Shown here: piece after piece, positions 1-64,000 of the stretch
Numbering within the stretch: position 1 is the first letter of the stretch
Layout of the letters: each line of letters opens with the position of its first letter
NCBI GenBank assembly: GCA_964599475.1
Contig: CAZRFU010000014.1
Span: forward strand, 9,121-73,120
Direction of reading: 5' to 3'
Origin: an uncultured Thermoanaerobaculia bacterium
GTDB lineage: Bacteria > Acidobacteriota > Thermoanaerobaculia > Multivoradales > CAZRFU01
DNA length: 64,000 nucleotides
The notes under the pieces: model-generated
Database searches by the model: none
What the model was told of the DNA's origin: nothing
The model's input: only the letters and a program-made list of their open reading frames with translations
Program-made: the position numbers and the translations under genes

Positions 1-1875
1 CGTCTCGACGACGCCCTGAAGGCCCACGAGTTGCTCGCCCAACGCCGATTGCTTGGCAACGACCAGCAGGTCTGCCTGCGTCGCGTCGATGGCTGCGAGC
101 CACGTGCTGGTGAATCCCTCCTGGTCGAGCAAGCGGGTCAGGCCAGCGCGCTCGCGGGCCGCCCACAGGTCTTCGGCACTCGGCACTGCTCGCACGCGGC
201 CGACCATGCCCCGCAATGGGAGAACGAGGTCGTTGGGCACCAAGACCGCGGTTCCCACCGGCGAGCCGAGCTGCCGCAGAGCCGCGGCCACCTCGCGGGC
301 CTCGCGCGAAACGCTCACGTCGTGTCGCATCTGGAGGCTGCGCCAAGCCGGCGGAATCCGTGGCAGGCTTGCCACCACGAGAGCAAGCATCGCCACCGCC
401 GGCACACCGCGCGCAAGCTCACGCAAGACCGGCAGCGAGGATCGCCTCAAACGCCATCGAATCGATCGCAACCCGGCGGCGACGATCAGCGGAAGCTGGA
501 TCGCCCAGGGAACGCGGAAATGGACCTCGGAGCCGATGACCGCGCGCGTCCAGGTCGGGGCGGGTTCGACCTGAGATGCCGCGAGAACGAGCGCCGACCC
601 CAAGGCCAACAGCCACCACGCCCGGTCTCGGGGCCCAATGGCCAACAAGAGACCTGCCACCGCAGCAGCCGCGAGCAGTCGTCGATTGCCATCGACCTGC
701 ACTGCTCGTGCCAACTTCGGATCGAACGGTCGACCTGCCAGCGGCTCCTGCTGTCGCGCATCGGCACGGTGCGAACGGATCTGCCACGCCTCGAGCGCTG
801 CAGCGGCCATGCCGATCGAGGCGACGCCGAGCATCATCAGCACCGTGGCCCGAGACCTTGCATTGCCCCACAGCGCCCGGCCTGCCAATGGTCCGAGGGA
901 CAGAGCCAGCCACACCACCACCATGGGGTTCAGCAGAAACCCGCTGATGGTGGCGATCACGAGGCCGGCGCCGCCCGAACGTCGGCGCCGCAACGCTCGC
1001 ACCCATGCCGCCAGCAGTGTGGGAAGGACCACCAACACCGCGAGTGTCTTGTCCTCGGTGATACGACTTACATGACGGACTCCATAGCCGATGCCTTCGG
1101 TGCGCAGGTCGGTGAGGACGAAGAGCAGCATCGCCAGCAACGCCCACGCGATCATCGCCAAACGCAGGCCAAGCGCACGCCCCAGGTCGACCAGGGCGAC
1201 GGCAGCCAAGAGGCCGGCTAGTGGCAGCAGTGAACGCTGCAGCCAAAAGGCGTCTCCTCCGGTCAGCGCGACCAACACGGCCAGGAGTTGTTCCCACCCA
1301 CTCTCCAGCACATCGCGCCAGCGCAAGTCCCGCACCCAGTCGACCCGGCCCTGAACCGCCGCGGCGATCCTCCAGAAGTCGTGCCCCTCGAAGTAACCCC
1401 GCTGCACCAGCAGACTCGGAACGGCAAGGCTCACGATGGCCACCGCGACCAGCGCGCGAGACATCGTGCCGGGCTCCGGCGGCGGGGGCATCGGAGCATC
1501 GCAGCCGGTCGACCACACCCGCCAGGCCAACACCGCCGCACCCGCGGCCGCGACCACCAGCACCGCCTGAATGCTCGCCACTCGCAGAGTGGTGGACAGC
1601 GCCAGGATCCCGATCCACCAAGCGTGACCCAGACAGAAGGCCCAGGGGCTCAGCATCATCAACCGCCCACGTCCGGCTGCGGCTGCATCCGAGCCCAGCA
1701 GCCGCGCGAGGCCGGCTCCCGGCAGCTGCACCACCACGAGCCAGACCACCACCAGCAGCGCCGCACGACCAGGACCGGGCTCGGAACCGGTGGCGATTGG
1801 TCCAGACAACCCCCGGCACAAGGCAAGCAGCGCGCCCACCAGAATGCCGAAGGCCTCGAGCCTGCCCCAGCTCAT
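1..1875 (-). CDS. Polytopic membrane protein, 3' end beyond window (partial); ATG at 1875 overlaps stop of upstream SGNH hydrolase gene (ATGA)
   Basis: Own translation of the third minus frame, which is not in the ORF track because there is no stop before the window edge. It reads MSWGRLEAFGILVGALLALC...MMLSPWAFCLGHAWWIGILAL...MSRALVAVAIVSLAVPSLLV... as a continuous hydrophobic multi-TM protein with GC3-rich codon usage and no in-frame stop down to position 1. Confidence 0.5.
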   Translation of the reverse strand, partial: MSWGRLEAFGILVGALLALCRGLSGPIATGSEPGPGRAALLVVVWLVVVQLPGAGLARLLGSDAAAAGRGRLMMLSPWAFCLGHAWWIGILALSTTLRVASIQAVLVVAAAGAAVLAWRVWSTGCDAPMPPPPEPGTMSRALVAVAIVSLAVPSLLVQRGYFEGHDFWRIAAAVQGRVDWVRDLRWRDVLESGWEQLLAVLVALTGGDAFWLQRSLLPLAGLLAAVALVDLGRALGLRLAMIAWALLAMLLFVLTDLRTEGIGYGVRHVSRITEDKTLAVLVVLPTLLAAWVRALRRRRSGGAGLVIATISGFLLNPMVVVWLALSLGPLAGRALWGNARSRATVLMMLGVASIGMAAAALEAWQIRSHRADARQQEPLAGRPFDPKLARAVQVDGNRRLLAAAAVAGLLLAIGPRDRAWWLLALGSALVLAASQVEPAPTWTRAVIGSEVHFRVPWAIQLPLIVAAGLRSIRWRLRRSSLPVLRELARGVPAVAMLALVVASLPRIPPAWRSLQMRHDVSVSREAREVAAALRQLGSPVGTAVLVPNDLVLPLRGMVGRVRAVPSAEDLWAARERAGLTRLLDQEGFTSTWLAAIDATQADLLVVAKQSALGEQLVGLQGVVET

Positions 1876-2912
1876 GGACCCGACACTGGCAGTGATGCGG
1901 CGGCCGCCGATCGCTGTCGCCAGCGGTCGATGGCCTCGTTGACGGGACCCTCGAGCGCTGCGGCAATCTGCGCGTGCCCGCGGGAGTTGGGGTGGAGATC
2001 GCCCGGGCTGACTCGCCAGTGGTGGGGTGGCTGGTCGGCAAAGGCGGACGCCAGATCGATGGCCGCACATCCTCGGGCCGTCGCAGCCGTCACCACCTGG
2101 TGCTGGAGGTCTGCGAGCTCGTAGACACCGCTGCGCCACAGACCATCAGCCAGCAGCGGAAGTGCCGCGACCAGCACCTCTGCGCCAACCGCGGTGGCCG
2201 TCGTCCGAATCGAGTCCAACCCGTGCTCCACGGTGGACCACGTTCTTGGATTTCGGTGCAGCGCGCGGTAGTAGTTTCCCCCGCCGTAGGCCTCGCGTTC
2301 CCATCCTGCCCGCGCCCGCAGCAGTGCCCGACCGAGTTTCCAGCCGATCCACCAGCGCTGATGCCGAGCAAAATGGGCGTGCAGCGGCTGGATCGGATCG
2401 ATCTCCGGGTCGTTGGGGTAGTAGGCGACCACCACCATGTCGGGAGACAAGTCGGGCAAACGGGCGCGCGACCAGAGGGCCTGGTCGAGAGTCGAGTACC
2501 CGCCAACCCCTGCGTTCAGGACTTCGACATCGATCCCTTCGATGGCTCGCCGCCGCGCCAAACTTCGTTCGAGCCGGTCGGCAAACAGGTCCCGTGCATT
2601 CTCCACTCCAAACCCGAACGCGACGGAGTCGCCGAGCAGCACCACCCGATAGCGGCTGAGCGCCCGCGGCTTGGGTTCATCGTCGCGCATCCCCAGAGAA
2701 TTCAGCTGGAAGTGGACTCGTCCCTTGGTGCCACGTGCGAGGGGAACGGTCTCGTACGCCAGGCCCGGAATCCGCGATGGACGATGGACCATATTTCGCC
2801 ACGAGCTCGGACGCCCGGCCTCCGGCTCCACATCCGTGACGCGCAGCACTACCTCGGCACTCAAGAGTGCAAAGACGGTCGCGCCACAGGCCAGCAGCAA
2901 TCGAGGCCACAT
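1872..2912 (-). CDS. SGNH/GDSL-family hydrolase with N-terminal signal/anchor (start trimmed from ORF 1872..3467 to Met186)
   Basis: GDSL block I (VVLLGDSVAFGFG), block II/III (NAGVGGYST) and block V (DLHPNSRGH, DxxH). An N-terminal hydrophobic segment MWPRLLLACGATVFALL. The upstream 185 codons of the ORF are Arg/Gly-rich shadow sequence. Confidence 0.75.
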   Translation of the reverse strand: MWPRLLLACGATVFALLSAEVVLRVTDVEPEAGRPSSWRNMVHRPSRIPGLAYETVPLARGTKGRVHFQLNSLGMRDDEPKPRALSRYRVVLLGDSVAFGFGVENARDLFADRLERSLARRRAIEGIDVEVLNAGVGGYSTLDQALWSRARLPDLSPDMVVVAYYPNDPEIDPIQPLHAHFARHQRWWIGWKLGRALLRARAGWEREAYGGGNYYRALHRNPRTWSTVEHGLDSIRTTATAVGAEVLVAALPLLADGLWRSGVYELADLQHQVVTAATARGCAAIDLASAFADQPPHHWRVSPGDLHPNSRGHAQIAAALEGPVNEAIDRWRQRSAAAASLPVSGP

Positions 2913-2963
2913 TTTCTTGCAGTCTACCGCGGCCAACGGGACCGGCGGCGATATGCTGGTCTC

Positions 2964-4235
2964 GTGAGCCAACCACAGGGTACCGTCAGTGGAGTCTCTG
3001 CGATCGTGCTCCTGGTCGTGTCCTTGGGGTGTCACGAGGCTCCCGACGAGCCAGCGGGTCCCCGAATCACGGCGCCGTCTGCAACCGCCCGCGCACCGGA
3101 ACGCGACTCGTTGCGCGGCGTGGCCACCCATGCCGCCGCAGACCTCGCCTCGGTGCCATACCTCGACGGCGCTCCCGATCGAGGAGAACGGGTCGGCGCT
3201 CGCATCCTCCGGCCCGAACAGGTTTCCCCCGGAGTCAATCTGTTTTGTTCTCGACAGCGGGGCGCGGCCAGCCTCTTCGCCAACGACGGCACGCAGCTCG
3301 CCAGCTACCGGTTCGAGCTTCGCGGGATCGAGCACTGCGAACTGCGCTCGGACGGGGGGATCGTTGGGTTGGCGTCCGATCGTGCCGTAATTGCGCTCGA
3401 CGCCGGAGGACAAGAGCTGTGGCGCTACCGTGGTGAGGTCCACCATGCCTTCTGGGTCGACGAGCACGATTCGGTCTTCGTGCTCGAGCGCAGGCCGATC
3501 TCACGGCCGACTCTGACGAACAGCTATCGCGTCTACGAAGACCTGGTGGTCGAGCTGGACGAAGGTGGCCACAAGGTCGACGAGGTCTCGCTCCTCGACA
3601 TCTTCGAGCGCTCTTCGTATCGGTTCCTCCTTCCCGGCCGCCTGGAGGCCTCGCCGGAAGCCCGCAGCAGCGGTTCGGAGCCGATCCTCGATCTGCTCCA
3701 CCCGAACCAGATCGAGGTCTTCGACGGTCGCCTTGCCGATCAATGGCCGGATTTCCAGCGTGGCAACTGGCTGGTCGGCTTTCGCAACGTCAATACCATC
3801 GCGGTGGTCGATCCGCGCGACCGGACGATCCGCTGGGTGTGGGGACCCGGCAACCTGACCTATCCTCACCACCCGAGCACCGTGGCCAACGGAAGGATCT
3901 TGGTCTTCGACAACGGCACCACCAGATCGCGTTTGGTCGAGGTCGATCCACGCACCCTGACGATCGGGTGGAGCTACGAACCGGCAGACGACTTCTTCAC
4001 CGCCACGCGGGGAAGTGCAGTACGTCTTGCCAACGGCAACACGCTCATCACCGAGTCGAACCGCGCGCGCGCCCGCGAGGTCACCAGCCAGGGCGACACC
4101 GTGTGGGAATGGCTCAACCCGGCCCGCCTCGAGACCGGGGAGCACGAGACGGTCTGGCGTCTGCTGCGCTATTCCCTGGAAGACCCGAGACTGGCGGCAT
4201 GGCAGGCCAACTCCGGTCGAAGGGGCTCGGGCTGA
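2964..4235 (+). CDS. Arylsulfotransferase (ASST)-family beta-propeller lipoprotein; GTG start inferred
   Basis: C-terminal two-thirds of ORF 1974..4235. Lipoprotein-like leader SGVSAIVLLVVSLGC, ASST-like HHPSTVANGRILVFDNG motifs and a propeller-like repeat pattern. The upstream part of the ORF is low-complexity shadow sequence. Confidence 0.6.
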   Translation: MSQPQGTVSGVSAIVLLVVSLGCHEAPDEPAGPRITAPSATARAPERDSLRGVATHAAADLASVPYLDGAPDRGERVGARILRPEQVSPGVNLFCSRQRGAASLFANDGTQLASYRFELRGIEHCELRSDGGIVGLASDRAVIALDAGGQELWRYRGEVHHAFWVDEHDSVFVLERRPISRPTLTNSYRVYEDLVVELDEGGHKVDEVSLLDIFERSSYRFLLPGRLEASPEARSSGSEPILDLLHPNQIEVFDGRLADQWPDFQRGNWLVGFRNVNTIAVVDPRDRTIRWVWGPGNLTYPHHPSTVANGRILVFDNGTTRSRLVEVDPRTLTIGWSYEPADDFFTATRGSAVRLANGNTLITESNRARAREVTSQGDTVWEWLNPARLETGEHETVWRLLRYSLEDPRLAAWQANSGRRGSG

Positions 4236-5883
4236 GATTGCCGCCAAGCCACAGCAGCTCGACACCTCGGATCGAGGTGTGGCGGAACTCGCGCCATACA
4301 CTCGAATCGATGAGCGCAATCTCCGCCGCCGGGTCGCTCTGGCAGGAGATGCGCAGCTTCGCCTGCGTCGGAGGATCGCTGGCGATATCCACCACCAGCT
4401 GCTGACCTCCGTTCGCGCCGGGTCGCGACTCGGTCGCGGTCACACGACCACCAGCTGCAGCCTCCACGGTTGGCGCCGGGCAGGATTGCGCAGCTCGCAC
4501 TACCACACGGTCGAGGCTGGCCGTGCAGCCAATCCATCGGGCTGCCGATGCATAGCGTGACGAGCAGGGGTCGGTCTTGGGGGCGACGGACCACAGGACC
4601 GTGAGCACCACCACCGCTCCTCCCAGCCACCACCGCGCCGCTCTCCCGGCGCACAACCAGCCCGCCGCGGCGACCGGCAGGGCGAGCACGAAGATGGGCA
4701 GGCCGAGGCGGGCCGAGGCGACGGTCGGCAGGAGCGGCACCAGCAGCGCGGCCCCGAGCACCACGAACGATCCTCGAACGGCTCGGTCGAGGCGGCCGAA
4801 GACGAGGGCTGAGAACGCACCGAGCCACACCGTGATCGCCATCGCGGCACTCCACCACGCCAGAATGACCGCCAAGGACGTTGGCATCGGAGGATACGCC
4901 ACGCGGACCACGTGCCTGACCCCATGACCTGTCGGGGCCAGGACGCGACCGGCGCGCTTTGCAGCGAGGATCAGGCTCGTCGTGGGAGCGCTCGACATGC
5001 GCTCGTACGCCGTGGCGGCTGCGGCACTGTCGAAGGACTCGCCGGTGGCCTCGGCTCGAGCCCTGACCGCGGCCACGAGCTCGCGACGCACGTCGCGGTC
5101 GCGCGAGTCCGGGACCTGCCCCAAGAGCAGGTTGTACCCGCCGGTGGTGCTCAGGGGCACCCAACGGCCTTCCTCGATCCGCAACCAGATGCACCACGGC
5201 GCCAGGACCAAAGCCGCCGTTGCGCCGCCCCACGCTGCCATCGACACGCCCCTGGGACCTCGCAGCAGCAGCAGTGGACCAACCAGCAGCAGCGGCAGCG
5301 CGGCGGCGCGCGTTGCCGCAGCAAGGCCAAGCGCCAGGCCGGCGGCGACAGCGTCGCGCCGCCGCCCTCCACGAGCCGCTACCCACCCGCGATCGAAGGC
5401 CACTACGATCAGGAGCAGGAACACACATTCGGACCAGAAGAGATGGGAAAGGGCCAGCAACTCGAAGGAAGCGAGATGAAAAGCTGCGGCGAGGTGACCG
5501 ACCCGGCGACCCAGCATCCTCCCAGCCCACAGGTACACCATGCCGGTCGTCGCTGCCGCGGCCAACACCGAAACCATACGGCCGCCGACAAGATCCCCGG
5601 TGATCCAGAACGCGAGCCCGAGCAGTGCCGGAAACAGCGGCGGGCGCCTGCCCTCGCCATAGAAGCCGGCAACCTGTTCCCGGCTCGGGAGCGACCCGGC
5701 GATCACCTGCTCCAGGGCATCGCGGGCGGCGAGGCCGGTCGCGACATAGCCGGCCTCGTCGAAGACCGGCCACACGGGCCCCCGTGCGAACATCACGAGG
5801 GCCGCAATCTTCACGGCCAGGGAAATCCCCATCCATCGGACCGCTTCGCGGCGCCGGGGAAGGCTCGCCGGATCAGGCTCCAT
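4114..5883 (-). CDS. GT-C fold membrane glycosyltransferase, ArnT/PMT (GT83/GT39-like) family
   Basis: N-terminal loop FDEAGYVATG (DE motif) followed by RPPLFPALLGLAF (the KPPLxYW-like motif) and more than 10 predicted TM helices. The 3' 120 nt overlap the convergent ASST gene. Confidence 0.75.
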   Translation of the reverse strand: MEPDPASLPRRREAVRWMGISLAVKIAALVMFARGPVWPVFDEAGYVATGLAARDALEQVIAGSLPSREQVAGFYGEGRRPPLFPALLGLAFWITGDLVGGRMVSVLAAAATTGMVYLWAGRMLGRRVGHLAAAFHLASFELLALSHLFWSECVFLLLIVVAFDRGWVAARGGRRRDAVAAGLALGLAAATRAAALPLLLVGPLLLLRGPRGVSMAAWGGATAALVLAPWCIWLRIEEGRWVPLSTTGGYNLLLGQVPDSRDRDVRRELVAAVRARAEATGESFDSAAAATAYERMSSAPTTSLILAAKRAGRVLAPTGHGVRHVVRVAYPPMPTSLAVILAWWSAAMAITVWLGAFSALVFGRLDRAVRGSFVVLGAALLVPLLPTVASARLGLPIFVLALPVAAAGWLCAGRAARWWLGGAVVVLTVLWSVAPKTDPCSSRYASAARWIGCTASLDRVVVRAAQSCPAPTVEAAAGGRVTATESRPGANGGQQLVVDIASDPPTQAKLRISCQSDPAAEIALIDSSVWREFRHTSIRGVELLWLGGNLSPSPFDRSWPAMPPVSGLPGNSAADARPSRAPRSRGGPG

Positions 5884-5974
5884 CGCGGCAGTTTAGTTCC
5901 AAACCCGCTACCGACGGCCGGGCGAAGCGCAGCCGCATCGGGTCCGGCCTTGATACGCTCCCTTCGGAGCCACC

Positions 5975-7312
5975 GTGCAGGACCGCCACGAGCCACTACC
6001 GATCGTCGGGTCCGATCCGGAGCGTCGCTTCGGGCTCGCTCGCGGCGCCGTGAACAATGCGTTTGCCCTGGGGCTGGGGCTCTCCACCAGCCTGGCCACC
6101 CAGATCGTGTTCTCGCGGCTCCTCGGTGCCGACGGCTACGGCCTTTGGACCATTGCCGTCAGCGTGTCGGCGGTGCTGTTGGCCGTCTCGAGTGGCGGAC
6201 TGGAGCTCGGCACGACGCGGGTTGTCGCCGGAGCCCTCGCACGCGGCCGCCACCGCACCGCTCGGCAGCTGTTCTACCAGGCGCGCAGACGTGCCGTCGC
6301 CGCGGGCCTCCTGGTGGCAGCGATCGCTGCCGTGATCCTCCTCGCCGATGTCTCGACGCTCGAGCCGGCACTCGAGGCGACCCTCCTGATCGCCCTGGTG
6401 GCGCTGGTCCTCGATGCGCCGGCAGCCGTCTGCGGCGCATGCATTCGTGCGCTCGGTCGCGTCTTCGAGGGGCGCTTCTACGAGCTGGCGCTGCGCCCTG
6501 CAATGGCTCTCGCAGTCGGGCTCACACTGGCCGCCATCGGCGTCCGGCTCGACGCGCCTCGCGTTCAGCTGGCGTGGACCGTCGCCTCCGCGTTGGTGCT
6601 CGGGTGGCTGATGGTTCGGGCCCGATTGCTCCTCGCAGACATCGTGCGATCGGCTCCGACGCCGCTCGACCAACGCGAGGAGGAACAGAGTTCCGCCACC
6701 CTGGCAGAGGTTGCCGGCCCACTGCGCGCCGTGACGATCCTGAGGATGCTCCTGGCCCACGCCGATGTGCTCGCCGTCGCAATCGCCCTCGGTCCCGTGG
6801 CGACGGCAAGCTACGCAGCGGCGAGGAAACTGGCCAAGTTGGCTGCGTATGGCCAAGTGTTGCTGGCCCCGACACTCGCCCCGAGGCTCGCATCGGATCA
6901 CGCCCAAGCTGGTCCTCCGGGCCTGCGCTCGACGATGCACGCCGCGCGTCGGTTCGCCTGCCTCTGGGGGGCTGGAGCCGTGGTGGTCTTGATCGTCGCA
7001 GGGCCCAATCTGCTCGCGCTCTGGGGACGTTCCTTCCTCGAGGCCTACCCGTCCCTGGTCGTGTTGGCGGTCGGCAACTTCGCCAGCGCCGCTGCCGGCC
7101 CTGCCGGTCTCGCCCTCAACATGGCGGGCCGACCCGGCAGCCACATCCCGTGGTTGGGGATGGCTCTCGCGTTTCAAGTCGGCACTCTCGCCGTGTTGCT
7201 CCCACTCTGGGGCACCCTCGGTGCAGCGATCGCCACCAGTGCCGCCACGATCTGTCTGAAGCTGGCGACGGATCGGCTGGTCCGGCGCCAGATCCTCGCG
7301 CCGCAGACATGA
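5975..7312 (+). CDS. wzx: Polysaccharide/O-antigen flippase, Wzx (MOP superfamily)
   Basis: 445 aa with about 12 TM segments. Gly/Ala-rich helices typical of polysaccharide biosynthesis protein family flippases. Sits in a glycan locus context. Confidence 0.75.
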   Translation: MQDRHEPLPIVGSDPERRFGLARGAVNNAFALGLGLSTSLATQIVFSRLLGADGYGLWTIAVSVSAVLLAVSSGGLELGTTRVVAGALARGRHRTARQLFYQARRRAVAAGLLVAAIAAVILLADVSTLEPALEATLLIALVALVLDAPAAVCGACIRALGRVFEGRFYELALRPAMALAVGLTLAAIGVRLDAPRVQLAWTVASALVLGWLMVRARLLLADIVRSAPTPLDQREEEQSSATLAEVAGPLRAVTILRMLLAHADVLAVAIALGPVATASYAAARKLAKLAAYGQVLLAPTLAPRLASDHAQAGPPGLRSTMHAARRFACLWGAGAVVVLIVAGPNLLALWGRSFLEAYPSLVVLAVGNFASAAAGPAGLALNMAGRPGSHIPWLGMALAFQVGTLAVLLPLWGTLGAAIATSAATICLKLATDRLVRRQILAPQT

Positions 7313-7433
7313 CGGGAGGTCGGGCAGGCCGCCAGCTGAGGTAGCCTTCGCCCATGGCACTGAGCGCCGTCCAGGCGACTCTCGTATCCACCAGGCGCCC
7401 GCGCGCTCGGCGACCCCACCTGGGTCGGCGATC

Positions 7434-8348
7434 ATGAAGGCCGACGGCGTTCCTCGCGTTGCCTACGTGATGGGAGTTGCCCGCAGCGGGTCCACCCTGG
7501 CTGCCAGCTTGCTCGGCAACGCTCCCGGTTGCGCCAACGTGGGTGAGCTGGCACGTCTTGCGCTGGTCTTCGGAGCTCCCGGGGAGCAAGGGCTTTGCGC
7601 CTGCCGTGAGCCGGTTGCCCTGTGCCCATTCTGGCGTGAGGTGGCACACCGCCTGCAGGCCCTCGGGATCGACGTGAGCGATCGCGACGCAGGCCAACGG
7701 CATCGACAGTACGAGCGACTGCGGCGAGTCTGGTCCCCATCGCCGCACGAGGTGGACGAGGACTACCGTCGACGGGAAAGTGCGCTCCTCGCCACCCTGG
7801 CGAATACCTGCGGCGCCGCCACGATCGTCGACTCGTCGAAGGCTCCTGGGCGGGCCGCGACCTTGTCGATGATCTGCGCGACGACTGTTGTCCATCTGCG
7901 GCGTGATCCCCGCGCGGTGGTGTGGTCGTTGCTCGGCGCTCGGAGTCGACGAACTGGGCGCACGAGGGCTGGAATCGGCGCAGTGGTGGTGAGCTCGCTC
8001 GAATGGCTCGTTGCCGAAACATCCTCTCGCCGGGTTGCGCGAACCCTCGGCGACTCGTGCATCGAGGTCCACTACGAAGAGCTGGTGGTGGCACCCGGTC
8101 GGGTGCTGCGACCCGTGTGGGCACGCCTCGAGATCGCCCCTCCACCTTGGGTCGACGATCCCGAGGACCGCGTCGTCGACCCGGGCCACATGGTTGCGGG
8201 CAACCGCTGGCGACTGGGTGGTCCAACACGGGTGTCGGCTCGAGAGCAATGGCGTACCGAGATGCCGACCTGGCAGGTGCGCTTAGTCGGTGCCCTCGCG
8301 CGACTAGCCCGCAACCGTCCTGAGCCGCGGCGAGTACCGTCCCAATGA
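7434..8348 (+). CDS. PAPS-dependent sulfotransferase family protein
   Basis: 5'-PSB P-loop GVARSGSTL near the N-terminus and a 3'-PB-like HLRRDPRAVVWS motif. Cytoplasmic, about 300 aa. Confidence 0.75.
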   Translation: MKADGVPRVAYVMGVARSGSTLAASLLGNAPGCANVGELARLALVFGAPGEQGLCACREPVALCPFWREVAHRLQALGIDVSDRDAGQRHRQYERLRRVWSPSPHEVDEDYRRRESALLATLANTCGAATIVDSSKAPGRAATLSMICATTVVHLRRDPRAVVWSLLGARSRRTGRTRAGIGAVVVSSLEWLVAETSSRRVARTLGDSCIEVHYEELVVAPGRVLRPVWARLEIAPPPWVDDPEDRVVDPGHMVAGNRWRLGGPTRVSAREQWRTEMPTWQVRLVGALARLARNRPEPRRVPSQ

Positions 8349-9478
8349 GGCCCTTTGCCCTCGTCCTTCCCTCCTTGCGCGGAGGCGGCGCCGAGCGCAA
8401 CACGTTGACTCTGGCACGACTCCTCGTCGAAGCCGGTCGTCCGGTCCATCTCGTCGTCGTCGACCCGCGCGGCGAGCTCGCTTCGGTGCTCCCGCCCGGC
8501 GTTCACCTGGTCCCCGTCGTTTCGGTTCCTGCCGCCGCTGACGCCGCGCCGCTCCGCGTGCGTTCAGCGGTTCCCGGCTTGCTTCGGTATCTTCGCGAGA
8601 CCAAGCCAGCGGTGGTCTGGTCGACCTTTGCACACACGCATGTTCTGCTCGTTGCCGCCACCAGGCTTCTCGGCCTCGACTCGCGTGTGGTCTTGCGACT
8701 GGGAACGAGCCTCGAGAAGACCAGTAGCGCACTGATACGCCGGCTCTTGCCCATGGCCCTCGAGCGCGGCCATGTGGTGTTCGCCAACTGCGCCGCCATC
8801 GCCCGAGAAGCCGAGACGGCCACGGGATGGCCGCCCGGAACGGTTCGGGTCGTCCCGAATCTTCTCGACCTCGAAGCACTCGACGCGGCCGCGCTGGCCA
8901 CGCCGGCCCCCAGCGGACTACCTGCCGGAGACGGCCCGCTCGTCGTGTGCGCCGGCAGGCTGGTCGAACAGAAGGACCCCCTGATGGCGTTCGCCGCGTT
9001 CGCTGCGCTCGAACGTGCCGACGTGCGACTGGTCTTTGCAGGCGTCGGTCCACTGCGCGCCGAGCTCGAGCGGATGATCGCCCGCAGCTGGGTGCGCGAC
9101 CGGGTCGCGGTCCTGGGCTTTCGAACCGACCTCCCAGCACTCCTTCGCTCTGCTGTCTGCCTCCTGCTGGCTTCGCGACACGAAGGCCTCGCCAACGTTC
9201 TGCTCGAAGCCTTGGCTCTTGGCTGCACCCCGGTCGTGACCGCCCACTTCGGCGGTTCAGCCGAGCTGCTGGATAGCGGCAGGTACGGGTACATCGCCAA
9301 TCGGCCGACCGCGGACGGGCTCGCCGACGCGCTGGCTCGCGCGCTCGCAGCCCCAATCGAACCGCACCTGCTGCGGGAACGTGCGGTGAAGATGGGTCTT
9401 GCCGAGACCTGGACCCACTATCAGCAGCTGCTGGAGCCCCTTGGGCATCCCGGCGACGAGGACGAACCGGCGTCATGA
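8345..9478 (+). CDS. Glycosyltransferase family 4 (GT-B, group 1)
   Basis: GT4 C-terminal EX7E-type region (VVCAGRLVEQKDP...). Start overlaps the sulfotransferase stop (ATGA). Confidence 0.85.
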   Translation: MRPFALVLPSLRGGGAERNTLTLARLLVEAGRPVHLVVVDPRGELASVLPPGVHLVPVVSVPAAADAAPLRVRSAVPGLLRYLRETKPAVVWSTFAHTHVLLVAATRLLGLDSRVVLRLGTSLEKTSSALIRRLLPMALERGHVVFANCAAIAREAETATGWPPGTVRVVPNLLDLEALDAAALATPAPSGLPAGDGPLVVCAGRLVEQKDPLMAFAAFAALERADVRLVFAGVGPLRAELERMIARSWVRDRVAVLGFRTDLPALLRSAVCLLLASRHEGLANVLLEALALGCTPVVTAHFGGSAELLDSGRYGYIANRPTADGLADALARALAAPIEPHLLRERAVKMGLAETWTHYQQLLEPLGHPGDEDEPAS

Positions 9479-10644
9479 CCACACCGGTTGCGCCAGATGC
9501 TGTCCTCCGGCCACGACTGACGCTGCTCGTGACGGGGCTTGCGCTGGGTGGAGCCGAGCGTTGGTTGGCCTGCCTCGCGATCGAGTTGCAGCGTCGCGGC
9601 TGGAATCCCGATGTTCTGGCACTGTTGCCGGGCGGCCCCTTGGTGGACGAGCTCCGGGCTGCCGGAGTGGCGGTCGCGACTCTCGGTATGGCACGAGGTC
9701 GAGCGAGCGCGCTCGCCTTGGCACGGTATGTCGGCCATCTGCGACGGCGCCGCCCGGCGATCGTCCACTCGACGATGTACCACGCCAATCTCTTGGCCCG
9801 GGTCGGGCGAACCTTTGCGCCCCGACACCTCCTAGTCAACACCATCCAAAACTCGTATGAGGGCGGTCGCGTGCGTGAGCTCGCTCTGCGCGCTACGGAT
9901 CCCCTGGTGGAGCGTGTCGTCCAAGTGAGTCGCGACGGTGCTCGCCGCTACGCCAGCAAGAAGCTGGTTGGGCATTCGAAGCTCCTGGTCCTGCCAAACT
10001 GCGTCGACTGCGAGCGGTTTCGCGCGGATGCCAACAGCCGCGAGGCGGTCCGGCGCGAGGTCGGCGTGGCACAGGGAACCTGTGTGGTGCTGATGGTTGC
10101 CCGATTCGTCGACCAGAAGGACCATGCCACCGTCATTCGGGCTGTGGCCGAGCTCGATCGCGGCGGCGAAGACTTCGAGCTCTGGCTGCTCGGTGCCGGG
10201 CCCCTGCGGTCGAGTGTCGAAGCTGCCGTTGCGGCGCACGGTCTCGAGCGCAGGGTTCGATTTCTCGGCGAGCGCGCAGATGTCGAGCGGATCTATTGCG
10301 GTGCGGACATTCTGACTCTGGCATCGCACTGGGAAGGCCTTCCGTTGTGCGTGCTCGAGGGTGGCGCCACCGGCCTCCCTCTCGTCGCCGCAGCGGTCCC
10401 AGGGTCCGACGAGTGGTTTGGTGGTGCAGCCGCGCCCGGCTGTTTTCTTTTCCCGCCCGGCGACGCCGAGGCCTTGTCTCGCTCGTTGGCGCGCTTGATG
10501 GGCAACCGTGCCTTGCGCGAGCAGGCAGGCCACAGTCTGCGTCACCTGGTGCTCGAACACCGCAGCCACCTCAGCGCCGCATCGAGCTGGGAGGACCTCT
10601 ATCGCCAGCTGCTTTCCCCACCGGCCCAAGGAGAGCGGAGGTGA
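9475..10644 (+). CDS. Glycosyltransferase family 4
   Basis: LVTGLALGGAERW N-terminus, MVARFVDQKDH and a C-terminal glycosyl-transferase group 1 signature. ATGA overlap with the upstream GT4. Confidence 0.85.
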   Translation: MTTPVAPDAVLRPRLTLLVTGLALGGAERWLACLAIELQRRGWNPDVLALLPGGPLVDELRAAGVAVATLGMARGRASALALARYVGHLRRRRPAIVHSTMYHANLLARVGRTFAPRHLLVNTIQNSYEGGRVRELALRATDPLVERVVQVSRDGARRYASKKLVGHSKLLVLPNCVDCERFRADANSREAVRREVGVAQGTCVVLMVARFVDQKDHATVIRAVAELDRGGEDFELWLLGAGPLRSSVEAAVAAHGLERRVRFLGERADVERIYCGADILTLASHWEGLPLCVLEGGATGLPLVAAAVPGSDEWFGGAAAPGCFLFPPGDAEALSRSLARLMGNRALREQAGHSLRHLVLEHRSHLSAASSWEDLYRQLLSPPAQGERR

Positions 10645-11681
10645 GCGACCACGCAAGCGACGTCACCACGACTCGCGCCTCCCTGCGGTCACGCGGGCCA
10701 TGGGGGAGCTTTCTGGTGCTCGGAGCGAGCTCCCACGCCGACGCGGCGCGACGCCCGGAGGGCGCACGTCATGCGCGAGCGATCGTGGGGCTCGTCGACG
10801 CGGATCGTGGCACCTACCAAGAGCTCTTTGCCTACGAGTCGCCTTCATCGATTCGGCCGCCAGGCGGCGCGATGCGTTTCGGCGCTGGGTGTCTCGAAGG
10901 GAGCCTGCTCTGGACCTGCACGCCGACCGAGGTCGTTGCCTTCGAGCTGCCCAGCTTCCGGAAGACCTGCAGCATCAGTCTGCCGTGGTTCAACGACCTG
11001 CATCACGTGGTGCGTTACCACGACGGCCTGCTGGTGGTGGCCACCGGGGTCGATCGCGTCATCCACTGCGACCTCCAAGGCCGAATCCTTCGAGTTTGGC
11101 ACGTCCTCGATGGGGAGGTATCCCCCGAGCTCCTTCCCGAGCAGGATTACCGCATGCTGGGCTCGACCAAACCACACCGGGCGCACCCCAACTACGCCTT
11201 CGTGGCCAACGACGCGATCTGGGCCACGCGCTTCGAGCAGCGCGACGCGGCCTGCCTGACCGAGCCGGGCCGTGTACTGACGCTGGGCGGCGAGCGACCC
11301 CACGATGGTCGGGTCGGTGGGGACGAGGTCACTTTCACCACCGTCGATGGTCACATCGTGGTTGTCCACCTGAGCTCTCTCGAGGTCCGCCGGTTCGACC
11401 TGCAGGCGATGAGCGGCGAAACGGCAAGCCTCGGCTGGTGTCGGGGTCTGAGCGTACCGGCCGCAGGGGCGACGGTGGTGGGCTTCTCCCGCCTGCGACC
11501 CACCCGGCTGCGAGAGAACCTCCGCTGGCTCAAGCATCGGGCTGGACTGCGTCGCAGCCCTGGGAACCTGCCATCGAGGGTCGTCGGTTTCGACCTCGAA
11601 GCCCGCGCGATGGCCTTCGCGGTGGAGGTCGAACGCCACGGGCTCAACGTGATCTTCGACATCCTGCCATGGTCCGGCTAG
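10641..11681 (+). CDS. Hypothetical protein, possible ASST-like beta-propeller (GTG start overlapping upstream stop, GTGA)
   Basis: Only the C-terminal 347 codons of ORF 10296..11681 look protein-like. It has His-rich motifs (NDLHHVVRYHDG, KPHRAHPNYAFVANDAIW) loosely reminiscent of arylsulfotransferase-family propellers. The upstream part is shadow sequence. Confidence 0.45.
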   Translation: MSDHASDVTTTRASLRSRGPWGSFLVLGASSHADAARRPEGARHARAIVGLVDADRGTYQELFAYESPSSIRPPGGAMRFGAGCLEGSLLWTCTPTEVVAFELPSFRKTCSISLPWFNDLHHVVRYHDGLLVVATGVDRVIHCDLQGRILRVWHVLDGEVSPELLPEQDYRMLGSTKPHRAHPNYAFVANDAIWATRFEQRDAACLTEPGRVLTLGGERPHDGRVGGDEVTFTTVDGHIVVVHLSSLEVRRFDLQAMSGETASLGWCRGLSVPAAGATVVGFSRLRPTRLRENLRWLKHRAGLRRSPGNLPSRVVGFDLEARAMAFAVEVERHGLNVIFDILPWSG

Positions 11682-11866
11682 CCGACTCGTACACTGCCCA
11701 CGCGCCACATGCGCGGTCGTGCTGAGGTGGCTCTCTCGGTCGCCGGTCGCTGGAGCTTCGGGCTAGACTTTCGCCATGCCCCCAAGCCCGAGCCTCGCAC
11801 CGCGCTCTGGACGCGGCCCGACGAACCGCATGGACGGCTCTACCACCGAGCGTCGGGGCCGTTAGC

Positions 11867-13210
11867 GTGGCACCAGGGTCAGCCGGGGACGTGCTTCGCC
11901 ACATCGGCGGCGGATCTTTCGCCGGCGACCGTGACTCCCCGCCGGCCGGCCGGTCGAAGGCCTGGGGCGACTGCCCTCGAGTCGCCCACGTCACGACCAT
12001 CGACCGGTCGTTGCGATACCTTCTGCTCGACCAGCTGATCTACCTCGAGCGAGCAGGGTTCGATGTCTGTGGCGTGTCGAGCTCCGGTGGCGACGTTGGT
12101 AGCCTGGTCGCGGCGGGTATACCGCACCATGCCGTGCGGCTGACACGCCGCATGACTCCGTGGTCCGACCTGCTGGCCTACGCGCAGTTGCGACGGACCT
12201 TTTCCCGGTTGCGGCCGGCAGTCGTCCACACCCATACTCCCAAGGCGGGCCTGCTGGGCCAACTTGCGGCCCGCCACGCCCGCGTACCGTGCATCGTGAA
12301 CACGGTCCATGGGTTCCTGTTCTCCGATCGAACCCCGGTCCCGGCCCGGGCGGCGTGGACCCTGGTCGAGCGCGTGGCAGGACGCTGCAGCGATGCGATC
12401 CTCTTCCAGAATTCGGAAGACCTTACAGCAGCGGCGGCGGCAGGCATTGGCCCACGGGCACGCCGACTGTTGCTCGGCAATGGCATCGACCTCGCGCGTT
12501 TCGATCCCGCGCGTCTCGAGCCCCAACGCCAAGCGGCCCTGGCCGACAGCCTCGGCCTCGCTGCGGCGGGTGCCCCCGATGGAGCACCGGTTGTGGGCTT
12601 CGTCGGCCGACTGACTGCTGAGAAGGGCTTGGTCGAGCTGTGCGCCGCGTTTGCACGAGTCTGGCACCGGCGGCGAGATGCGCGCCTGCTCCTCGTCGGC
12701 GCGTCCGGGAGTGAGGAACGGGCCGGCGTGGTCCCCCAACAGCTCCTCGCAGCGCACGAGGTGCCGCCCTCTGTCCTGGTCGAGACAGGTCAACGCGAAG
12801 ACGTCCCGGAGCTGCTCGGTCTGATGCAGGTCTTGGCCCTGCCGTCTCATCGCGAGGGTTTCCCGCGGGCTGCGATGGAAGCTGCGGCCATGGGACTGCC
12901 GGTCGTCGCGAGCCGGGAACGTGGGTGTCGCCACGCCGTCGCCGACGGCGATACGGGCATCCTCGTCGAGATCGGCGATGTCGGCGGCCTGGTCTCCGCG
13001 ATCGACTCACTGCTGGCGGACCCCAACCTTCGGGCCCGAATGGGGAGAGCCGGGCGAGCGCTGGCGCTCCGTTCGTTTGACCAGAACGACGTCTTTCGGC
13101 GAGTCGAGGCGACGTACCGAAGCCTCTTGGCGGAACACGCACACCACCGCTCCGGCTCCGCTTCGAGCCAACCCCCGACCCTCCCGTCGCTCTCGAGGCA
13201 GGTACGATGA
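11867..13210 (+). CDS. Glycosyltransferase family 4 (WbuB/PimA-like); start uncertain
   Basis: VAHVTTIDRSL N-terminal GT4 motif about 35 codons into the ORF, and a C-terminal group 1 GT domain. No canonical start lies closer to the conserved N-terminus. Confidence 0.8.
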   Translation: MAPGSAGDVLRHIGGGSFAGDRDSPPAGRSKAWGDCPRVAHVTTIDRSLRYLLLDQLIYLERAGFDVCGVSSSGGDVGSLVAAGIPHHAVRLTRRMTPWSDLLAYAQLRRTFSRLRPAVVHTHTPKAGLLGQLAARHARVPCIVNTVHGFLFSDRTPVPARAAWTLVERVAGRCSDAILFQNSEDLTAAAAAGIGPRARRLLLGNGIDLARFDPARLEPQRQAALADSLGLAAAGAPDGAPVVGFVGRLTAEKGLVELCAAFARVWHRRRDARLLLVGASGSEERAGVVPQQLLAAHEVPPSVLVETGQREDVPELLGLMQVLALPSHREGFPRAAMEAAAMGLPVVASRERGCRHAVADGDTGILVEIGDVGGLVSAIDSLLADPNLRARMGRAGRALALRSFDQNDVFRRVEATYRSLLAEHAHHRSGSASSQPPTLPSLSRQVR

Positions 13211-13827
13211 CCAGACCGATCGTCGTGCTCGGCGCCGGCGGTCATGCGCACGTGGTGGTAGCACTCCTGCGCAGCTGCGGGAGGACGGTGGCCGCGATGT
13301 ACGACGACGACGCCTCGACGTGGGGCAGCGACATCGACGGGGCTCCGATCGTGGGTCCGATCGAGGCGGCGACCGAATGCCCTTTCCCCGCGATCATCGC
13401 GGTAGGCAACAACAAGGCTCGACAACGACTCGCGGCCTGGGACCTCGACTGGGACGTCCTCATCCATCCATCAGCGGTCGTCGAGCGCACCGCGGTGCTC
13501 GGCCCGGGTTCGGTGGTGTGCGCTGGGGCCGTGGTGCAAGTCGAGGCGAACATTGGTCGTCACGTGATCGTCAACACGGCCGCCACGGTCGATCACCACT
13601 GCACCATCGGTAGCTTCGCCCATCTTGCCCCCGGCTGCCACCTGGCCGGTCGGGTCACCGTCGGAGAGGGGGCTCTGATCGGCATCGGTGCCTGCGCGAT
13701 TCCCGGCCGAACCATCGGACCGTGGTCGACGGTCGGAGCCGGAGCAGCCGTCACCGCCAACGTTGCGCCACACACGACCGTTGGTGGCGTGCCGGCCCGC
13801 CGGCTGGTCCGCAGGGTCGCACCATGA
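13207..13827 (+). CDS. Sugar N/O-acetyltransferase, NeuD/PglD hexapeptide-repeat family
   Basis: N-terminal Rossmann-like VVLGAGGHA and a C-terminal left-handed beta-helix with hexapeptide repeats. ATGA overlap with the upstream GT4. Confidence 0.85.
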   Translation: MTRPIVVLGAGGHAHVVVALLRSCGRTVAAMYDDDASTWGSDIDGAPIVGPIEAATECPFPAIIAVGNNKARQRLAAWDLDWDVLIHPSAVVERTAVLGPGSVVCAGAVVQVEANIGRHVIVNTAATVDHHCTIGSFAHLAPGCHLAGRVTVGEGALIGIGACAIPGRTIGPWSTVGAGAAVTANVAPHTTVGGVPARRLVRRVAP

Positions 13828-14954
13828 GTCGGATCTACCTTTCAGCGCCCCATCTTGCCGGCGACGAGCTCGACTTGGTCCGGGATGCCCTCGAGAGCTG
13901 TTGGGTGGCTCCCGTTGGACCTCACGTCGACGCCTTCGAGCACGAGGTCGCGGAAACGGTTGGTGTTGGCTTCGCAGCTGCGGTATCGAGCGGCACCGCT
14001 GCGATCCACCTGGCGCTGCGCCTGCTTGGGGTCGGTCCCGGCGACGAGGTTGTCGTTCCGACCTTGACCTTCTGCGCATCTGCCAACCCGGTTCGCTACC
14101 TCGGCGCTACGCCAGTCTTTCTCGATGTCGACGCTACGAGCTATACCCTCGATCCCGAGCTGCTGGAGTCTGAGCTTCGGCAGCGCTCTGTGGCCGGTCG
14201 ACTACCGCGGGCGGTGATCACCGTGGATCTCTATGGTCAGAGCGCCGACCACGCGGCGATCCTGGGCGTGTGCGGCCGCCATGGGGTGCCGGTGGTCGAG
14301 GACGCTGCCGAAGCGCTTGGCGCGACCTACCATGGTCGCAGCGTCGGAGGATTCGGCCGGTTCGGTGTGATCTCGTTCAATGGCAACAAGATCATTTCGA
14401 GCTCGGGCGGTGGCATGTTGCTCAGCGATGACCCTGCGGCAATCGAGCAGGCCCGCTTCCTGGCCTCGCAGGCGCGAGATCCAGCGCCGCACTACGAACA
14501 CTCGACGCTCGGGTACAACTACGGGCTTTCCAACGTGTGCGCCGCAATCGGCCGCGCCCAGCTGCGGCAACTCGCCATGCGCGTGACCGCCCGCCGCGCC
14601 GTCTTCGCGCGCTATCGAGACGGCCTCGGCGACCTCCCGGGCGTTTCCTTCATGCCCGAGGCCGGCTGGGGTGTCGCCACCCGCTGGTTGTCGGTGATCC
14701 ACATCGATCGCGCAGCATTCGGCGTCGATCGAAACGGCGTCCTGCAAGCTCTCGAGCGCGCCGACATCGAAGCTCGACCGGTCTGGAAGCCCCTCCATTT
14801 GCAGCCGCTCTTCGCCGACTGTCCGCGTCGGGGAGGGGCTGTCGCCGAGAATCTCTTCGCCACCGGACTGTGTCTGCCCTCCGGCTCCGGCATGTCCGCC
14901 AGCGCGCAGAGTAGGGTGGTGGATGTGATTCGGGGCCTCGCCGAGCGCGTATGA
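13824..14954 (+). CDS. DegT/DnrJ/EryC1/StrS-family sugar aminotransferase (PglE-like); start trimmed to Met35 of the ORF
   Basis: MSRIYLSAPHLAGDEL start and SFNGNKIISSSGGG (PLP-lysine region). ATGA overlap with the upstream acetyltransferase stop. Confidence 0.9.
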   Translation: MSRIYLSAPHLAGDELDLVRDALESCWVAPVGPHVDAFEHEVAETVGVGFAAAVSSGTAAIHLALRLLGVGPGDEVVVPTLTFCASANPVRYLGATPVFLDVDATSYTLDPELLESELRQRSVAGRLPRAVITVDLYGQSADHAAILGVCGRHGVPVVEDAAEALGATYHGRSVGGFGRFGVISFNGNKIISSSGGGMLLSDDPAAIEQARFLASQARDPAPHYEHSTLGYNYGLSNVCAAIGRAQLRQLAMRVTARRAVFARYRDGLGDLPGVSFMPEAGWGVATRWLSVIHIDRAAFGVDRNGVLQALERADIEARPVWKPLHLQPLFADCPRRGGAVAENLFATGLCLPSGSGMSASAQSRVVDVIRGLAERV

Positions 14955-15580
14955 CGGACAACTCCAGGGTCCGCAGCGGCGCCACGACGAGCTTTGCCAA
15001 ACGTCTCGTCGACGTCGTCGGAGCTCTGAGCTTGCTCATCCTGACTGCCCCCGTGGTGGGGATTCTCGCGGTGATCGGGCGGCTCCACTTCGGTGCCCCG
15101 GTGGTGTTCCGGCAGGTTCGTACGGGTCTGGGTGGTCGAGACTTCACCCTTCTGAAGCTTCGCAGCATGCACGAGCTGCAGGACGCCAGCGGTATCCCGG
15201 CACCCGACGCCGTGCGGCTCGACACCTACGGACGGTGGTTGCGTGCCACCAGCGCCGACGAGCTGCCGAGCCTGTGGAATGTCCTGCGTGGCGACATGAG
15301 CCTGGTCGGCCCGCGGCCGCTGCTGCCGGCCTACCTTCCCCGATACTCCCCGGAACAGGCACGGCGTCACGCGGTTCGTCCCGGCATCACCGGCTGGGCT
15401 CAGATTCATGGCCGCAACGCTGTGGACTGGCCGATCCGGCTGGCGCTCGACGTGTGGTACGTCGATCACTGGTCGCTCGGGCTCGATCTGCGAATCCTGG
15501 TGCGGACCGTGGGCGTGGTCGTTTTGCGTCGAGGAATCAGCCGCGAAGGGCATGCGACCATGCCGGAGCTCGAGGGCTAG
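14951..15580 (+). CDS. Undecaprenyl-phosphate sugar phosphotransferase (small PglC/WbaP-C-terminal-type initiating transferase)
   Basis: Bacterial sugar transferase motifs RPLLPAYLPRYSPEQ...RPGITGWAQIHGRN, a single N-terminal TM helix, about 209 aa. ATGA overlap with the upstream gene. Confidence 0.85.
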   Translation: MTDNSRVRSGATTSFAKRLVDVVGALSLLILTAPVVGILAVIGRLHFGAPVVFRQVRTGLGGRDFTLLKLRSMHELQDASGIPAPDAVRLDTYGRWLRATSADELPSLWNVLRGDMSLVGPRPLLPAYLPRYSPEQARRHAVRPGITGWAQIHGRNAVDWPIRLALDVWYVDHWSLGLDLRILVRTVGVVVLRRGISREGHATMPELEG

Positions 15581-15888
15581 CGATGCGCTCCGGCGACCGT
15601 GCCGTCTGCACGGGTTCGGTCAAGGATGGGCACGCGGCGGTGTTGGAAGTGTTCGAGGGATTCGGCCGGCCCGCGGAGCAACGCTTTGCTGCGCGACTGC
15701 GCGCCTGGCCCGAAATCCTGGGCAACAAGCCGCCCGGGGCGCCTCCGACCGCGGACCCTGCGGGTACCACCTCCACCGCCTCGATGGCCGGCTGAGGGGC
15801 CCCCTCTCCGAACCATCGGCGGCGAAACGATGTTCCCAATCGCGATAAGGTTCGCCTGGTCGCCTCGGAGGGCGCCACGAAAGGACTC

Positions 15889-16860
15889 ATGGTACCGGCG
15901 GTTGCTGCGATCGTTGTTGGACTGGTGTTGTTGGTGTGGAGCGCCGATCGTTTCGTCGCCGGCGCCGCGGCGACGGCGCGACATTTCGGCATGCCGTCAC
16001 TCCTGATCGGTATGGTGATCGTGGGTTTCGGAACCTCGGCTCCGGAGCTGGTGGTGTCGGCGCTGGCGGCGTCGCAAGGCAACCCGGGCCTTGCTCTCGG
16101 CAACGCCTACGGCTCGAACATCTCCAACATCGCCCTGATTCTTGGACTGACGGCCGTGATCAGCCCGATTGCGGTGCACTCGCAGGTGTTGCGCAAAGAG
16201 CTGCCGATCCTGACGGTCATGACGGTCCTGGCGGCTGCGCAGTTGGTTGACGGCGACCTCTCCCGCTTCGACGGAGTAGTCCTGCTGGTGGTCTTTTCCG
16301 GGTTGATGGCGTGGTCGATCCGCCAGGGTCTACGCGACGGCTCCGACGCCCTCGGCGCCGAGATCGAGCACGAGCTGGTCGAACATGCCATGCCGCTCAA
16401 GCGCGGCGTCGCCTGGCTGATCGTGGGGCTCGTGGTACTGATCGCGAGCTCGCGGGTGCTGGTCTGGGGTGCAGTGGAGATCGCGCGCGGGCTCGGGGTC
16501 AGCGACTTGATCATCGGCCTGACGATCGTCGCCGTCGGGACCTCGTTGCCCGAGCTCGCATCGTCGATCATCGCCACCCGCAAGGGTGAGCACGACATCG
16601 CGCTCGGCAACGTCATCGGCTCGAACTTGTTCAACACCCTGGCAGTCGTCGGCATCGCCGCATCGGTCTCGCCGCTCGAGGTCGGACCCGAGGTGCTGGC
16701 TCGCGATGTCGCGTTGATGGGCGGACTGACCGTGTTGCTGTTCCTTTTCGGCTACGGCTTCCGCGGGCCGGGGCGGATCAACCGGATCGAGGGCACGGTG
16801 CTGCTGAGCTTCTTCGTCGGCTACACCGGCTACCTGATCCGCACGGTATTTACCGGGTGA
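15889..16860 (+). CDS. Ca2+/cation antiporter, CaCA (YrbG) family
   Basis: Duplicated alpha-repeat motifs GTSAPEL and GTSLPEL. About 10 TM helices. Confidence 0.8.
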   Translation: MVPAVAAIVVGLVLLVWSADRFVAGAAATARHFGMPSLLIGMVIVGFGTSAPELVVSALAASQGNPGLALGNAYGSNISNIALILGLTAVISPIAVHSQVLRKELPILTVMTVLAAAQLVDGDLSRFDGVVLLVVFSGLMAWSIRQGLRDGSDALGAEIEHELVEHAMPLKRGVAWLIVGLVVLIASSRVLVWGAVEIARGLGVSDLIIGLTIVAVGTSLPELASSIIATRKGEHDIALGNVIGSNLFNTLAVVGIAASVSPLEVGPEVLARDVALMGGLTVLLFLFGYGFRGPGRINRIEGTVLLSFFVGYTGYLIRTVFTG

Positions 16861-18142
16861 GCGGCAGCGCGCGGTGGTGGAAGTGGCGGTCCCCACTGGT
16901 GTACTCGGCCGCCGTTTGACCGGAGCCTTCGAGCAGCCAGCGTGTCGTCAGCAGGCCGTCGACGCCAACCGGCCCCCGTGCATGCAGGCGTGAGGTCGAA
17001 ATCCCCACCTCGGCGCCGAGGCCGTAGCGATAGCCGTCGGCAAAACGGGTGCTGGCGTTGACGAACACCGAGGCTGAGTCGACACGGTCGAGGAAGTGCC
17101 GCGCGACGGCAGGGTCGTCCGTGACGATCGCTTCGGTGTGACCGCTGCCGTAGCGGTGGATGTGGGCGATCGCATCATCGACGCCTGCGACCACCCTGAG
17201 GGCGACGATGAGATCGCCGAACTCGTGGCCGAAATCCTCCGGCGCGGCCGCCACCGCTCGCGGCAGCAGCGGTAGGGCTTCGGCGTCGGCCCGCACTTCC
17301 ACCCCGTGCTCCGCCAGGGCGGCGCCGAGCGCGGGGAGGTGGGGGAGGAAGCCCCGGTGGACGAGGATGGTCTCGACCGCATTGCAGGCTGACGGCGCGT
17401 CGCACTTGGCGTCGATGGCGATGCGTCCAGCCATGTGAGGATCCGCCGCGCCGTCGATCACCAGGTGGCAGATCCCTTCGGCATGACCGAGCACCGGGAT
17501 CCGCGTCCGCGCCTGGATCGCACGCACCAGCTCGCCCGAGCCTCGCGGGATCACCAGGTCGATGCCCTGGTCGAGGGCGAGCAGCTGTGCGACTTCCTCG
17601 CGACCGGAAACCGCGGCCACCACGTGGGGATCGAGACCGACGTCCGAAACCGCGCGTTGCAGCAAGCCGACCAGCGCGGCGTTCGACGTCGCGGCCTCGG
17701 TGCCGCCCTTGAGCACCACACCACACCCGGCGCGTAGGGCGAGACTGCCGATCTGGATCACGGCGTCGGGGCGGCTCTCGAAGATCACCAACACCACCCC
17801 GAGCGGGCTGGTGACCTGGCGCAGCACCAGTCCGCTGTCGAGCTCCGTCGCCCGGAGCACCCGCCCGACCGGGTCGGGCATCGCCGCCAGGGCCTTGGCA
17901 CCGCTGGCCAAGACGTCGATCTTGCTGTCCGACAGGGCGAGGCGGGCGAGCAGCGGCGCCGCCAATCCGGACGCACGAGCGGCAAACAGATCCTGGCGGT
18001 TGGCGTCGGTGAGCACGGCGCGTTCGAGCTCGAGCCGGGCGGCGACCCGCTGCAGGATCTTGGAGCGGTCGAGGCCGGCGGCGGAGGCTAGCGTCCGCTG
18101 TCCCTGGCGGACTGCTGCCACCATCGCTGCCAGCGTGGTCAT
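16850..18142 (-). CDS. proA: Gamma-glutamyl phosphate reductase
   Basis: MTTLAAMVAAVRQG start (Met112 of the ORF) and an aldehyde-dehydrogenase-like ProA sequence. ATGA overlap with proB. Confidence 0.9.
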   Translation of the reverse strand: MTTLAAMVAAVRQGQRTLASAAGLDRSKILQRVAARLELERAVLTDANRQDLFAARASGLAAPLLARLALSDSKIDVLASGAKALAAMPDPVGRVLRATELDSGLVLRQVTSPLGVVLVIFESRPDAVIQIGSLALRAGCGVVLKGGTEAATSNAALVGLLQRAVSDVGLDPHVVAAVSGREEVAQLLALDQGIDLVIPRGSGELVRAIQARTRIPVLGHAEGICHLVIDGAADPHMAGRIAIDAKCDAPSACNAVETILVHRGFLPHLPALGAALAEHGVEVRADAEALPLLPRAVAAAPEDFGHEFGDLIVALRVVAGVDDAIAHIHRYGSGHTEAIVTDDPAVARHFLDRVDSASVFVNASTRFADGYRYGLGAEVGISTSRLHARGPVGVDGLLTTRWLLEGSGQTAAEYTSGDRHFHHRALPLTR

Positions 18143-19308
18143 GGTCCCGACTCCGCCGCGACACCTTCGTAACGAGCCTCGACCCGTTCCAGCACCAGGT
18201 GGTCGCGGTGAACCAGAGCGCCGTGGTTGCGCACGCCTGCCGGACGATCGCCGGCACACCAAGAGCGCGCTGCCGCGGCATTGCACGACGCCAGCCCACG
18301 GCCGACGAGTCGACCCGCCGGATCTCGCAGCTCGACCGCCGCACCCGCCTCGAACTCGCCCTCGACCCGCGCGACGCCGGCCGCGAGCAGGGAGGCCCCC
18401 CGCTCGCGCAGCGCCACCACCGCGCCGGCATCGAGATGCAGGACTCCGCGTGGTGCCGCCGCCCAGGCGATCCACCGCCGCCGAGCTCCCAACTCCTTGC
18501 GCACGGGGACCAGCGTACCCACCGACTCCCCAGCGAGGATCCGCCCCACGACCCGGGGTTCATCGCCGCTGGCGATCACCGCGGCACACCCGGCGCGACT
18601 CGCGATCGAAGCCGCTTCGACTTTGCTGCGCATGCCGCCCCGCGACACACTCGAGCCCGGTACCGCCGCGATGGCTGCAAGTTGTGCTTCAGGGTCGTCC
18701 AGGCGAGCAATGAGCGGGGCTGTCGGATCTTCTCGAGGGTCGCGGGCGTAGACCCCGCCGACGTCGGTCAACAGCACCAACACGTCGGCGTCGAGTCCCG
18801 CCGCAACCAGAGCCGAGAGCCGGTCGTTGTCACCGAAGACCGGTCGCGCCGAGCCCTCGATGAAGGCGAGCTCTTCGGTGGCCACCGCATCGTTCTCGTT
18901 GATCACCGGAATCACGCCGCGGCGCAGCAGCGCCAACAGCGTACTGCGCAGGTTCAAGAAGCTCGCGCGTTGGTCGAAGTCCCCCTGGGTCAGGAGCACC
19001 TGGGCTGCGATCAGGCCAAAGCGGCCGAATCCCTGCTCCCACAATCCCATCAGCTGACTCTGTCCGACGGCAGCACAGGCCTGGCGTTCGACCAGCTCCC
19101 GCGGCACCTCCGCGAGTCCGAGTCGCGCCGCCCCCAAGCCCACCGCGCCCGAGCTGACGACCAACACCTCGACACCCTGGCGATGAGCGTCGACCAGACC
19201 TTCGACGATCGCCGACCACCGTGCGAGAGCAACCTGGCCGTCGGCGCGGGTGAGCGTGCGGGTGCCGAGCTTGACCACCACCCGTCGCGGCCGTGCGGGT
19301 TCGCTCAC
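18139..19308 (-). CDS. proB: Glutamate 5-kinase with C-terminal PUA domain
   Basis: VVKLGTRTLT and VVSSGAVGLG kinase motifs and a C-terminal PUA-like region. Confidence 0.9.
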   Translation of the reverse strand: MSEPARPRRVVVKLGTRTLTRADGQVALARWSAIVEGLVDAHRQGVEVLVVSSGAVGLGAARLGLAEVPRELVERQACAAVGQSQLMGLWEQGFGRFGLIAAQVLLTQGDFDQRASFLNLRSTLLALLRRGVIPVINENDAVATEELAFIEGSARPVFGDNDRLSALVAAGLDADVLVLLTDVGGVYARDPREDPTAPLIARLDDPEAQLAAIAAVPGSSVSRGGMRSKVEAASIASRAGCAAVIASGDEPRVVGRILAGESVGTLVPVRKELGARRRWIAWAAAPRGVLHLDAGAVVALRERGASLLAAGVARVEGEFEAGAAVELRDPAGRLVGRGLASCNAAAARSWCAGDRPAGVRNHGALVHRDHLVLERVEARYEGVAAESGP

Positions 19309-20363
19309 CGGCGGTTGCCCCGCGAGTGTCCCTCGGCGACCATCGCCGCCAGCGCTTGCCCATAGGGTGCCCGCGCTACGCCCTCCTCGGTGATGATCGC
19401 GGCCACCAGCTCGGCCGGGGTCACGTCGAAGGCGAGGTTCAGGGCACCACTGTGCTCCGGCGTCGTCCTCCGGCCTGCGCAGCCGAGGACCTCGGCCGGA
19501 TCGCGTTCCTCGATCGGGATGGCCGCACCGTTCGGGGTCCCGAGGTCTACCGTCGAGGTCGGCGCGGCGACGTACAACGGCACGCCGTGGCGCGCCGCCA
19601 GGACGGCCACCACGTAGGTGCCGATCTTGTTGGCAACATCACCGTTGGCGGCGATTCGATCGGAACCCACGACCACTGCGTCGACCACGCCCCGGCTCAT
19701 CAGAGCGCCGACGCTCGAATCGGTCACCACCCGGTGGGGAATGCCCAACTGGCCGAGCTCCCACGCAGTCAGCCGCGCTCCCTGCAGCAGCGGACGGGTT
19801 TCGTCGACCCACACCTCGCGCACTCGGCCCTGGCGAAACCCCTCGGCGATCACGCCGACCGCAGTGCCGACACCGGCGGTCGCCAGCGCCCCGGCGTTGC
19901 AGTGGGTGAGCACGCGGCTGTCCGGTGCGAACAACGACGCACCGTGGGTGGCCATACGACGATTGGACTCGCGGTCGCGCTGCTCGATCTCCGCGGCGGT
20001 GCCGCGCGCGATGTCGAGCATCTCCTGGTCGGGGGCGCGGTCGAGCGCCGAGAGCATCTCATCGAGCGCCCAGGCGAGATTGACTGCGGTCGGCCGCGTT
20101 GCCCGCAGCAGCGCCGCCGCCTGCTGCGCCGCCTGCCGCGTCCGGCCGGCGGGAGCCTGTTGGATCCCCAGCACCATCCCCCACGCCGCCGCCACACCGA
20201 TCGCCGGCGCTCCACGAACCGCCAGCCGACGGATCGCGTCGGCGACCTGCTCCGGTGTCGAACAGGCGAGCCATTCCTCCCGGGTCGGCAACAGGGTCTG
20301 CTCGAGCAACTCGAGCACGCCATTGCTGAAGCGCAAAGGAACGATGGCGGGGGGAGTGGTCAC
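19305..20363 (-). CDS. mtnA: S-methyl-5-thioribose-1-phosphate isomerase / eIF-2B alpha-beta-delta family (GTG start inferred)
   Basis: IVPLRFSNGVLELLEQTLLP N-terminus and a later GALATAGVGTAVGVI region typical of MtnA/e2b2. Confidence 0.75.
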   Translation of the reverse strand: MTTPPAIVPLRFSNGVLELLEQTLLPTREEWLACSTPEQVADAIRRLAVRGAPAIGVAAAWGMVLGIQQAPAGRTRQAAQQAAALLRATRPTAVNLAWALDEMLSALDRAPDQEMLDIARGTAAEIEQRDRESNRRMATHGASLFAPDSRVLTHCNAGALATAGVGTAVGVIAEGFRQGRVREVWVDETRPLLQGARLTAWELGQLGIPHRVVTDSSVGALMSRGVVDAVVVGSDRIAANGDVANKIGTYVVAVLAARHGVPLYVAAPTSTVDLGTPNGAAIPIEERDPAEVLGCAGRRTTPEHSGALNLAFDVTPAELVAAIITEEGVARAPYGQALAAMVAEGHSRGNRR

Positions 20364-20424
20364 GCTGAGATCGTACCAGCCGCAGGATGCCCAGAGCGCG
20401 GCGAGCCCCGCGCTCACGGTCCTC

Positions 20425-20435
20425 GGGGGGGGGGG
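20425..20435. repeat. Homopolymeric G11 tract in the divergent intergenic region between mtnA and an OMP gene
   Basis: tcctcGGGGGGGGGGGccaga read directly in the sequence. Confidence 0.9.
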
Positions 20436-20519
20436 CCAGATTGGAAGCCACCCCATTGGGCCCTCCATATGGACCACAGGGCCGGGCTCGGGTTCTGCGC
20501 AGGGGCGTATGCTGGGGTT

Positions 20520-21281
20520 ATGAAAGCCGCCGGATTCGCCCTGTTTTGGATGGCGCTCCAGGGGGCAGGAGCGGCCCTGCTCGCGACGGAGAACGTGATC
20601 TCGGTCAACGCAATCGCCACCTCCGCCGACACGTCACTGTTTCGCCACGTGCGCGCCGGTTTCAATTTCGGCCACGGGATGATCTACGACTTCGACGAGT
20701 CGATCGCGCTGGATGCCGATTCCCCCGCCGGCATCGCCATCCGGTTCGAGCATCACCGCGACCAGGGTCTGGTGTTCGCCGTGAACGCCGGCTGGACCCG
20801 CTTCGACCTGCCGTACTCCTGGCACCAGCTGGCGACGCCCCGGTTCCCCGACGTCCCACCGTTTTCGCCCACCAGCAGCACCGGCGATTTTGCGCGCGTC
20901 GACGCCTACCCGGTGTTGCTCGACGTCGGACGAGCCTGGAAACTCGGCGCACGAGCGCGGGTCTCGCTCGGCGCCACGCTTGGAGTGGTCATCGCCGAAG
21001 CCGAGGCTCGCGCCGCGGATCACGATTTCGGCAACGGCTTCAACTTTCTTCCCTTCGAAGAGTCCGGCGCCGACACGCCGGGACCTGTGGCAATCGATGT
21101 CGACAGCGCCGAAGCGTTGGGTGCGGTGGTCGGCATCGATTTCGACCTCACCCCCCGGCTGCGACCAGCCCTCCGCGTGCGCTGGCTCGATGCCGACCTC
21201 GACATCGGCGCAGTCGGCACCGAATCTACCCTCGAGCTCGGGCCCTGGTGGATCGAGCTCGGGGTGGGCTGGAAGCTCTGA
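20520..21281 (+). CDS. Putative outer-membrane beta-barrel protein (OmpW-like)
   Basis: Signal peptide MKAAGFALFWMALQGAGAALLA, alternating amphipathic beta-strand pattern and an aromatic-rich C-terminus (ELGVGWKL). Taken from the C-terminal part of ORF 19293..21281. Confidence 0.5.
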   Translation: MKAAGFALFWMALQGAGAALLATENVISVNAIATSADTSLFRHVRAGFNFGHGMIYDFDESIALDADSPAGIAIRFEHHRDQGLVFAVNAGWTRFDLPYSWHQLATPRFPDVPPFSPTSSTGDFARVDAYPVLLDVGRAWKLGARARVSLGATLGVVIAEAEARAADHDFGNGFNFLPFEESGADTPGPVAIDVDSAEALGAVVGIDFDLTPRLRPALRVRWLDADLDIGAVGTESTLELGPWWIELGVGWKL

Positions 21282-21469
21282 TCGACAGGGGCCCGGCCTG
21301 TCGCGGCGACCACGCCGCTCGACGAGGCCGATCGTTGGCGGGTGCGGACCATGGCACGCCTCCGCCGAGGGTCCCGCCGGCCCTTGCCGCCAGAGTGAGG
21401 GCATCCGCTGACTCGGCGAAGCGAGGGTAGAATCGAGGCTTCGCGCGCCACGCGCCAAGGAGCTTCTCG

Positions 21470-22633
21470 ATGAAAGGTGATCCGACCCATCTCGGTTTTT
21501 CCACTCGGGCGATCCACGCCGGTCAGGCCCCCGACCCGCGCACCGGCGCGGTGGCGGTACCGATCTACCAAACCTCGACATACGTCCACGACGAGCTCGG
21601 GGTGCACAAGGGATACGAATACGCGCGAGTCCAGAATCCCACGCGGACTGCCCTCGAGGAGTGCGTCGCGGCGCTCGAAGGTGGGGCGAGTGGACACGCC
21701 TTCGCCTCGGGAATGGCTGGGATTTCCGCCCTGATGACCCTCTTGGTGTCGGGTGACCACGTGGTGGTGTCGCGCGATGTCTACGGCGGCACCTATCGCT
21801 ATTTCACACAGATCCTCGAGCGGTATGGGTTGTCCTTCTCGTGGGTGGACACCACCACCAGCGCCAACATCGGTGCGGCCCTTCGACCCAACACCAAGAT
21901 GGTCTACGTCGAGACGCCTTCCAATCCGATGATGGATGTCACCGACATCACCGCGGCGGCCGAGATCGCCCATCGCCACGGCGCCATCCTGGTGGTCGAC
22001 AACACCTTCATGTCGCCGTACTGGCAACAGCCGTTGGCCCTCGGCGCCGACATCGTGGTGCACTCGACCACCAAGTACTTGAACGGTCACTCGGACTCCA
22101 TCGGCGGCGTGTTGGTCGCCGCCCGGCGCGAGCACGGCGAGTGGTTCGCCTTCGTGCAGAAGTCGGCGGGCGCGGTGATGGCTCCATTCGACTCGTTCCT
22201 GGTGATGCGCGGAATCAAGACCCTTGCCGTGCGCATGGAAGCCCATGAGCGCAATGCCCGTGCCCTGGTCGAGCGCCTGGTCGCGAGCTCGAAGGTCGAG
22301 AAGGTGCTCTATCCGGGTCTCGATGGCCATCCGGGCGCCACCACCCACGCACGCCAGGCGCGCGGGGCCGGCGGTGGGATGGTCAGCTTCGAGCTCGGCT
22401 CCTTCGAGGCGGCCAAGCGTTTCCTCGATCGGGTGACGGTGCTGTCGCTGGCCGAGAGCCTCGGTGGGGTGGAGTCTCTGGTCTGCCATCCTGCCACCAT
22501 GACCCATGCCTCGGTTCCCGAGCACCGGCGCAACGAGCTCGGCATCACTCCGGGCCTGGTGCGAATCTCGGTGGGGATCGAGGACGTGGGCGATCTGCTC
22601 GCCGATCTCGACGCCGGCCTCGCCGCAATCTGA
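21470..22633 (+). CDS. Cys/Met-metabolism PLP-dependent enzyme (cystathionine gamma-synthase/beta-lyase / methionine gamma-lyase family)
   Basis: STTKYLNGHSD PLP-lysine motif and family-wide similarity. Confidence 0.85.
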   Translation: MKGDPTHLGFSTRAIHAGQAPDPRTGAVAVPIYQTSTYVHDELGVHKGYEYARVQNPTRTALEECVAALEGGASGHAFASGMAGISALMTLLVSGDHVVVSRDVYGGTYRYFTQILERYGLSFSWVDTTTSANIGAALRPNTKMVYVETPSNPMMDVTDITAAAEIAHRHGAILVVDNTFMSPYWQQPLALGADIVVHSTTKYLNGHSDSIGGVLVAARREHGEWFAFVQKSAGAVMAPFDSFLVMRGIKTLAVRMEAHERNARALVERLVASSKVEKVLYPGLDGHPGATTHARQARGAGGGMVSFELGSFEAAKRFLDRVTVLSLAESLGGVESLVCHPATMTHASVPEHRRNELGITPGLVRISVGIEDVGDLLADLDAGLAAI

Positions 22634-22705
22634 TCCAACCGCCAGCGTTCGCGAGGACCTGCTACACTCTCGCGTTTGCTCCAGCTGGGAGCCGAGGAGT
22701 TTTCC

Positions 22706-24664
22706 ATGCTCAGAACGATGCGCGAATCGATGAAGTACCTCCAGTGGACCCTGTGGTTGGTCGTGGCGGTCTTCGTCCTTTTCATCTTTTTCGATTTCGG
22801 TGGATTCGGTCCGGGCTCAACCGGTGCGGTCTCCCGCAATGCCGCCTCTGTCGGCGACATGGGCATCTCGATGCAAGACTTCGAGCGCGAGTATCGGGGC
22901 CTCGAGGACCGTATGCGCCAACAACTCGGCGCCAACTACGACCCCGAGGTCTTCGGCAGCCGCATTCCAGCCCAGGCGCTCGATCGCCTCGTGACGCAGC
23001 GCATCTTGGCGGCCGAAGCCGAGAGCCTCGGCATCAGCGTCACCGACGAGGAGCTGCGGGAGGCGATCCGCGCAATTCCCGGCCTGACCGACGAGGGCGG
23101 TCGCTTCATCGGCAAGGAGGCCTACTCGCGCGCGCTGCGCAACATGGGCTACACCCCCGAGTCGTTCGAGCGGGCGCTGCGCGAGGATCTGCTGGTGCAG
23201 CGGCTCAACGATGCGATGCGACGGGGGGTGTTCATTCCCACCGCCGAGGTCGAACGCAACGATCGCGAACGCTCGGAACGGGTGTCGCTGCGGTTCATCG
23301 AGCTGCCGTGGAGTGAGGTGGGACAGGTCCTGGTCGACGACGCCGAGGTGGCTGCCTACTTTGCCTCCCGCCGCGAGGAGTTCCGCCTGCCCGAACGGCG
23401 GGTGGTCGACTTCCTGGTCGTCGAGCAGGGCAAGTTGCTCGAATCGATCACTCCCACCGACGCCGAGCTCCAGGCCTACTACGAGGCGCACCGTGAGGAC
23501 TACACGCAGGAGGAGCAGGTCCAGGCCCGCCACATCCTGATCAACACCAACGCCACTCGCGATGCCGCTGCCGCCGAGGCGCTCGCAAGCGAGCTCAAGG
23601 CCAGAATCGCCGGCGGCGAGGACTTTGCTGCTCTCGCCACCCAGTACTCCGACGACGTCTCGAATCGCGACCGCGGCGGCGATCTCGGCTCATTCGGCCG
23701 TGGGCGGATGGTCAAGGCCTTCGAGGACGCCGCCTTTGCGGCCACTGCGGGTGAGGTCGTCGGCCCGGTCCGCACCCAGTTCGGTGTTCACCTGATCCAG
23801 GTCGTTGCCAAACGCGAGCAGCGGGTACGCCCGCTCGAGGAGGTCAAGTCCCAGGTGCTGCGGCGGGTGCAAACCGAAACCGCTGCCGCCAAGGCTCTCG
23901 AGAAGGCGCAGGCGCTGCGCGAACAGATCACCAAGGACAAGATCACCACCCGCGAGCAGCTTGCCGCGCTCGCCCAGGGCGACACCACGATCACGGTCGA
24001 CACCACCCAGCCTTTTGGTCGTGACGACGCGATCCCGGGCCTCGGCCGCGCGCCCGAGCTGCTGCAGGCCGCCTTCGAGCTTGCCGTCGACGGGTTTTCG
24101 ACTGCGGTTGCGATCCCTCGCGGGGCGGTGATCCTGCGGCTGGCAGAAATCCAAGACCCGCGGTTGCCCGAGCTCGACGAGGTTCGCGGTCGTGTGGTCG
24201 CCGCCGCCCGCACCAACAAGCAGCGCGAAACCGGGGTCGCGCAGCTGGCCGACGCACGCACGCGCCTTGCCGACGGGAGCGCCACCCTCGACGACATCGC
24301 CGGCGAGATGGGGCTCACCGTGCGGGAAACCGGCGAGTTCGGCGCCGGCAGCGTGGTCCCCTCGATCGGCAACGCTCCGACGCTCGTCACCGCCGCGCTT
24401 GCCCTCGAGACCGGCGATGTCGGTCAACCCTATGCCGCCGACCGTGGCGCAATCCTCTACACCGTCATCAATCGGACCCATTGGGACGCGACCTCGTTTG
24501 CCGAGCGGGCGGATTCGATCCGCCAGGGGCTCGAGTTCCAGGAGGTTCAGCGTCTCATGGCGAGCCTGATCGCGGAACGCAAGCGGGTCCTCGGCGTGAC
24601 CTACGATCGCCAGCTGCTCGAACAGTTCGACATGCTCGACGAGGAGCAGCAGCCGGGCGCCTGA
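22706..24664 (+). CDS. ppiD: Periplasmic chaperone / peptidyl-prolyl isomerase PpiD (SurA-like N-terminus plus parvulin domain)
   Basis: N-terminal TM helix WTLWLVVAVFVLFIFF and parvulin motifs HILI...FGVHLIQV. ATG at 22706 is preceded by GGGAG..GAGGAG. The ORF-track start (22676) is TTG. Confidence 0.8.
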   Translation: MLRTMRESMKYLQWTLWLVVAVFVLFIFFDFGGFGPGSTGAVSRNAASVGDMGISMQDFEREYRGLEDRMRQQLGANYDPEVFGSRIPAQALDRLVTQRILAAEAESLGISVTDEELREAIRAIPGLTDEGGRFIGKEAYSRALRNMGYTPESFERALREDLLVQRLNDAMRRGVFIPTAEVERNDRERSERVSLRFIELPWSEVGQVLVDDAEVAAYFASRREEFRLPERRVVDFLVVEQGKLLESITPTDAELQAYYEAHREDYTQEEQVQARHILINTNATRDAAAAEALASELKARIAGGEDFAALATQYSDDVSNRDRGGDLGSFGRGRMVKAFEDAAFAATAGEVVGPVRTQFGVHLIQVVAKREQRVRPLEEVKSQVLRRVQTETAAAKALEKAQALREQITKDKITTREQLAALAQGDTTITVDTTQPFGRDDAIPGLGRAPELLQAAFELAVDGFSTAVAIPRGAVILRLAEIQDPRLPELDEVRGRVVAAARTNKQRETGVAQLADARTRLADGSATLDDIAGEMGLTVRETGEFGAGSVVPSIGNAPTLVTAALALETGDVGQPYAADRGAILYTVINRTHWDATSFAERADSIRQGLEFQEVQRLMASLIAERKRVLGVTYDRQLLEQFDMLDEEQQPGA

Positions 24665-24694
24665 GCGGCAACCCGGCATCGTCTATCCTCACCC

Positions 24695-24727
24695 GACCCC
24701 GAGTCACCCGCTCGGGGTCTTCTTTTT
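24695..24727 (+). terminator. Rho-independent terminator downstream of ppiD
   Basis: GACCCCGAG-tcacccg-CTCGGGGTC followed by TTCTTTTT. A GGAGG RBS for ruvA follows. Confidence 0.7.
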
Positions 24728-24740
24728 CCGGAGGTCGTTG

Positions 24741-25346
24741 GTGATCGGACGTTTACGCGGCGAGCTGGCGGCTCTGAGCGCGGAGCGGGCACTGATCGAC
24801 GTCGGCGGCGTGGGCTACGAGGTCCACGTGCCGCTGTCTACGACCTCGCGCCTCGAGAGCTCCGGCCTCGGCACCGTGGTGGAGCTGCACATCCACACCC
24901 ACCTGCGCGAGGACGCGCTGATGCTCTACGGTTTCGCCACCGAGGTCGAACGGCGGGTGTTCGAGCGGCTGATCTCGGTCAGCGGCGTAGGTCCCAAGCT
25001 CGCGCGGGCCGTACTCTCGGGCCTCGCCACCGACCGGCTGCTCCAGGCGCTCGCCGGCGCTGACGTTGCGGTCCTCGCCACCATCCCGGGTGTCGGCAAG
25101 AAGACCGCCGAGCGGCTGCTGCTCGAGCTGCGCGACACCATCACCAGCCTGCTGGGCGAAGGCCCCGCTGCGAGCGCCGGCCCCAAACCGCTGGCGGGCG
25201 ATGAGGACCTCGTGGGCGCCCTCGTCAATCTCGGCTACAAGCAGCCCTTGGCGCAGCGTGCCGTGGCCGAGGCGCGCCAGGAGCTGCCGGCGGGCGGATT
25301 CGGGGAGCTGCTGCGCGCGAGCCTGCAGCGGCTGACCCGGCGCTGA
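24741..25346 (+). CDS. ruvA: Holliday junction branch-migration protein RuvA (GTG start)
   Basis: MIGRLRGEL N-terminus, domain II HhH motifs (GVGPKLA / GVGKKTAERL) and a C-terminal domain III. Confidence 0.9.
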   Translation: MIGRLRGELAALSAERALIDVGGVGYEVHVPLSTTSRLESSGLGTVVELHIHTHLREDALMLYGFATEVERRVFERLISVSGVGPKLARAVLSGLATDRLLQALAGADVAVLATIPGVGKKTAERLLLELRDTITSLLGEGPAASAGPKPLAGDEDLVGALVNLGYKQPLAQRAVAEARQELPAGGFGELLRASLQRLTRR

Positions 25347-25383
25347 TCGCGAAGCTGTGTTGGATGGCGCGTAGAATGCCGTC

Positions 25384-26403
25384 ATGCGTCTGCTCACCGG
25401 CGATGCTCGTGACGACGACCAGGACGTCGAACGGTCTCTGAGGCCCAACCGCCTCGAGGACTATGTCGGCCAAAAGCGGATCGTCGACAACCTGCGGGTG
25501 TTCATGGCGGCTGCGCGCGAACGTGGCGAGAGCCTCGATCACGTGCTGCTGTTCGGCCCCCCGGGTCTCGGCAAGACCACGCTGGCCCACCTGGTCGCAC
25601 GCGAGATGGGCACCTCGATCCGTACCACCGCCGGACCGGTGATCGAGCGCGCCGGCGACCTCGCCGCAATCCTCACCAATCTCGAGCCCGGCGAGGTGTT
25701 GTTCATCGACGAGATCCACCGCCTCGGCCCGGCGGTCGAGGAGATCCTCTACCCCGCGCTCGAGGACTACAAGCTCGACCTGGTGATCGGCCAAGGGCCC
25801 GCCGCGCGTACCGTCACCATCGAGCTGCCGCGTTTTACCTTGGTGGGTGCCACCACCCGCGCCGGGCTGGTGACGGCGCCGCTGCGCGCCCGCTTCGGCA
25901 TCGTGCACCGGCTCGAGCTCTACCAGCCCCAGGAGCTCGCCCAGATCATCGCCCGTTCGGCCAGGATCCTCGGCGTCGAGGCCGACGAGGAGGGCTGCCT
26001 CGAGATCGCTCGCCGCAGCCGCGGCACCCCCCGCATCGCCAACCGACTGTTGCGGCGGGTGCGCGACATCACCCAGGTCCTCGGCACGGGCTCGATCGAT
26101 GCGCAGCAGGCTCGGCACGGTCTCGGCCTGCTCGAGGTCGACGACTATGGTTTCGACGAAGTCGACCGGCGCCTGCTGACGGTGCTGATCGACCACTACG
26201 ACGGCGGTCCGGCCGGGATCACCGCCCTCGCCGCGGCGATCGGCGAGGACCGCGGCACACTCGAGGATCTCTACGAGCCGTACCTCATCCAGGAAGGCTT
26301 TCTCAAGCGCACGCCACGGGGGCGTATGGCCACCAGACGTGCCTACCTGCACCTCGGCATCGAGCCTCGCGCGCCCGAGGACTCTCAGTCCTCACTCTTC
26401 TGA
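25384..26403 (+). CDS. ruvB: Holliday junction DNA helicase RuvB
   Basis: Walker [12 protein letters not shown], Walker [10 protein letters not shown] and a winged-helix C-terminus. Confidence 0.95.
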
Positions 26404-28388
26404 TCGTTCGTCACCACCAGCAGCGCCGGTAGCAAGAAGAGGTCAGCTACTACCGCCAGAGCGATTGCCGCCGCCGCCAGCGCGCCGAAGCGCGCAGTCG
26501 GCAGGAACTGCGAGAAGCCACATACGGCGAACCCCAGCACCAGCACCAGGCCGGTGAGAAGGAAGGCGGGAGTGGTGGCGGCAACCGACTCGGTCACCGC
26601 GGCCCTGAGCGGCATCTGCCGACGGCGCTGTCGCACTCCAGCGAGCAGATGGAGGCTGTCGTCGACGGCGATGCCCAAGACCACCGCACCGACCAGAACC
26701 GTGGCGACATCGAGGGGGATCCCAAACCACCCCATGGCGCCGAGCACCAGGACCACCGGCCACACGTTGGGCGCGAGAGCGATCAACGCCATCCTCAGCT
26801 GCCCGAGCAGGACCCACAGGAGCAGGGCGATGGTGACGACACTGAGCACCAGCGAGAGTCCCAGGGTTTCCAGCAGCCGACGCTGCGTTTCGAGCAGCTC
26901 GACGTAGGTTCCCGTGAGCTCGGCTTCGAGACCGAGCGCGCCGGCAGCAGCGAGCGCCCCGCGGCGCAACTCGTCCAGCTCTGTCACCCCTCCGGTGGGA
27001 ATGCTCACCAGCACCCGGGCCAGTCGAGCGTCGCTTCGCCACCACAGCGCCGCGGCAAGGTGGTGGCCGAGAGGATCGAGGAGGGGATGGGGCAGGGTGC
27101 CTGGTCCGGCCACGGCGAATACTCCCGGCAGGCGAGCGAGACGGCGTTCGAGGTCAGCCAGCTTCGGAAGGTCGAGCGCGGGTCCGGTTTCGATCAGCAG
27201 CTGGACTGCAGCCACGCCCAGTCGGCGCTCTTCGAGCTCGGCGACCGCTGCTCGCACCGGGTGATCGGCCTCGAGGTAGCGCATCGCGTCACTCTCGACC
27301 CGCAGCCGCGGCATTGCGAGAGCCGCGAGGATCGCGAGCGCGCCGGCCAGCGCGATGACCAGGCGCGGCTGACCGACAACGCGCCGCGCGACCGCCCGGC
27401 CAGTCCGTTGGGCGGTGAGGTCGAAGCGGCGCTCCGCCGTGCCGATTCGTTGTTTCGCCTGACGGCCGACCAGCCGTGGCAGGACCCACAAGCTCGCCAT
27501 CGTCAGCAGCGCCATACCACCGGCGGCGGCCAACCCGAGCCGGGCCACCGGTGCCACCGGCGCCACCGACAACGACAGAAACCCCATCATCGTCGTCAGG
27601 CCGCTCCACACCACCGCCCACCGCAGCTCCCGCCAGGTGGTTTCGATCGGCTCGGGGGTGTCGCCGCTGGTCTGGTGCTCGCGCCAGCGAAGCAGCAGGT
27701 GAAGGCTGGTGGCGACGCTCATGGCAAACAGGAGCGGCGGCAGGACCGCCAACACCAGGTCGAGCTCGACGCCAAGCCAACCGAGACTCCCGAAGGTCAG
27801 TCCGAGCACCGCTGCAACCACCACGAGCACGCTGAGCAGGTGGCGGCCCAGACACCACCACAACAGCCCGAACGCAATCGCGATCAGGCCCGGCAGCTCG
27901 CGGGAGACGACCTCGCGGGAGGCGGCGTCGAGGGCCGTGTCGAGCTCGGGAAGCCCGGCGCGCAGCACCCGCAATCCCGGCGGTGGCCGCTCAGCCGCCA
28001 GCAGGGCGTCGATCTCGAGGTGGCGCGCCCTTCGAGCCGCGGGATCGAGGGGAGCCAGGACGATCATGAGCGAGGACGCACCCGGCTGCTCCAGCACCGG
28101 GCGCAGGGCGGCCGGTGCCCGCTCGGCGGGTCCGAGCACCGCCACCACACCTCGGATCTGCGCCAGCTCGTCGGCGCGCGCGCTCAACCACTGCTCGGCT
28201 GCTTCGCCGGTCGCCTCCTCGCCCAGCACCACCAGCCGGCTGGCGTCATCCGGGCCGAAGCTCTGGAGCAGTCGGCCGTATGCCGGGCGGGGATCGGAAA
28301 TGAAGCGCTGCGGCGAGTTGTCGATCTCGAGCCGGGCGACGCCTACCGAGACGATCACCACCAGCGCGATGGCGACAATACCCTTCAC
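26385..28388 (-). CDS. MMPL/RND-family exporter (HpnN-like), GTG start; last gene of the type III PKS operon
   Basis: Twelve-TM topology with two periplasmic loops (TM1 [15 protein letters not shown], second half TM7 [17 protein letters not shown]), about 668 aa. The upstream 397 codons of ORF 26385..29579 are Arg-rich shadow. GTGA overlap with the upstream gene. Confidence 0.8.
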
Positions 28389-29476
28389 CCCGGACTCCGC
28401 AGGAGGCCGATCACCAGTCTCGCCAAGTCCGCCGACCGCGGTCGGCGGCCTTCGACGTGCGCTGCCAGCAGTCCGGTGAACGTGCCGGGATCGCGGGCCA
28501 GACCGGCGAGGGCGCGGCGGCGCAATGCCGGACGCCTGGCGGTCGCCAGCCACAATCGCGCGGCGAGATCGGCACGCCGCGTCGCCGCCGCCACCCAGCG
28601 GTCGTATCCTCCGAGATCGTCGCTTTCGAGGGCTGCGGCCAACAACTCGATCTGGTGGAGCCCGAGGGAAATCCCCTCGCCGGTGATCGCGTCGAGATAG
28701 CCGGCGGCGTCGCCGATCAGCACCACCCGTCCAGCGACGCGGCGATGAACGCGTTGCTCGAGCGGCCCGGTTCCCAGCACCGGGCCCACTCTTTCGGCTC
28801 CCCTCAGGCGCTGTGCCAGTTCCGGAAAGGTCTGCAACCGCTCTTCGAAGCGCAGCGGTTGAACATCGCTGAGCAGGGCGACTCCGACGGTATCGGCCGC
28901 GAGCGGCGTGATGTAGGCCTCGGTGCGGGCGCCCCACCACACTTCGACGCGGTCGTCCAGGGGGGCGAGGCGAAAGTGCGCGCGGACCCCGAAGCGTTCG
29001 AGGGCTCGGGCCGGCCGCGCGAGTCGCACTTGGTGGCGCAGCCGCGAGCGCAGGCCGTCGGCGGCCACGACCAGATCGAAGCGCTCCGTCCCGCCCGCGG
29101 TTTCGAGATCTCCAGCGGGTGTGGCGCGCTCGACCCTCTGCCCCCACCGCAGCACCACTCCTTGCTGAGAAGCTTTGGCGACGAGCTGGTGGTGGAGCTC
29201 GAGGCGTCGGACGCCACGGCCGGAGCCTGCCGGAAACGGTGCATCGACGACCAGAGCCGGGGCGCGATAGCGGATTCCGCCCAGGTGATGCCCGGCAGGT
29301 TCGACGCCGAGTGCCGTCAGACGCGCCCAACCATCGGGAAGGATCCCCTCGCCGCAGGGCTTGTCGAAGGGAGGTCGACGCGCCTCGAAGACCTCGACCT
29401 CGGCGCCTCGCTGGCTCAGGGTGATCGCTGTCGCCAGACCAATTGGACCGCCCCCTACGACCGCGATGCGTTTCAC
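28385..29476 (-). CDS. FAD-dependent oxidoreductase, geranylgeranyl reductase (GGR/FixC-like) family
   Basis: Rossmann GXGXXG IAVVGGGPIGLA, FDKPCGEGI motif and a C-terminal GDAAGYLDAITGEGI motif. GTGA overlaps at both ends. Confidence 0.8.
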   Translation of the reverse strand: MKRIAVVGGGPIGLATAITLSQRGAEVEVFEARRPPFDKPCGEGILPDGWARLTALGVEPAGHHLGGIRYRAPALVVDAPFPAGSGRGVRRLELHHQLVAKASQQGVVLRWGQRVERATPAGDLETAGGTERFDLVVAADGLRSRLRHQVRLARPARALERFGVRAHFRLAPLDDRVEVWWGARTEAYITPLAADTVGVALLSDVQPLRFEERLQTFPELAQRLRGAERVGPVLGTGPLEQRVHRRVAGRVVLIGDAAGYLDAITGEGISLGLHQIELLAAALESDDLGGYDRWVAAATRRADLAARLWLATARRPALRRRALAGLARDPGTFTGLLAAHVEGRRPRSADLARLVIGLLRSPG

Positions 29477-31104
29477 CGTTCGGCCTCGACCTGCAGTCGC
29501 GGCAGCTGGCCGGCCTCCCAGCGTCGACGCGCTTCGGCACGCCGCAGCTTGCCGGACGTTGTCCGCGGCAACCCACCAACCTCGAGCAGGACCACCGCTG
29601 CCGGTCGGATCCCCGCAGCGCTCAGCACTGCCGCCTCGATGACCCCGAACGTCGGCCGATCTGTGCCGGCCTCGATCGCGACGACCACCCGCTCGGCGCC
29701 GCCATCCGCGTGAGCACCGAAGGCAGCCACCCGATGGCGATCCAGCCCTGCGGCGGTAGCGACGGCGGCCTCGACCGTCGCGGGATCGAGGTTGCGCCCG
29801 TTGATGATCAAGATGTCCTTGTCCCGACCGACCAGGTGCAGCTCGCCGTGCGCGAGGAAGCCCAGGTCTCCGGTGTCGAGCCAGCCATCGACCAATGTCG
29901 CGGCGGTCGCGGCGGGTGCCCCTTCGTAACCCGACATCACGGCGGGGCCGGCCACCCACACACGGCCTTCTCGCCCCGGCTCGACGGCCACTCCGGCCGC
30001 ATCGCGGATTTCGATGGCGACTCCGGGAACCGGAGTGCCAAGGCACACGGCCTCTCCCGCGGCCTGGCTGCTGGTCGTTCCCGGGCGCGGGCAGGTCCGG
30101 GGTCCGGCCCGACGCGGCGAAAAGCTCACCGCCAGGGTCGCCTCGGCCAGACCATAAACCGGCATCATCGCCTCGGCATCGAAGCCCCAGCGGGCAAAAC
30201 GACGGACGAAGTCGCGGGCCGCCGCGACGTCGATCGGCTCCGCACCGTTGAGGGCAAAGCGCCACGAGGAAAGGTCTACACCTTCGAGCTCGTGATCGCG
30301 AATGACCCGGCATGCGTGGGCGTAACCGAAGCTCGGAGCCGCAGAAATCGCTGCTCGATAGCGGGAGATGGCACGCAGCCACAGGGCCGGGCGGGCGAGG
30401 AAGTGCTCCGGCTCGAGCAGGGTTACGGTTCCAGGACGCTCGAGGGCGGTCATCAGCGCACCCACCAAACCCATGTCGTGGAACATCGGCAACCAGCTGA
30501 CGCCACACGGGCTCGGATGGTTTGGCTGCGGCGGCCAGAAGCCATTGAGCATCCGGGCTTGGGCCACCAGGGCTCGGTGGGGCAACACCACACCTTTGGG
30601 AGCCGCAGTTGATCCCGATGAGAACTGGATCAGCGCCGGACTCTCCGGATCCGGAGCGGATCCAGGTAGGCCATCGGAGCCGGCGGCTTCGAGCTCCTCG
30701 ACCGCCAGTACCGGCAGGGGCGCCACCAGTGCTGCCAGGCGCCGACCCCGGCGGGGCTCACACACCACCACCCTGGCCTGCGCCACCTCGAGACTGCGCC
30801 GCAGAGCCTGCATCTGCTCGTCGATCGCGCCGAGCCTGTGGGGCGCGGCCACGGTCACCGGGACCGCCCCGGCGAGCATCACACCGAAGAAGGCGGCCGG
30901 AAACCACGGTTCGCTGCGCGCCACGACGCCGATGCGCGTTTGCGCCGTCACACCGAGGTGCCCCAAGCCTAGGGCCACCCGGCGCGCGCGGGCGACCACG
31001 TCCTGCCAGCTGCACCAGGTCGCGTCCTCGCTGCGGTCGACGAAGCGGATGCCGACCTCGGCCGCACCGGCCGCACGGTCGAGCAGGTCGACCACCGTGC
31101 TCAC
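29473..31104 (-). CDS. Fatty acyl-AMP ligase / AMP-dependent synthetase (FAAL-like)
   Basis: AMP-binding core FSSGSTAAPKGVVLPH, adenylation-domain motifs (YGLAEAT, GWLDTGDLG) and a C-terminal RTTSGKLRR. Confidence 0.85.
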   Translation of the reverse strand: MSTVVDLLDRAAGAAEVGIRFVDRSEDATWCSWQDVVARARRVALGLGHLGVTAQTRIGVVARSEPWFPAAFFGVMLAGAVPVTVAAPHRLGAIDEQMQALRRSLEVAQARVVVCEPRRGRRLAALVAPLPVLAVEELEAAGSDGLPGSAPDPESPALIQFSSGSTAAPKGVVLPHRALVAQARMLNGFWPPQPNHPSPCGVSWLPMFHDMGLVGALMTALERPGTVTLLEPEHFLARPALWLRAISRYRAAISAAPSFGYAHACRVIRDHELEGVDLSSWRFALNGAEPIDVAAARDFVRRFARWGFDAEAMMPVYGLAEATLAVSFSPRRAGPRTCPRPGTTSSQAAGEAVCLGTPVPGVAIEIRDAAGVAVEPGREGRVWVAGPAVMSGYEGAPAATAATLVDGWLDTGDLGFLAHGELHLVGRDKDILIINGRNLDPATVEAAVATAAGLDRHRVAAFGAHADGGAERVVVAIEAGTDRPTFGVIEAAVLSAAGIRPAAVVLLEVGGLPRTTSGKLRRAEARRRWEAGQLPRLQVEAER

Positions 31105-31340
31105 CGAGCGACCCGCTCCTGGATCACCGCGAGAAGCTCGCCCACGGTGACGATGGCCCCCTCGTCGAGGTCGTCGAGTCGGATCTGGAAGGCGTCTTCG
31201 ATCTCCACGGCCAGCGACAGGCGTTCGATCGAGTCGAGACGCAGGTCCTCCACCAACCGCAGGTGCGGCTCGAGTGGGGGTAGGTCGGCGCGCACGCGGC
31301 GCGCCAACGTCTCGATCTCGGTCATCAGCGCGTCGGTCAT
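31101..31340 (-). CDS. Acyl carrier protein (stand-alone, 79 aa)
   Basis: EDLRLDSIERLSL carries the DSL phosphopantetheine-attachment motif. It is the C-terminal 79 codons of ORF 31101..32090. ATGA overlap with the upstream methyltransferase stop. Confidence 0.8.
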   Translation of the reverse strand: MTDALMTEIETLARRVRADLPPLEPHLRLVEDLRLDSIERLSLAVEIEDAFQIRLDDLDEGAIVTVGELLAVIQERVAR

Positions 31341-31861
31341 GGCGCTGCGAGCCGGCGCATCGCGTCGTCCTCGACCCGCACCCTCACGAGCAGCAGCACT
31401 CCGTTGGCGACGGCGAACAGCACCGCCGTTCGCCAGGCTCCGCCGAGCAGCGGCAAGGCCAACAACTCGACCACCACCGCCAGGTAGTTGGGATGGCGCA
31501 CGAAACGGAAGGGTCCGGTGACGATCCTCCGGCTGCCGGGAACCCACAACACCCTGGTGGTCCAGCGGTCGCCGAGGGTTCGAATCACCCACCACCTGGT
31601 GGCGATCGTCGCAATCAGCGCCGCGGCTGCCGCGACCTGGACCACCGCCGGGACCGTTGGCCGCACCACCAACCCCTCGACGGCACAGGCACCAAGGAAC
31701 GCTGCGTGCAGCACCACCATCACCGGATAGTGTGCCGCACCGACCTCGATCGCGCCGGCGGCTCGCAGTGCAGCGGTGTTGCGGCTGGCCACCCTGAGCT
31801 CGACCAGGCGCAGCGCCACTGCGGCCAGCAGCACTGCCGCATACAGCTGCGGGGTCACCAT
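31337..31861 (-). CDS. ICMT/PEMT-family membrane methyltransferase (SrsB-like)
   Basis: GPFRFVRHPNYLAVVVELLALPLL is the signature of the isoprenylcysteine carboxyl / phospholipid methyltransferase family. Four to five TM helices. Confidence 0.8.
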   Translation of the reverse strand: MVTPQLYAAVLLAAVALRLVELRVASRNTAALRAAGAIEVGAAHYPVMVVLHAAFLGACAVEGLVVRPTVPAVVQVAAAAALIATIATRWWVIRTLGDRWTTRVLWVPGSRRIVTGPFRFVRHPNYLAVVVELLALPLLGGAWRTAVLFAVANGVLLLVRVRVEDDAMRRLAAP

Positions 31862-32913
31862 TCGAGCAGCACCAACTCGGAGCAGAAGCCTGGGCCCATT
31901 GCCAGCACCATGCCGCGACTGGCCGGAGCGGGAGGGTCGGCCAACACCTCCTCCAAGACCAGCAGCACCGAGGTCGACGAGACGTTGCCGACCTCACGCA
32001 GGCTGCGCCAGGTGCGTTCGAGCGCCGCGGCGGGCAGGTCGAGGGCTCGACCCATCGCCTCGAGCACCTTGGGTCCACCCGGGTGGGCAATCCACTCGGT
32101 GATGTCGCTGCGGTGATGGCCGTGGCGCATCAAGAGCCGGTCGACATCGTCGCCGAGGTGGCGTTCGGCCATCTCCGGAACGGCCGCCGACAAGACGATG
32201 GAGAAGCCCCGTTCCGAGATCTTCCAGCCCATGACCCCTTCGGTGTCAGGATACAACGTCGCCTGAGTGTCGACCACCCGCGCTCCTTGGATGCCCTCGC
32301 GCCGCGCCAGCGCCTCGCCGACCACCACCACGGCCGCGGCACCGTCGCCGAAGAGTCCGGTGGCGATGAGATTGGGGATCGACAGATCGTCGCGTTGCAG
32401 GGTCAAGGAGCACAGCTCGACCGACAGCAGCAACGCCGCCTCGTCCGGAAACGCACGAACGTAGTCGGCGGCCCGAGCCAGCCCCGCGGCTCCGGCGACA
32501 CACCCGAGGCCGAACAGGGGCAAGCGCTTGCAGTCTGGTCGAAAGGGCAGTCGGTTCATCACCCGTGCCTCGAGCGAAGGAGCAGCCAGTCCCGTGACAC
32601 TCGTGGAGATCATCAGGCCGACGTGCTCGAGCCCCAGCCCGGCTCGTTCGAGGGCTCGAGGAATCGCCTCGGTGGCGAGCGCCAAGCCGACTTCGAGCCA
32701 AACCTGGTTGGCTTCTCCAAAGCCCTGCAGCTCAGGGTAGCGCTCCAGCGGCAGCGCCAGGCGCCGGCCACCGACGAGGACGTTGCGGTGCAGACGTTCG
32801 AAGCGCTCGGCATTGAAGTGGCGCTGACCCCACACGTCGCGGAATGCGCCGATCAGCGCTTCCTGGTCGTAGGCATGTGGCGGCAGGGCGCTGGCGACCG
32901 CCGCCACTCTCAC
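31855..32913 (-). CDS. Type III polyketide synthase (chalcone/stilbene synthase family); GTG start with upstream GGAGAA SD
   Basis: Catalytic Cys in GCVAGAAGL, His in HPGGPKVLE and Asn in GNVSSTSV, plus FGDGAAAVVV. About 352 aa after trimming the Arg/Gly-rich 5' shadow. Confidence 0.85.
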   Translation of the reverse strand: MRVAAVASALPPHAYDQEALIGAFRDVWGQRHFNAERFERLHRNVLVGGRRLALPLERYPELQGFGEANQVWLEVGLALATEAIPRALERAGLGLEHVGLMISTSVTGLAAPSLEARVMNRLPFRPDCKRLPLFGLGCVAGAAGLARAADYVRAFPDEAALLLSVELCSLTLQRDDLSIPNLIATGLFGDGAAAVVVVGEALARREGIQGARVVDTQATLYPDTEGVMGWKISERGFSIVLSAAVPEMAERHLGDDVDRLLMRHGHHRSDITEWIAHPGGPKVLEAMGRALDLPAAALERTWRSLREVGNVSSTSVLLVLEEVLADPPAPASRGMVLAMGPGFCSELVLLEW

Positions 32914-33290
32914 CTCTGTTCTCCGCGCTCGCGCCGGAACAGCCACGCCAGCACCACCCCGACCAGGAGGTCCAGCAGGAGGCGATCGCGCACCAGCAGG
33001 GTCCAGTCGAGGCGCGGAGCAACTCCGAGTTGCACCAGCGACAGCGTCAGCAGCGGCCATCTCACGACCCACATGACCCCGCCGAGTACCAGGCCATCGA
33101 GCACGATACCGGCGCGGCCGACGGTGAGCCTGGCCACGACCACGAAGGCCAGCGCCTCGAGCAGCCAGGCCTGGAGTGCGATGGTGCGGCTACCCTCGAG
33201 CAGCAGGGTGGGGCGGCCGGCCCACGAGGCGACGAGCTCGCCGGCGGCGAGCAGGGCAAAGGTGATCGCAAGGCCGGCTGAGACCCTCAT
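32910..33290 (-). CDS. Small integral membrane protein (126 aa, about 4 TM), first or second gene of the T3PKS operon
   Basis: Hydrophobic helices MRVSAGLAITFALLAAGELV... from Met68 of ORF 32910..33491. GTGA overlap with the T3PKS start. Confidence 0.5.
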   Translation of the reverse strand: MRVSAGLAITFALLAAGELVASWAGRPTLLLEGSRTIALQAWLLEALAFVVVARLTVGRAGIVLDGLVLGGVMWVVRWPLLTLSLVQLGVAPRLDWTLLVRDRLLLDLLVGVVLAWLFRRERGEQR

Positions 33291-33294
33291 TCGG

Positions 33295-33975
33295 TCATGA
33301 TAGCCCGTGCTGTCCCAGGCGCCGTGCTCTGAGCCAAGGGGGCAGGAAGGTGACGTCCGGCAGGACCGTGAGCGGCTCGGCGGTTGCCAACCGCTCGACC
33401 AACTCGGCACCACTGCTGACGCCCACCGCCCCCACCCCGGCGTTGCGCGCCATTTCGAGATCCCACAACGAATCTCCCACCACGATGGCACGGTGATGCG
33501 GCACGGCGAGCTCGATGAGCAGTTCCTCGACCATCATCGGGTCGGGCTTGCTGCGGGTCTCCTCAGCGGTCCGCGTGGCCTCGAAGTGGGCGCCGAGGCC
33601 CAGGCGCTCGAGATCGCTGGCCAAGCCGCGCTTGCCCTTGGCGGTTGCGACCGCGAGCCGGTAGCCCAAGGCGCGCAACTCCTCCAGCAGCTGCGGTACC
33701 CCGGCAAAACTCGGTGATCCCAGGCCGAAGCGCGAGAACCAATGGTGCCGGTAGCGTTCGATCAGCTCCTGGCGACGATGTGGCTCGAACGTGGGCAGGA
33801 AGCGCCGCACCGTCTCGTCGAGGCCGAGGCCGATGGCGCCCCGAATCGATGCTGTCCCAGGGCTCTCGAGCCCGAGGTCGTCGAGTGCGGCTTCGGTACA
33901 GGCGACGATGGCACCGATCGAATCGATCAGCGTGCCGTCCCAGTCGAAGATGATCAGGTCGTAGGGTCGTTCCAT
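33295..33975 (-). CDS. HAD-superfamily hydrolase (phosphoglycolate phosphatase-like)
   Basis: Motif I DLIIFDWDGTL and motif IV GDSLWDLEMARNAGV. Lies 4 nt upstream of the small membrane protein. Confidence 0.85.
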   Translation of the reverse strand: MERPYDLIIFDWDGTLIDSIGAIVACTEAALDDLGLESPGTASIRGAIGLGLDETVRRFLPTFEPHRRQELIERYRHHWFSRFGLGSPSFAGVPQLLEELRALGYRLAVATAKGKRGLASDLERLGLGAHFEATRTAEETRSKPDPMMVEELLIELAVPHHRAIVVGDSLWDLEMARNAGVGAVGVSSGAELVERLATAEPLTVLPDVTFLPPWLRARRLGQHGLS

Positions 33976-34070
33976 GCTCGCCGAGCCTCCGGGAGCAACG
34001 GGGCCCTCTGGTAGACTGCAGGAGAAGTTTGTCCGATCTGGATCCCTCGCACAACCTGCGGAGACGTTCG

Positions 34071-35177
34071 ATGTCCGAAGAGGTCTTCTCGCGTTTCGCC
34101 GACGAATACGGTCCCGAAAAGGTCGTCTACATCTACGAGCCGCGCTGTGGCCTCAAGGCCATCGTGGTGATCGACAACATCGCCGCCGGGCCGGCCATCG
34201 GCGGCATCCGGATGGCTCCTGACGTTTCGACCGACGAGGTCTTTCGCCTGGCTCGGGCGATGACCTGGAAGAACTCGCTGGCCGGTCTACCCCACGGGGG
34301 CGGCAAGTCGGGCATTCTCGCCAACCCTCTGGCTCCGAACAAGGAGACTCTCATCCGTCAGTTCGCCCGTGCGATCAAGGCGCTCACCGGCTACATCCCC
34401 GGGCCGGACATGGGAACCGACGAAACCGCGATGGGCTGGATCCGCGACGAGATCGGCCGCTCGGTTGGCCTCTCGAAGGTCCTCGGAGGCATTCCTCTCG
34501 ATCAGATCGGCGCCACCGGTTACGGCCTCGCGATCTGCGCCGAGGTCTGCCAGGACTTCGCGAACGTGAAGCTCGATGGAGCAACGGTCGTGGTCCAGGG
34601 CTTCGGCAACGTCGGCTCCCACGCTGCGGCCTACCTGGCCGAGCGCGGCGCCAAGCTCATCGCGGCGAGCGACCTGGACGGCACGATCTACGATCCCGCC
34701 GGTATCGACGTGCAGAAGCTGATCGAGATCAAGCGGGAAACCGGACGGGTCACCGACTACGGCGACGGCAAGAAGTTGCCGATGGAAGCCTTCATCGAGA
34801 TTCCCTGCGACTTCTTCGTCCCGGCCGCGCGTCCCGACGCCATCCACGAGGACAACGTCGCCCATCTCGACTGCAAGGTCATCCTCCAGGGCGCCAACAT
34901 CCCGGTGCGTCCCAAGGCCGAACGGATCCTGCACGATCGCGGCATCCTGTCGGTGCCGGATTTCGTCGCCAACGCGGGCGGGGTCATCTGTGCGTCGGTC
35001 GAGTTCCACGGCGGCACCCAGCGCCAGGCTTTCGAGGCGATCGCCGAGAAGATCTCCGAGAACACCCGCGCCGTACTCGACGCCGCCCGCAGTCATTCGC
35101 AGATGCCGACCGAAGCGGCCCTCGCGCTCGCCAAACAGCGGGTCGCCGAAGCGATGGCGTACCGGCGAGCACACTAG
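34071..35177 (+). CDS. Glu/Leu/Phe/Val dehydrogenase family protein
   Basis: GGGKSG catalytic-lysine region, GFGNVGSHAA NAD(P) Rossmann. Start trimmed to Met15, which has a GGAG RBS. Confidence 0.85.
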   Translation: MSEEVFSRFADEYGPEKVVYIYEPRCGLKAIVVIDNIAAGPAIGGIRMAPDVSTDEVFRLARAMTWKNSLAGLPHGGGKSGILANPLAPNKETLIRQFARAIKALTGYIPGPDMGTDETAMGWIRDEIGRSVGLSKVLGGIPLDQIGATGYGLAICAEVCQDFANVKLDGATVVVQGFGNVGSHAAAYLAERGAKLIAASDLDGTIYDPAGIDVQKLIEIKRETGRVTDYGDGKKLPMEAFIEIPCDFFVPAARPDAIHEDNVAHLDCKVILQGANIPVRPKAERILHDRGILSVPDFVANAGGVICASVEFHGGTQRQAFEAIAEKISENTRAVLDAARSHSQMPTEAALALAKQRVAEAMAYRRAH

Positions 35178-35314
35178 CTCATGCCCGCCTGGGCGGTGCA
35201 CTCCGGCGGTTGAGGGGACCAGGGAGTAGGGAATTGGGATCTCTCTTCCCTCGTCCCCACTCCCGGCCTTCCTGCTGGGGTACTTTCTCCGCGGGCGTTG
35301 GACCAGTCGGAGCG

Positions 35315-36424
35315 TCAGTCCGGTAGGACTTGCTCGAGGTTGCGCACCGCTTCCGTGTACTCGTCGATCAATCGGCGCATCTGCCACCGCTCCGGTACCG
35401 CTTTGTCTCGAATCGGGGCGAAGCTCTGTTCGAGGCCGGCGAGTCGTTCCCGGCAACGGTTCAGTGCTCGGCGTGCCGCCATCTTGAGAGCCGCGTCGAA
35501 AAGACCGAGGTCGTCGGCACGATCGAGCAAGCCGGTGACGAATCCCGCGGTGTCATCCTCGAGGTGATCGACCGCCTCGAGCAAAACCGGATGCACCGCG
35601 GCGTGGAGTGCGGCATCGCTGCAGTGGGGCGCGCGCGGATCATCGGCCGGGCGGCGTGCCGGTCCGCGCCACAGGGAGCACCGATGCATGAGGTCGCGTG
35701 CCGCCTCCGCTCGTTCGCGAACTTCGGCATGGGAGAGGTTGGCCTTGACCTCCTCGAGGCTCGGCGGGCCCGGTGCGGGCTCAGCGGTCCGCTGCGGGGG
35801 ATTGGCCAGGTTGTTGGCCAAAGCCGCCTGCTGTTCGGCTTCGAACTGGGGACCGGCGTATTTCTGGTAGAGGGCGGCGTACTGCTGGACCAGGGCAAAG
35901 CTGGTGTCTTCCCGCATCGCCGCAGCCCACGCCTCGTTGACGCGCTGCCACTGCGCCTCGTCCTTGAGCCCATGCTTCGCAATCACGTCGCGGAGGTTGG
36001 CGCCCGGCAACCGCGTCAGCGCCACCGCAATCTGGGCGTAGGTGTCGAGGGTCACGCCTTCGCGTTGTTCCTGGCGGCGATCGGGAGCATCGCCGTAGTT
36101 GAGCAGCTGGGTGTGCTCGGAATTGATGCGGTGAAAGCGCGCCTCGAGTTGACCGGTCGGGTCGGCCCGGAAACGCTCCCACCAGGCATTCCAGGCGCGG
36201 TCGTAGCGAGAGCGGCTCAGCCCCTTGTCTTCCAACCACTCTTCGAAGGCCTCGTTGCCCTGCTCCTCGCCGTCTCGGGTACGCATCGTCGTTAGTTGGG
36301 CTGTCGCCTCGGCCAGGAGCTCGAGATCGAAACCCTGATACTGCTCGCGGCCGCGTTCGGCCTGGGCAAGCAGGGGCATCTCGAGGCACAGCGCCACCAT
36401 CGCCAGCAAAGCTCGTTTCCGCAT
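35315..36424 (-). CDS. Secreted hypothetical protein (Sec signal peptide)
   Basis: MRKRALLAMVALCLEMPLLAQA signal with an AQA cleavage site and a GGGAGG SD. The upstream 190 codons of ORF 35315..36994 are shadow. Confidence 0.6.
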   Translation of the reverse strand: MRKRALLAMVALCLEMPLLAQAERGREQYQGFDLELLAEATAQLTTMRTRDGEEQGNEAFEEWLEDKGLSRSRYDRAWNAWWERFRADPTGQLEARFHRINSEHTQLLNYGDAPDRRQEQREGVTLDTYAQIAVALTRLPGANLRDVIAKHGLKDEAQWQRVNEAWAAAMREDTSFALVQQYAALYQKYAGPQFEAEQQAALANNLANPPQRTAEPAPGPPSLEEVKANLSHAEVRERAEAARDLMHRCSLWRGPARRPADDPRAPHCSDAALHAAVHPVLLEAVDHLEDDTAGFVTGLLDRADDLGLFDAALKMAARRALNRCRERLAGLEQSFAPIRDKAVPERWQMRRLIDEYTEAVRNLEQVLPD

Positions 36425-36468
36425 GGTCATCCTCCCGGCCCTAGAAGCGCAGTTCCCCGACGAGGGGG

Positions 36469-37017
36469 TCAGCTCGGTTCTTCGCGATGCGGCTTCTTGC
36501 GCGAACCGAGTTGGAGCACCAGGCCGACCAGCAGCAGAGCGGCCGCAACCGCCAACTGCGGCGCCGGATGGAGTGGCAGCTGGGTCGCGACGAGCACGCC
36601 ACCGATCGCGGCGGTGACGAGCGTGGCGGCGAGCGCAAACACCTTGCTCGCGAGCAGCAGCCCGATCACGCCGCCGATTGCCATTGCGACGAATACCGCC
36701 AGGTGTTGGTTGTCGATCCCGAGGACCTGCGCCAGCGAATCGGCCCAACGCAGCGCGATCAGGGCGCCGAGCCCGGCTCCGGCGACCGCGATGGCGAGCC
36801 GTTGCAGGATCACCGCCAGGATCGCCCCGGCCACCCCCATCACCAACGCCACGATCCACTGCGCCTCTTCGACCTGCGGTGCGATCACCGTCGAGGCCCA
36901 GGCTCCGAGCACGAAGCCTGCCGCAGCGACCGCCAACCACACCAGCCGCCGGCCGGCGACGATCAGCAACCCGCCAACAGCAAACGACAGCCACGGTCCC
37001 TCGAGCAGCACGTTCAT
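36469..37017 (-). CDS. Hypothetical membrane protein (about 6 TM)
   Basis: Gly/Ala-rich TM helices throughout. ATGA overlap with the upstream nucleotidyltransferase. Confidence 0.6.
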   Translation of the reverse strand: MNVLLEGPWLSFAVGGLLIVAGRRLVWLAVAAAGFVLGAWASTVIAPQVEEAQWIVALVMGVAGAILAVILQRLAIAVAGAGLGALIALRWADSLAQVLGIDNQHLAVFVAMAIGGVIGLLLASKVFALAATLVTAAIGGVLVATQLPLHPAPQLAVAAALLLVGLVLQLGSRKKPHREEPS

Positions 37018-37985
37018 ACCACCAACCCTCCAGTCACCACGGTGTTGGCCGGCACCCGAGCACCGAATCCGACCACCGCTTCCACTACTCGGGCGCCGGC
37101 TCCGATGCGTGCTCCAGGCAGCACCACACTCGCCCGGACCTCGGCCCCCTCACCAACCTCCACCGTCCCTTCGACGGCGCTGCGAACGACTCGCGCGCTT
37201 GGCGAGACGGTGGCGCCGCCGGCCACGAATCCCTTGGCTCCGAGGCGCCGCACCACCGCGCGACGGTAGCTCTCGGGCGTACCACAGTCGTCCCACCGCC
37301 GGGCGGTCGACGTCGTGACGATCACTTCACCTGCCCGAATCATCGGTCGGTAGAGCTGCCGGATGCTGTCGCTCGGTCCTTGGGGCACCTGTGCGAGGAC
37401 TCCAGGGTCGATCGCATGTGCGCCGGCGAACACGCGACGACGCGTCCAGCCGCCGAGGTCGAGCTCGGGCACCAAACGCAGCCTTCCATCCTCATCGATG
37501 CCAAGCCCGCCGCCCAAGGGCTCCGGGTCGGCGGTCGCCGACAGCAGCAACCCCACCCTGGCTCCGGCGCGTCGCCGCGCTCGAGACAACTGCTCGAGTG
37601 GCCACCGACACAACGAATCGCCGTTGAGCACGAAGATCTCTTCGGCAACCTCGAGCTCGGCGCGGAATGCCGCGAGTGGACCCAAGGTGCCAAGCAGCTC
37701 CGGCTCGTAGCGGTAGCTGAGCTCCATGGCGTTCCAGCTCGACCCGAGAGTCGCCGGGATGGTGTCGGCACAGTGGTGCAGGTTGATGCAGCAGAGCTCG
37801 ACGCCGGCTTGTGCCAGAACGTCGAGGGTGTCGGCGATGATTGGTCGCCCAGCCACCGGCAACAGTGGCTTCGGCACTCGTTCGGTCAGGGGCCGCAGCC
37901 GCAGACCCAGGCCCGCCGCCAGCACCAGCGCCCGACGGCGGGGGCGCTGATCAGCGCGCGGGTCTTCCCTGCTCAGACCACACAT
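37014..37985 (-). CDS. NDP-sugar pyrophosphorylase (nucleotidyltransferase plus left-handed beta-helix)
   Basis: ALVLAAGLGLRLRPLTERVPKPLLPVAG (the G-x-G-x-R-L nucleotide-binding motif) and a C-terminal hexapeptide-like region. Confidence 0.75.
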   Translation of the reverse strand: MCGLSREDPRADQRPRRRALVLAAGLGLRLRPLTERVPKPLLPVAGRPIIADTLDVLAQAGVELCCINLHHCADTIPATLGSSWNAMELSYRYEPELLGTLGPLAAFRAELEVAEEIFVLNGDSLCRWPLEQLSRARRRAGARVGLLLSATADPEPLGGGLGIDEDGRLRLVPELDLGGWTRRRVFAGAHAIDPGVLAQVPQGPSDSIRQLYRPMIRAGEVIVTTSTARRWDDCGTPESYRRAVVRRLGAKGFVAGGATVSPSARVVRSAVEGTVEVGEGAEVRASVVLPGARIGAGARVVEAVVGFGARVPANTVVTGGLVV

Positions 37986-38078
37986 CCCGTTGCGCTCCGA
38001 CGAGTCCCCGGCACCCGGTTGTCGGTACCTTCCTCTCGGTCGCCCGGTCTCGATCACGCCGGGGTGCTCGGCAGGGGC

Positions 38079-38627
38079 TCACAGGAAAACCATGTGTGGC
38101 GGCGCGTTGGTGTGGTCCAGGCGCCAGGCTTCGTACAGCTCGATGTAGCTGCGGCGCTCCGCTTTTTCCGGGTCGAAGCCGCAACGCTTGGCAACCCTCT
38201 CCCCGCCTTCCCCTTCGAACTCGGCAAAGTCGCCGATTGGGGTGTGGTCGAGGGAGATGACGACGCTGCCGAGGCGCCATTCCTCGCGCATCTTCTGGTA
38301 GCGCGTCGCCACCTCGAAGCCGAGGGCCTCGAGCAGGGCCTCCATCTGTTGGGGATCGGCGACGCGGGTCTCGTGCTCGACCCGCAGTTTGGTCTGACCG
38401 TCGAAGGTCGCCGGACCCTTGAAGGTCAAGGTGGCGCCCTTGGCGTCGACCCGCAGCCGCAGCACGCAGCCTCGCTCCTGGAGTGTCCCACCGTCTCGGT
38501 CGAAGATCCAATTGTCCTCGAAGTTGGCGGCAGCCACCCGTTCGGCCTCGAGCTCGAGGAGGCGTTCACGCAGGGGCTCGAGCTCGACCTCGGCGAACTT
38601 GAGCTCGCGTTCGATCGGGGCAGTCAT
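38079..38627 (-). CDS. CYTH-domain protein (class IV adenylate cyclase / triphosphatase fold)
   Basis: ERELKFAEVE N-terminal ExExK motif. 182 aa. ATGA overlap with the upstream peptidase. Confidence 0.75.
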   Translation of the reverse strand: MTAPIERELKFAEVELEPLRERLLELEAERVAAANFEDNWIFDRDGGTLQERGCVLRLRVDAKGATLTFKGPATFDGQTKLRVEHETRVADPQQMEALLEALGFEVATRYQKMREEWRLGSVVISLDHTPIGDFAEFEGEGGERVAKRCGFDPEKAERRSYIELYEAWRLDHTNAPPHMVFL

Positions 38628-40009
38628 GGTTTGCCTGCGCCGGCGCCGATGCGGTCGAGCATGCGTGCCACCGATCGGATGCCGCCGTAGAAATTGGGCA
38701 GATCGAACTTCTCGTTGGGCGAGTGCAGGCGGTCGTCGGAAAGGCCGAAGCCGAGCAGCAGCACCGGCACATCGAGCACCTGCGAGAAGGTCGCCACGAT
38801 CGGGATCGAGCCTCCTTCGCGAATGCGCACCGGTCGCTTGCCCCAGACATCCTCCATCGCATCCATGGCTGCCTCGACGATCGGTCCCCTGGCGTCGATC
38901 AGGACGGGGCTCGCTCCGTGGAGGTCCTCGACCTCGACGGTGACCTCGGGGGGTGCGATCGCGCGAATGTGGTGAATGAACAGCTCCGCGATTTCCTTGG
39001 GATCTTGATCCGGCACCAGGCGCATCGAAACCTTGGCGCCCCCCTGAGCCGGGAGGACCGTCTTGGCCCCCTTGCCCTGATAGCCGCCCCAGATGCCGTT
39101 GACGTCGCAGGTCGGCCGCGCCCACACGCGCTCGAGTGTGGTGTACCCGTGTTCGCCAAATGTCCCGGGGACACCAATGGCGCGGCCCCAATCGCCATCG
39201 GAAAACGGCAACTTCGCAAACTCCTCGCGCTCCCAGGCCTCGAGCGGCCGGACCTTGTCGTAGAAGCCCGGAATCGCGACCCTGCCGGTCTTCTGGTCGA
39301 CCAGGGAGCCGACCAGCGACGCCAGGCAGTTCAGCGGGTTGCGCACGCCGCCACCGAACGTGCCGGAATGCAGATCACGGTTCGGGCCCGTGATGCGGAT
39401 TTCCATGTAGGCCAGGCCTTTGAGGCCGTAGAGCAGCGATGGCTGTCCGGGTGCATACATCGAGGAGTCCGAGACCACTACCGCATCGCAGCCGAGCTTG
39501 GCACCGGCGTCGCGACGCACGAACTTCTCGATCGATTCGCCGCCGGACTCCTCCTCACCTTCGATCAGGAACTTGACGTTGACCGGCAGCCGACCGCGCT
39601 CGGCCAAGATCGCCTCGACGCCACGAATGTGGGCAAAGCTCTGCCCTTTGTCGTCGGTGGCGCCACGGGCAACCAGTTGCTGGCCCTCGATGGTGGGTTC
39701 GAAGGGATCGTTGCGCCACAGCTCGATCGGATCGACCGGTTGCACGTCGTAGTGGCCGTAGAACAGCAGCGTCGGGAGCGAAGGATCCTCGATTCGCTCG
39801 GCGTAGACCATCGGATGGCCCCCCTCGCGGATCTGCTCGGCGGCCAGCCCGATGGCTTCAAGCTTGGTTTCGACCCAGTCGGCACAGCGTTGGACATCCG
39901 CAGCGTACGCCGGATCGGTCGACACCGATGGAATCCTGAGGTATTCCTTGAGTTGTTCGAGGCTTTCAGCCTCTTCGCGTCCGATCCGATCCAGTACGTC
40001 TTGACTCAT
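38624..40009 (-). CDS. M20-family dipeptidase
   Basis: HYDVQP, GATDDKG and EGEEESGG metal-binding motifs. Confidence 0.85.
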   Translation of the reverse strand: MSQDVLDRIGREEAESLEQLKEYLRIPSVSTDPAYAADVQRCADWVETKLEAIGLAAEQIREGGHPMVYAERIEDPSLPTLLFYGHYDVQPVDPIELWRNDPFEPTIEGQQLVARGATDDKGQSFAHIRGVEAILAERGRLPVNVKFLIEGEEESGGESIEKFVRRDAGAKLGCDAVVVSDSSMYAPGQPSLLYGLKGLAYMEIRITGPNRDLHSGTFGGGVRNPLNCLASLVGSLVDQKTGRVAIPGFYDKVRPLEAWEREEFAKLPFSDGDWGRAIGVPGTFGEHGYTTLERVWARPTCDVNGIWGGYQGKGAKTVLPAQGGAKVSMRLVPDQDPKEIAELFIHHIRAIAPPEVTVEVEDLHGASPVLIDARGPIVEAAMDAMEDVWGKRPVRIREGGSIPIVATFSQVLDVPVLLLGFGLSDDRLHSPNEKFDLPNFYGGIRSVARMLDRIGAGAGKP

Positions 40010-40069
40010 CTGCTCGTCTCCTGCCGCGAGTCTACCAGGGTGCTCGACACCTCCCCCGCGCGGGGGAGA

Positions 40070-40645
40070 TCACGAGCGTGTTCCATCGTCGGCTGCGACT
40101 GCCGCCCGTGCGACTAGGCGAGGGAGTTGCACCAGGTTGACGACCGCGTGAGCTACCATCGCCGCCAGCAGTGGTCCCCCGGCCGCCGTCGTCAGCGCGC
40201 CGAAACCCCAGCCCGCCAGCAACGCGGTGAGCGTCCACACCAGGAAGTTGCGGCCCGGGCCGATGTGCAGGAGCCCGAAGCAGATGGTGCTTATCGCCAA
40301 GCCCCAAACCGGCAGCATCGCGCCACGAAAGAACAGCTCCTCGGAGACCGATGACAGGAGCGCGAGCACGTAGGCCTCGTCCCGTCGCAAGGGCCCGATC
40401 AGTGCCACCAGATCATCCTCGAGACGGCGAGCCCGGTGGCTCAGCCGGATCGCGACCCACCACGACAGCAACACCGCCGCCCCGACTCCGAGACCCCAGC
40501 CGAGATCCCGCAACCAGTGCTGCGAGATCACCAAATCAAGCTCGAGATCCCGCCCCTGCAGCGCAATCCAGCACAGGGCCACCACGGTGATGACGAGGTA
40601 GAGGCGCGAGGCCTGCCGGAACAGCGGCGTTGCGCCCTCGTGCAT
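40070..40645 (-). CDS. CPBP (CAAX) family intramembrane metalloprotease
   Basis: EELFFRG, FGLLH and HAVVN motifs. Confidence 0.8.
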   Translation of the reverse strand: MHEGATPLFRQASRLYLVITVVALCWIALQGRDLELDLVISQHWLRDLGWGLGVGAAVLLSWWVAIRLSHRARRLEDDLVALIGPLRRDEAYVLALLSSVSEELFFRGAMLPVWGLAISTICFGLLHIGPGRNFLVWTLTALLAGWGFGALTTAAGGPLLAAMVAHAVVNLVQLPRLVARAAVAADDGTRS

Positions 40646-40656
40646 CGCGCCGCCCG

Positions 40657-43197
<2,541 letters not shown>

Positions 43198-43199
43198 GG

Positions 43200-45701
<2,502 letters not shown>

Positions 45702-45801
45702 TCACGAGCTGGAATGGAGGTCGCGGCAGGACGCCACAACCTTTCGATCATACCATTCGCCGACCCTTGCGTGTGGGCTCAAGGGTCACGAGATGCGTCG
45801 T

Positions 45802-46875
45802 TTAGGCCTCTTCGACACGGCCGCCGCGGAGCTTCCAGGTGCGCTCTCGCCGCAGACCCTCCCAGACCTCGGGGCGACTCGACGTGGCAAACAACTCGAG
45901 GTCGTCGGCGACCAGCGACCAGGCCGCCGCCAGCCTGCCCGGATCGAGCTCGGCGTCGGCATCGTCGAAGAGCACCAACGGCAGTCTCCCCCCGCGCGCG
46001 ATTACGCGGGCTCGCGCCAAGGTCAACATCCAGCCGCAGATTTTGCGTTCCCCGGCCGACGCGGCCGCAGCCACATCCGCTCCCTGCCACGAGATCACCA
46101 CCCGGTCGCGGTGGGCTCCGGCGAGGGATCGCTGCTGCTCGACCTCGCGGGACCGGATGCTCTCGAGGTGCACCAGCAGGTGTTCTTCGAGGGCGGCGTC
46201 CTCGAGGTCGGCGAGACCGACCGGGTTTGGTCGATAGGCGAGGTCGACGGCGGCGTCGATGCCGGCGCGTTCCACCATGGCCGCGAGCTCGCGGCGCACT
46301 AGCTCGAGGTGACGGCGGCGAGCGGCGACGAGCCCAGCTGCTTCATGGGCCAGAAGTGCGTCCCAGGCGGCGAGATCGCTGCCGCGGCGCAGCAGCACGC
46401 TGCGTTTGGCCGCCAGCACCTGACGGTACCGCGACAGATTTTCGATCAGGGTCGGCCGCTCGGCTACCACGCCTCGATCGAGGAAGCGACGCCGTGCCGC
46501 CGGGGCTCCGGCCAGGACTTCGCGGTCCGCCTCGCTGAAAGAGACCACCGGGAGCACGCCGAGATGGTCCGACAGGCTCGTCCGGGTTGCGTCGACCCGG
46601 CGTTCGAGGCCTTGGTCTCCGAACCCCACGCGCAGGGTACCGATCCTGGCGGCCTCGACCCTCGCCTCGAGATCGAAGCGGGGGGTACCGTGGCGGCGGC
46701 AGCGCGAGAGGTCACTGGTACGAAACGAACGGGTGGTCGCGACGACGTACATCGCCTCGATCAGACTGGTCTTGCCGGCACCATTGGGCCCGACGATCAG
46801 GTGTCGCCCCGGGCCCGGAGCAAACGGCGAGTCGTCCAGGTTGCGAAAGCCCCGCGCGTTCAGCTCCGCGATCAT
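45802..46875 (-). CDS. recF: DNA replication and repair protein RecF
   Basis: Walker A GPNGAGKTSLIEA and a C-terminal LFDDADAELD signature. Start trimmed to Met22. Confidence 0.9.
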   Translation of the reverse strand: MIAELNARGFRNLDDSPFAPGPGRHLIVGPNGAGKTSLIEAMYVVATTRSFRTSDLSRCRRHGTPRFDLEARVEAARIGTLRVGFGDQGLERRVDATRTSLSDHLGVLPVVSFSEADREVLAGAPAARRRFLDRGVVAERPTLIENLSRYRQVLAAKRSVLLRRGSDLAAWDALLAHEAAGLVAARRRHLELVRRELAAMVERAGIDAAVDLAYRPNPVGLADLEDAALEEHLLVHLESIRSREVEQQRSLAGAHRDRVVISWQGADVAAAASAGERKICGWMLTLARARVIARGGRLPLVLFDDADAELDPGRLAAAWSLVADDLELFATSSRPEVWEGLRRERTWKLRGGRVEEA

Positions 46876-46885
46876 GCCTCGGGGG

Positions 46886-47992
46886 TCATGCCCGCATCGG
46901 CATGACCACACACAACTGCCTCCACCCCTCGACTGCACTCTCCGGGCGTCCTACGCACTGGCTTTCGCTGTCCTGCAGCGCAAAGCGCACCCCAGGATCG
47001 TCGACCACCGCCAGGAACTGCCCGAGGTAGTCGGGGTTGAGGCCGAGCTGAATCTCCGGTCCCTGATAGTCGCACTCGACGGTTTCGATCGCGTCGCCGA
47101 GATCCGGGTTGGCGGCGGAAACCTCGACCTGCCCTTCCGAGAAAGTCAAACGCACCGCCCGACCCCGTTCTCCGGTCAGCAGGGCCACACGTTGAACGGC
47201 GGCAATCAGCGCCTGTCGATCGAGACGGGCTTCGTGCGACAGAGCCCGGGAAAGAACTCGCTCGTAGTCGGGGAAGTTCCCCTCGAGGACGCGGCAGGTC
47301 AGCTCGCGCGCGCCGATGCGAAAACTCAGGTGGTGCTCCGCCCGCCTGAAGAGGAACATCTCGCCGCCGTCGAGTTTCTGGATCTCACCCAGGGCCTTGC
47401 GCGGCACCAGGACTCCGGGTACTTCGGCGCTCGGGGCGGGATCGAGCGGAGCCGAAACGAACGCCAGCCGGTACCCGTCGGTGGCAGCCAACTCGATGCC
47501 GTCGAGTCGGACCTTCAGCAGGGCTCCGTTGAGCTGGAAGCGGGACTCTTCGGCCGAGATCGCGAAAATGGTCTTGCCGATGGCGGCCCTCAGCGTCGTC
47601 GCCGGAATGGCGATTTCGGAGGCTTCGTCCACGCTGGCGAGGGTAGGGAAGGTCCCGGGATCGGCGCCACGAATGCGAAAGCGGCTCCGGCCTGCTCGAA
47701 TGCGCAGGGTCTGGGGCTCTTCTTCGTCGAGCTGAACGGTCTCGGCCCCCAGTGCCCGAATGATCTCGGTCAGCTTGCGGGCGGCGATGGCTACCACCCC
47801 CGGCCGCCGCACTTCCGCTTCACACGAAGTCGACAGGGACACGTCGAGGTCGGTGCCGGCCAGTCGCAGCCGGCCGTCTGCCGCTTCGATGCGCAGGTGC
47901 GACAGGATCTGAATGGCAGCGCGGCGTTCGACGATGCCCTGCAACAGGGTCAGCTCGGCGAGGAGGTCGTCGCGGCGAATTGTGACGTCCAT
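46886..47992 (-). CDS. dnaN: DNA polymerase III beta sliding clamp
   Basis: Three-domain clamp. Synteny dnaA-dnaN-recF-gyrB. Confidence 0.9.
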   Translation of the reverse strand: MDVTIRRDDLLAELTLLQGIVERRAAIQILSHLRIEAADGRLRLAGTDLDVSLSTSCEAEVRRPGVVAIAARKLTEIIRALGAETVQLDEEEPQTLRIRAGRSRFRIRGADPGTFPTLASVDEASEIAIPATTLRAAIGKTIFAISAEESRFQLNGALLKVRLDGIELAATDGYRLAFVSAPLDPAPSAEVPGVLVPRKALGEIQKLDGGEMFLFRRAEHHLSFRIGARELTCRVLEGNFPDYERVLSRALSHEARLDRQALIAAVQRVALLTGERGRAVRLTFSEGQVEVSAANPDLGDAIETVECDYQGPEIQLGLNPDYLGQFLAVVDDPGVRFALQDSESQCVGRPESAVEGWRQLCVVMPMRA

Positions 47993-48219
47993 CAGAAAAC
48001 TCCGTCTTCTAGAGGGTCAGGATGGTACCACAGCAGTCGGTCACCGGATGCCCTGTGGAAACTGCGGAAAACCCTTGATCCATCTTCTCTTCAACGAGAT
48101 AGAGCTCAACAGGAGAGGCCATCGAGGGTGTGGAAAGTCTGCGGAGCCGAGTTGCGGATGGGTGGATCCGCAACGGTTCAGAAGGGGATCCACAGGGTTT
48201 CTCCGCAGGCTGTGGAAAA
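47993..48219. other. Candidate oriC: dnaA-dnaN intergenic DnaA-box cluster
   Basis: TGTGGAAAC (about 48054), TGTGGAAAG (about 48129), GGATCCACA (about 48187) and TGTGGAAAA (about 48211), plus a degenerate GGTGGATCC. A comparatively AT-rich stretch lies at about 48072-48118, and TTGCGGAT...ATCCGCAA is an inverted repeat. Confidence 0.55.
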
Positions 48220-49509
48220 TCAGGCGAGGAAGCGCTGGATCATGCGTTCGAGGGTCTGGTCGAACTCGCGGTCGGTCGAGCGCAGTTCCTCGATCTTCTC
48301 CACCGAGTACATCACCGTGGAGTGGTGTTTGCCGTTGAACTGCCGGCCGATTTCGGGGAAGGAGAGATTGGTGAGGCGCTTGCAGAGATACATCGCGACC
48401 TGGCGCGGAAAGGCGACCTGTTTGGCGTTGGAGCGACTCTTGAGCTCGCTGACCTTGAGGCCGTAGTGGCGAGCGACGAATTTTGCGATCTCGGCTGCCG
48501 AGGTTCGTCGCTCGCCGCCGGGGACGATGTCCTTGAGGGTCTCCTGAGCCAGATCGAGCGAGAGCGGGCGGCCGGTCAGCGAGGAGAAGGCGATGACCCG
48601 CGTGAGCAGCCCCTCGAGCTCACGCACGTTGGATCGCACCAGCTGGGCGAGGAACAAGGCCACCTCGTCCGGAAGGTCGAGGGCGTCGAGATCGGCCTTG
48701 CGACGCAGGATCGCGATCTTGGTCTCGAGGTCGGGAGGTTGGATGTCCGCGATCAGTCCCCACTCGAAACGACTCCGCAGGCGTTCCTCGAGGGTGGGAA
48801 TTTGCCGTGGCGAAGAATCGGAGGACAGGATGATCTGCTTTTGCGCGGTGTAGAGCGTGTTGAAGGTGTGAAAGAACTCTTCTTGCGTTCGTTCCTTGTT
48901 GGCGATGAACTGCACATCGTCGATCATCAGGACATCGATGGTGCGGTAGCGCTCGCGGAAGACCGGCATCCGCTCGAAACGAATCGAGTTGATCAGATCG
49001 TTGACGAACTGTTCAGCCGGCAGGTAGGCCACGGTCAGATGCGGATGGCGCTGGACGATGGCGTGGCCGATGGCGTGGAGCAGGTGGGTCTTGCCCAGGC
49101 CTACGCCGCCATACAGGAACAGTGGGTTGTAGGAGTGGGAAGGAGATTCGGCCACCGCTCGGGCGGCGGCGTGGGCAAACTGGTTGGAGGACCCGACGAC
49201 GAAGGAGTCGAAGACGTAGCGTGGGTTGAGCCCGGTAGCCAGCCCACGGGGGGTTTCCGCGGTGTCGTCTTCCTCCCGTGGGACGACGAGCTCGAGCTCG
49301 ACGCCGAGGTCGAGCTCGATGGATCGAACGATGTCGCCGTAGGAGCCTCTGAGGGTCGAGACGAAGGTGGCGTTTGGAGCGCCCACCTCGAGGCGCGAGC
49401 CGCGACTGCCGAGCAGGGTCAGCGGGCGCACCCACGTTGCCCACTCGTGGGGCTCGAGCTCCGACTGCAGGCGGTCGCGGAAGGTCGACCAGAGCGGGTG
49501 TATCGTCAT
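48220..49509 (-). CDS. dnaA: Chromosomal replication initiator DnaA
   Basis: AAA+ Walker A GGVGLGKTHLL and a C-terminal DNA-binding domain (QVAMYLCKRLTNLSFPEIG). Start trimmed to Met52. Confidence 0.95.
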   Translation of the reverse strand: MTIHPLWSTFRDRLQSELEPHEWATWVRPLTLLGSRGSRLEVGAPNATFVSTLRGSYGDIVRSIELDLGVELELVVPREEDDTAETPRGLATGLNPRYVFDSFVVGSSNQFAHAAARAVAESPSHSYNPLFLYGGVGLGKTHLLHAIGHAIVQRHPHLTVAYLPAEQFVNDLINSIRFERMPVFRERYRTIDVLMIDDVQFIANKERTQEEFFHTFNTLYTAQKQIILSSDSSPRQIPTLEERLRSRFEWGLIADIQPPDLETKIAILRRKADLDALDLPDEVALFLAQLVRSNVRELEGLLTRVIAFSSLTGRPLSLDLAQETLKDIVPGGERRTSAAEIAKFVARHYGLKVSELKSRSNAKQVAFPRQVAMYLCKRLTNLSFPEIGRQFNGKHHSTVMYSVEKIEELRSTDREFDQTLERMIQRFLA

Positions 49510-50000
49510 CGCGGCAAGTTGACTCGTCGGGCCCAGCTCCCAGGCCAGCAGGGTGAGTGGGACCGTAGAAGTTATCACGACGGCGAGCCTGTTCCAGGAA
49601 GTAGGGGAGACGTGTCGCGGTGAGAGTGGCACGGTGTTTGCTTCCTCGTCGAGGCAGAACACGGCCGCGAGGAGGTTTCGCTCGCCAGTTCTTTTCCCAT
49701 CCCATCAGGAGATTCGGATCTCCACCTCTCTACTCCCTTTCCCCATCCCCTGATTTCCCAGGGGTCGATTCCCACAGCCAACCCGAGCACGAGACCTCCT
49801 CCGCGCGCAACCCCCCGGAAACCCGGGGGGTTGTAGTGTTTATGGGAGAACCTCGGCGATCGGCCCTTCGACTCGCCGCGGCGCGGCGAAGGGAAGGATG
49901 ACGGGTAGATCATCGATGAGTGCCGGAATGTCGCGGCGATAGAGGCAAGCGGGCGAGCGGGCGAAGGTTTCGGCCAAATAGGCACGGCCAAGTTGACACG

Positions 50001-51059
50001 ATGGACGCCACCAATCTGCTCGAATGGTTTGACACGGTGCGGCGCGATCTGCCGTGGCGCAAGCGTCGCGACCCGTGGGCGGTGTTGGTGTCGGAGATCA
50101 TGCTTCAGCAGACCCAGGTCGAGCGAGTGGTGGGGTACTGGGAGCGCTTCCTCGCACGCTTTCCGGACGTAGAGTCGTGCGCCGACGCTGAGGTCGACGA
50201 GGTCCTGGCGCTGTGGACGGGGCTCGGCTACTACCGGCGCGGGAGGGCGTTGCATACCGCGGCTCGGGCACTGGTGGCGGATGGGGCGCCGCAGCGTTGG
50301 CCGGAGTCGGCGCGAGACTGGCGCCGTTTACCCGGGATCGGCTCGTATACTGCAGCCGCTCTCGCTTCTTCCTGCGCCGGTGAAATGGTGGCTGCGGTCG
50401 ACGCGAACGTGCAGCGGGTGGTTGGTCGGTGGCTCGGGTTGCGGGGCAGCTACGGCGCCGGGGAAAGGGAGGCCATCGAGCAGCGGGCGGAAAGTGTCCT
50501 CGATCGCTCCCGACCCGGCGACAGCAACCAAGCCCTGATCGAGCTCGGGGCGTTGATCTGTCGCCCCCGGAAGCCTTCGTGTGGGGCCTGCCCGCTGGAG
50601 CGGTCGTGTGCAGCGGCTGCCAGCGGGGAGCCGACCGAGTTTGGCCCGGCGCGAGTGGTTCGGGCGGCGACCGAGGTCGTGCTGACCGTGGTGTGGGTGG
50701 AGAGAGCCGGTCGGGTGTTGTTGGTTCGGCGTTCGAGCGAAGAAGGATTGCTCGACGGGCTGTGGGAGTTGCCGTGGTGTGAAGGTCGAGCCGAGGAGAG
50801 CTTGAGGTGTCGCTACGGGGTCGATATCCGCATCGGAAGGGTCGTCGGCCGCTGTCGTCACGCGATCACCTTTCGACGGATCTCGGCGGTGGTGGTCGAG
50901 GCCGAGAGTTGCGGTGCACCGGCGGCTGGAGTGTGGTGGCCGATCGAGCAGATCGACGGGATCGCCACGTCGAGCCTAGTGCTGAAGGTGAAGTCGTTGG
51001 TGCTCGGTGCAAGGGCCCGAGGCGCGGTCATCGACCCGAGGTCGAAGGCCCCCCGCTGA
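50001..51059 (+). CDS. mutY: A/G-specific adenine DNA glycosylase MutY (HhH-GPD plus 4Fe-4S loop plus C-terminal NUDIX-like domain)
   Basis: LPWRKRRDPWAVLVSEIMLQQTQV, FeS loop CRPRKPSCGACPLERSC. Start trimmed to Met28. Confidence 0.85.
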   Translation: MDATNLLEWFDTVRRDLPWRKRRDPWAVLVSEIMLQQTQVERVVGYWERFLARFPDVESCADAEVDEVLALWTGLGYYRRGRALHTAARALVADGAPQRWPESARDWRRLPGIGSYTAAALASSCAGEMVAAVDANVQRVVGRWLGLRGSYGAGEREAIEQRAESVLDRSRPGDSNQALIELGALICRPRKPSCGACPLERSCAAAASGEPTEFGPARVVRAATEVVLTVVWVERAGRVLLVRRSSEEGLLDGLWELPWCEGRAEESLRCRYGVDIRIGRVVGRCRHAITFRRISAVVVEAESCGAPAAGVWWPIEQIDGIATSSLVLKVKSLVLGARARGAVIDPRSKAPR

Positions 51060-52017
51060 GGACATACCAGCCGACGATCTTGTCGTCGGTTTCGCGCAGC
51101 CGCTTCGATATCAGCAGGCACAGGATGGTCAGGAGGCGGACCGAGGAAACTCCCCGCTGGTGCAGCAGGCTGTCGACGACCTGCTTGGGAATCGCCAGCA
51201 CGGATGCCCCGCCGGAGTGGGCTCGGGCATCGGCCGAACGCGGACGGTCGTCGATCAGAGCCATCTCGCCGAAGTAGTCGCCGCGCTCCAAGAAGGAAAG
51301 GGCCTCCTCGCCGGCTCCCGGGACGTCCTTGCTGATGCGCACCTTGCCGTCGAGGACGACGTAGAGGTGCTCGCCGGCCTCCCCCTCGCGGAAGATGGTG
51401 TGACCGGCTCGGAACTGGAGTTGCTTCGAGACGGAAGCAAGGAAGTTGATCTCCATTTGGGACAACTTCTGTTCGCTGAAGAGCTTGCGCTTTTCGTCGA
51501 GACCCCCGGCAGTGACAGGAGTAGCGATGTCTGCGGGGCGCCGGGTCGCCGCTGAGGGCGAACGGGAGGTGTTGCCGAAGAACTCGAGCAGTCGTTCGTT
51601 GGTAGCCCGGAGTTTGGAAGACAGAGACTTCCAGAATGCCCAGTAGAGCGCGGCGGCGAAGGCCTTGTCGGTGTCGAGACGGCTGCGGATCGCCGCGGGT
51701 GACAACAGGAGCAGCTCGGATGCCTCCTCCATCACGACGTCACCCGAGCGGGCGCGACCGTCGATGAACCCGGTTTCGCCGAAGATGTCACCTCGACCAA
51801 GGGTTGCCAGTCGATACGGGCCGTAGGGGGTGGAGCGCTGCACCTTTACCGCCCCGCGCTCGACCACGTAGCAGTCGGCTGACTCTTCCCCTTCGGCGAA
51901 CAAGGTGGCACCGGCGGGTAGCCGGACCCGGGAGGCGCAGGCGGCAAGCTGCTCGAACAGCTCGGGTGAAAAGTGCGCGAAGTAGGGATGGTCGAGGAGG
52001 GCGGAGTCGACGCGCAC
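51028..52017 (-). CDS. Tandem cyclic-nucleotide-binding (CAP_ED) domain protein
   Basis: Two cNMP-binding cassettes (GDIFGE...RSA and GDYFGEMAL...RSA), no recognisable output domain. Confidence 0.8.
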   Translation of the reverse strand: MRVDSALLDHPYFAHFSPELFEQLAACASRVRLPAGATLFAEGEESADCYVVERGAVKVQRSTPYGPYRLATLGRGDIFGETGFIDGRARSGDVVMEEASELLLLSPAAIRSRLDTDKAFAAALYWAFWKSLSSKLRATNERLLEFFGNTSRSPSAATRRPADIATPVTAGGLDEKRKLFSEQKLSQMEINFLASVSKQLQFRAGHTIFREGEAGEHLYVVLDGKVRISKDVPGAGEEALSFLERGDYFGEMALIDDRPRSADARAHSGGASVLAIPKQVVDSLLHQRGVSSVRLLTILCLLISKRLRETDDKIVGWYVLSGGPSTSGR

Positions 52018-52026
52018 GGGCTGATG

Positions 52027-53280
52027 TTAGCGCGAGAGCTCGCTGGATCCCAAGATCTCGACGAGGAGATCGAGAGCGAGGGTGAGATCGCGGCGCGAGA
52101 TCGTCAGCGGCGGCAGAAGTTGCACGGTGGTTCCACGGCGACCGCCGGCGAGGAGCAGGACTCCCTGCTCACGGGCGCGAAGGGCAAGGTTCGAAGCTGC
52201 TCGAGGCGTCGGCAGATCGATGGCCCACATCAGGCCGCGACCGCGCAGGGGCAGCGGCCCGAGGGGCGAGCGCTGGCAGGCGGGAGCGAGCCGAGACTGC
52301 AGCAGCGTGGCGTGCCGCCTCACTCGGGCCAGCCGCCGCGGATCGCCGAGTCGCGGCACCGTCGCGAGTGCAGCGGCACAGGCAAGAGGATGAGCAAGAA
52401 AGGTGGCGGTGTGCAGGGCCTCGCCGGTCTTGGGCCAGGCGGCGAAGACTTCCGGCGGGGCGAGGACTCCGGCGAGTGGCAGACCACCGCCGATCGCCTT
52501 GCCGAAGCACAGGAGATCGGGGACGACGCCTTCGGTCGTAGAAGCCCAGAAGGAACCGGTGCGCCCCCCCCCAGTGAGGACTTCGTCGGCGATGAACAGG
52601 GCCCCCGCGCCGGCTGCTCGGCGGGAGAGCTCGGCAAGCCAGCCTGGAGGTGCCACGTGCACGCCCTCGCGCCCGGGGATTGGTTCGGCCAGCACGGCCG
52701 CAACCGGGCTTCGGCGGAGGGCGCGCTGGACCGCATCGAGATCCGCGCCCCACGGCAGGTGGTGGATGTGGGGATCGAGGTGGGCGGCGAAAGGCTCTCG
52801 GAAACGTCCACGGGCGGTGGCCGCGAGGGCGCCGGCAGTGAGGCCGTGGTAGCCGACGTCGAAGGCGAGGATCGTCTTCCGGGAAGTGGCCAGGCGCGCG
52901 GTTTTCAGGGCGATCTCGACGGCGTCGGCGCCGGAGATTGCCCAGTAGACTTGGGCGGGTTGCCGGGGCGAAGCAGCCGTGAGCATCTGCGCTGCGGCGA
53001 TCCTCGCGGGATGGGCGGCGACGTCGCCGAGACCGTGGAGCAAGGAGCGGAGCTGGCGGCGGATGGCGGAGAGGACGAAGGAGGGGCGGTGGCCGAGAGC
53101 GGCGACGCCGAAGCCAGAGGTGAAGTCGAGCAGGCGGCGGCCATCGAGGTCGGTGACCCAGGATCCCGTGGCGGATTGCCAGACCAGCGACGGTTGGTCA
53201 TCCCACAGGGTATTGACGCCGGGTGCTTCCAGGCGGCGCAGCAGATCGGCTGCGGCGAGGGTGGCGGGCGAGACGGTCAC
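52027..53280 (-). CDS. Class III (omega) aminotransferase
   Basis: FIADEVLTGGGRTG and FGKAIGGGLP PLP-lysine motifs. Confidence 0.85.
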   Translation of the reverse strand: MTVSPATLAAADLLRRLEAPGVNTLWDDQPSLVWQSATGSWVTDLDGRRLLDFTSGFGVAALGHRPSFVLSAIRRQLRSLLHGLGDVAAHPARIAAAQMLTAASPRQPAQVYWAISGADAVEIALKTARLATSRKTILAFDVGYHGLTAGALAATARGRFREPFAAHLDPHIHHLPWGADLDAVQRALRRSPVAAVLAEPIPGREGVHVAPPGWLAELSRRAAGAGALFIADEVLTGGGRTGSFWASTTEGVVPDLLCFGKAIGGGLPLAGVLAPPEVFAAWPKTGEALHTATFLAHPLACAAALATVPRLGDPRRLARVRRHATLLQSRLAPACQRSPLGPLPLRGRGLMWAIDLPTPRAASNLALRAREQGVLLLAGGRRGTTVQLLPPLTISRRDLTLALDLLVEILGSSELSR

Positions 53281-53864
53281 GACACAGGACGACGACCGAG
53301 CAGGGAGCGCCCGAGCGTGACTTCGTCGGTGTATTCGATGTCGCCGCCGACGGGCATACCGAAGGCGAGTCGGCTGATCCGCGCGACACGACCGCGCAGC
53401 AGTCGGGCGAGGTAGAGAGCCGTGGCCTCACCTTCGACGTTGGGATTGGTGGCGAGGACCACCTCTTGGACGTCGTCGAGGCGGGAGAGCAGGAGGTCGA
53501 TCGAGAGCTCGCCTGGCCCGATGCCTCGTTGCGGGGACAGCGCTCCCTGCAGCACGTGGTAGCGACCCCGAAACTCTCCGGTGCGGTCGAGGGGGGCGAT
53601 GTTGAAGGGTTCCTCGACCACACAGAGCAGGCTCGGGTCGCGACTCGGATCGGAGCAGATGACGCAGGGATCGGTGTCGGTGATGGCGCGACAACGACTG
53701 CAGGGGAAGAGGCGCTCGCGGACGTCGATCAGGGCGTGGGCGAGGTTGCGGACCTGAGCTTCTGGTACCCGGAGGAGATGGTTGGCCAGGCGAGCCGCGG
53801 TTTTCGGGCCCACTCCAGGGAGTCGGCTGAGCTCGGCGGTGAGACGCTGCAGCGCTGCCGGCAT
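53277..53864 (-). CDS. recR: Recombination protein RecR
   Basis: HhH LPGVGPKTAARLA, C4 zinc finger CSRCRAITDTDPCVIC, Toprim. Start trimmed to Met22. Confidence 0.9.
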   Translation of the reverse strand: MPAALQRLTAELSRLPGVGPKTAARLANHLLRVPEAQVRNLAHALIDVRERLFPCSRCRAITDTDPCVICSDPSRDPSLLCVVEEPFNIAPLDRTGEFRGRYHVLQGALSPQRGIGPGELSIDLLLSRLDDVQEVVLATNPNVEGEATALYLARLLRGRVARISRLAFGMPVGGDIEYTDEVTLGRSLLGRRPVS

Positions 53865-53868
53865 CGAC

Positions 53869-54162
53869 TCAGAAGAGACCGGGCATGCCGCCGGTGAGCG
53901 CACCCAACTTCGACTGCATCGTCTCATCGACCTTGCGGGACGCTTCGCGCAGGGCCGCGACGATGAGGTCTTGAACCATGGTGGGATCGGCGGGATCGAG
54001 GACCTCGGGATCGATGGTTACGGACTGGATCTCCTTCAGGCCGTTGACCACCACGGTGACCACGCCGCCACCGGCGCTGGCCTCGATCTGAGCAGCTGCA
54101 AGCTCGCGCTGCATCTTCTCCTGCATCTGTTGGGCTTGGCGCATCATTTTCTGGATGTTCAT
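53869..54162 (-). CDS. ybaB: Nucleoid-associated protein YbaB/EbfC
   Basis: MNIQKMMRQAQQMQEKMQRELA...GLF. Conserved dnaX-ybaB-recR synteny. Confidence 0.9.
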   Translation of the reverse strand: MNIQKMMRQAQQMQEKMQRELAAAQIEASAGGGVVTVVVNGLKEIQSVTIDPEVLDPADPTMVQDLIVAALREASRKVDETMQSKLGALTGGMPGLF

Positions 54163-55796
54163 GGGATCTCCTCGTCGTCGGCAGACGCCGGCTCGAGTGG
54201 TTCGACGGATTCGACCGACCCTCCAAAAATCTCGAGCACAGCCTGGACTTCCGGAGCGGCTGCGAGGGCGGGCGGAGCGGCTGAGGACAGCCGTGGAGCG
54301 GTCGGCGAGGTAGTGGCGGAGGGAGCGGCGAGGGTGACGAGGTCGAGGCGCCAGCGACCGGTCGGGCCCAGGACCTCGCGGCAGGCAGCGTCGAGGACCT
54401 CACGGATCTGAGGGCGATCGAAGGCAGGAGCCTCGTCGACGGCCGCCGAGATGACCAAGGTCGAGCCGTCGATGCGCAGACCCTCGGCGACGCGCAGCCG
54501 GGCCGCGAGACCCTCGCGTCGGTCGGCGACCGCGCGCACGATGCGTTCGCGGTGGTCTTCCGGTTGGTCGGGCGGTGCGCTCGAGCGGGATGTGAAGACG
54601 GACGGCGACGCAGCGGCCGGGGAGGCCGGCCCAGCTTCACGCATCGAGCTCGGACGCGGCTGTTGCCCAACCGGGCGACCGTCGCTGAGCAGGCCCTCGA
54701 GGCGTTGGAGCCGCGGCAGCTCGGCCGCCCGCAGCCAAGCGATCTCGAGCGCGAGCGTAGGGATCTCGCTGCGACGGATCGTGGGCTCGCTCGAAAGGAG
54801 GTGGTGCAGCAGACGGAGCAACGACTCGTAGCCGACGGGTCGAGCGATCTGGGCAAGGTGCTCGGCTTCGTCAGCGGGGAGGTCGAGCCGGTCGCAGGAG
54901 GCTCCGGCAGCAAGGTGGAGTGCGTCGCGGACGAGGGCCATCAGCCGGTGGTGGACGGCGCGAGGGTCCCACCCTTCGGACTCGATGCGGGTGGCGACCT
55001 CGAGGACGACCTCGCGTCGACCGTCGACGATGGCTGCAAGCAGCTCCGGGAGGGTGGAGAGGTCCCCGCCCCCAAGCAGCGCAAACGCCGCCTCCTCGGT
55101 GATGGCGCCGTCGCCGAAGGTGGCGAGTTGGTCGAGGAGGGCGACGGCGTCACGCACGCTGCCCTCCGAGGCACGGGCAAGAACTCGCAGCGCTGCATCG
55201 GTGGCGGTGATCGCTTCGGCCTCGCAGATGCTGCGCAACTGGCCCGCGAGGACCGGAGTGGGGACGCGACGGAAGTGGAACTCCTGGCAGCGCGACAGGA
55301 TCGTCGCGGGCACGGCGTCGATCTCCGTGGTCGCGAAGATGAAGACGAGGAAGGCGGGCGGCTCTTCGACGATCTTGAGCAGGGCGTCGAAGGCCTGACG
55401 CGAGAGGCGATGGACCTCGTCGAGGATGACGACCTTCCAGCGCTCACGGGTGGGGCCGTAGCGCAGGCCTTCGGTGAGCTCGCGGATCTGCTCGACTCGG
55501 GAGTATGTTGCGGCGTCGATTTCGAGGACGTCGAGGCTCGCACCGGATGCAACGTCGCGACAGGAGGGGCAGACGTTGCAGGGCTCCGGGGTGGGCGCTT
55601 CGGCGCAGTTGAGGGCCTTGGCGACCAGGCGCGCGGCCGACGTCTTGCCGACGCCGCGAATGCCGGAGAAGAGGTAGGCCTGAGCGATCTTCTGCTCGCG
55701 CAGCGCATTGGACAAGGCGGTCACGACCGCTTCTTGGCCGATCAGGTCGGCAAAGGTGCGAGGGCGCCACTTGCGGGCGAGAGCGGTGTAGGTCAT
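54159..55796 (-). CDS. dnaX: DNA polymerase III subunit gamma/tau
   Basis: MTYTALARKWRPRTFADLIGQE, Walker A GIRGVGKTS, zinc module CNVCPSC. Start trimmed by 247 codons of shadow. Confidence 0.9.
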   Translation of the reverse strand: MTYTALARKWRPRTFADLIGQEAVVTALSNALREQKIAQAYLFSGIRGVGKTSAARLVAKALNCAEAPTPEPCNVCPSCRDVASGASLDVLEIDAATYSRVEQIRELTEGLRYGPTRERWKVVILDEVHRLSRQAFDALLKIVEEPPAFLVFIFATTEIDAVPATILSRCQEFHFRRVPTPVLAGQLRSICEAEAITATDAALRVLARASEGSVRDAVALLDQLATFGDGAITEEAAFALLGGGDLSTLPELLAAIVDGRREVVLEVATRIESEGWDPRAVHHRLMALVRDALHLAAGASCDRLDLPADEAEHLAQIARPVGYESLLRLLHHLLSSEPTIRRSEIPTLALEIAWLRAAELPRLQRLEGLLSDGRPVGQQPRPSSMREAGPASPAAASPSVFTSRSSAPPDQPEDHRERIVRAVADRREGLAARLRVAEGLRIDGSTLVISAAVDEAPAFDRPQIREVLDAACREVLGPTGRWRLDLVTLAAPSATTSPTAPRLSSAAPPALAAAPEVQAVLEIFGGSVESVEPLEPASADDEEIP

Positions 55797-55812
55797 GCGG
55801 GGGTGAAGAAAG

Positions 55813-55934
55813 GGGTCGACGAAGGGTTCCGGCCGATCTGCGGCACTCGAGTCGCACGCCTTATCGCTGCTCCCTTCCGGGCCTGACGAGGTTCGACAGC
55901 GGTCGATGCACAGGACCCGAACCCTTCGTCGGCC
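55813..55934 (-). ncRNA. ffs: Signal recognition particle RNA (small 4.5S-type ffs), immediately upstream of dnaX
   Basis: The minus-strand transcript contains the domain IV motif GUCAGGCCCGGAAGGGAGCAGC. It has a long terminal helix (5' GACGAAGGGUUC pairs with 3' GGAACCCUUCGUC). Canonical ffs-dnaX-ybaB-recR synteny. Confidence 0.8.
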
Positions 55935-55998
55935 CCTCGCCGGGATGGTACGCTGCTCGAGGCCGTGGCGCAACTGGCGGCGGGGTGTGACTTTACGG

Positions 55999-56600
<602 letters not shown>

Positions 56601-56644
56601 TCTGCAACAACCGCGTTCTTTGATCTCGTGATAAAACCAGGTTC

Positions 56645-56734
56645 GGAGAGGTGCCAGAGTGGTCGATCGGGGCGGTCTCGAAAACCGTTGACCGTGCGAG
56701 CGGTCCGTGGGTTCGAATCCCACCCTCTCCGCCA
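56645..56734 (+). tRNA. tRNA-Ser (anticodon CGA)
   Basis: Same acceptor stem, anticodon loop CTCGAAA, long variable arm, T-loop GGTTCGAATCC, encoded CCA. Confidence 0.9.
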
Positions 56735-56807
56735 AACCTTCAGCTCGTCCCGCCTTTGAACGAGGTGGCGCCAGTCGCCTCATTGTTCGCACTGAGAGGA
56801 ATACATC

Positions 56808-56942
56808 GTGAAGCGCACGTTCCAGCCCAACAATCGGCGCCGCCACAAGACCCACGGCTTCTTGACCCGGATGAAGACCCGCGGCGGTCGCGCCGTGCTC
56901 AACGCTCGGCGCCGCAAGGGCCGCAAGCGGATCGCGGTCTGA
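56808..56942 (+). CDS. rpmH: 50S ribosomal protein L34 (GTG start)
   Basis: Translates to [44 protein letters not shown] (44 aa). GAGAGGA SD lies 7 nt upstream. Confidence 0.9.
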
Positions 56943-57286
56943 CCGAGGGTCGACAACGGCTTCGCCCGAGTGACAGGCTCAGAAGGCACCCAGACTTTCA
57001 GGCCTGTTACCGCGAAGGTAGAAAGCGCCATGGGCGGCTGGTCATTCTGTTCCTGCGCGGGAACGGAACGGCCGAGCCGCGTTTTGGCGTGACCGTAACA
57101 CGCAAGTCGGGCGGTTCCGTGGAACGCCATCGGCTCAAGCGCGTACTGAAGGAAGGGTTCCGGTTGGCCGGCCAGAGAGGCCGGCTCGGGGGAGTGGACG
57201 TCGTGGCTCATGTCCGGCCCGGGACCCGGGCGCAAGACGCCGAGGCGGCGCGACGAGAGCTCGAAGCGCTCCTGCCCGGCGGCTGA
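56939..57286 (+). CDS. rnpA: RNase P protein component; start codon uncertain (no canonical start after rpmH)
   Basis: [10 protein letters not shown]...[10 protein letters not shown]...[28 protein letters not shown] matches the RnpA RNR motif region. The frame is open upstream through the whole of rpmH. Confidence 0.65.
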
Positions 57287-57318
57287 GCTCAGCAGGCTCT
57301 GAGCGACAGGGGGTTCGA

Positions 57319-59007
57319 GTGGACGAGAAGAGACTGATTCTGGCGGCGGTCCTGTCGCTTGGCGTGATCGCGGTGTGGCAGGTGGTGTTTCCACCGCCGG
57401 TGGCGGTCGAAGAGCAGGGTGTCGAGCCCGCGGCAGCGCCGAGTCCGGCGGAACCGCGGACCGCTGCGGCAGCGGTCGCAGGGGCGGGCCCGCCGAGCGA
57501 GGTGACGGCCGGCGGCACGCCCGAGGTGCTGACGTGGGGCACCGCGTCCGAAGAGCAAACGGTGGAAATCCAGGGGGAGGGGTTTCGCGCGCGCATTTCG
57601 AATCGGGGCGGACAGATTGTCTCCTACCAGTTGACGGAGCACGTTGGGCTCGGTGGGGGAGCGCTCGAGATGGTGCGCCAGCGGGATCGCGGACCGTTTC
57701 CCTACGGGGTGGTCGATGCTGAGGGAGAGCCATTGCTGGCGGACGCGCTGTTTCACGTGGAACAGTCAGCTGGTCGGGTCACGCTGCGCTGGTCGGAGGG
57801 TCCACGGTGGGCCGAGAAGGAGTTCCGCTTCGGCGCCCGAGGAGAGCTGGAGGTTCGGGTTCGAGCCGCGCTCGCAGGAGAGGCGTGGCACGTGTGGCTG
57901 GGTCCGGGGGTCCGGAATCCGTCGGACGCCGAGGACGGTCAACAATACCAAGTGAAGGAGGCGCTCTGGCGCAGCGCGGGCGAGGTCGAACGCCGGCTCG
58001 CGCGGAAGGTGACAGAGCTCGAAGATGTTCCGCTCAGTGGCCTCGAATGGGTCGCTCTGGATGACACGTACTTCATCTCGGCGGTGTTCCTGGACCCGTC
58101 GGTCGCCCGCGTGGGGCTGGTGCCGACGATTCGTCGCGACGAGCCGGCCGGGACGCGCTACGAGCCGCTGGCAGACCTGAGCAAGCTCAAAGGGCAGGAG
58201 AAGAAGGCGCCGCGCGAGATCGCGCTGGTGTTCGAGCCGGCCGCGGGCGAGATCGTGCTGCCGGGGTTCTGGGGAGGCAAGGAGCGCAAACGGCTCGATG
58301 AGCTGGGTCGGGGTCTTCCGGAGGCCATCGATTGGGGATTCTTTGGAATCTTGTCGCGGCCGCTTCACTCGGGCCTACTGTGGCTGCACTCGCGAGTGGT
58401 GCCGAACTACGGCTGGGCGATCGTGATCATGACGATCCTGATCAAGATCGTGCTGTTGCCGCTGACACACGTCAGCCACGTCTCGATGCAGAAGATGCAG
58501 GAGGTCAACCCCAAGGCGCAGGCGATCCGCGCGAAGTATCGCGGCAAGCTGCGCGACAAGGACGGCCGGTTCAACGTCGAGAACCAGCGACGCATGAACG
58601 AGGAGATGCAGGCGGTGTACTCCGAGGCTGGTGTGAACCCGATGAGCGGGTGCCTGCCGATGCTCGCCCAGATTCCGATCTTCTTCGCCTACTTTCGACT
58701 TCTTCCCTTGGCGATCGAGCTGAGAATGGCTCCGTGGCTCGGCTGGATCCAGGACCTGTCAGCAGCGGATCCGTACTTCCTGTTGCCGGTGATCATGGGT
58801 GTGACCCAGGTCATTCAGATGAAGCTGACTCCGCAGGCGAGCGATCCCATCCAGCGGCGCATCATGCAGCTGTTTCCGATCGTGTTCACGGTCTTTTCGT
58901 TGGGCTTCCCCAGCGGCTTGGTGTTGTACTGGTTGACCAACAACATCTTCACCATCGGCCAGATCTGGACCTACAACCGGATCAAGGCGGCCAAGGCTGC
59001 GAAGTGA
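57319..59007 (+). CDS. yidC: Membrane protein insertase YidC (GTG start)
   Basis: N-terminal TM helix, a large periplasmic domain and C-terminal 5-TM core motifs (GCLPMLAQIPIFFAYF, LYWLTNNIFTIGQ). Confidence 0.9.
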   Translation: MDEKRLILAAVLSLGVIAVWQVVFPPPVAVEEQGVEPAAAPSPAEPRTAAAAVAGAGPPSEVTAGGTPEVLTWGTASEEQTVEIQGEGFRARISNRGGQIVSYQLTEHVGLGGGALEMVRQRDRGPFPYGVVDAEGEPLLADALFHVEQSAGRVTLRWSEGPRWAEKEFRFGARGELEVRVRAALAGEAWHVWLGPGVRNPSDAEDGQQYQVKEALWRSAGEVERRLARKVTELEDVPLSGLEWVALDDTYFISAVFLDPSVARVGLVPTIRRDEPAGTRYEPLADLSKLKGQEKKAPREIALVFEPAAGEIVLPGFWGGKERKRLDELGRGLPEAIDWGFFGILSRPLHSGLLWLHSRVVPNYGWAIVIMTILIKIVLLPLTHVSHVSMQKMQEVNPKAQAIRAKYRGKLRDKDGRFNVENQRRMNEEMQAVYSEAGVNPMSGCLPMLAQIPIFFAYFRLLPLAIELRMAPWLGWIQDLSAADPYFLLPVIMGVTQVIQMKLTPQASDPIQRRIMQLFPIVFTVFSLGFPSGLVLYWLTNNIFTIGQIWTYNRIKAAKAAK

Positions 59008-59019
59008 ACGGAGGCGAGC

Positions 59020-59754
59020 ATGAGTGAGGCGAGCAAGCAGTACTTTTCCGGCGCAACCTTGGGACAGGCGCTGGTCGCGGCATCGGCGGCGCTCGGCATC
59101 TCGCCCGAGCGGATTCGCTACCAACCGGTCGAGGGACGGCACACCTCGTGGAAGGGCACTCGCCGGATCGTCATAGCGGTGGATCCTACTGCGCCCGAGC
59201 TCCCGCCACCGGCGCGTCCCGTGCCGACGACACCGGCGCGCCCGGCGGCGCAGCGGATGCCCGAGCGAGCTGATCTTCGCGAGCCGCGCCACGCTCGGAG
59301 CCCAGAAACCACGGAGGAGACCGAAGTGGTCGCGGCGATGGGGTTGACGGTGCGCCTGAGTGGTTTGGATCTCGAAGTGGAGGCTCGAGGTGGGCCGGAG
59401 GGTGTGGAGGTCGAGCTGTTCGGTCGGGATACACGGTATGCGATCGGCCGTCATGGTGAGGTGCTGCGAGCGCTGGAGCACGTTGCCGGTCGTCTCTGCG
59501 GCGAACGGTTTCCGCTGCGGGTCGACTGCGGAGGCTTTCGGGCACGGCAGGACCGGGCGCTCGAGGACTTGGCCCAGGAGGCCTGCGCGGAAGTGGCGCG
59601 GGTCGGCCGCGCGGTGCTCCTGGACCCGATGTCGCCGCCGGAGCGTCGGATCGTGCACCTGGTTGCGCGGGCAGCGGGTTTGCGGTCGGAGAGCCAAGGC
59701 GAAGGCTTCCTCAAGCGGGTCGAGATCTCGCCGGAGCCGATGCCGGCCGAATAG
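59020..59754 (+). CDS. jag: Jag/KhpB RNA-binding protein (Jag_N, KH, R3H)
   Basis: Conserved position after yidC. C-terminal R3H-like RRIVHLVARAAG... Confidence 0.8.
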   Translation: MSEASKQYFSGATLGQALVAASAALGISPERIRYQPVEGRHTSWKGTRRIVIAVDPTAPELPPPARPVPTTPARPAAQRMPERADLREPRHARSPETTEETEVVAAMGLTVRLSGLDLEVEARGGPEGVEVELFGRDTRYAIGRHGEVLRALEHVAGRLCGERFPLRVDCGGFRARQDRALEDLAQEACAEVARVGRAVLLDPMSPPERRIVHLVARAAGLRSESQGEGFLKRVEISPEPMPAE

Positions 59755-59768
59755 CCTGCACGTTTCAC

Positions 59769-60410
59769 GTGAAACACAACCTTGCGCCGGTTCCTTTGGA
59801 GAGGTTTCATGGCCTCTGCGATGTTGTTGCCGACCCCAAGGAGCGCGAGCTTTGCGCTGAGCGTTTGCTCGCTCACTACCAAACACTCCGGACCTGGTCG
59901 CGGATTCACGACCTGATTGGCCCAGGGACGATGGACGATGCCCTCGTCCGTCACTATGGCGAAGCGCTGGCGGCGGTGGGCAGTCTCCCGACCTCTGGCC
60001 TGCTGGTGGATCTCGGCAGCGGCGCCGGCTTTCCGGGCTTCGTGCTCGCCTGCGCGAGGCCCGGTCTGCGGGTGGTCCTGGTCGAGCCGCGCATGAAGCG
60101 TGCCGCGTTCCTGCGCGCTGGCGCTCGAGCCGCCGGATTGGAGCTGGAGGTCCATGCTGCTAGACTGCCTCTCCCGCTGCCTGCGGCGTTTGACCAGGGC
60201 ATCGCCGCGGTGACCGTCCGGGCCCTGAAGGTCGACGCTCCGACCGCGGCGGCTCTGGTGGCGCGGCTCGAGCCAACGGGACGATGGTTGGTGTGGTCGG
60301 GCCGAACAGTGACGCTGCCGCAAGGCTTGGTACCACTCGAGCGGCTGGATCTGCCGGGACAACGGGACGCTCACATCGTCGTCGCGGGCCGCGGTGACGT
60401 CACAGATTGA
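59769..60410 (+). CDS. rsmG: 16S rRNA (guanine527-N7)-methyltransferase RsmG/GidB
   Basis: SAM-binding motif LVDLGSGAGFPG. Confidence 0.85.
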   Translation: MKHNLAPVPLERFHGLCDVVADPKERELCAERLLAHYQTLRTWSRIHDLIGPGTMDDALVRHYGEALAAVGSLPTSGLLVDLGSGAGFPGFVLACARPGLRVVLVEPRMKRAAFLRAGARAAGLELEVHAARLPLPLPAAFDQGIAAVTVRALKVDAPTAAALVARLEPTGRWLVWSGRTVTLPQGLVPLERLDLPGQRDAHIVVAGRGDVTD

Positions 60411-60416
60411 GGAAAG

Positions 60417-61175
60417 ATGGCAACAGTCGTCGCAATCGCGAATCAGAAGGGTGGGGTGGGCAAAACCACCACGACCATCAACCTCGGCGCCGCTCTGGCT
60501 GCCTTTGATGCCCCGACCCTGGTGGTCGACGCCGATCCCCAGGGCAACGCCACCCGCGGCCTCGGGCTCGACGCCAGCGCTCCGCATCTCTACCACCTCC
60601 TCACCCGCGCGGGAGACACCGTCGGCGCGATCGTCGCCAGCAAGACGCCCAAGCTGCATGTGCTTCCGGCCGATCGCGATCTGGTGGGTGCCGAGGTCGA
60701 GTTGGTCGGCGCGGAGAACTGGCAGACGCGGCTCAAGCATGCCCTCGATGCGGTGCGCGAGCGCTATCGCTTCATCCTCATCGATTGCCCACCTTCGCTC
60801 GGACATCTCACCGTCAACGCGCTCGTTGCCGCCGATACCGTCGTGGTACCGTTGCAGTGTGAGTACTTCGCGCTCGAGGGCATTTCCGAGCTGGTGGCGA
60901 CGGTCGAGCGCGTGCGAAGTGCCCACAACCCGCGCCTGGGTATCGGTGGCGTGGTGTTGACGATGTACGACGAGCGCACCAACCTGGCGCGAGACGTGGC
61001 CGAAGAGGCACGAAGGCACTTTGCCAGCCGTGTCTTCGAAACCGTGGTGCCACGCAACGTGCGATTGGCCGAGGCGCCCAGCCACGGCGTGCCGGTGATC
61101 GAGTACGACATTCGCAGCCGCGGTGCCGAGGCCTATCTGGCGCTGGCGCGCGAAGTTGCCGCGAGGTGGGCGTGA
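60417..61175 (+). CDS. parA: Chromosome partitioning ATPase ParA/Soj
   Basis: Deviant Walker A IANQKGGVGKTTT. Confidence 0.9.
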   Translation: MATVVAIANQKGGVGKTTTTINLGAALAAFDAPTLVVDADPQGNATRGLGLDASAPHLYHLLTRAGDTVGAIVASKTPKLHVLPADRDLVGAEVELVGAENWQTRLKHALDAVRERYRFILIDCPPSLGHLTVNALVAADTVVVPLQCEYFALEGISELVATVERVRSAHNPRLGIGGVVLTMYDERTNLARDVAEEARRHFASRVFETVVPRNVRLAEAPSHGVPVIEYDIRSRGAEAYLALAREVAARWA

Positions 61176-62026
61176 CTCGGCGGGGAGGTCTCGGCCGCGG
61201 CCTCGATGCGTTGTTGCCCAAGGCGGCCGAAGCCACGCGGGTGTTGCCGGTCAGTCATCTCAAACCCAATCGGTTCCAGCCCCGGATCGAGTTCGACGAG
61301 AGCCAACTCGAAGACCTCGCCGCCTCGATTCGGGCGCAGGGCGTGGTGCAGCCCATCGTCGTCACGCCGGACCGCGACGGCGGGTACATGATCGTAGCCG
61401 GCGAACGCCGCTGGCGCGCCTCGCAACGGGCGGGGCTCCAGCAGGTTCCCGTCGTCGTGCGCGAAGTGTCGGGCGAGCGCGAAATGCTTGAACTGGCGTT
61501 GGTCGAGAACCTGCAACGCAGCGATCTCAACCCGATCGAAGAGGCGCTGGCCTATTTCGCGCTCAAGGAAGAGTTCGGTCTTTCCCAGGACCAGGTCGCC
61601 GAGCGGGTGGGCAAGGCTCGTCCGACGGTGGCCAACGCGTTGCGGTTGTTGAAGTTACCACAGCCGGTCCAGGATCTCCTGAGGTCGGGGAAGCTGACGG
61701 CGGGTCAGGCGCGGCCGCTGTTGACCCTCGAGCTCGCGAAGGATCAGTTGGCGCTTGCCCAGAAGGCGGTCGGCGAGCAGCTCAACGCACGCCGCATCGA
61801 GGCCTTGGTCTCCCAGGCGGTCGCGGCGGCCAAGCCGGCCGGCAGTACCCGAGTCCCCACAACCGACGTTCACTCCGCGGCAGCCGCCGAAGCGTTGACG
61901 CAACGCCTCAAGGCCAAAGTCGAGATCGTCCGCCGTGGCGCCGGAGGCCGTCTCACCATCCAGTTTTCCAGTGAGGAGGAGCTGATGCGCCTGTACGAGC
62001 TCCTGTCCTCCTTCAGGGAGCAGTGA
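61166..62026 (+). CDS. parB: Chromosome partitioning protein ParB/Spo0J (start at GTG 61166 or GTG 61172 overlapping the parA stop)
   Basis: RRGGLGRGLDALL N-terminal box, ParB box GERRWRAS and HTH. Confidence 0.9.
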   Translation: MGVTRRGGLGRGLDALLPKAAEATRVLPVSHLKPNRFQPRIEFDESQLEDLAASIRAQGVVQPIVVTPDRDGGYMIVAGERRWRASQRAGLQQVPVVVREVSGEREMLELALVENLQRSDLNPIEEALAYFALKEEFGLSQDQVAERVGKARPTVANALRLLKLPQPVQDLLRSGKLTAGQARPLLTLELAKDQLALAQKAVGEQLNARRIEALVSQAVAAAKPAGSTRVPTTDVHSAAAAEALTQRLKAKVEIVRRGAGGRLTIQFSSEEELMRLYELLSSFREQ

Positions 62027-62028
62027 AG

Positions 62029-62454
62029 ATGTTTGGAACTTCTCGCACCGGCGAGCTCAACGGCTTCCTCGACAAGGGCAGTACCATCCGAGGAGAGTTG
62101 CACTTTGAGGACACCTTTCGAGTCGAGGGCACGATCCACGGGTCGGTGACCTCACACGGCAACCTCGTGGTCGGCGAACAAGGAGTGGTCGACGGAACCA
62201 TCGATGTCGGCCGAGTGTTGATCAGTGGTGAAGTGCGCGGCAAGGTGATCGCGCGCAAGGTGGAGCTCGCCAAAGGTTGTCGCGTCAGGGCAGAGCTCGA
62301 AACCCCGGCGCTGATCATCGAAGAGGGTGCCTATTTCGAGGGCCGGTGCTCGATGTCGCAAGCGGGTGCATCAGATGGCGCGGAGGAACCCCGCGGTCCG
62401 CGGCCGATCGAAAACGACGATCCTCAGGGACTGCGCAGGGCGAGGAAGTCGTAA
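62029..62454 (+). CDS. Bactofilin (DUF583 polymer-forming cytoskeletal protein)
   Basis: Beta-helical repeat core (VEGTIHGSVTSHGNLVVGEQGVVDGTIDVGRVLISGEVRGKV). ATG at 62029 with a GGGAG SD. Immediately downstream of parB. Confidence 0.8.
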   Translation: MFGTSRTGELNGFLDKGSTIRGELHFEDTFRVEGTIHGSVTSHGNLVVGEQGVVDGTIDVGRVLISGEVRGKVIARKVELAKGCRVRAELETPALIIEEGAYFEGRCSMSQAGASDGAEEPRGPRPIENDDPQGLRRARKS

Positions 62455-63812
62455 CTCGGCACGACCGAAATCGGTCGCCGCCTGCGCCAGTCGAACGACA
62501 AGAGGTCGGTGCGAACACGCCCGTCGAGGTCACGTGCGCTCGGATAGCCGGCCAGGTGCAGAATCGTGGCGGCGACATCGACGGCGCGGACGCTCTTGGC
62601 GATGCGGCGCGCCTCGGCCCCGGGGCCCAGCAGGAGGAGAAGGCCCGCGGCCGGGTGCGAGCGTCCCCATCCCTGGCTGGGGCGCGGGCTCGAGAACACG
62701 ACGAGATGTTCGCCCGCGCGGCGTTCCGCCCACAGCCGGCTCAAGCTGGCGTCGAGCTGGCGCAGCTTGGCCAACTCGTGCATCTCCGGCGCACCATCGC
62801 GAAACGCAACGGTGGGGCCCAATGTGGTGTCGATCCGCACCATGCGCGCGGCACCCGAAGCCACTCCGAGGTTGAGTCGGTCGAGCTCGACAGGTGCCGC
62901 CGGCCCGGCCGGGTCGGAGGGATCCAGCCCGAGCAGGAGCGTATCCTCCGGCCGCAAGGCACTCCACACACGCCAGAACGGAAGGGTTTCGAGAGCCGCT
63001 GCGGCCTCCCGGAAGCCCACGGCCCGCCACCACAGAGCAGGCAGCAGGGGGGGAGCCAGAGCGATCCGCTCGTCCGATTCGGGCAGGAGCCAACGTCGCG
63101 GCGCTACGTACCCGGAGCGATACGGCAGTTTGCCGGTCACGGTGGCAATCCGCTGGACTTGTTCGCGCGCCGGGCGCAAGGGATCGACCGGCGCAAACGC
63201 GCCGTCCGCAAACGCACCGGCGAAGAAGGGGAGCAGGTCTTGTTCCGCCAGCGGCAGCAGGAGCTCGAGGCTCGCGCCCTCGAGCCACACGACGGTCACC
63301 GGCAGTCCGAGGGTGCTGACCAGGTTCGGCGAGGGCGCGCTCAGTGGCACCGGTCGGAACGTCTCGCGTCGCTCTACCGCCACCCACAGGCTGAGCAGCG
63401 ACAGGATCAGGAACAGCAGCCTACTGCGCCGTCCGTAGGGCCGCCGCGTCAGGGAGTGCAACAGACCGGTGTAGAAGGCCACCAGGCCCAACACGCCGAG
63501 ACTCACGGCGGCCTTCAGCAGTCTGCGGGCGACTCCTGGGTGGATGCCGAAGCCGGCCCACCACAAATGGAAGGCATAGAGCACTGCTGCAACCACCAGC
63601 TCTGCAGCGATCCACCAGGGCAGGTGCCGCAGGCGCTGCTCGGGGCGCGACGTGGCCGCGAGGATCGTCCACGACGCCAGCGCCAAACCGGGCACGAGGC
63701 CGAGCGCCAGGCGCGCTGCGCTCGCCTGTGAGAGGGGCAAGGCCGGGTTCAGAAAGGCGATCAGCAGCGTCAGATGGCATCCCAGAAGGAATCCAGGCAC
63801 AATCGCGGCCAC
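62424..63812 (-). CDS. Membrane protein with C-terminal alkaline-phosphatase-superfamily-like domain (start uncertain; GTG at 63812 proposed)
   Basis: N-terminal multi-TM region and a C-terminal LLLLLGPG...RAVDVAATILHLAGYP...DGR resembling AlkP/sulfatase core ends. The ORF-track start at 63977 would overlap the divergent pyrF start. Confidence 0.4.
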   Translation of the reverse strand: MAAIVPGFLLGCHLTLLIAFLNPALPLSQASAARLALGLVPGLALASWTILAATSRPEQRLRHLPWWIAAELVVAAVLYAFHLWWAGFGIHPGVARRLLKAAVSLGVLGLVAFYTGLLHSLTRRPYGRRSRLLFLILSLLSLWVAVERRETFRPVPLSAPSPNLVSTLGLPVTVVWLEGASLELLLPLAEQDLLPFFAGAFADGAFAPVDPLRPAREQVQRIATVTGKLPYRSGYVAPRRWLLPESDERIALAPPLLPALWWRAVGFREAAAALETLPFWRVWSALRPEDTLLLGLDPSDPAGPAAPVELDRLNLGVASGAARMVRIDTTLGPTVAFRDGAPEMHELAKLRQLDASLSRLWAERRAGEHLVVFSSPRPSQGWGRSHPAAGLLLLLGPGAEARRIAKSVRAVDVAATILHLAGYPSARDLDGRVRTDLLSFDWRRRRPISVVPSYDFLALRSP

Positions 63813-63848
63813 CTGGACGACCCACTCTCGTGCCCAAGGAGGCCCCCC

Positions 63849-64000
63849 ATGTCCCGTGCCAACCACCTTGCCATCGCCCTCGACACGGCCGATCTCGGCC
63901 GACTGCGTACCCTTGCCGAAAGCTTGGGCCCGCGCGTCGGCTTTCTCAAAGTCGGGCTCGAGGCCTATGTCGCTCATGGTCCAAAGGTGATCGAGGTGGC
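63849..64000 (+). CDS. pyrF: Orotidine 5'-phosphate decarboxylase, N-terminal fragment (partial at window end)
   Basis: Translates to MSRANHLAIALDTADLGRLRTLAESLGPRVGFLKVGLEAYVAHGPKVIEV. Not in the ORF track because it is shorter than the cutoff. Confidence 0.65.
   Translation, partial: MSRANHLAIALDTADLGRLRTLAESLGPRVGFLKVGLEAYVAHGPKVIEV

Follow-up and report, generated by a model that had tools for sequence, protein, structure and literature searches.

The sulfated polysaccharide synechan of Synechocystis sp. PCC 6803 is made by a Wzx/Wzy cluster (xss) that carries sulfotransferases (PMC8205485), and the combination of PAPS genes and sulfotransferases within a glycan cluster has been proposed as a hallmark of sulfated polysaccharide synthesis (PMC11641403). 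A different scheme is the two-step sulfation of caprazamycin, which, as described in PMC4257720 (citing Tang et al. 2013) and PMC13426309, involves the type III polyketide synthase (PKS) Cpz6, the PAPS-dependent sulfotransferase Cpz8 and the ASST-type sulfotransferase Cpz4, the last of which preferentially sulfates sugar hydroxyls (PMC13426309). Here we analyze a 64-kb stretch of DNA (the window) from an uncultured Thermoanaerobaculia bacterium, where the original prediction placed a lipid-linked glycan assembly locus with a PAPS-type sulfotransferase inside its operon, a description that domain searches and motifs bear out.

The locus resembles xss in that sulfotransferase and glycosyltransferase genes are found together in what appears to be a Wzx-dependent heteropolysaccharide cluster, and in both cases the sulfate is presumed to be added to the lipid-linked repeat unit in the cytoplasm. 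However, xss has Wzy and PCP and, as described, neither a propeller partner nor a GT-C or ASST-like gene, whereas the window encodes neither Wzy nor PCP, and a PglC/DegT/PglD module would make the start of its chain. Like the caprazamycin system, the locus combines a PAPS-type sulfotransferase with a Cpz4 homologue (E=4e-14), and the window also holds an operon for a type III PKS; but the caprazamycin system is a cytoplasmic secondary-metabolite pathway of actinomycetes. In the present case the ASST-like protein seems to be exported, the PKS lies outside the locus, and a surface glycan would be the target. Finally, the diNAcBac module of the Campylobacter/Neisseria pgl systems (PglC, PglE, PglD, PglF) also contains a small monotopic phosphoglycosyltransferase (PGT), a DegT aminotransferase and a PglD-family acetyltransferase, which in the window are encoded by consecutive genes with overlapping junctions. 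Unlike pgl, the window lacks PglF, PglK and an oligosaccharyltransferase (PglB or PglL), the flippase is of the Wzx type, and the aminotransferase scores best against LegC/PseC models, below their cut-offs.

Gene content and layout of the locus

The gene content first described for positions 2964-15580 is real as judged by Pfam, NCBIfam or homology, the domain searches matching the ASST, PMT_2, Sulfotransfer_3, GT4 (three genes), PglD/NeuD, DegT and small PGT families. The features, including two genes to the left, are:

1..1875, minus strand: M905, orphan 905-aa membrane protein, first 625 codons in the window (the gene continues past the left window end)
1872..2912, minus strand: SGNH/GDSL hydrolase with N-terminal membrane anchor (PF13472, 1.1e-15)
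2964..4235, plus strand: ASST-family (PAPS-independent arylsulfate sulfotransferase family) six-bladed propeller (PF14269, 8.5e-16; PF05935, 1.7e-9)
4114..5883, minus strand: GT-C fold membrane glycosyltransferase, PMT_2 type, with C-terminal soluble domain (PF13231, 33.1 bits; cut-off 26.1)
5975..7312, plus strand: Wzx-type MOP flippase, opening the plus-strand operon (homology, about 12 TM segments)
7434..8348, plus strand: cytoplasmic PAPS-dependent sulfotransferase (Sulfotransfer_3, TPST-like; PF13469, 1.8e-11)
8345..9478, plus strand: GT4 glycosyltransferase a, overlapping the end of the sulfotransferase gene by ATGA (PF00534, 5.8e-26; PF13439, 4.3e-16)
9475..10644, plus strand: GT4 glycosyltransferase b, ATGA overlap (PF00534, 1.6e-25; PF13439, 3.5e-13)
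10641..11681, plus strand: hyp346, cytoplasmic beta-propeller with six blades, from a large and uncharacterised family, GTGA overlap with GT4b (confident structure model)
11867..13210, plus strand: GT4 glycosyltransferase c, 186-nt gap after hyp346; start at 11867 or 11891 (PF00534, 1.4e-32; PF13579, 1.1e-15)
13207..13827, plus strand: PglD/NeuD/VioB-family sugar N-acetyltransferase (TIGR03570, 3.1e-59, 200 bits, cut-off 160.8; PglD_N and Hexapep)
13824..14954, plus strand: DegT/PglE/LegC-type sugar 4-aminotransferase (PF01041, 2.1e-97)
14951..15580, plus strand: small monotopic PglC-type PGT (initiating enzyme), last operon gene (PF02397, 5.1e-57)

The five consecutive ATGA/GTGA overlaps originally counted are actually six, arranged as two runs of three. 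Read at the junctions, the first run comprises ATGA at 8345 and 9475 and GTGA at 10641, the second ATGA at 13207, 13824 and 14951, with the 186-nt gap between them; translational coupling thus connects sulfotransferase-GT4a-GT4b-hyp346 on one side and GT4c-PglD-DegT-PGT on the other. The flippase assignment does not come from Pfam, where the match to PF01943 reaches only E=0.037, but from homology to the Pfam-verified Polysacc_synt flippase of the syntenic locus L007 (BLASTP, 30% identity over 372 residues, E=3e-30).

The left boundary of the locus does not lie at 2964, to the left of which we find a divergent minus-strand unit consisting of the SGNH/GDSL hydrolase, M905 and an alkaline-phosphatase-superfamily lipoprotein. 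The hydrolase gene, the first of this unit and diverging from the ASST-like gene, encodes 346 aa as called in L001 and has a hydrophobic N-terminus MWPRLLLACGATVFALLSAEVVL. M905, at full length L001:1528-4245(-), has approximately 9-12 N-terminal TM helices in a TM scan followed by a long helical C-terminal part that is possibly TPR-like. It matches nothing in Pfam or NCBIfam, has no relative but itself among 5.8 billion proteins, and its single-sequence AF2 model (pLDDT 43) is unusable; it is a possible, not a certain, member of the glycan locus.

Proposed chain assembly and first sugar

The region is a genuine gene cluster for the lipid-carried assembly of a sulfated sugar chain, and sulfation of the glycan is well supported. 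In its full form, including the role of hyp346 and the periplasmic steps, our reading is of a Wzx-dependent locus whose product is a short sulfated heteroglycan assembled on undecaprenyl phosphate, and we give this a probability of roughly 60%. In the substrate order that we infer from sequence, the DegT aminotransferase and the PglD-type acetyltransferase would produce an N-acetylated 4-amino-6-deoxyhexose with the help of a dehydratase encoded elsewhere, the small PglC-type transferase would place this sugar first in the chain, and the three GT4 enzymes would lengthen the chain to approximately a tetrasaccharide. The cytoplasmic Sulfotransfer_3 enzyme, together with hyp346, would sulfate the lipid-linked intermediate from PAPS, Wzx would flip the sulfated product, and in the periplasm the conserved pair of PMT_2-type GT-C and ASST-family protein would decorate it further or hand it on to a putative final acceptor. 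Because PAPS synthase, CysQ, Wzy_C, ligase, PCP/OPX and PglF are all absent from the 64-kb window, the pathway is incomplete as seen.

The proposed bacillosamine-like first sugar is plausible but unproven. The PGT/DegT/PglD trio fits it, and the PGT (209 aa) has the single N-terminal hydrophobic segment and the SADELP and VGPRP motifs; the identity of the sugar does not follow, since the aminotransferase scores best with LegC (TIGR04181, 355 bits, below the 420 cut-off; PseC, 246 bits), the acetyltransferase family includes VioB-type enzymes, and the window holds no PglF-type dehydratase, as had been noticed originally. The label "pgl-like", taken as a protein glycosylation system, is not supported because PglB/STT3, PglL/Wzy_C and PglK are all missing.

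The sulfotransferase and its partner hyp346

On alignment the sulfotransferase has an intact 5'-PSB motif (R17-S18-G19-S20-T21) and 3'-PB motif (R157...S165), both conserved in its family and aligning, together with a GE motif, to the tyrosylprotein sulfotransferases TPST1/2; G19, S20, T21, E38, D133, S135 and R157 are invariant in the family. At 32-35% identity (E=1e-30 to 1e-37), it is the counterpart of the enzyme encoded directly downstream of a hyp346-type propeller in at least 12 other loci.

For hyp346 itself no match was found at E<=1 in Pfam or NCBIfam, while relatives are present in at least 584 reference genomes. It is confidently modelled as a six-bladed beta-propeller with 35 invariant positions rich in His and Arg, and the family is enzyme-like, uncharacterised and a conserved partner of the sulfotransferase. 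The likewise uncharacterised propeller family DUF4915 (PF16261)/TIGR03032, on which the literature searched contains no paper under either name, gives weak matches in 22 of 52 hyp346-family members (best 2.6e-7), but none at E<=1 with the window protein.

The neighbourhood was surveyed in 80 hyp346 loci from reference genomes, 46 of them with the full flank of 10 kb on either side. Sulfation genes (sulfotransferase, PAPS synthase or CysQ) occur in 54 of the 80, and within 10 kb in 38 of the 46 fully flanked loci, the other eight having none by the profiles used; Wzx, GT4, Wzy or PGT genes accompany 43 of the 46. In 45 of the 80, a sulfotransferase, CysQ, PAPS synthase or Wzx gene is directly adjacent to hyp346 on the same strand. 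Among control loci with relatives of the GT-C but no hyp346, a small set (n=24) of on average shorter loci, sulfation genes were present in 0 of 24 compared to 38 of 46 (Fisher p=5e-10). The homologue lies between two sulfotransferases in L007 and L008, together with PAPS synthase, CysQ, Wzx, Wzy_C and GT4, an arrangement that recurs in L115 with a small PGT, DegT and PglF added. Sulfation as the function of the locus is strengthened by the conservation elsewhere of the hyp346-sulfotransferase pair beside a fused ATP-sulfurylase/APS-kinase, CysQ, Wzx, Wzy_C and GT4 genes. Such sulfation was originally called rare in bacteria, which is true of characterised systems, but the survey suggests that the cassettes occur commonly among uncultured Acidobacteriota and in several further phyla.

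We infer that hyp346 is an enzyme of the sulfation step, its link to sulfur chemistry being through gene neighbourhood alone. It is possible, with a lower probability, that it acts outside sulfation chemistry, as a scaffold or as a sugar-modifying enzyme (epimerase, lyase, hydrolase or cyclase on a sulfated or acidic unit) travelling with acidic-glycan loci: lactonases, PAL lyase and strictosidine synthase are among the six-bladed propellers that have central His/Asp/Arg clusters, and hyp346 adjoins Wzx as often as sulfation genes (25 versus 24 of 80). Profile comparison with the ASST family gave no significant link, and hyp346, a propeller by fold, was rejected as an ASST member by sequence.

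RaxST sulfates tyrosine in a secreted peptide or protein, and the nearest solved relatives of the window enzyme are the protein-tyrosine sulfotransferases TPST1/2, at the weak level of E=0.03-0.6. Taken with the lack of PAPS-synthesis genes in the window, this could mean an ordinary unsulfated O-antigen or EPS unit cluster with the sulfotransferase as a passenger acting on a tyrosine of a secreted peptide or protein, or on a small molecule. We consider this unlikely: the gene sits between Wzx and the glycosyltransferases and has an ATGA overlap with the GT4 gene that follows, in at least 12 other loci its counterparts belong to glycan clusters with dedicated PAPS synthase and CysQ, and the operon contains no candidate peptide substrate gene.

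The GT-C and ASST-like pair

The GT-C gene and the ASST-like gene are convergent, their 3' ends overlapping by 122 nt, and on the other side a 91-nt spacer separates the GT-C gene from the divergent Wzx gene. The convergent ASST/GT-C pair also adjoins sulfation cassettes in two other loci (L017 and L090). Both motifs first noted, DE and PP(L), are present, D42 E43 and P81 P82 being invariant among the syntenic relatives, six of which (32-35% identity) also share WP.(F/W)DEAGY, YG.G..PP, HL.WSE, GYNL.LGQ and H..RH. Periplasmic GT-Cs of the ArnT/PMT/GtrC type likewise have many TM helices, a PMT_2 domain and, in their first periplasmic loop, an Asp-Glu motif, but the window protein differs from them in its distinctive conserved C-terminal soluble domain, in its conserved pairing with the ASST-like gene, and in having no ArnC/GtrB-type GT2 or GtrA flippase nearby; no GT2 polyprenyl-phosphate sugar synthase was found for it. 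A canonical ArnT was rejected because no NCBIfam model, ArnT or other, matched at E<=1.

The GT-C had been proposed as the final transferase, attaching the sulfated oligosaccharide after flipping to protein or to lipid A in a system for protein O-glycosylation or for modifying lipid A, which our data neither support nor exclude and which we judge quite improbable. In its favour, the window has Wzx yet no Wzy, WaaL or PglL, the GT-C divergently adjoins the Wzx operon and is kept beside such cassettes, and its soluble C-terminal domain is of the periplasm type. However, there is no positive evidence for transfer en bloc, enzymes of the PMT_2/ArnT/PMT class take single sugars from polyprenyl-monophosphate donors and not Und-PP-oligosaccharides, no ArnT model matches, and no acceptor protein is evident. 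Related Thermoanaerobaculia loci carry both this GT-C and a Wzy_C-family gene, and therefore it does not replace Wzy_C there. In the preferred reading the GT-C would add a single sugar and the ASST-like protein would transfer or re-position sulfate.

The ASST-like protein exceeds the gathering score of both PF14269 and PF05935 and belongs to a large family (5,498 cluster representatives); H161, H246, N248 and H302 are invariant. Compared by family profile, it matches Cpz4 (9kf6) at E=4e-14, the HD, D..H.N and QH(H/D) motifs aligning, and residues 434-501 of E. coli ASST at E=0.006; the three His motifs of Cpz4 and EcASST are kept. While the family stands, the lipoprotein assignment is only probable (non-canonical VSLGC box, no charge in the n-region, start at 2964 or 3006), and the protein is probably exported or a lipoprotein. 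The plural "arylsulfotransferase-family propellers" does not hold, as only one ORF in the window matches any ASST profile.

A caprazamycin-like relay is very doubtful. In it the sulfotransferase would sulfate a phenolic carrier, for which the type III PKS/methyltransferase/acyl-AMP ligase/MMPL operon at 26.4-33.1 kb is a possible source; the aryl sulfate would reach the periplasm, where PAPS is unavailable, and there the ASST-like protein would pass the sulfate to the flipped glycan. In favour of it are the presence of all three Cpz6/Cpz8/Cpz4 enzyme types within one 33-kb stretch, the MMPL exporter ending the PKS operon, the preference of Cpz4 for sugar hydroxyls (PMC13426309) and the two-step scheme documented in PMC4257720 (citing Tang et al. 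2013). Against it, the PKS operon is 11 kb from the locus end with housekeeping genes between, a type III PKS occurs within 10 kb on either side (the range of the test) in 0 of 105 related loci, and the sulfotransferase is operonic with glycosyltransferases, not the PKS, and has hyp346, not the ASST-like protein, as its conserved partner.

Gene content and extent of the glycan locus

Because the window has a G+C content of 68%, raw ORF lists were noisy, and third-position GC gave poor separation of the genes inside the glycan locus. The gene map of the original prediction was therefore tested directly, and its families were confirmed with Pfam and NCBIfam models, or in the case of Wzx by homology.

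Genes of the glycan locus (window coordinates, strand where assigned, and assignment)
2964-4235 (+), ASST-family protein (ASST-like; PF14269, 8.5e-16; PF05935, 1.7e-9)
4114-5883 (-), PMT_2 membrane glycosyltransferase (GT-C; PF13231, 33.1 bits against a cut-off of 26.1), convergent with the ASST gene
5975-7312, Wzx flippase (homology to the flippase of a syntenic locus; Pfam below threshold)
7434-8348 (+), Sulfotransfer_3 enzyme (ST; 1.8e-11)
8345-9478, GT4 enzyme, first of three (Pfam/NCBIfam)
9475-10644, GT4 enzyme, second of three (Pfam/NCBIfam)
10641-11681 (+), hyp346, 346 aa, the modelled propeller (frame from the GTGA overlap)
11867-13210, GT4 enzyme, third of three (Pfam/NCBIfam)
13207-13827, NeuD/PglB/VioB-family acetyltransferase (TIGR03570, 200 bits against a cut-off of 160.8)
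13824-14954, DegT aminotransferase (2e-97)
14951-15580, Bac_transf phosphoglycosyltransferase (PGT), 209 aa (5e-57)

The Wzx candidate failed the Pfam thresholds (E=0.037); the call was secured through a Pfam-verified Polysacc_synt flippase from a syntenic locus, with which it has 30% of 372 aligned residues in common (E=3e-30). For the DegT aminotransferase, the LegC family was the top NCBIfam model with 355 bits, under the cut-off of 420. ATGA overlaps are found at 8345, 9475, 13207, 13824 and 14951 and a GTGA overlap at 10641; instead of the five consecutive overlaps first described, the junctions form two runs of three, with a 186-nt gap after hyp346 between them.

The same locus, 99.8% identical, is present in several Logan metagenome assemblies, one of which reaches 2.4 kb further left than the window. 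This extension (contig L001) revealed a divergent minus-strand unit to the left of 2964, where the locus had been thought to start.

Genes of the left flank
1872-2912 (-), membrane-anchored SGNH/GDSL hydrolase
L001:1528-4245, equal to window <1-1875 (-), polytopic membrane protein of 905 aa (M905)
L001:65-1483, left of the window (-), PF00884 ‘Sulfatase’ lipoprotein (Pfam Sulfatase/Phosphodiest, 9e-41)

The ‘Sulfatase’ lipoprotein was rejected as a true sulfatase. In place of the C/S-x-P-x-R formylglycine motif it reads W-T-K-P-S-L, which makes a Thr-nucleophile enzyme of the alkaline-phosphatase superfamily, acting as a phospho-transferase or hydrolase, the more probable assignment. M905, which lies between the SGNH hydrolase and this lipoprotein and beside the glycan locus, has a long helical C-terminal part. 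It gave no relative among 5.8 billion proteins, no family match and no similarity to GT-C, Wzy or Wzx profiles, and its single-sequence AF2 model was unusable (pLDDT 43). M905 could be a polymerase, a ligase, another glycan-handling protein or an over-called ORF.

A search of the 64-kb window found no PAPS synthase (PAPSS), CysQ, CysDN, PCP/OPX, GT2 or PglF-type dehydratase, the last in agreement with the original prediction, and no Wzy_C-type gene with an HMM built from syntenic loci. Among the scanned ORFs, none matched STT3 or Wzy_C and no Wzz, Wzc or Wza was found; of the components of a Wzx/Wzy pathway, Wzx was identified by homology. The locus has PglC-, PglE- and PglD-like genes in common with Campylobacter pgl, but its flippase is of the Wzx type. 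Because no OTase (PglB [STT3] or PglL), PglF or PglK was found in the window, the locus is not a pgl system, and the pgl-like protein glycosylation that had been suggested for it is not supported. Nor is it an Arn system.

The sulfotransferase and its propeller partner

ST matched PF13469 with 45.2 bits (cut-off 27) over profile positions 3-212 of 216. Its GVARSGSTL segment aligns to GMPRSGTTL of TPST, the 5'-PSB motif (xRSG(S/T)T), and RRDPRAVVWS aligns to IRDGRAVVHS, the 3'-PB motif (R-D-x-R...S). Among 27 family members, residues R17, S18, G19, S20, T21, E38, R157 and S165 show no or almost no variation. By profile and motifs ST is classed as a PAPS-dependent Sulfotransfer_3/TPST-like P-loop enzyme; the absence of the two PAPS motifs had been named in advance as what would overturn this assignment, and both are present, conserved and aligned to TPST. 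The invariant G37-E38 pair aligns to the CGE motif of TPST, which is suggestive of a catalytic-base site. Outside the standard PAPS motifs, residues 55-64 of the ST subfamily hold three nearly invariant cysteines (C55, C57 and C64; consensus CGCGxPFxxCxFW) that may bind a metal or be linked in a disulfide.

Since ST has neither a signal peptide nor a TM segment and its gene overlaps the next GT4 gene, we infer a cytoplasmic enzyme that works as part of the assembly operon. A word-indexed search returned 27 matches and made ST look like a near-orphan, with uninformative contexts for the weak matches, but this was a prefilter artefact. In at least 12 loci the propeller gene is directly followed by a Sulfotransfer_3 gene to whose product ST aligns along its entire length with 32-35% identity (E=1e-30 to 1e-37), and therefore ST and the propeller constitute a conserved pair. 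In the window the two are separated by two GT4 genes alone, within one overlapping operon.

The propeller hyp346 is a soluble protein of 346 aa, modelled as a six-bladed beta-propeller, with zero Pfam or NCBIfam matches. Its family gave 623 matches at 40-50% identity in the protein collection and occurs in at least 584 species-representative genomes, mostly of Acidobacteriota (Thermoanaerobaculia and Terriglobia), and also of Gemmatimonadota, Krumholzibacteriota, Planctomycetota, Chloroflexota and further phyla; no homologue was found on annotated plasmids, cyanobacterial megaplasmids included. For hyp346, GT-C and the ASST-like protein alike, the nearest relatives come from Thermoanaerobaculia (Acidobacteriota) MAGs, with identities of only 35-50%. 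Across 52 diverse members 35 positions are invariant, including the motifs ND-HH, DYR, T-KPH--HPN, R--Q, HDG, W-RG and R-R. Foldseek matched generic propellers only, and a profile search of the PDB was empty. When the hyp346 profile was compared with a 54-sequence profile of the genuine ASST-like family of the window, only single-blade similarity in several competing registers was obtained, with no significant in-register similarity that would make hyp346 a member of the ASST family. Weak matches to DUF4915 occurred in 22 of the 52 members, and neither DUF4915 nor TIGR03032 was mentioned in the literature searched.

The genomic neighbourhood of the propeller family is rich in sulfation genes. 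In the related loci L007 and L008 the hyp346 homologue has a sulfotransferase on either side, and both loci also encode a fused ATP-sulfurylase/APS-kinase, a CysQ-type phosphatase, Wzx, Wzy_C and GT4; locus L115 has the same type of cassette plus a small PGT, DegT and PglF. Profiles built from such cassette genes were scanned over 80 reference-genome loci. A sulfotransferase, PAPS synthase or CysQ was found within the fetched flanks of 54 of the 80 loci, and in 38 of the 46 that had a full flank of +-10 kb; Wzx, GT4, Wzy or PGT was found in 43 of these 46. The direct same-strand neighbour of the propeller was a sulfotransferase, CysQ or PAPSS in 24/80 loci and Wzx in 25/80, and one or the other group adjoined it in 45/80. 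Among 24 metagenome loci with a GT-C relative and no propeller, a rough control set that is small and whose loci are on average shorter, none had a sulfotransferase, PAPSS or CysQ (Fisher p=5e-10). Two of the Terriglobia loci (L053 and L056) carry two or three tandem hyp346-family genes downstream of PAPSS-CysQ.

For the propeller alone there is an alternative role: it is possible, if doubtful, that it modifies sugars in a way that does not involve sulfur. We consider it still less likely, though worth stating, that the family is a previously unrecognised and widespread catalytic component of bacterial glycan sulfation. In that case hyp346 could carry sulfuryl groups in a second or a PAPS-independent step, through a histidine intermediate and in tandem with the adjacent ST, and it could resemble ASST/Cpz4 in logic while being cytoplasmic.

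The convergent GT-C and ASST-like genes

Besides its PF13231 match, GT-C has multiple TM segments and an acidic motif, WPVFDEAGY, right after TM1 in which D42-E43 is invariant. Profile, topology and motif place it in the PMT_2 class (GT39/GT83-like). GT-C shares this motif, further invariant motifs and a distinctive C-terminal soluble domain with five syntenic Thermoanaerobaculia proteins that are 32-35% identical to it. As to the possibility of a canonical ArnT, no ArnT or other NCBIfam model matched at E<=1, and no ArnC-, ArnA- or ArnB-type genes were found among the GT-C neighbours.

The ASST-like protein scored 58.6 bits against PF14269 (cut-off 27) and 37.6 against PF05935 (cut-off 24.2), and its family comprises 5,498 representative clusters. 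Cpz4 was matched by the family profile (E=4e-14) in an alignment that brings the HD, D..H.N and QH(H/D) motifs into register, and H161, H246 and H302 of the window protein are invariant. By these profiles and histidines it is assigned as a genuine member of the ASST family. The profile also aligns to residues 434-501 of E. coli ASST, a range that includes the catalytic His436, and from these alignments we infer an equivalent of this residue in the window protein.

In the genomes of these syntenic GT-C proteins the sulfation cassette lies next to GT-C and is divergent from it, in the order 364-aa unknown, PAPSS, CysQ, UGDH, Wzx, ST, propeller, ST, Wzy_C and GT4. More distant GT-C relatives are without such neighbours. 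In L017 and L090 the 3' ends of GT-C and of a convergent ASST-like gene overlap, the same arrangement as in the window. The overlap thus recurs in three independent loci (window 4114-4235, 122 nt; L017:1059-1183, 125 nt; L090:11739-11812, 74 nt). The protein tails within it are poorly conserved, and the overlap may be incidental in high-GC DNA even though the arrangement recurs. The conserved gene of about 364 aa has no Pfam match and always lies between GT-C and PAPSS in Thermoanaerobaculia-type cassettes (L007:1701-2795; L008:2726-3823; homologues in L009, L011-L013, L015, L017 and L090); the window has no copy of it. The part that ASSTs play in physiology has been called poorly understood, and Cpz4 shows a preference for sulfating sugar hydroxyls (PMC13426309). 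The conserved ASST-family/GT-C pairing offers a concrete physiological context for these enzymes.

Proposed pathway, its alternatives and the rest of the window

The analysis established the enzyme families, the PAPS-binding motifs, the coupling of the operon genes, the modelled propeller fold and the conserved neighbourhoods; the pathway itself is a proposal. Our main reading, to which we assign a probability of about 0.6, is that the locus makes a Wzx-dependent glycan that is sulfated by ST; each of the individual steps that follow is less certain than this. The PglC-type PGT would initiate on Und-P with an N-acetylated 4-amino-6-deoxyhexose, and the three GT4 enzymes would lengthen the chain. 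ST, together with its partner propeller, would sulfate the cytoplasmic lipid-linked intermediate with PAPS made elsewhere, after which Wzx would flip the product. Enzymes of the ArnT/PMT class transfer sugars from polyprenyl-phosphate donors, and because of this established behaviour GT-C may add a sugar from such a donor. Finally, the ASST-like protein may transfer sulfate in the periplasm, a compartment that lacks PAPS.

An unsulfated cluster in which the sulfotransferase is a passenger seems improbable. About as improbable is the original idea that GT-C is the final transferase and moves the glycan en bloc; it is the addition of a single sugar that corresponds to the known behaviour of the class.

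Sulfated-glycan clusters as such are already known. In recent papers sulfated polysaccharides among bacteria are still described as essentially confined to cyanobacteria (PMC8205485, PMC13390465). Closest to the window locus among the characterised systems is the synechan xss cluster, with Wzx/Wzy plus two sulfotransferases (PMC8205485), and clusters with PAPS genes have been reported for sulfated capsules in Vibrio (PMC11641403) and for a predicted sulfated capsule in Actinoplanes (PMC13390465). The descriptions of these three clusters mention no GT-C, no ASST-like gene and no partner of the propeller type. What is new is the architecture, its spread in uncultured phyla, and a highly conserved enzyme-like family tied to sulfation genes. 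The locus and its relatives suggest that cassettes dedicated to glycan sulfation, with PAPS synthase, CysQ, sulfotransferases and Wzx, are frequent among abundant phyla of soil and sediment that are uncultured, and that they carry a conserved, uncharacterised enzyme-like propeller. If the propeller family is indeed a catalytic component of glycan sulfation, surface glycans sulfated by this cassette would be widespread in Acidobacteriota, Gemmatimonadota, Krumholzibacteriota, Planctomycetota and further phyla of soils and sediments, and the periplasmic ASST/GT-C pair of the window lineage would add a sulfation or decoration step beyond the reach of PAPS. If the propeller acts in sulfation, it would be a new enzyme for making sulfated glycans, with relevance for biotechnology (heparin-like and carrageenan-like materials) and for how biofilm matrices in soil, the binding of metals and the cycling of sulfur are understood.

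Elsewhere in the window, a four-gene operon occupies 26385-33072 (-):

31855-33072 (-), type III polyketide synthase
31337-31861 (-), ICMT/PEMT-family methyltransferase
29473-31104 (-), AMP-binding acyl ligase
26385-29579 (-), MMPL/RND exporter

It looks like a unit for synthesis and export of phenolic lipids (alkylresorcinol/alkylpyrone), and it deserves attention since type III PKS products reportedly serve as the sulfate carriers of the Cpz4-type ASST pathway. A Cpz-like aryl-sulfate relay through this operon is nevertheless very improbable, as no type III PKS was present within +-10 kb of 105 related loci and a conserved linkage was accordingly rejected. An MMPL/sterol-sensing-domain transporter (L007:17051-19231, minus strand) lies about 6 kb from the sulfation cassette of an unrelated Acidobacteriota MAG, which may be a coincidence.

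The chromosomal origin region was located at 40657-49662 (-) and about 48-50 kb, with dnaA (48220-49662, minus strand) and dnaN, recF, gyrB and gyrA on the minus strand, then mutY, and with yidC-jag-rsmG-parA-parB-bactofilin further right. The GC skew changes sign near 48 kb, which puts the glycan locus at a distance of about 33 kb from oriC. Genes for a small SRP RNA of the bacterial type and for two tRNAs were found at 55824-55922 (-), 56508-56597 (+) and 56645-56731 (+). The longest dnaX ORF (54159-56537) overlaps these RNA genes, and the true dnaX start must therefore be further downstream.

Follow-up and report, generated by a model that had tools for sequence, protein, structure and literature searches.

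Eight minus-strand open reading frames, none with an internal stop, occupy positions 26385-33975 of the window (the whole 64,000-nucleotide stretch of uncultured Thermoanaerobaculia DNA that was analysed). In the direction of transcription they are:

33295-33975, minus strand: HAD-IA hydrolase, 226 aa, phosphoglycolate-phosphatase-like (Pfam HAD_2, 1.2e-33)
32910-33290, minus strand: 126-aa membrane protein with four predicted helices, its stop overlapping the next start (GTGA)
31855-32913, minus strand: type III polyketide synthase (PKS), 352 aa, GTG start (Chal_sti_synt_N and Chal_sti_synt_C)
31337-31861, minus strand: ICMT/PEMT-family membrane methyltransferase, 174 aa, SrsB/FtpB-type (Pfam ICMT, 7.1e-25)
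31101-31340, minus strand: stand-alone acyl carrier protein (ACP), 79 aa (PP-binding, 3.3e-5, above gathering)
29473-31104, minus strand: fatty acyl-AMP ligase (FAAL), 543 aa, FtpD-like (AMP-binding, 1.8e-59)
28385-29476, minus strand: FAD-dependent enzyme, 363 aa, SrsC/FtpE-type family (Pfam FAD_binding_3)
26385-28388, minus strand: RND-superfamily transporter, 667 aa, 12 TM, HAE3/HpnN-like (MMPL domain, PF03176)

The eight genes and the families that a sequence-only reading had given them are real. Counting only matches above gathering score, Pfam backs seven of the eight through HAD_2, Chal_sti_synt_N with Chal_sti_synt_C, ICMT, PP-binding, AMP-binding, FAD_binding_3 and MMPL. A metagenome relative (L003) keeps all eight genes with their order and overlaps, at 77-91% amino acid identity per gene. 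Comparison with this 87%-identical relative reveals purifying selection on every gene (dN/dS 0.10-0.18; 0.10 for the HAD gene, 0.16 for the 126-aa protein, 0.18 for the RND gene), and therefore none is a chance open reading frame of GC-rich sequence. The same reading described 4-nt GTGA/ATGA overlaps from the membrane protein onward, which holds for all junctions but one. GTGA joins the membrane protein to the PKS, the ACP to the FAAL, the FAAL to the flavoenzyme and the flavoenzyme to the RND gene, and ATGA joins the methyltransferase to the ACP. The PKS/methyltransferase junction reads ATGGTGA, an overlap of 7 nt if the start is ATG and 4 nt if it is GTG. The HAD gene is separated from the membrane protein gene by a 4-nt gap (TGAccgaATG). 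No promoter or terminator was identified at the locus; the operon may be co-transcribed. Its flanks hold housekeeping genes (ruvAB and a Glu/Leu dehydrogenase, with gyrA/gyrB further on).

Homology assigns the PKS to the Pks11/SrsA/FtpA clade of alkylresorcinol/alkylpyrone synthases. Its closest solved relative is Mycobacterium tuberculosis Pks11 (E 3e-101, full-length match), and it shares 53% identity with the synthase from a srs-type cluster in Streptomyces and 54-57% with genes of Myxococcaceae and Archangiaceae. The Cys, His and Asn motifs picked out earlier are present and align to Pks11 Cys138/His277/Asn310; this triad and Trp230 are invariant across an alignment of 14 PKS homologues. 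A FabH/KAS III identity was rejected: FabH models score far under cut-off, and both Chal_sti_synt domains stand above gathering. Trp230 lies in MGW(230)KIS, aligned with MGWDVG of Pks11, at the position of ArsB Trp281 and MMAR_2474 Trp230. Resorcinol formation in ArsB requires this Trp, which is conserved in FtpA, SrsA, PKS10 and PKS11 (PMC5916927).

The methyltransferase carries an RHPNY motif and is 53% identical to a PKS-adjoining ICMT-family gene on the Streptomyces plasmid NZ_CP108138.1. The ACP, matched by several NCBIfam ACP models, has an LDS(37)I phosphopantetheine-site motif and sits between methyltransferase and FAAL in most related loci too. For the ligase, the top NCBIfam model is 'fatty acyl-AMP ligase' (NF006624), at 379 bits under a 600-bit cut-off. 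The solved relatives ranked highest are FAALs or acyl-adenylating PKS/NRPS loading enzymes, among them E. coli FAAL 3pbk (6.5e-76), FadD23, FadD32 and FadD28, with plain CoA ligases well behind. Identity to the same-position gene in Myxococcota is 41-47%. Compared with E. coli FAAL, the window enzyme lacks 13 residues in the stretch at about 330-345 (query numbering), which should lie close to the FAAL-specific insertion.

The flavoenzyme forms one alignable family with the flavoenzymes of srs-type clusters, annotated as FAD-dependent monooxygenases, and is 45% identical to a member from a Streptomyces PKS-ICMT-flavoenzyme cluster and 43% to a Mycobacteriales one. Its most likely function is ring hydroxylation in an alkylquinone route. 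Flavin-dependent halogenases, its best fold matches, are marked by a WxWxIP motif and a catalytic Lys downstream of the GxGxxG/GES region. This function was rejected: by eye, the window sequence and the A2 consensus show VEVxW....EAYVTP instead of WxWxIP, and both lack the conserved Lys after the CGEG motif.

The combination of FAAL, ACP and flavoenzyme, put forward earlier as an undescribed arrangement, turns out to be established. Where a locus runs far enough downstream to be counted, the order PKS-ICMT-ACP-FAAL-flavoenzyme recurs colinearly: in 15 of 15 loci from Myxococcota, in 17 from Acidobacteriota and in two with doubtful labels. Loci of Corallococcus, Myxococcus, Archangium and Pyxidicoccus have the identical order. 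Both the ftp system and an acidobacterial copy have already been reported (PMC5707447, PMC5006271). The M. xanthus ftp cluster, whose product class is alkylresorcylic acid (PMC6836626), is described as a synthase, methyltransferase, AMP-dependent synthetase and monooxygenase (PMC5006271). Likened to the window through other Myxococcaceae loci and second-hand descriptions, it agrees with the window in all five functions and in their order; in Myxococcus sp. L035, identities to the window are 56% (PKS), 46% (ICMT), 38% (ACP), 46% (FAAL) and 44% (flavoenzyme). The further ftp members are presumably the methyltransferase FtpB, the ACP FtpC and the hydroxylase FtpE. FtpA is reported to take acyl-ACP made by the FAAL FtpD (PMC5707447, citing Hayashi et al. 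2011, ChemBioChem 12:2166), and acyl-group transfer has been shown for a M. xanthus FAAL-ACP pair (PMC8460268). By analogy with these accounts, the window may use the same starter route from FAAL to ACP to PKS. Unlike ftp, the window locus belongs to an Acidobacteriota host, nearly every junction is overlap-coupled, and the core has two extensions, a translationally coupled gene for a small membrane protein on its upstream side and, downstream, an HAE3/HpnN-like RND gene placed in-line. Neither extension was found in the 17 Myxococcota loci searched.

The tailoring logic is also that of srsABC in Streptomyces griseus and pkqABC in Mycobacterium smegmatis, three-gene operons as described, in which a methyltransferase and a hydroxylase turn alkylresorcinol into benzoquinone (PMC9927152). 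Three consecutive genes on a plasmid of Streptomyces sp. NBC_00184 match the window at 53% (PKS), 53% (ICMT) and 45% (flavoenzyme), and a Mycobacteriales locus (L073) has PKS, ICMT and the 43%-identical flavoenzyme. The window has more genes than these operons: no ACP or FAAL match was obtained in the srs/pkq-type loci L085 and L073, and the srs/pkq operons are without the RND and small membrane protein genes that the window has. Among Acidobacteriota, a 2016 study of 'Mor1', an associate of Moorea producens JHB, described, from antiSMASH output only, a type III PKS cluster that has sequence identity to the M. xanthus cluster for alkylresorcylic acid and the same ORF organisation (synthase, methyltransferase, AMP-dependent synthetase, monooxygenase); its product was not found (PMC5006271).

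The five-gene core is thus a known one, tied through ftp and srs to membrane phenolic lipids and quinones; the additions are a lipid-type exporter and the small membrane protein. The latter has no Pfam or NCBIfam family match. Against a local HMM trained on 11 upstream ORFs taken from other loci, it scores 31 bits (E 8e-12 in a one-sequence search), and the W-LEAL and W-x-R-x-PLL motifs are shared, placing it as a divergent member of an unannotated, PKS-adjoining Acidobacteriota family. This family adjoins the PKS in 23 of the 84 loci examined, all 23 from Acidobacteriota, and lies directly upstream on the PKS strand in 22; in the other (L011) it is on the opposite strand. Four helices appear in a low-confidence AF2 model. 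The protein is probably an Acidobacteriota-specific accessory, and one could guess at membrane docking or product handover as its role.

The transporter had been called MMPL/RND. The RND/MMPL type stands on Pfam (MMPL domain at 81.1 bits against 20.5 for gathering, in two stretches) and on topology, hydropathy giving 1+5 / 1+5 TM segments with two loops of roughly 150 aa. The MmpL name does not, with the mycobacterial-type model TIGR00833 at 73.7 against 874.7 bits. Judged by sequence, the protein is a divergent member of RND, with HAE3 and HpnN as its nearest subfamilies. These are the best named models for it and its in-line homologues (hopanoid export to the outer membrane for HpnN; the BstA sterol transporter), with scores far under the curated cut-offs (HAE3 TIGR00921, 141.1 against 351.9 bits; HpnN TIGR03480, 98.6 against 751.9). 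An RND fold, 12 TM segments and two periplasmic loops are common to both, and no solved structure was detectable by sequence search. A lipid exporter is probable, with a phenolic lipid or quinone as its putative cargo.

The earlier picture of a type III PKS phenolic-lipid operon that follows srsABC-like logic, takes its starter from a FAAL-ACP pair and is followed by an RND/MMPL-type transporter is supported, and by analogy the operon is likely to be an acidobacterial version of the ftp/srs pathway. We infer the substrates, product and export direction as follows. The FAAL would, by homology, adenylate a long-chain fatty acid and load the stand-alone ACP; the acyl-ACP would then serve as PKS starter, with three malonyl units added and aldol condensation giving an alkylresorcylic acid or alkylresorcinol. 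The membrane methyltransferase would O-methylate this product, a step that in its SrsB counterpart is a decarboxylative methylation. Ring hydroxylation by the SrsC-type flavoenzyme would yield an alkyl-methoxy-hydroquinone or benzoquinone, and the HAE3/HpnN-like RND protein would take the lipid from the inner membrane, probably toward the outer membrane.

Different chemistry could come from the same core. Long-chain alkylpyrones, formed by Pks11/Pks18-like lactonisation and, on the pattern of Bacillus BpsA/BpsB, methylated on the hydroxyl of the pyrone, are suggested by the deposition of Pks11, the closest solved structure, as an alpha-pyrone synthesis PKS, by the JGI name 'alkylresorcinol/alkylpyrone synthase' for homologues and by the production of both product types in vitro by many clade enzymes (PMC5916927). 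Such a product appears unlikely, however: the Trp linked to resorcinol formation (PMC5916927) is invariant in the PKS family, ICMT and SrsC-type flavoenzyme are the partner genes of a resorcinol-to-quinone route, and it is not obvious what a ring hydroxylase would do with a pyrone. A little less probable still is a flavoenzyme that saturates the alkyl chain or reduces the ring, so that the product would be a methylated phenolic lipid in reduced form. The invariant DK(A/P)CGEG motif of the family does resemble the GGR catalytic-Cys motif, but the GGR-type label first given to the enzyme fails at 102 bits against a cut-off of 158.8 (TIGR02032), and GGR is a more distant fold match than flavin halogenases and monooxygenases are.

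Whether the ftp/srs-type pathway extends over all eight genes is a separate matter. The HAD and RND genes might be unrelated neighbours in a compact genome, with five or six central genes making up the pathway, a reading that for the set as a whole carries a real but minor chance and is probably correct for the HAD gene. Among related loci, only L003/L004 and L005 have the HAD gene immediately upstream of the cluster. In L011, L012, L013, L017 and L025, homologues (46-51%) are found at an upstream distance of 6-8 kb, and in the three ORF-called loci (L013, L017, L025) opposite-strand ORFs separate them from the PKS. All NCBIfam equivalog matches of the HAD protein are far below cut-off. The HAD gene, first counted as part of the unit, thus sits in a conserved housekeeping block in relatives; it is probably co-transcribed with the cluster and likely to be a housekeeping neighbour and no pathway enzyme. 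For the RND gene, separateness is favoured by its absence in-line from most related loci (five have one, including L003), as it is for both genes by the housekeeping functions on the flanks. Against this, the flavoenzyme gene ends and the RND gene begins within one GTGA overlap, an arrangement conserved in L003. HAE3/HpnN-like RND genes are also embedded in four other acidobacterial clusters (L016, L018, L029 and L031) in differing positions and architectures, once between ACP and FAAL, which makes chance adjacency hard to argue.

The eight minus-strand genes between 26385 and 33975 are real, and their annotation is correct at the family level. The locus is an acidobacterial variant of the phenolic-lipid pathway represented by ftp in Myxococcus xanthus and by the srs/pkq alkylquinone operons of Streptomyces and Mycobacterium, to which two accessory membrane components are added. 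The following coordinates, like the start and stop codons and the junctions, come from direct reading of the sequence:

33295-33975, minus strand, HAD protein, 226 aa
32910-33290, minus strand, membrane protein, 126 aa
31855-32913, minus strand, type III PKS, 352 aa
31337-31861, minus strand, ICMT-family methyltransferase, 174 aa
31101-31340, minus strand, ACP, 79 aa
29473-31104, minus strand, FAAL, 543 aa
28385-29476, minus strand, flavoenzyme, 363 aa
26385-28388, minus strand, RND transporter, 667 aa

A gap of 4 nt separates the HAD and membrane protein genes, and each of the remaining six junctions is a GTGA or ATGA overlap; at the PKS/ICMT junction (ATGGTGA) the overlap is 7 or 4 nt, depending on which start is used. 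Long spurious ORFs are common in the window because its G+C content is ~68%. Seven of the eight proteins exceed the Pfam gathering score in their predicted families. In the metagenome relative L003 the same eight genes recur with the same overlaps, between a convergent ruvB and a divergent Glu/Leu dehydrogenase as in the window, and each of the eight gives a pairwise dN/dS in the range 0.10-0.18. The sequence-only reading, which had described eight genes coupled by overlaps from the membrane protein onward, is upheld. A promoter and terminator scan of the locus gave no promoter-like sites, and terminator-like sites at chance level only, none convincing. The 3' end of the RND gene overlaps the convergent ruvB (25384-26403, plus strand) by 19 nt (26385-26403), which leaves no space for a terminator between the two genes.

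Sequence comparison places the synthase among the true type III PKSs, in the clade of long-chain alkylresorcinol/alkylpyrone enzymes. Among solved structures, M. tuberculosis Pks11 is its closest relative (E 3e-101, aligned over the full length), with CylI next. The earlier identification of a Cys-His-Asn triad is confirmed: Cys138, His277, and Asn310 align to Pks11 and are invariant across 14 homologues, as is Trp230. Resorcinol formation by ArsB requires a Trp at this position, and FtpA, SrsA, PKS10, and PKS11 share it (PMC5916927). A FabH/KAS III identity is ruled out by FabH model scores far under their cut-offs, by the His-Asn spacing of the triad, and by the Pks11 alignment. The nearest solved relatives of the FAAL are the E. 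coli FAAL (6.5e-76), then FadD23, a Legionella enzyme, FadD32, and FadD28, that is, FAALs or acyl-adenylating PKS/NRPS loading enzymes, whereas plain CoA ligases match at 1e-28 or weaker. The best NCBIfam model, 'fatty acyl-AMP ligase', is under cut-off. The protein is 13 residues shorter than the E. coli FAAL within query residues ~330-345, which we take to lie near the FAAL-specific insertion. The ACP carries the motif LDS(37)I and the methyltransferase carries RHPNY.

The flavoenzyme is where the original annotation gives way. It had been called a geranylgeranyl reductase (GGR)-type enzyme, and its best NCBIfam model is indeed GG-red-SF, at a score under cut-off (102 vs 158.8 bits). GGR is not singled out by the fold comparison:

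Fold comparison of the flavoenzyme
Halogenase ChlB4, 38.4
Halogenase Bmp2, 37.0
3nix, 36.8
Squalene epoxidase, 36.0
GGR 3oz2, 33.3
Class A hydroxylases, about 33

The top matches would suggest a halogenase, but the WxWxIP and Lys motifs are absent by inspection and relatives of the enzyme sit in srs-type clusters. One alignable family of flavoenzymes spans Streptomyces, Mycobacteriales, Myxococcus, Archangium, Corallococcus, and Acidobacteria, with the motifs GGGPAGL, DK(A/P)CGEG, AADGxxS, EAYVTP, and GDAAGYxDAxTGEG in common. Within the flavoenzyme alignment, the Cys of DK(A/P)CGEG is invariant in SrsC/FtpE-type enzymes (residues 38-44 of the window protein); this motif resembles the catalytic-Cys motif of GGR. 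The srs/pkq flavoenzyme is described as a hydroxylase that converts methylated alkylresorcinol to benzoquinone (PMC9927152, PMC8086630). Given this description and the srs-type family context, the window flavoenzyme is read as a putative ring hydroxylase.

Gene order places the cluster among known pathways. The eight window proteins were compared by tblastn with 80 genome-scan loci, and loci were then classified by order. The 80 are the top-ranking of at least 593 matches in a scan that took a single genome for each GTDB species; the window's own species is absent from them, and their highest PKS identity is 64%. Within this best-80 set, 17 Acidobacteriota (L003 counted in) keep PKS-ICMT-(ACP)-FAAL-flavoenzyme in colinear order, as do all 15 Myxococcota loci that extend far enough downstream (Corallococcus, Myxococcus, Archangium, and Pyxidicoccus) and two loci of doubtful taxonomic label. 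A shorter form, PKS-ICMT-flavoenzyme, occurs in some Acidobacteriota and in one Mycobacteriales MAG (L073), and PKS-flavoenzyme in 14 Acidobacteriota loci of the same best 80, several labelled Terriglobales, Bryobacterales, or Acidobacteriaceae. The M. xanthus cluster comprises a synthase, a methyltransferase, an AMP-dependent synthetase, and a monooxygenase, an organization reported in 2016 to be shared by acidobacterium Mor1 (PMC5006271). FtpA takes acyl-ACP produced by the FAAL FtpD, according to a passage in PMC5707447 that cites Hayashi 2011; its product is alkylresorcylic acid (PMC6836626), and acyl transfer by a M. xanthus FAAL-ACP pair occurs in vitro (PMC8460268). A literature search for acidobacterial alkylresorcinol clusters or phenolic-lipid RND export returned genome-mining mentions only.

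Because the five-gene core is colinear in so many loci and matches the ftp papers, the proposal that a FAAL-ACP pair together with tailoring genes is a non-standard arrangement fails for that core; the novelty was overstated, since the ftp and srs/pkq papers already describe it. The locus is no new kind of system, and its new leads are modest. What emerges is that uncultured Acidobacteriota widely share, as a conserved module, a FAAL-ACP-primed type III PKS pathway that had been characterized once, in Myxococcus; their predicted membrane chemistry is one of long-chain alkylresorcinol-derived methoxyquinones. On a plasmid of Streptomyces sp. NBC_00184, genes for a type III PKS, an ICMT-family enzyme, and a protein annotated 'FAD-dependent monooxygenase' follow one another, and the products share 53%, 53%, and 45% identity with their window counterparts. 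Neighbors of this srs-type trio (L085; NZ_CP108138.1, 217590-223836) encode a UbiA-family prenyltransferase, a HAD-domain protein, two SAM methyltransferases, and a DoxX membrane protein; the whole may be a quinone cluster of greater complexity, possibly with a prenylated product.

The transporter annotation stands in part. An MMPL domain and a 12-TM, two-loop topology support an RND protein, and a mycobacterial-type MmpL is rejected by score (73.7 vs 874.7 bits). The nearest models are the lipid-transporter subfamilies HAE3 and HpnN-like, both well under cut-offs, and a sequence search detected no solved relative. Apart from L003, four further acidobacterial clusters carry HAE3/HpnN-like RND genes in-line:

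L018 and L031, after the flavoenzyme
L029, after the FAAL
L016 (Thermoanaerobaculia MAG), 4954-7185, between ACP and FAAL, inside the biosynthetic core

Recurrence at different positions argues for a functional link to the cluster, presumably lipid export, and the recurrent HpnN-like gene is a modest lead as a candidate phenolic-lipid exporter. In two Planctomycetota MAGs (L077, L083; ~3700-6000), distant homologues of the flavoenzyme (27-28%) and RND protein (29-31%) occur together, ~4 kb upstream of a type III PKS on the opposite strand; the ORF ending at the PKS start shows an ICMT/PEMT-like C-terminus.

The 126-aa membrane protein, which has no Pfam match, provides a second modest lead as a member of a small family tied to the PKS. 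Close relatives number three by word-index search and three by a full phmmer search against 1.84 billion representatives. In many acidobacterial loci a small hydrophobic ORF terminates at or just 5' of the PKS start, and the wider family was reached solely via a local HMM built from 11 such ORFs, against which the window protein scores 31 bits and shares the motifs W-LEAL and W-x-R-x-PLL. Among 84 loci, which include the best 80 of at least 593, this HMM finds the family in 23, all Acidobacteriota, and in no Myxococcota locus; 22 copies share the PKS strand and immediately precede the PKS, and the copy in L011 is on the opposite strand. Four family members gave nothing in Pfam at E<=10, and an AF2 model of the small protein is of low confidence (pLDDT 56, pTM 0.29). 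Members are hydrophobic, ~130-160 aa long, with the motifs W-LEAL and GWIAWVFRGPLL, and the window copy has four predicted helices. In full-length loci the ORFs fall at ~9300-10004, just upstream of the PKS; loci bearing the family include L001, L013, L014, L017, L021, L022, L025, L043, L045, L046, and L058. We can only guess at its role, perhaps docking at the membrane or passing on the product.

The HAD gene is best treated as a co-oriented housekeeping neighbor. Only the window lineage and L005 have it next to the cluster, and homologues (46-51% identical) lie 6-8 kb upstream in L011, L012, L013, L017, and L025. A 351-aa ORF, equal in size to the window NTP-transferase gene, immediately precedes the HAD ORF in L013 and L017, these ORFs being unannotated, and opposite-strand ORFs intervene between the HAD region and the PKS in L013, L017, and L025.

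Families, residues, order, coupling, and selection are observed features of the locus, and homology suggests the reaction steps. The FAAL would adenylate a long-chain fatty acid and load it onto the ACP; the PKS would add malonyl units and cyclize the chain to an alkylresorcylic acid or alkylresorcinol. The ICMT-type enzyme may then O-methylate the PKS product (SrsB methylation is decarboxylative, according to a title cited in PMC5916927), the flavoenzyme would hydroxylate the ring to give a hydroquinone or quinone, and the RND protein would export the lipid. Mycobacterial and Streptomyces polyketide quinones are proposed to act as auxiliary respiratory quinones (PMC9927152), and it is speculation that the product in this organism may be such a quinone or an envelope lipid. 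A more ambitious scheme, which we regard as unlikely, is that Thermoanaerobaculia-type Acidobacteriota extend ftp/srs into an envelope-lipid system: the four-helix protein, translationally coupled to the PKS, would receive or dock nascent lipid, and a dedicated HAE3/HpnN-like RND protein would carry an alkyl-methoxy-(hydro)quinone to the outer membrane, where the lipid might have a structural or redox function akin to that of cyst alkylresorcinols or mycobacterial polyketide quinones. If true, HpnN-like transporters would gain a new class of cargo, and the small protein would stand for a new family of accessory proteins.

The nearest PKS homologues come from metagenome-assembled genomes of Acidobacteriota and Thermoanaerobaculia (one 100% identical, one 87%, others <=73%, mostly 60-67%), and other Acidobacteriota hold the cluster in unrelated genomic contexts. 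Two loci labelled 'uncultured Enterobacterales' (L008, L049; PKS identity 57-61%) and several MAGs labelled Proteobacteria or Alphaproteobacteria, one with an isolate name containing 'MYXO', also carry it; these labels look like taxonomic mis-assignments. Housekeeping genes flank the window locus on both sides, with SurA-like PPIase, ruvA, and ruvB on one and Glu/Leu dehydrogenase, NTP-transferase, M20 peptidase, and a Rce1-like protein on the other, the latter followed by:

40657-43203, minus strand, gyrA
43200-45677, minus strand, gyrB
45802-46938, minus strand, recF
46886-47992, minus strand, dnaN
48220-49662, minus strand, dnaA

GC skew shifts from ~0 or negative to +0.13-0.16 at ~48 kb, and the chromosomal replication origin probably lies just upstream of dnaA, inside the window (~48000-50000).
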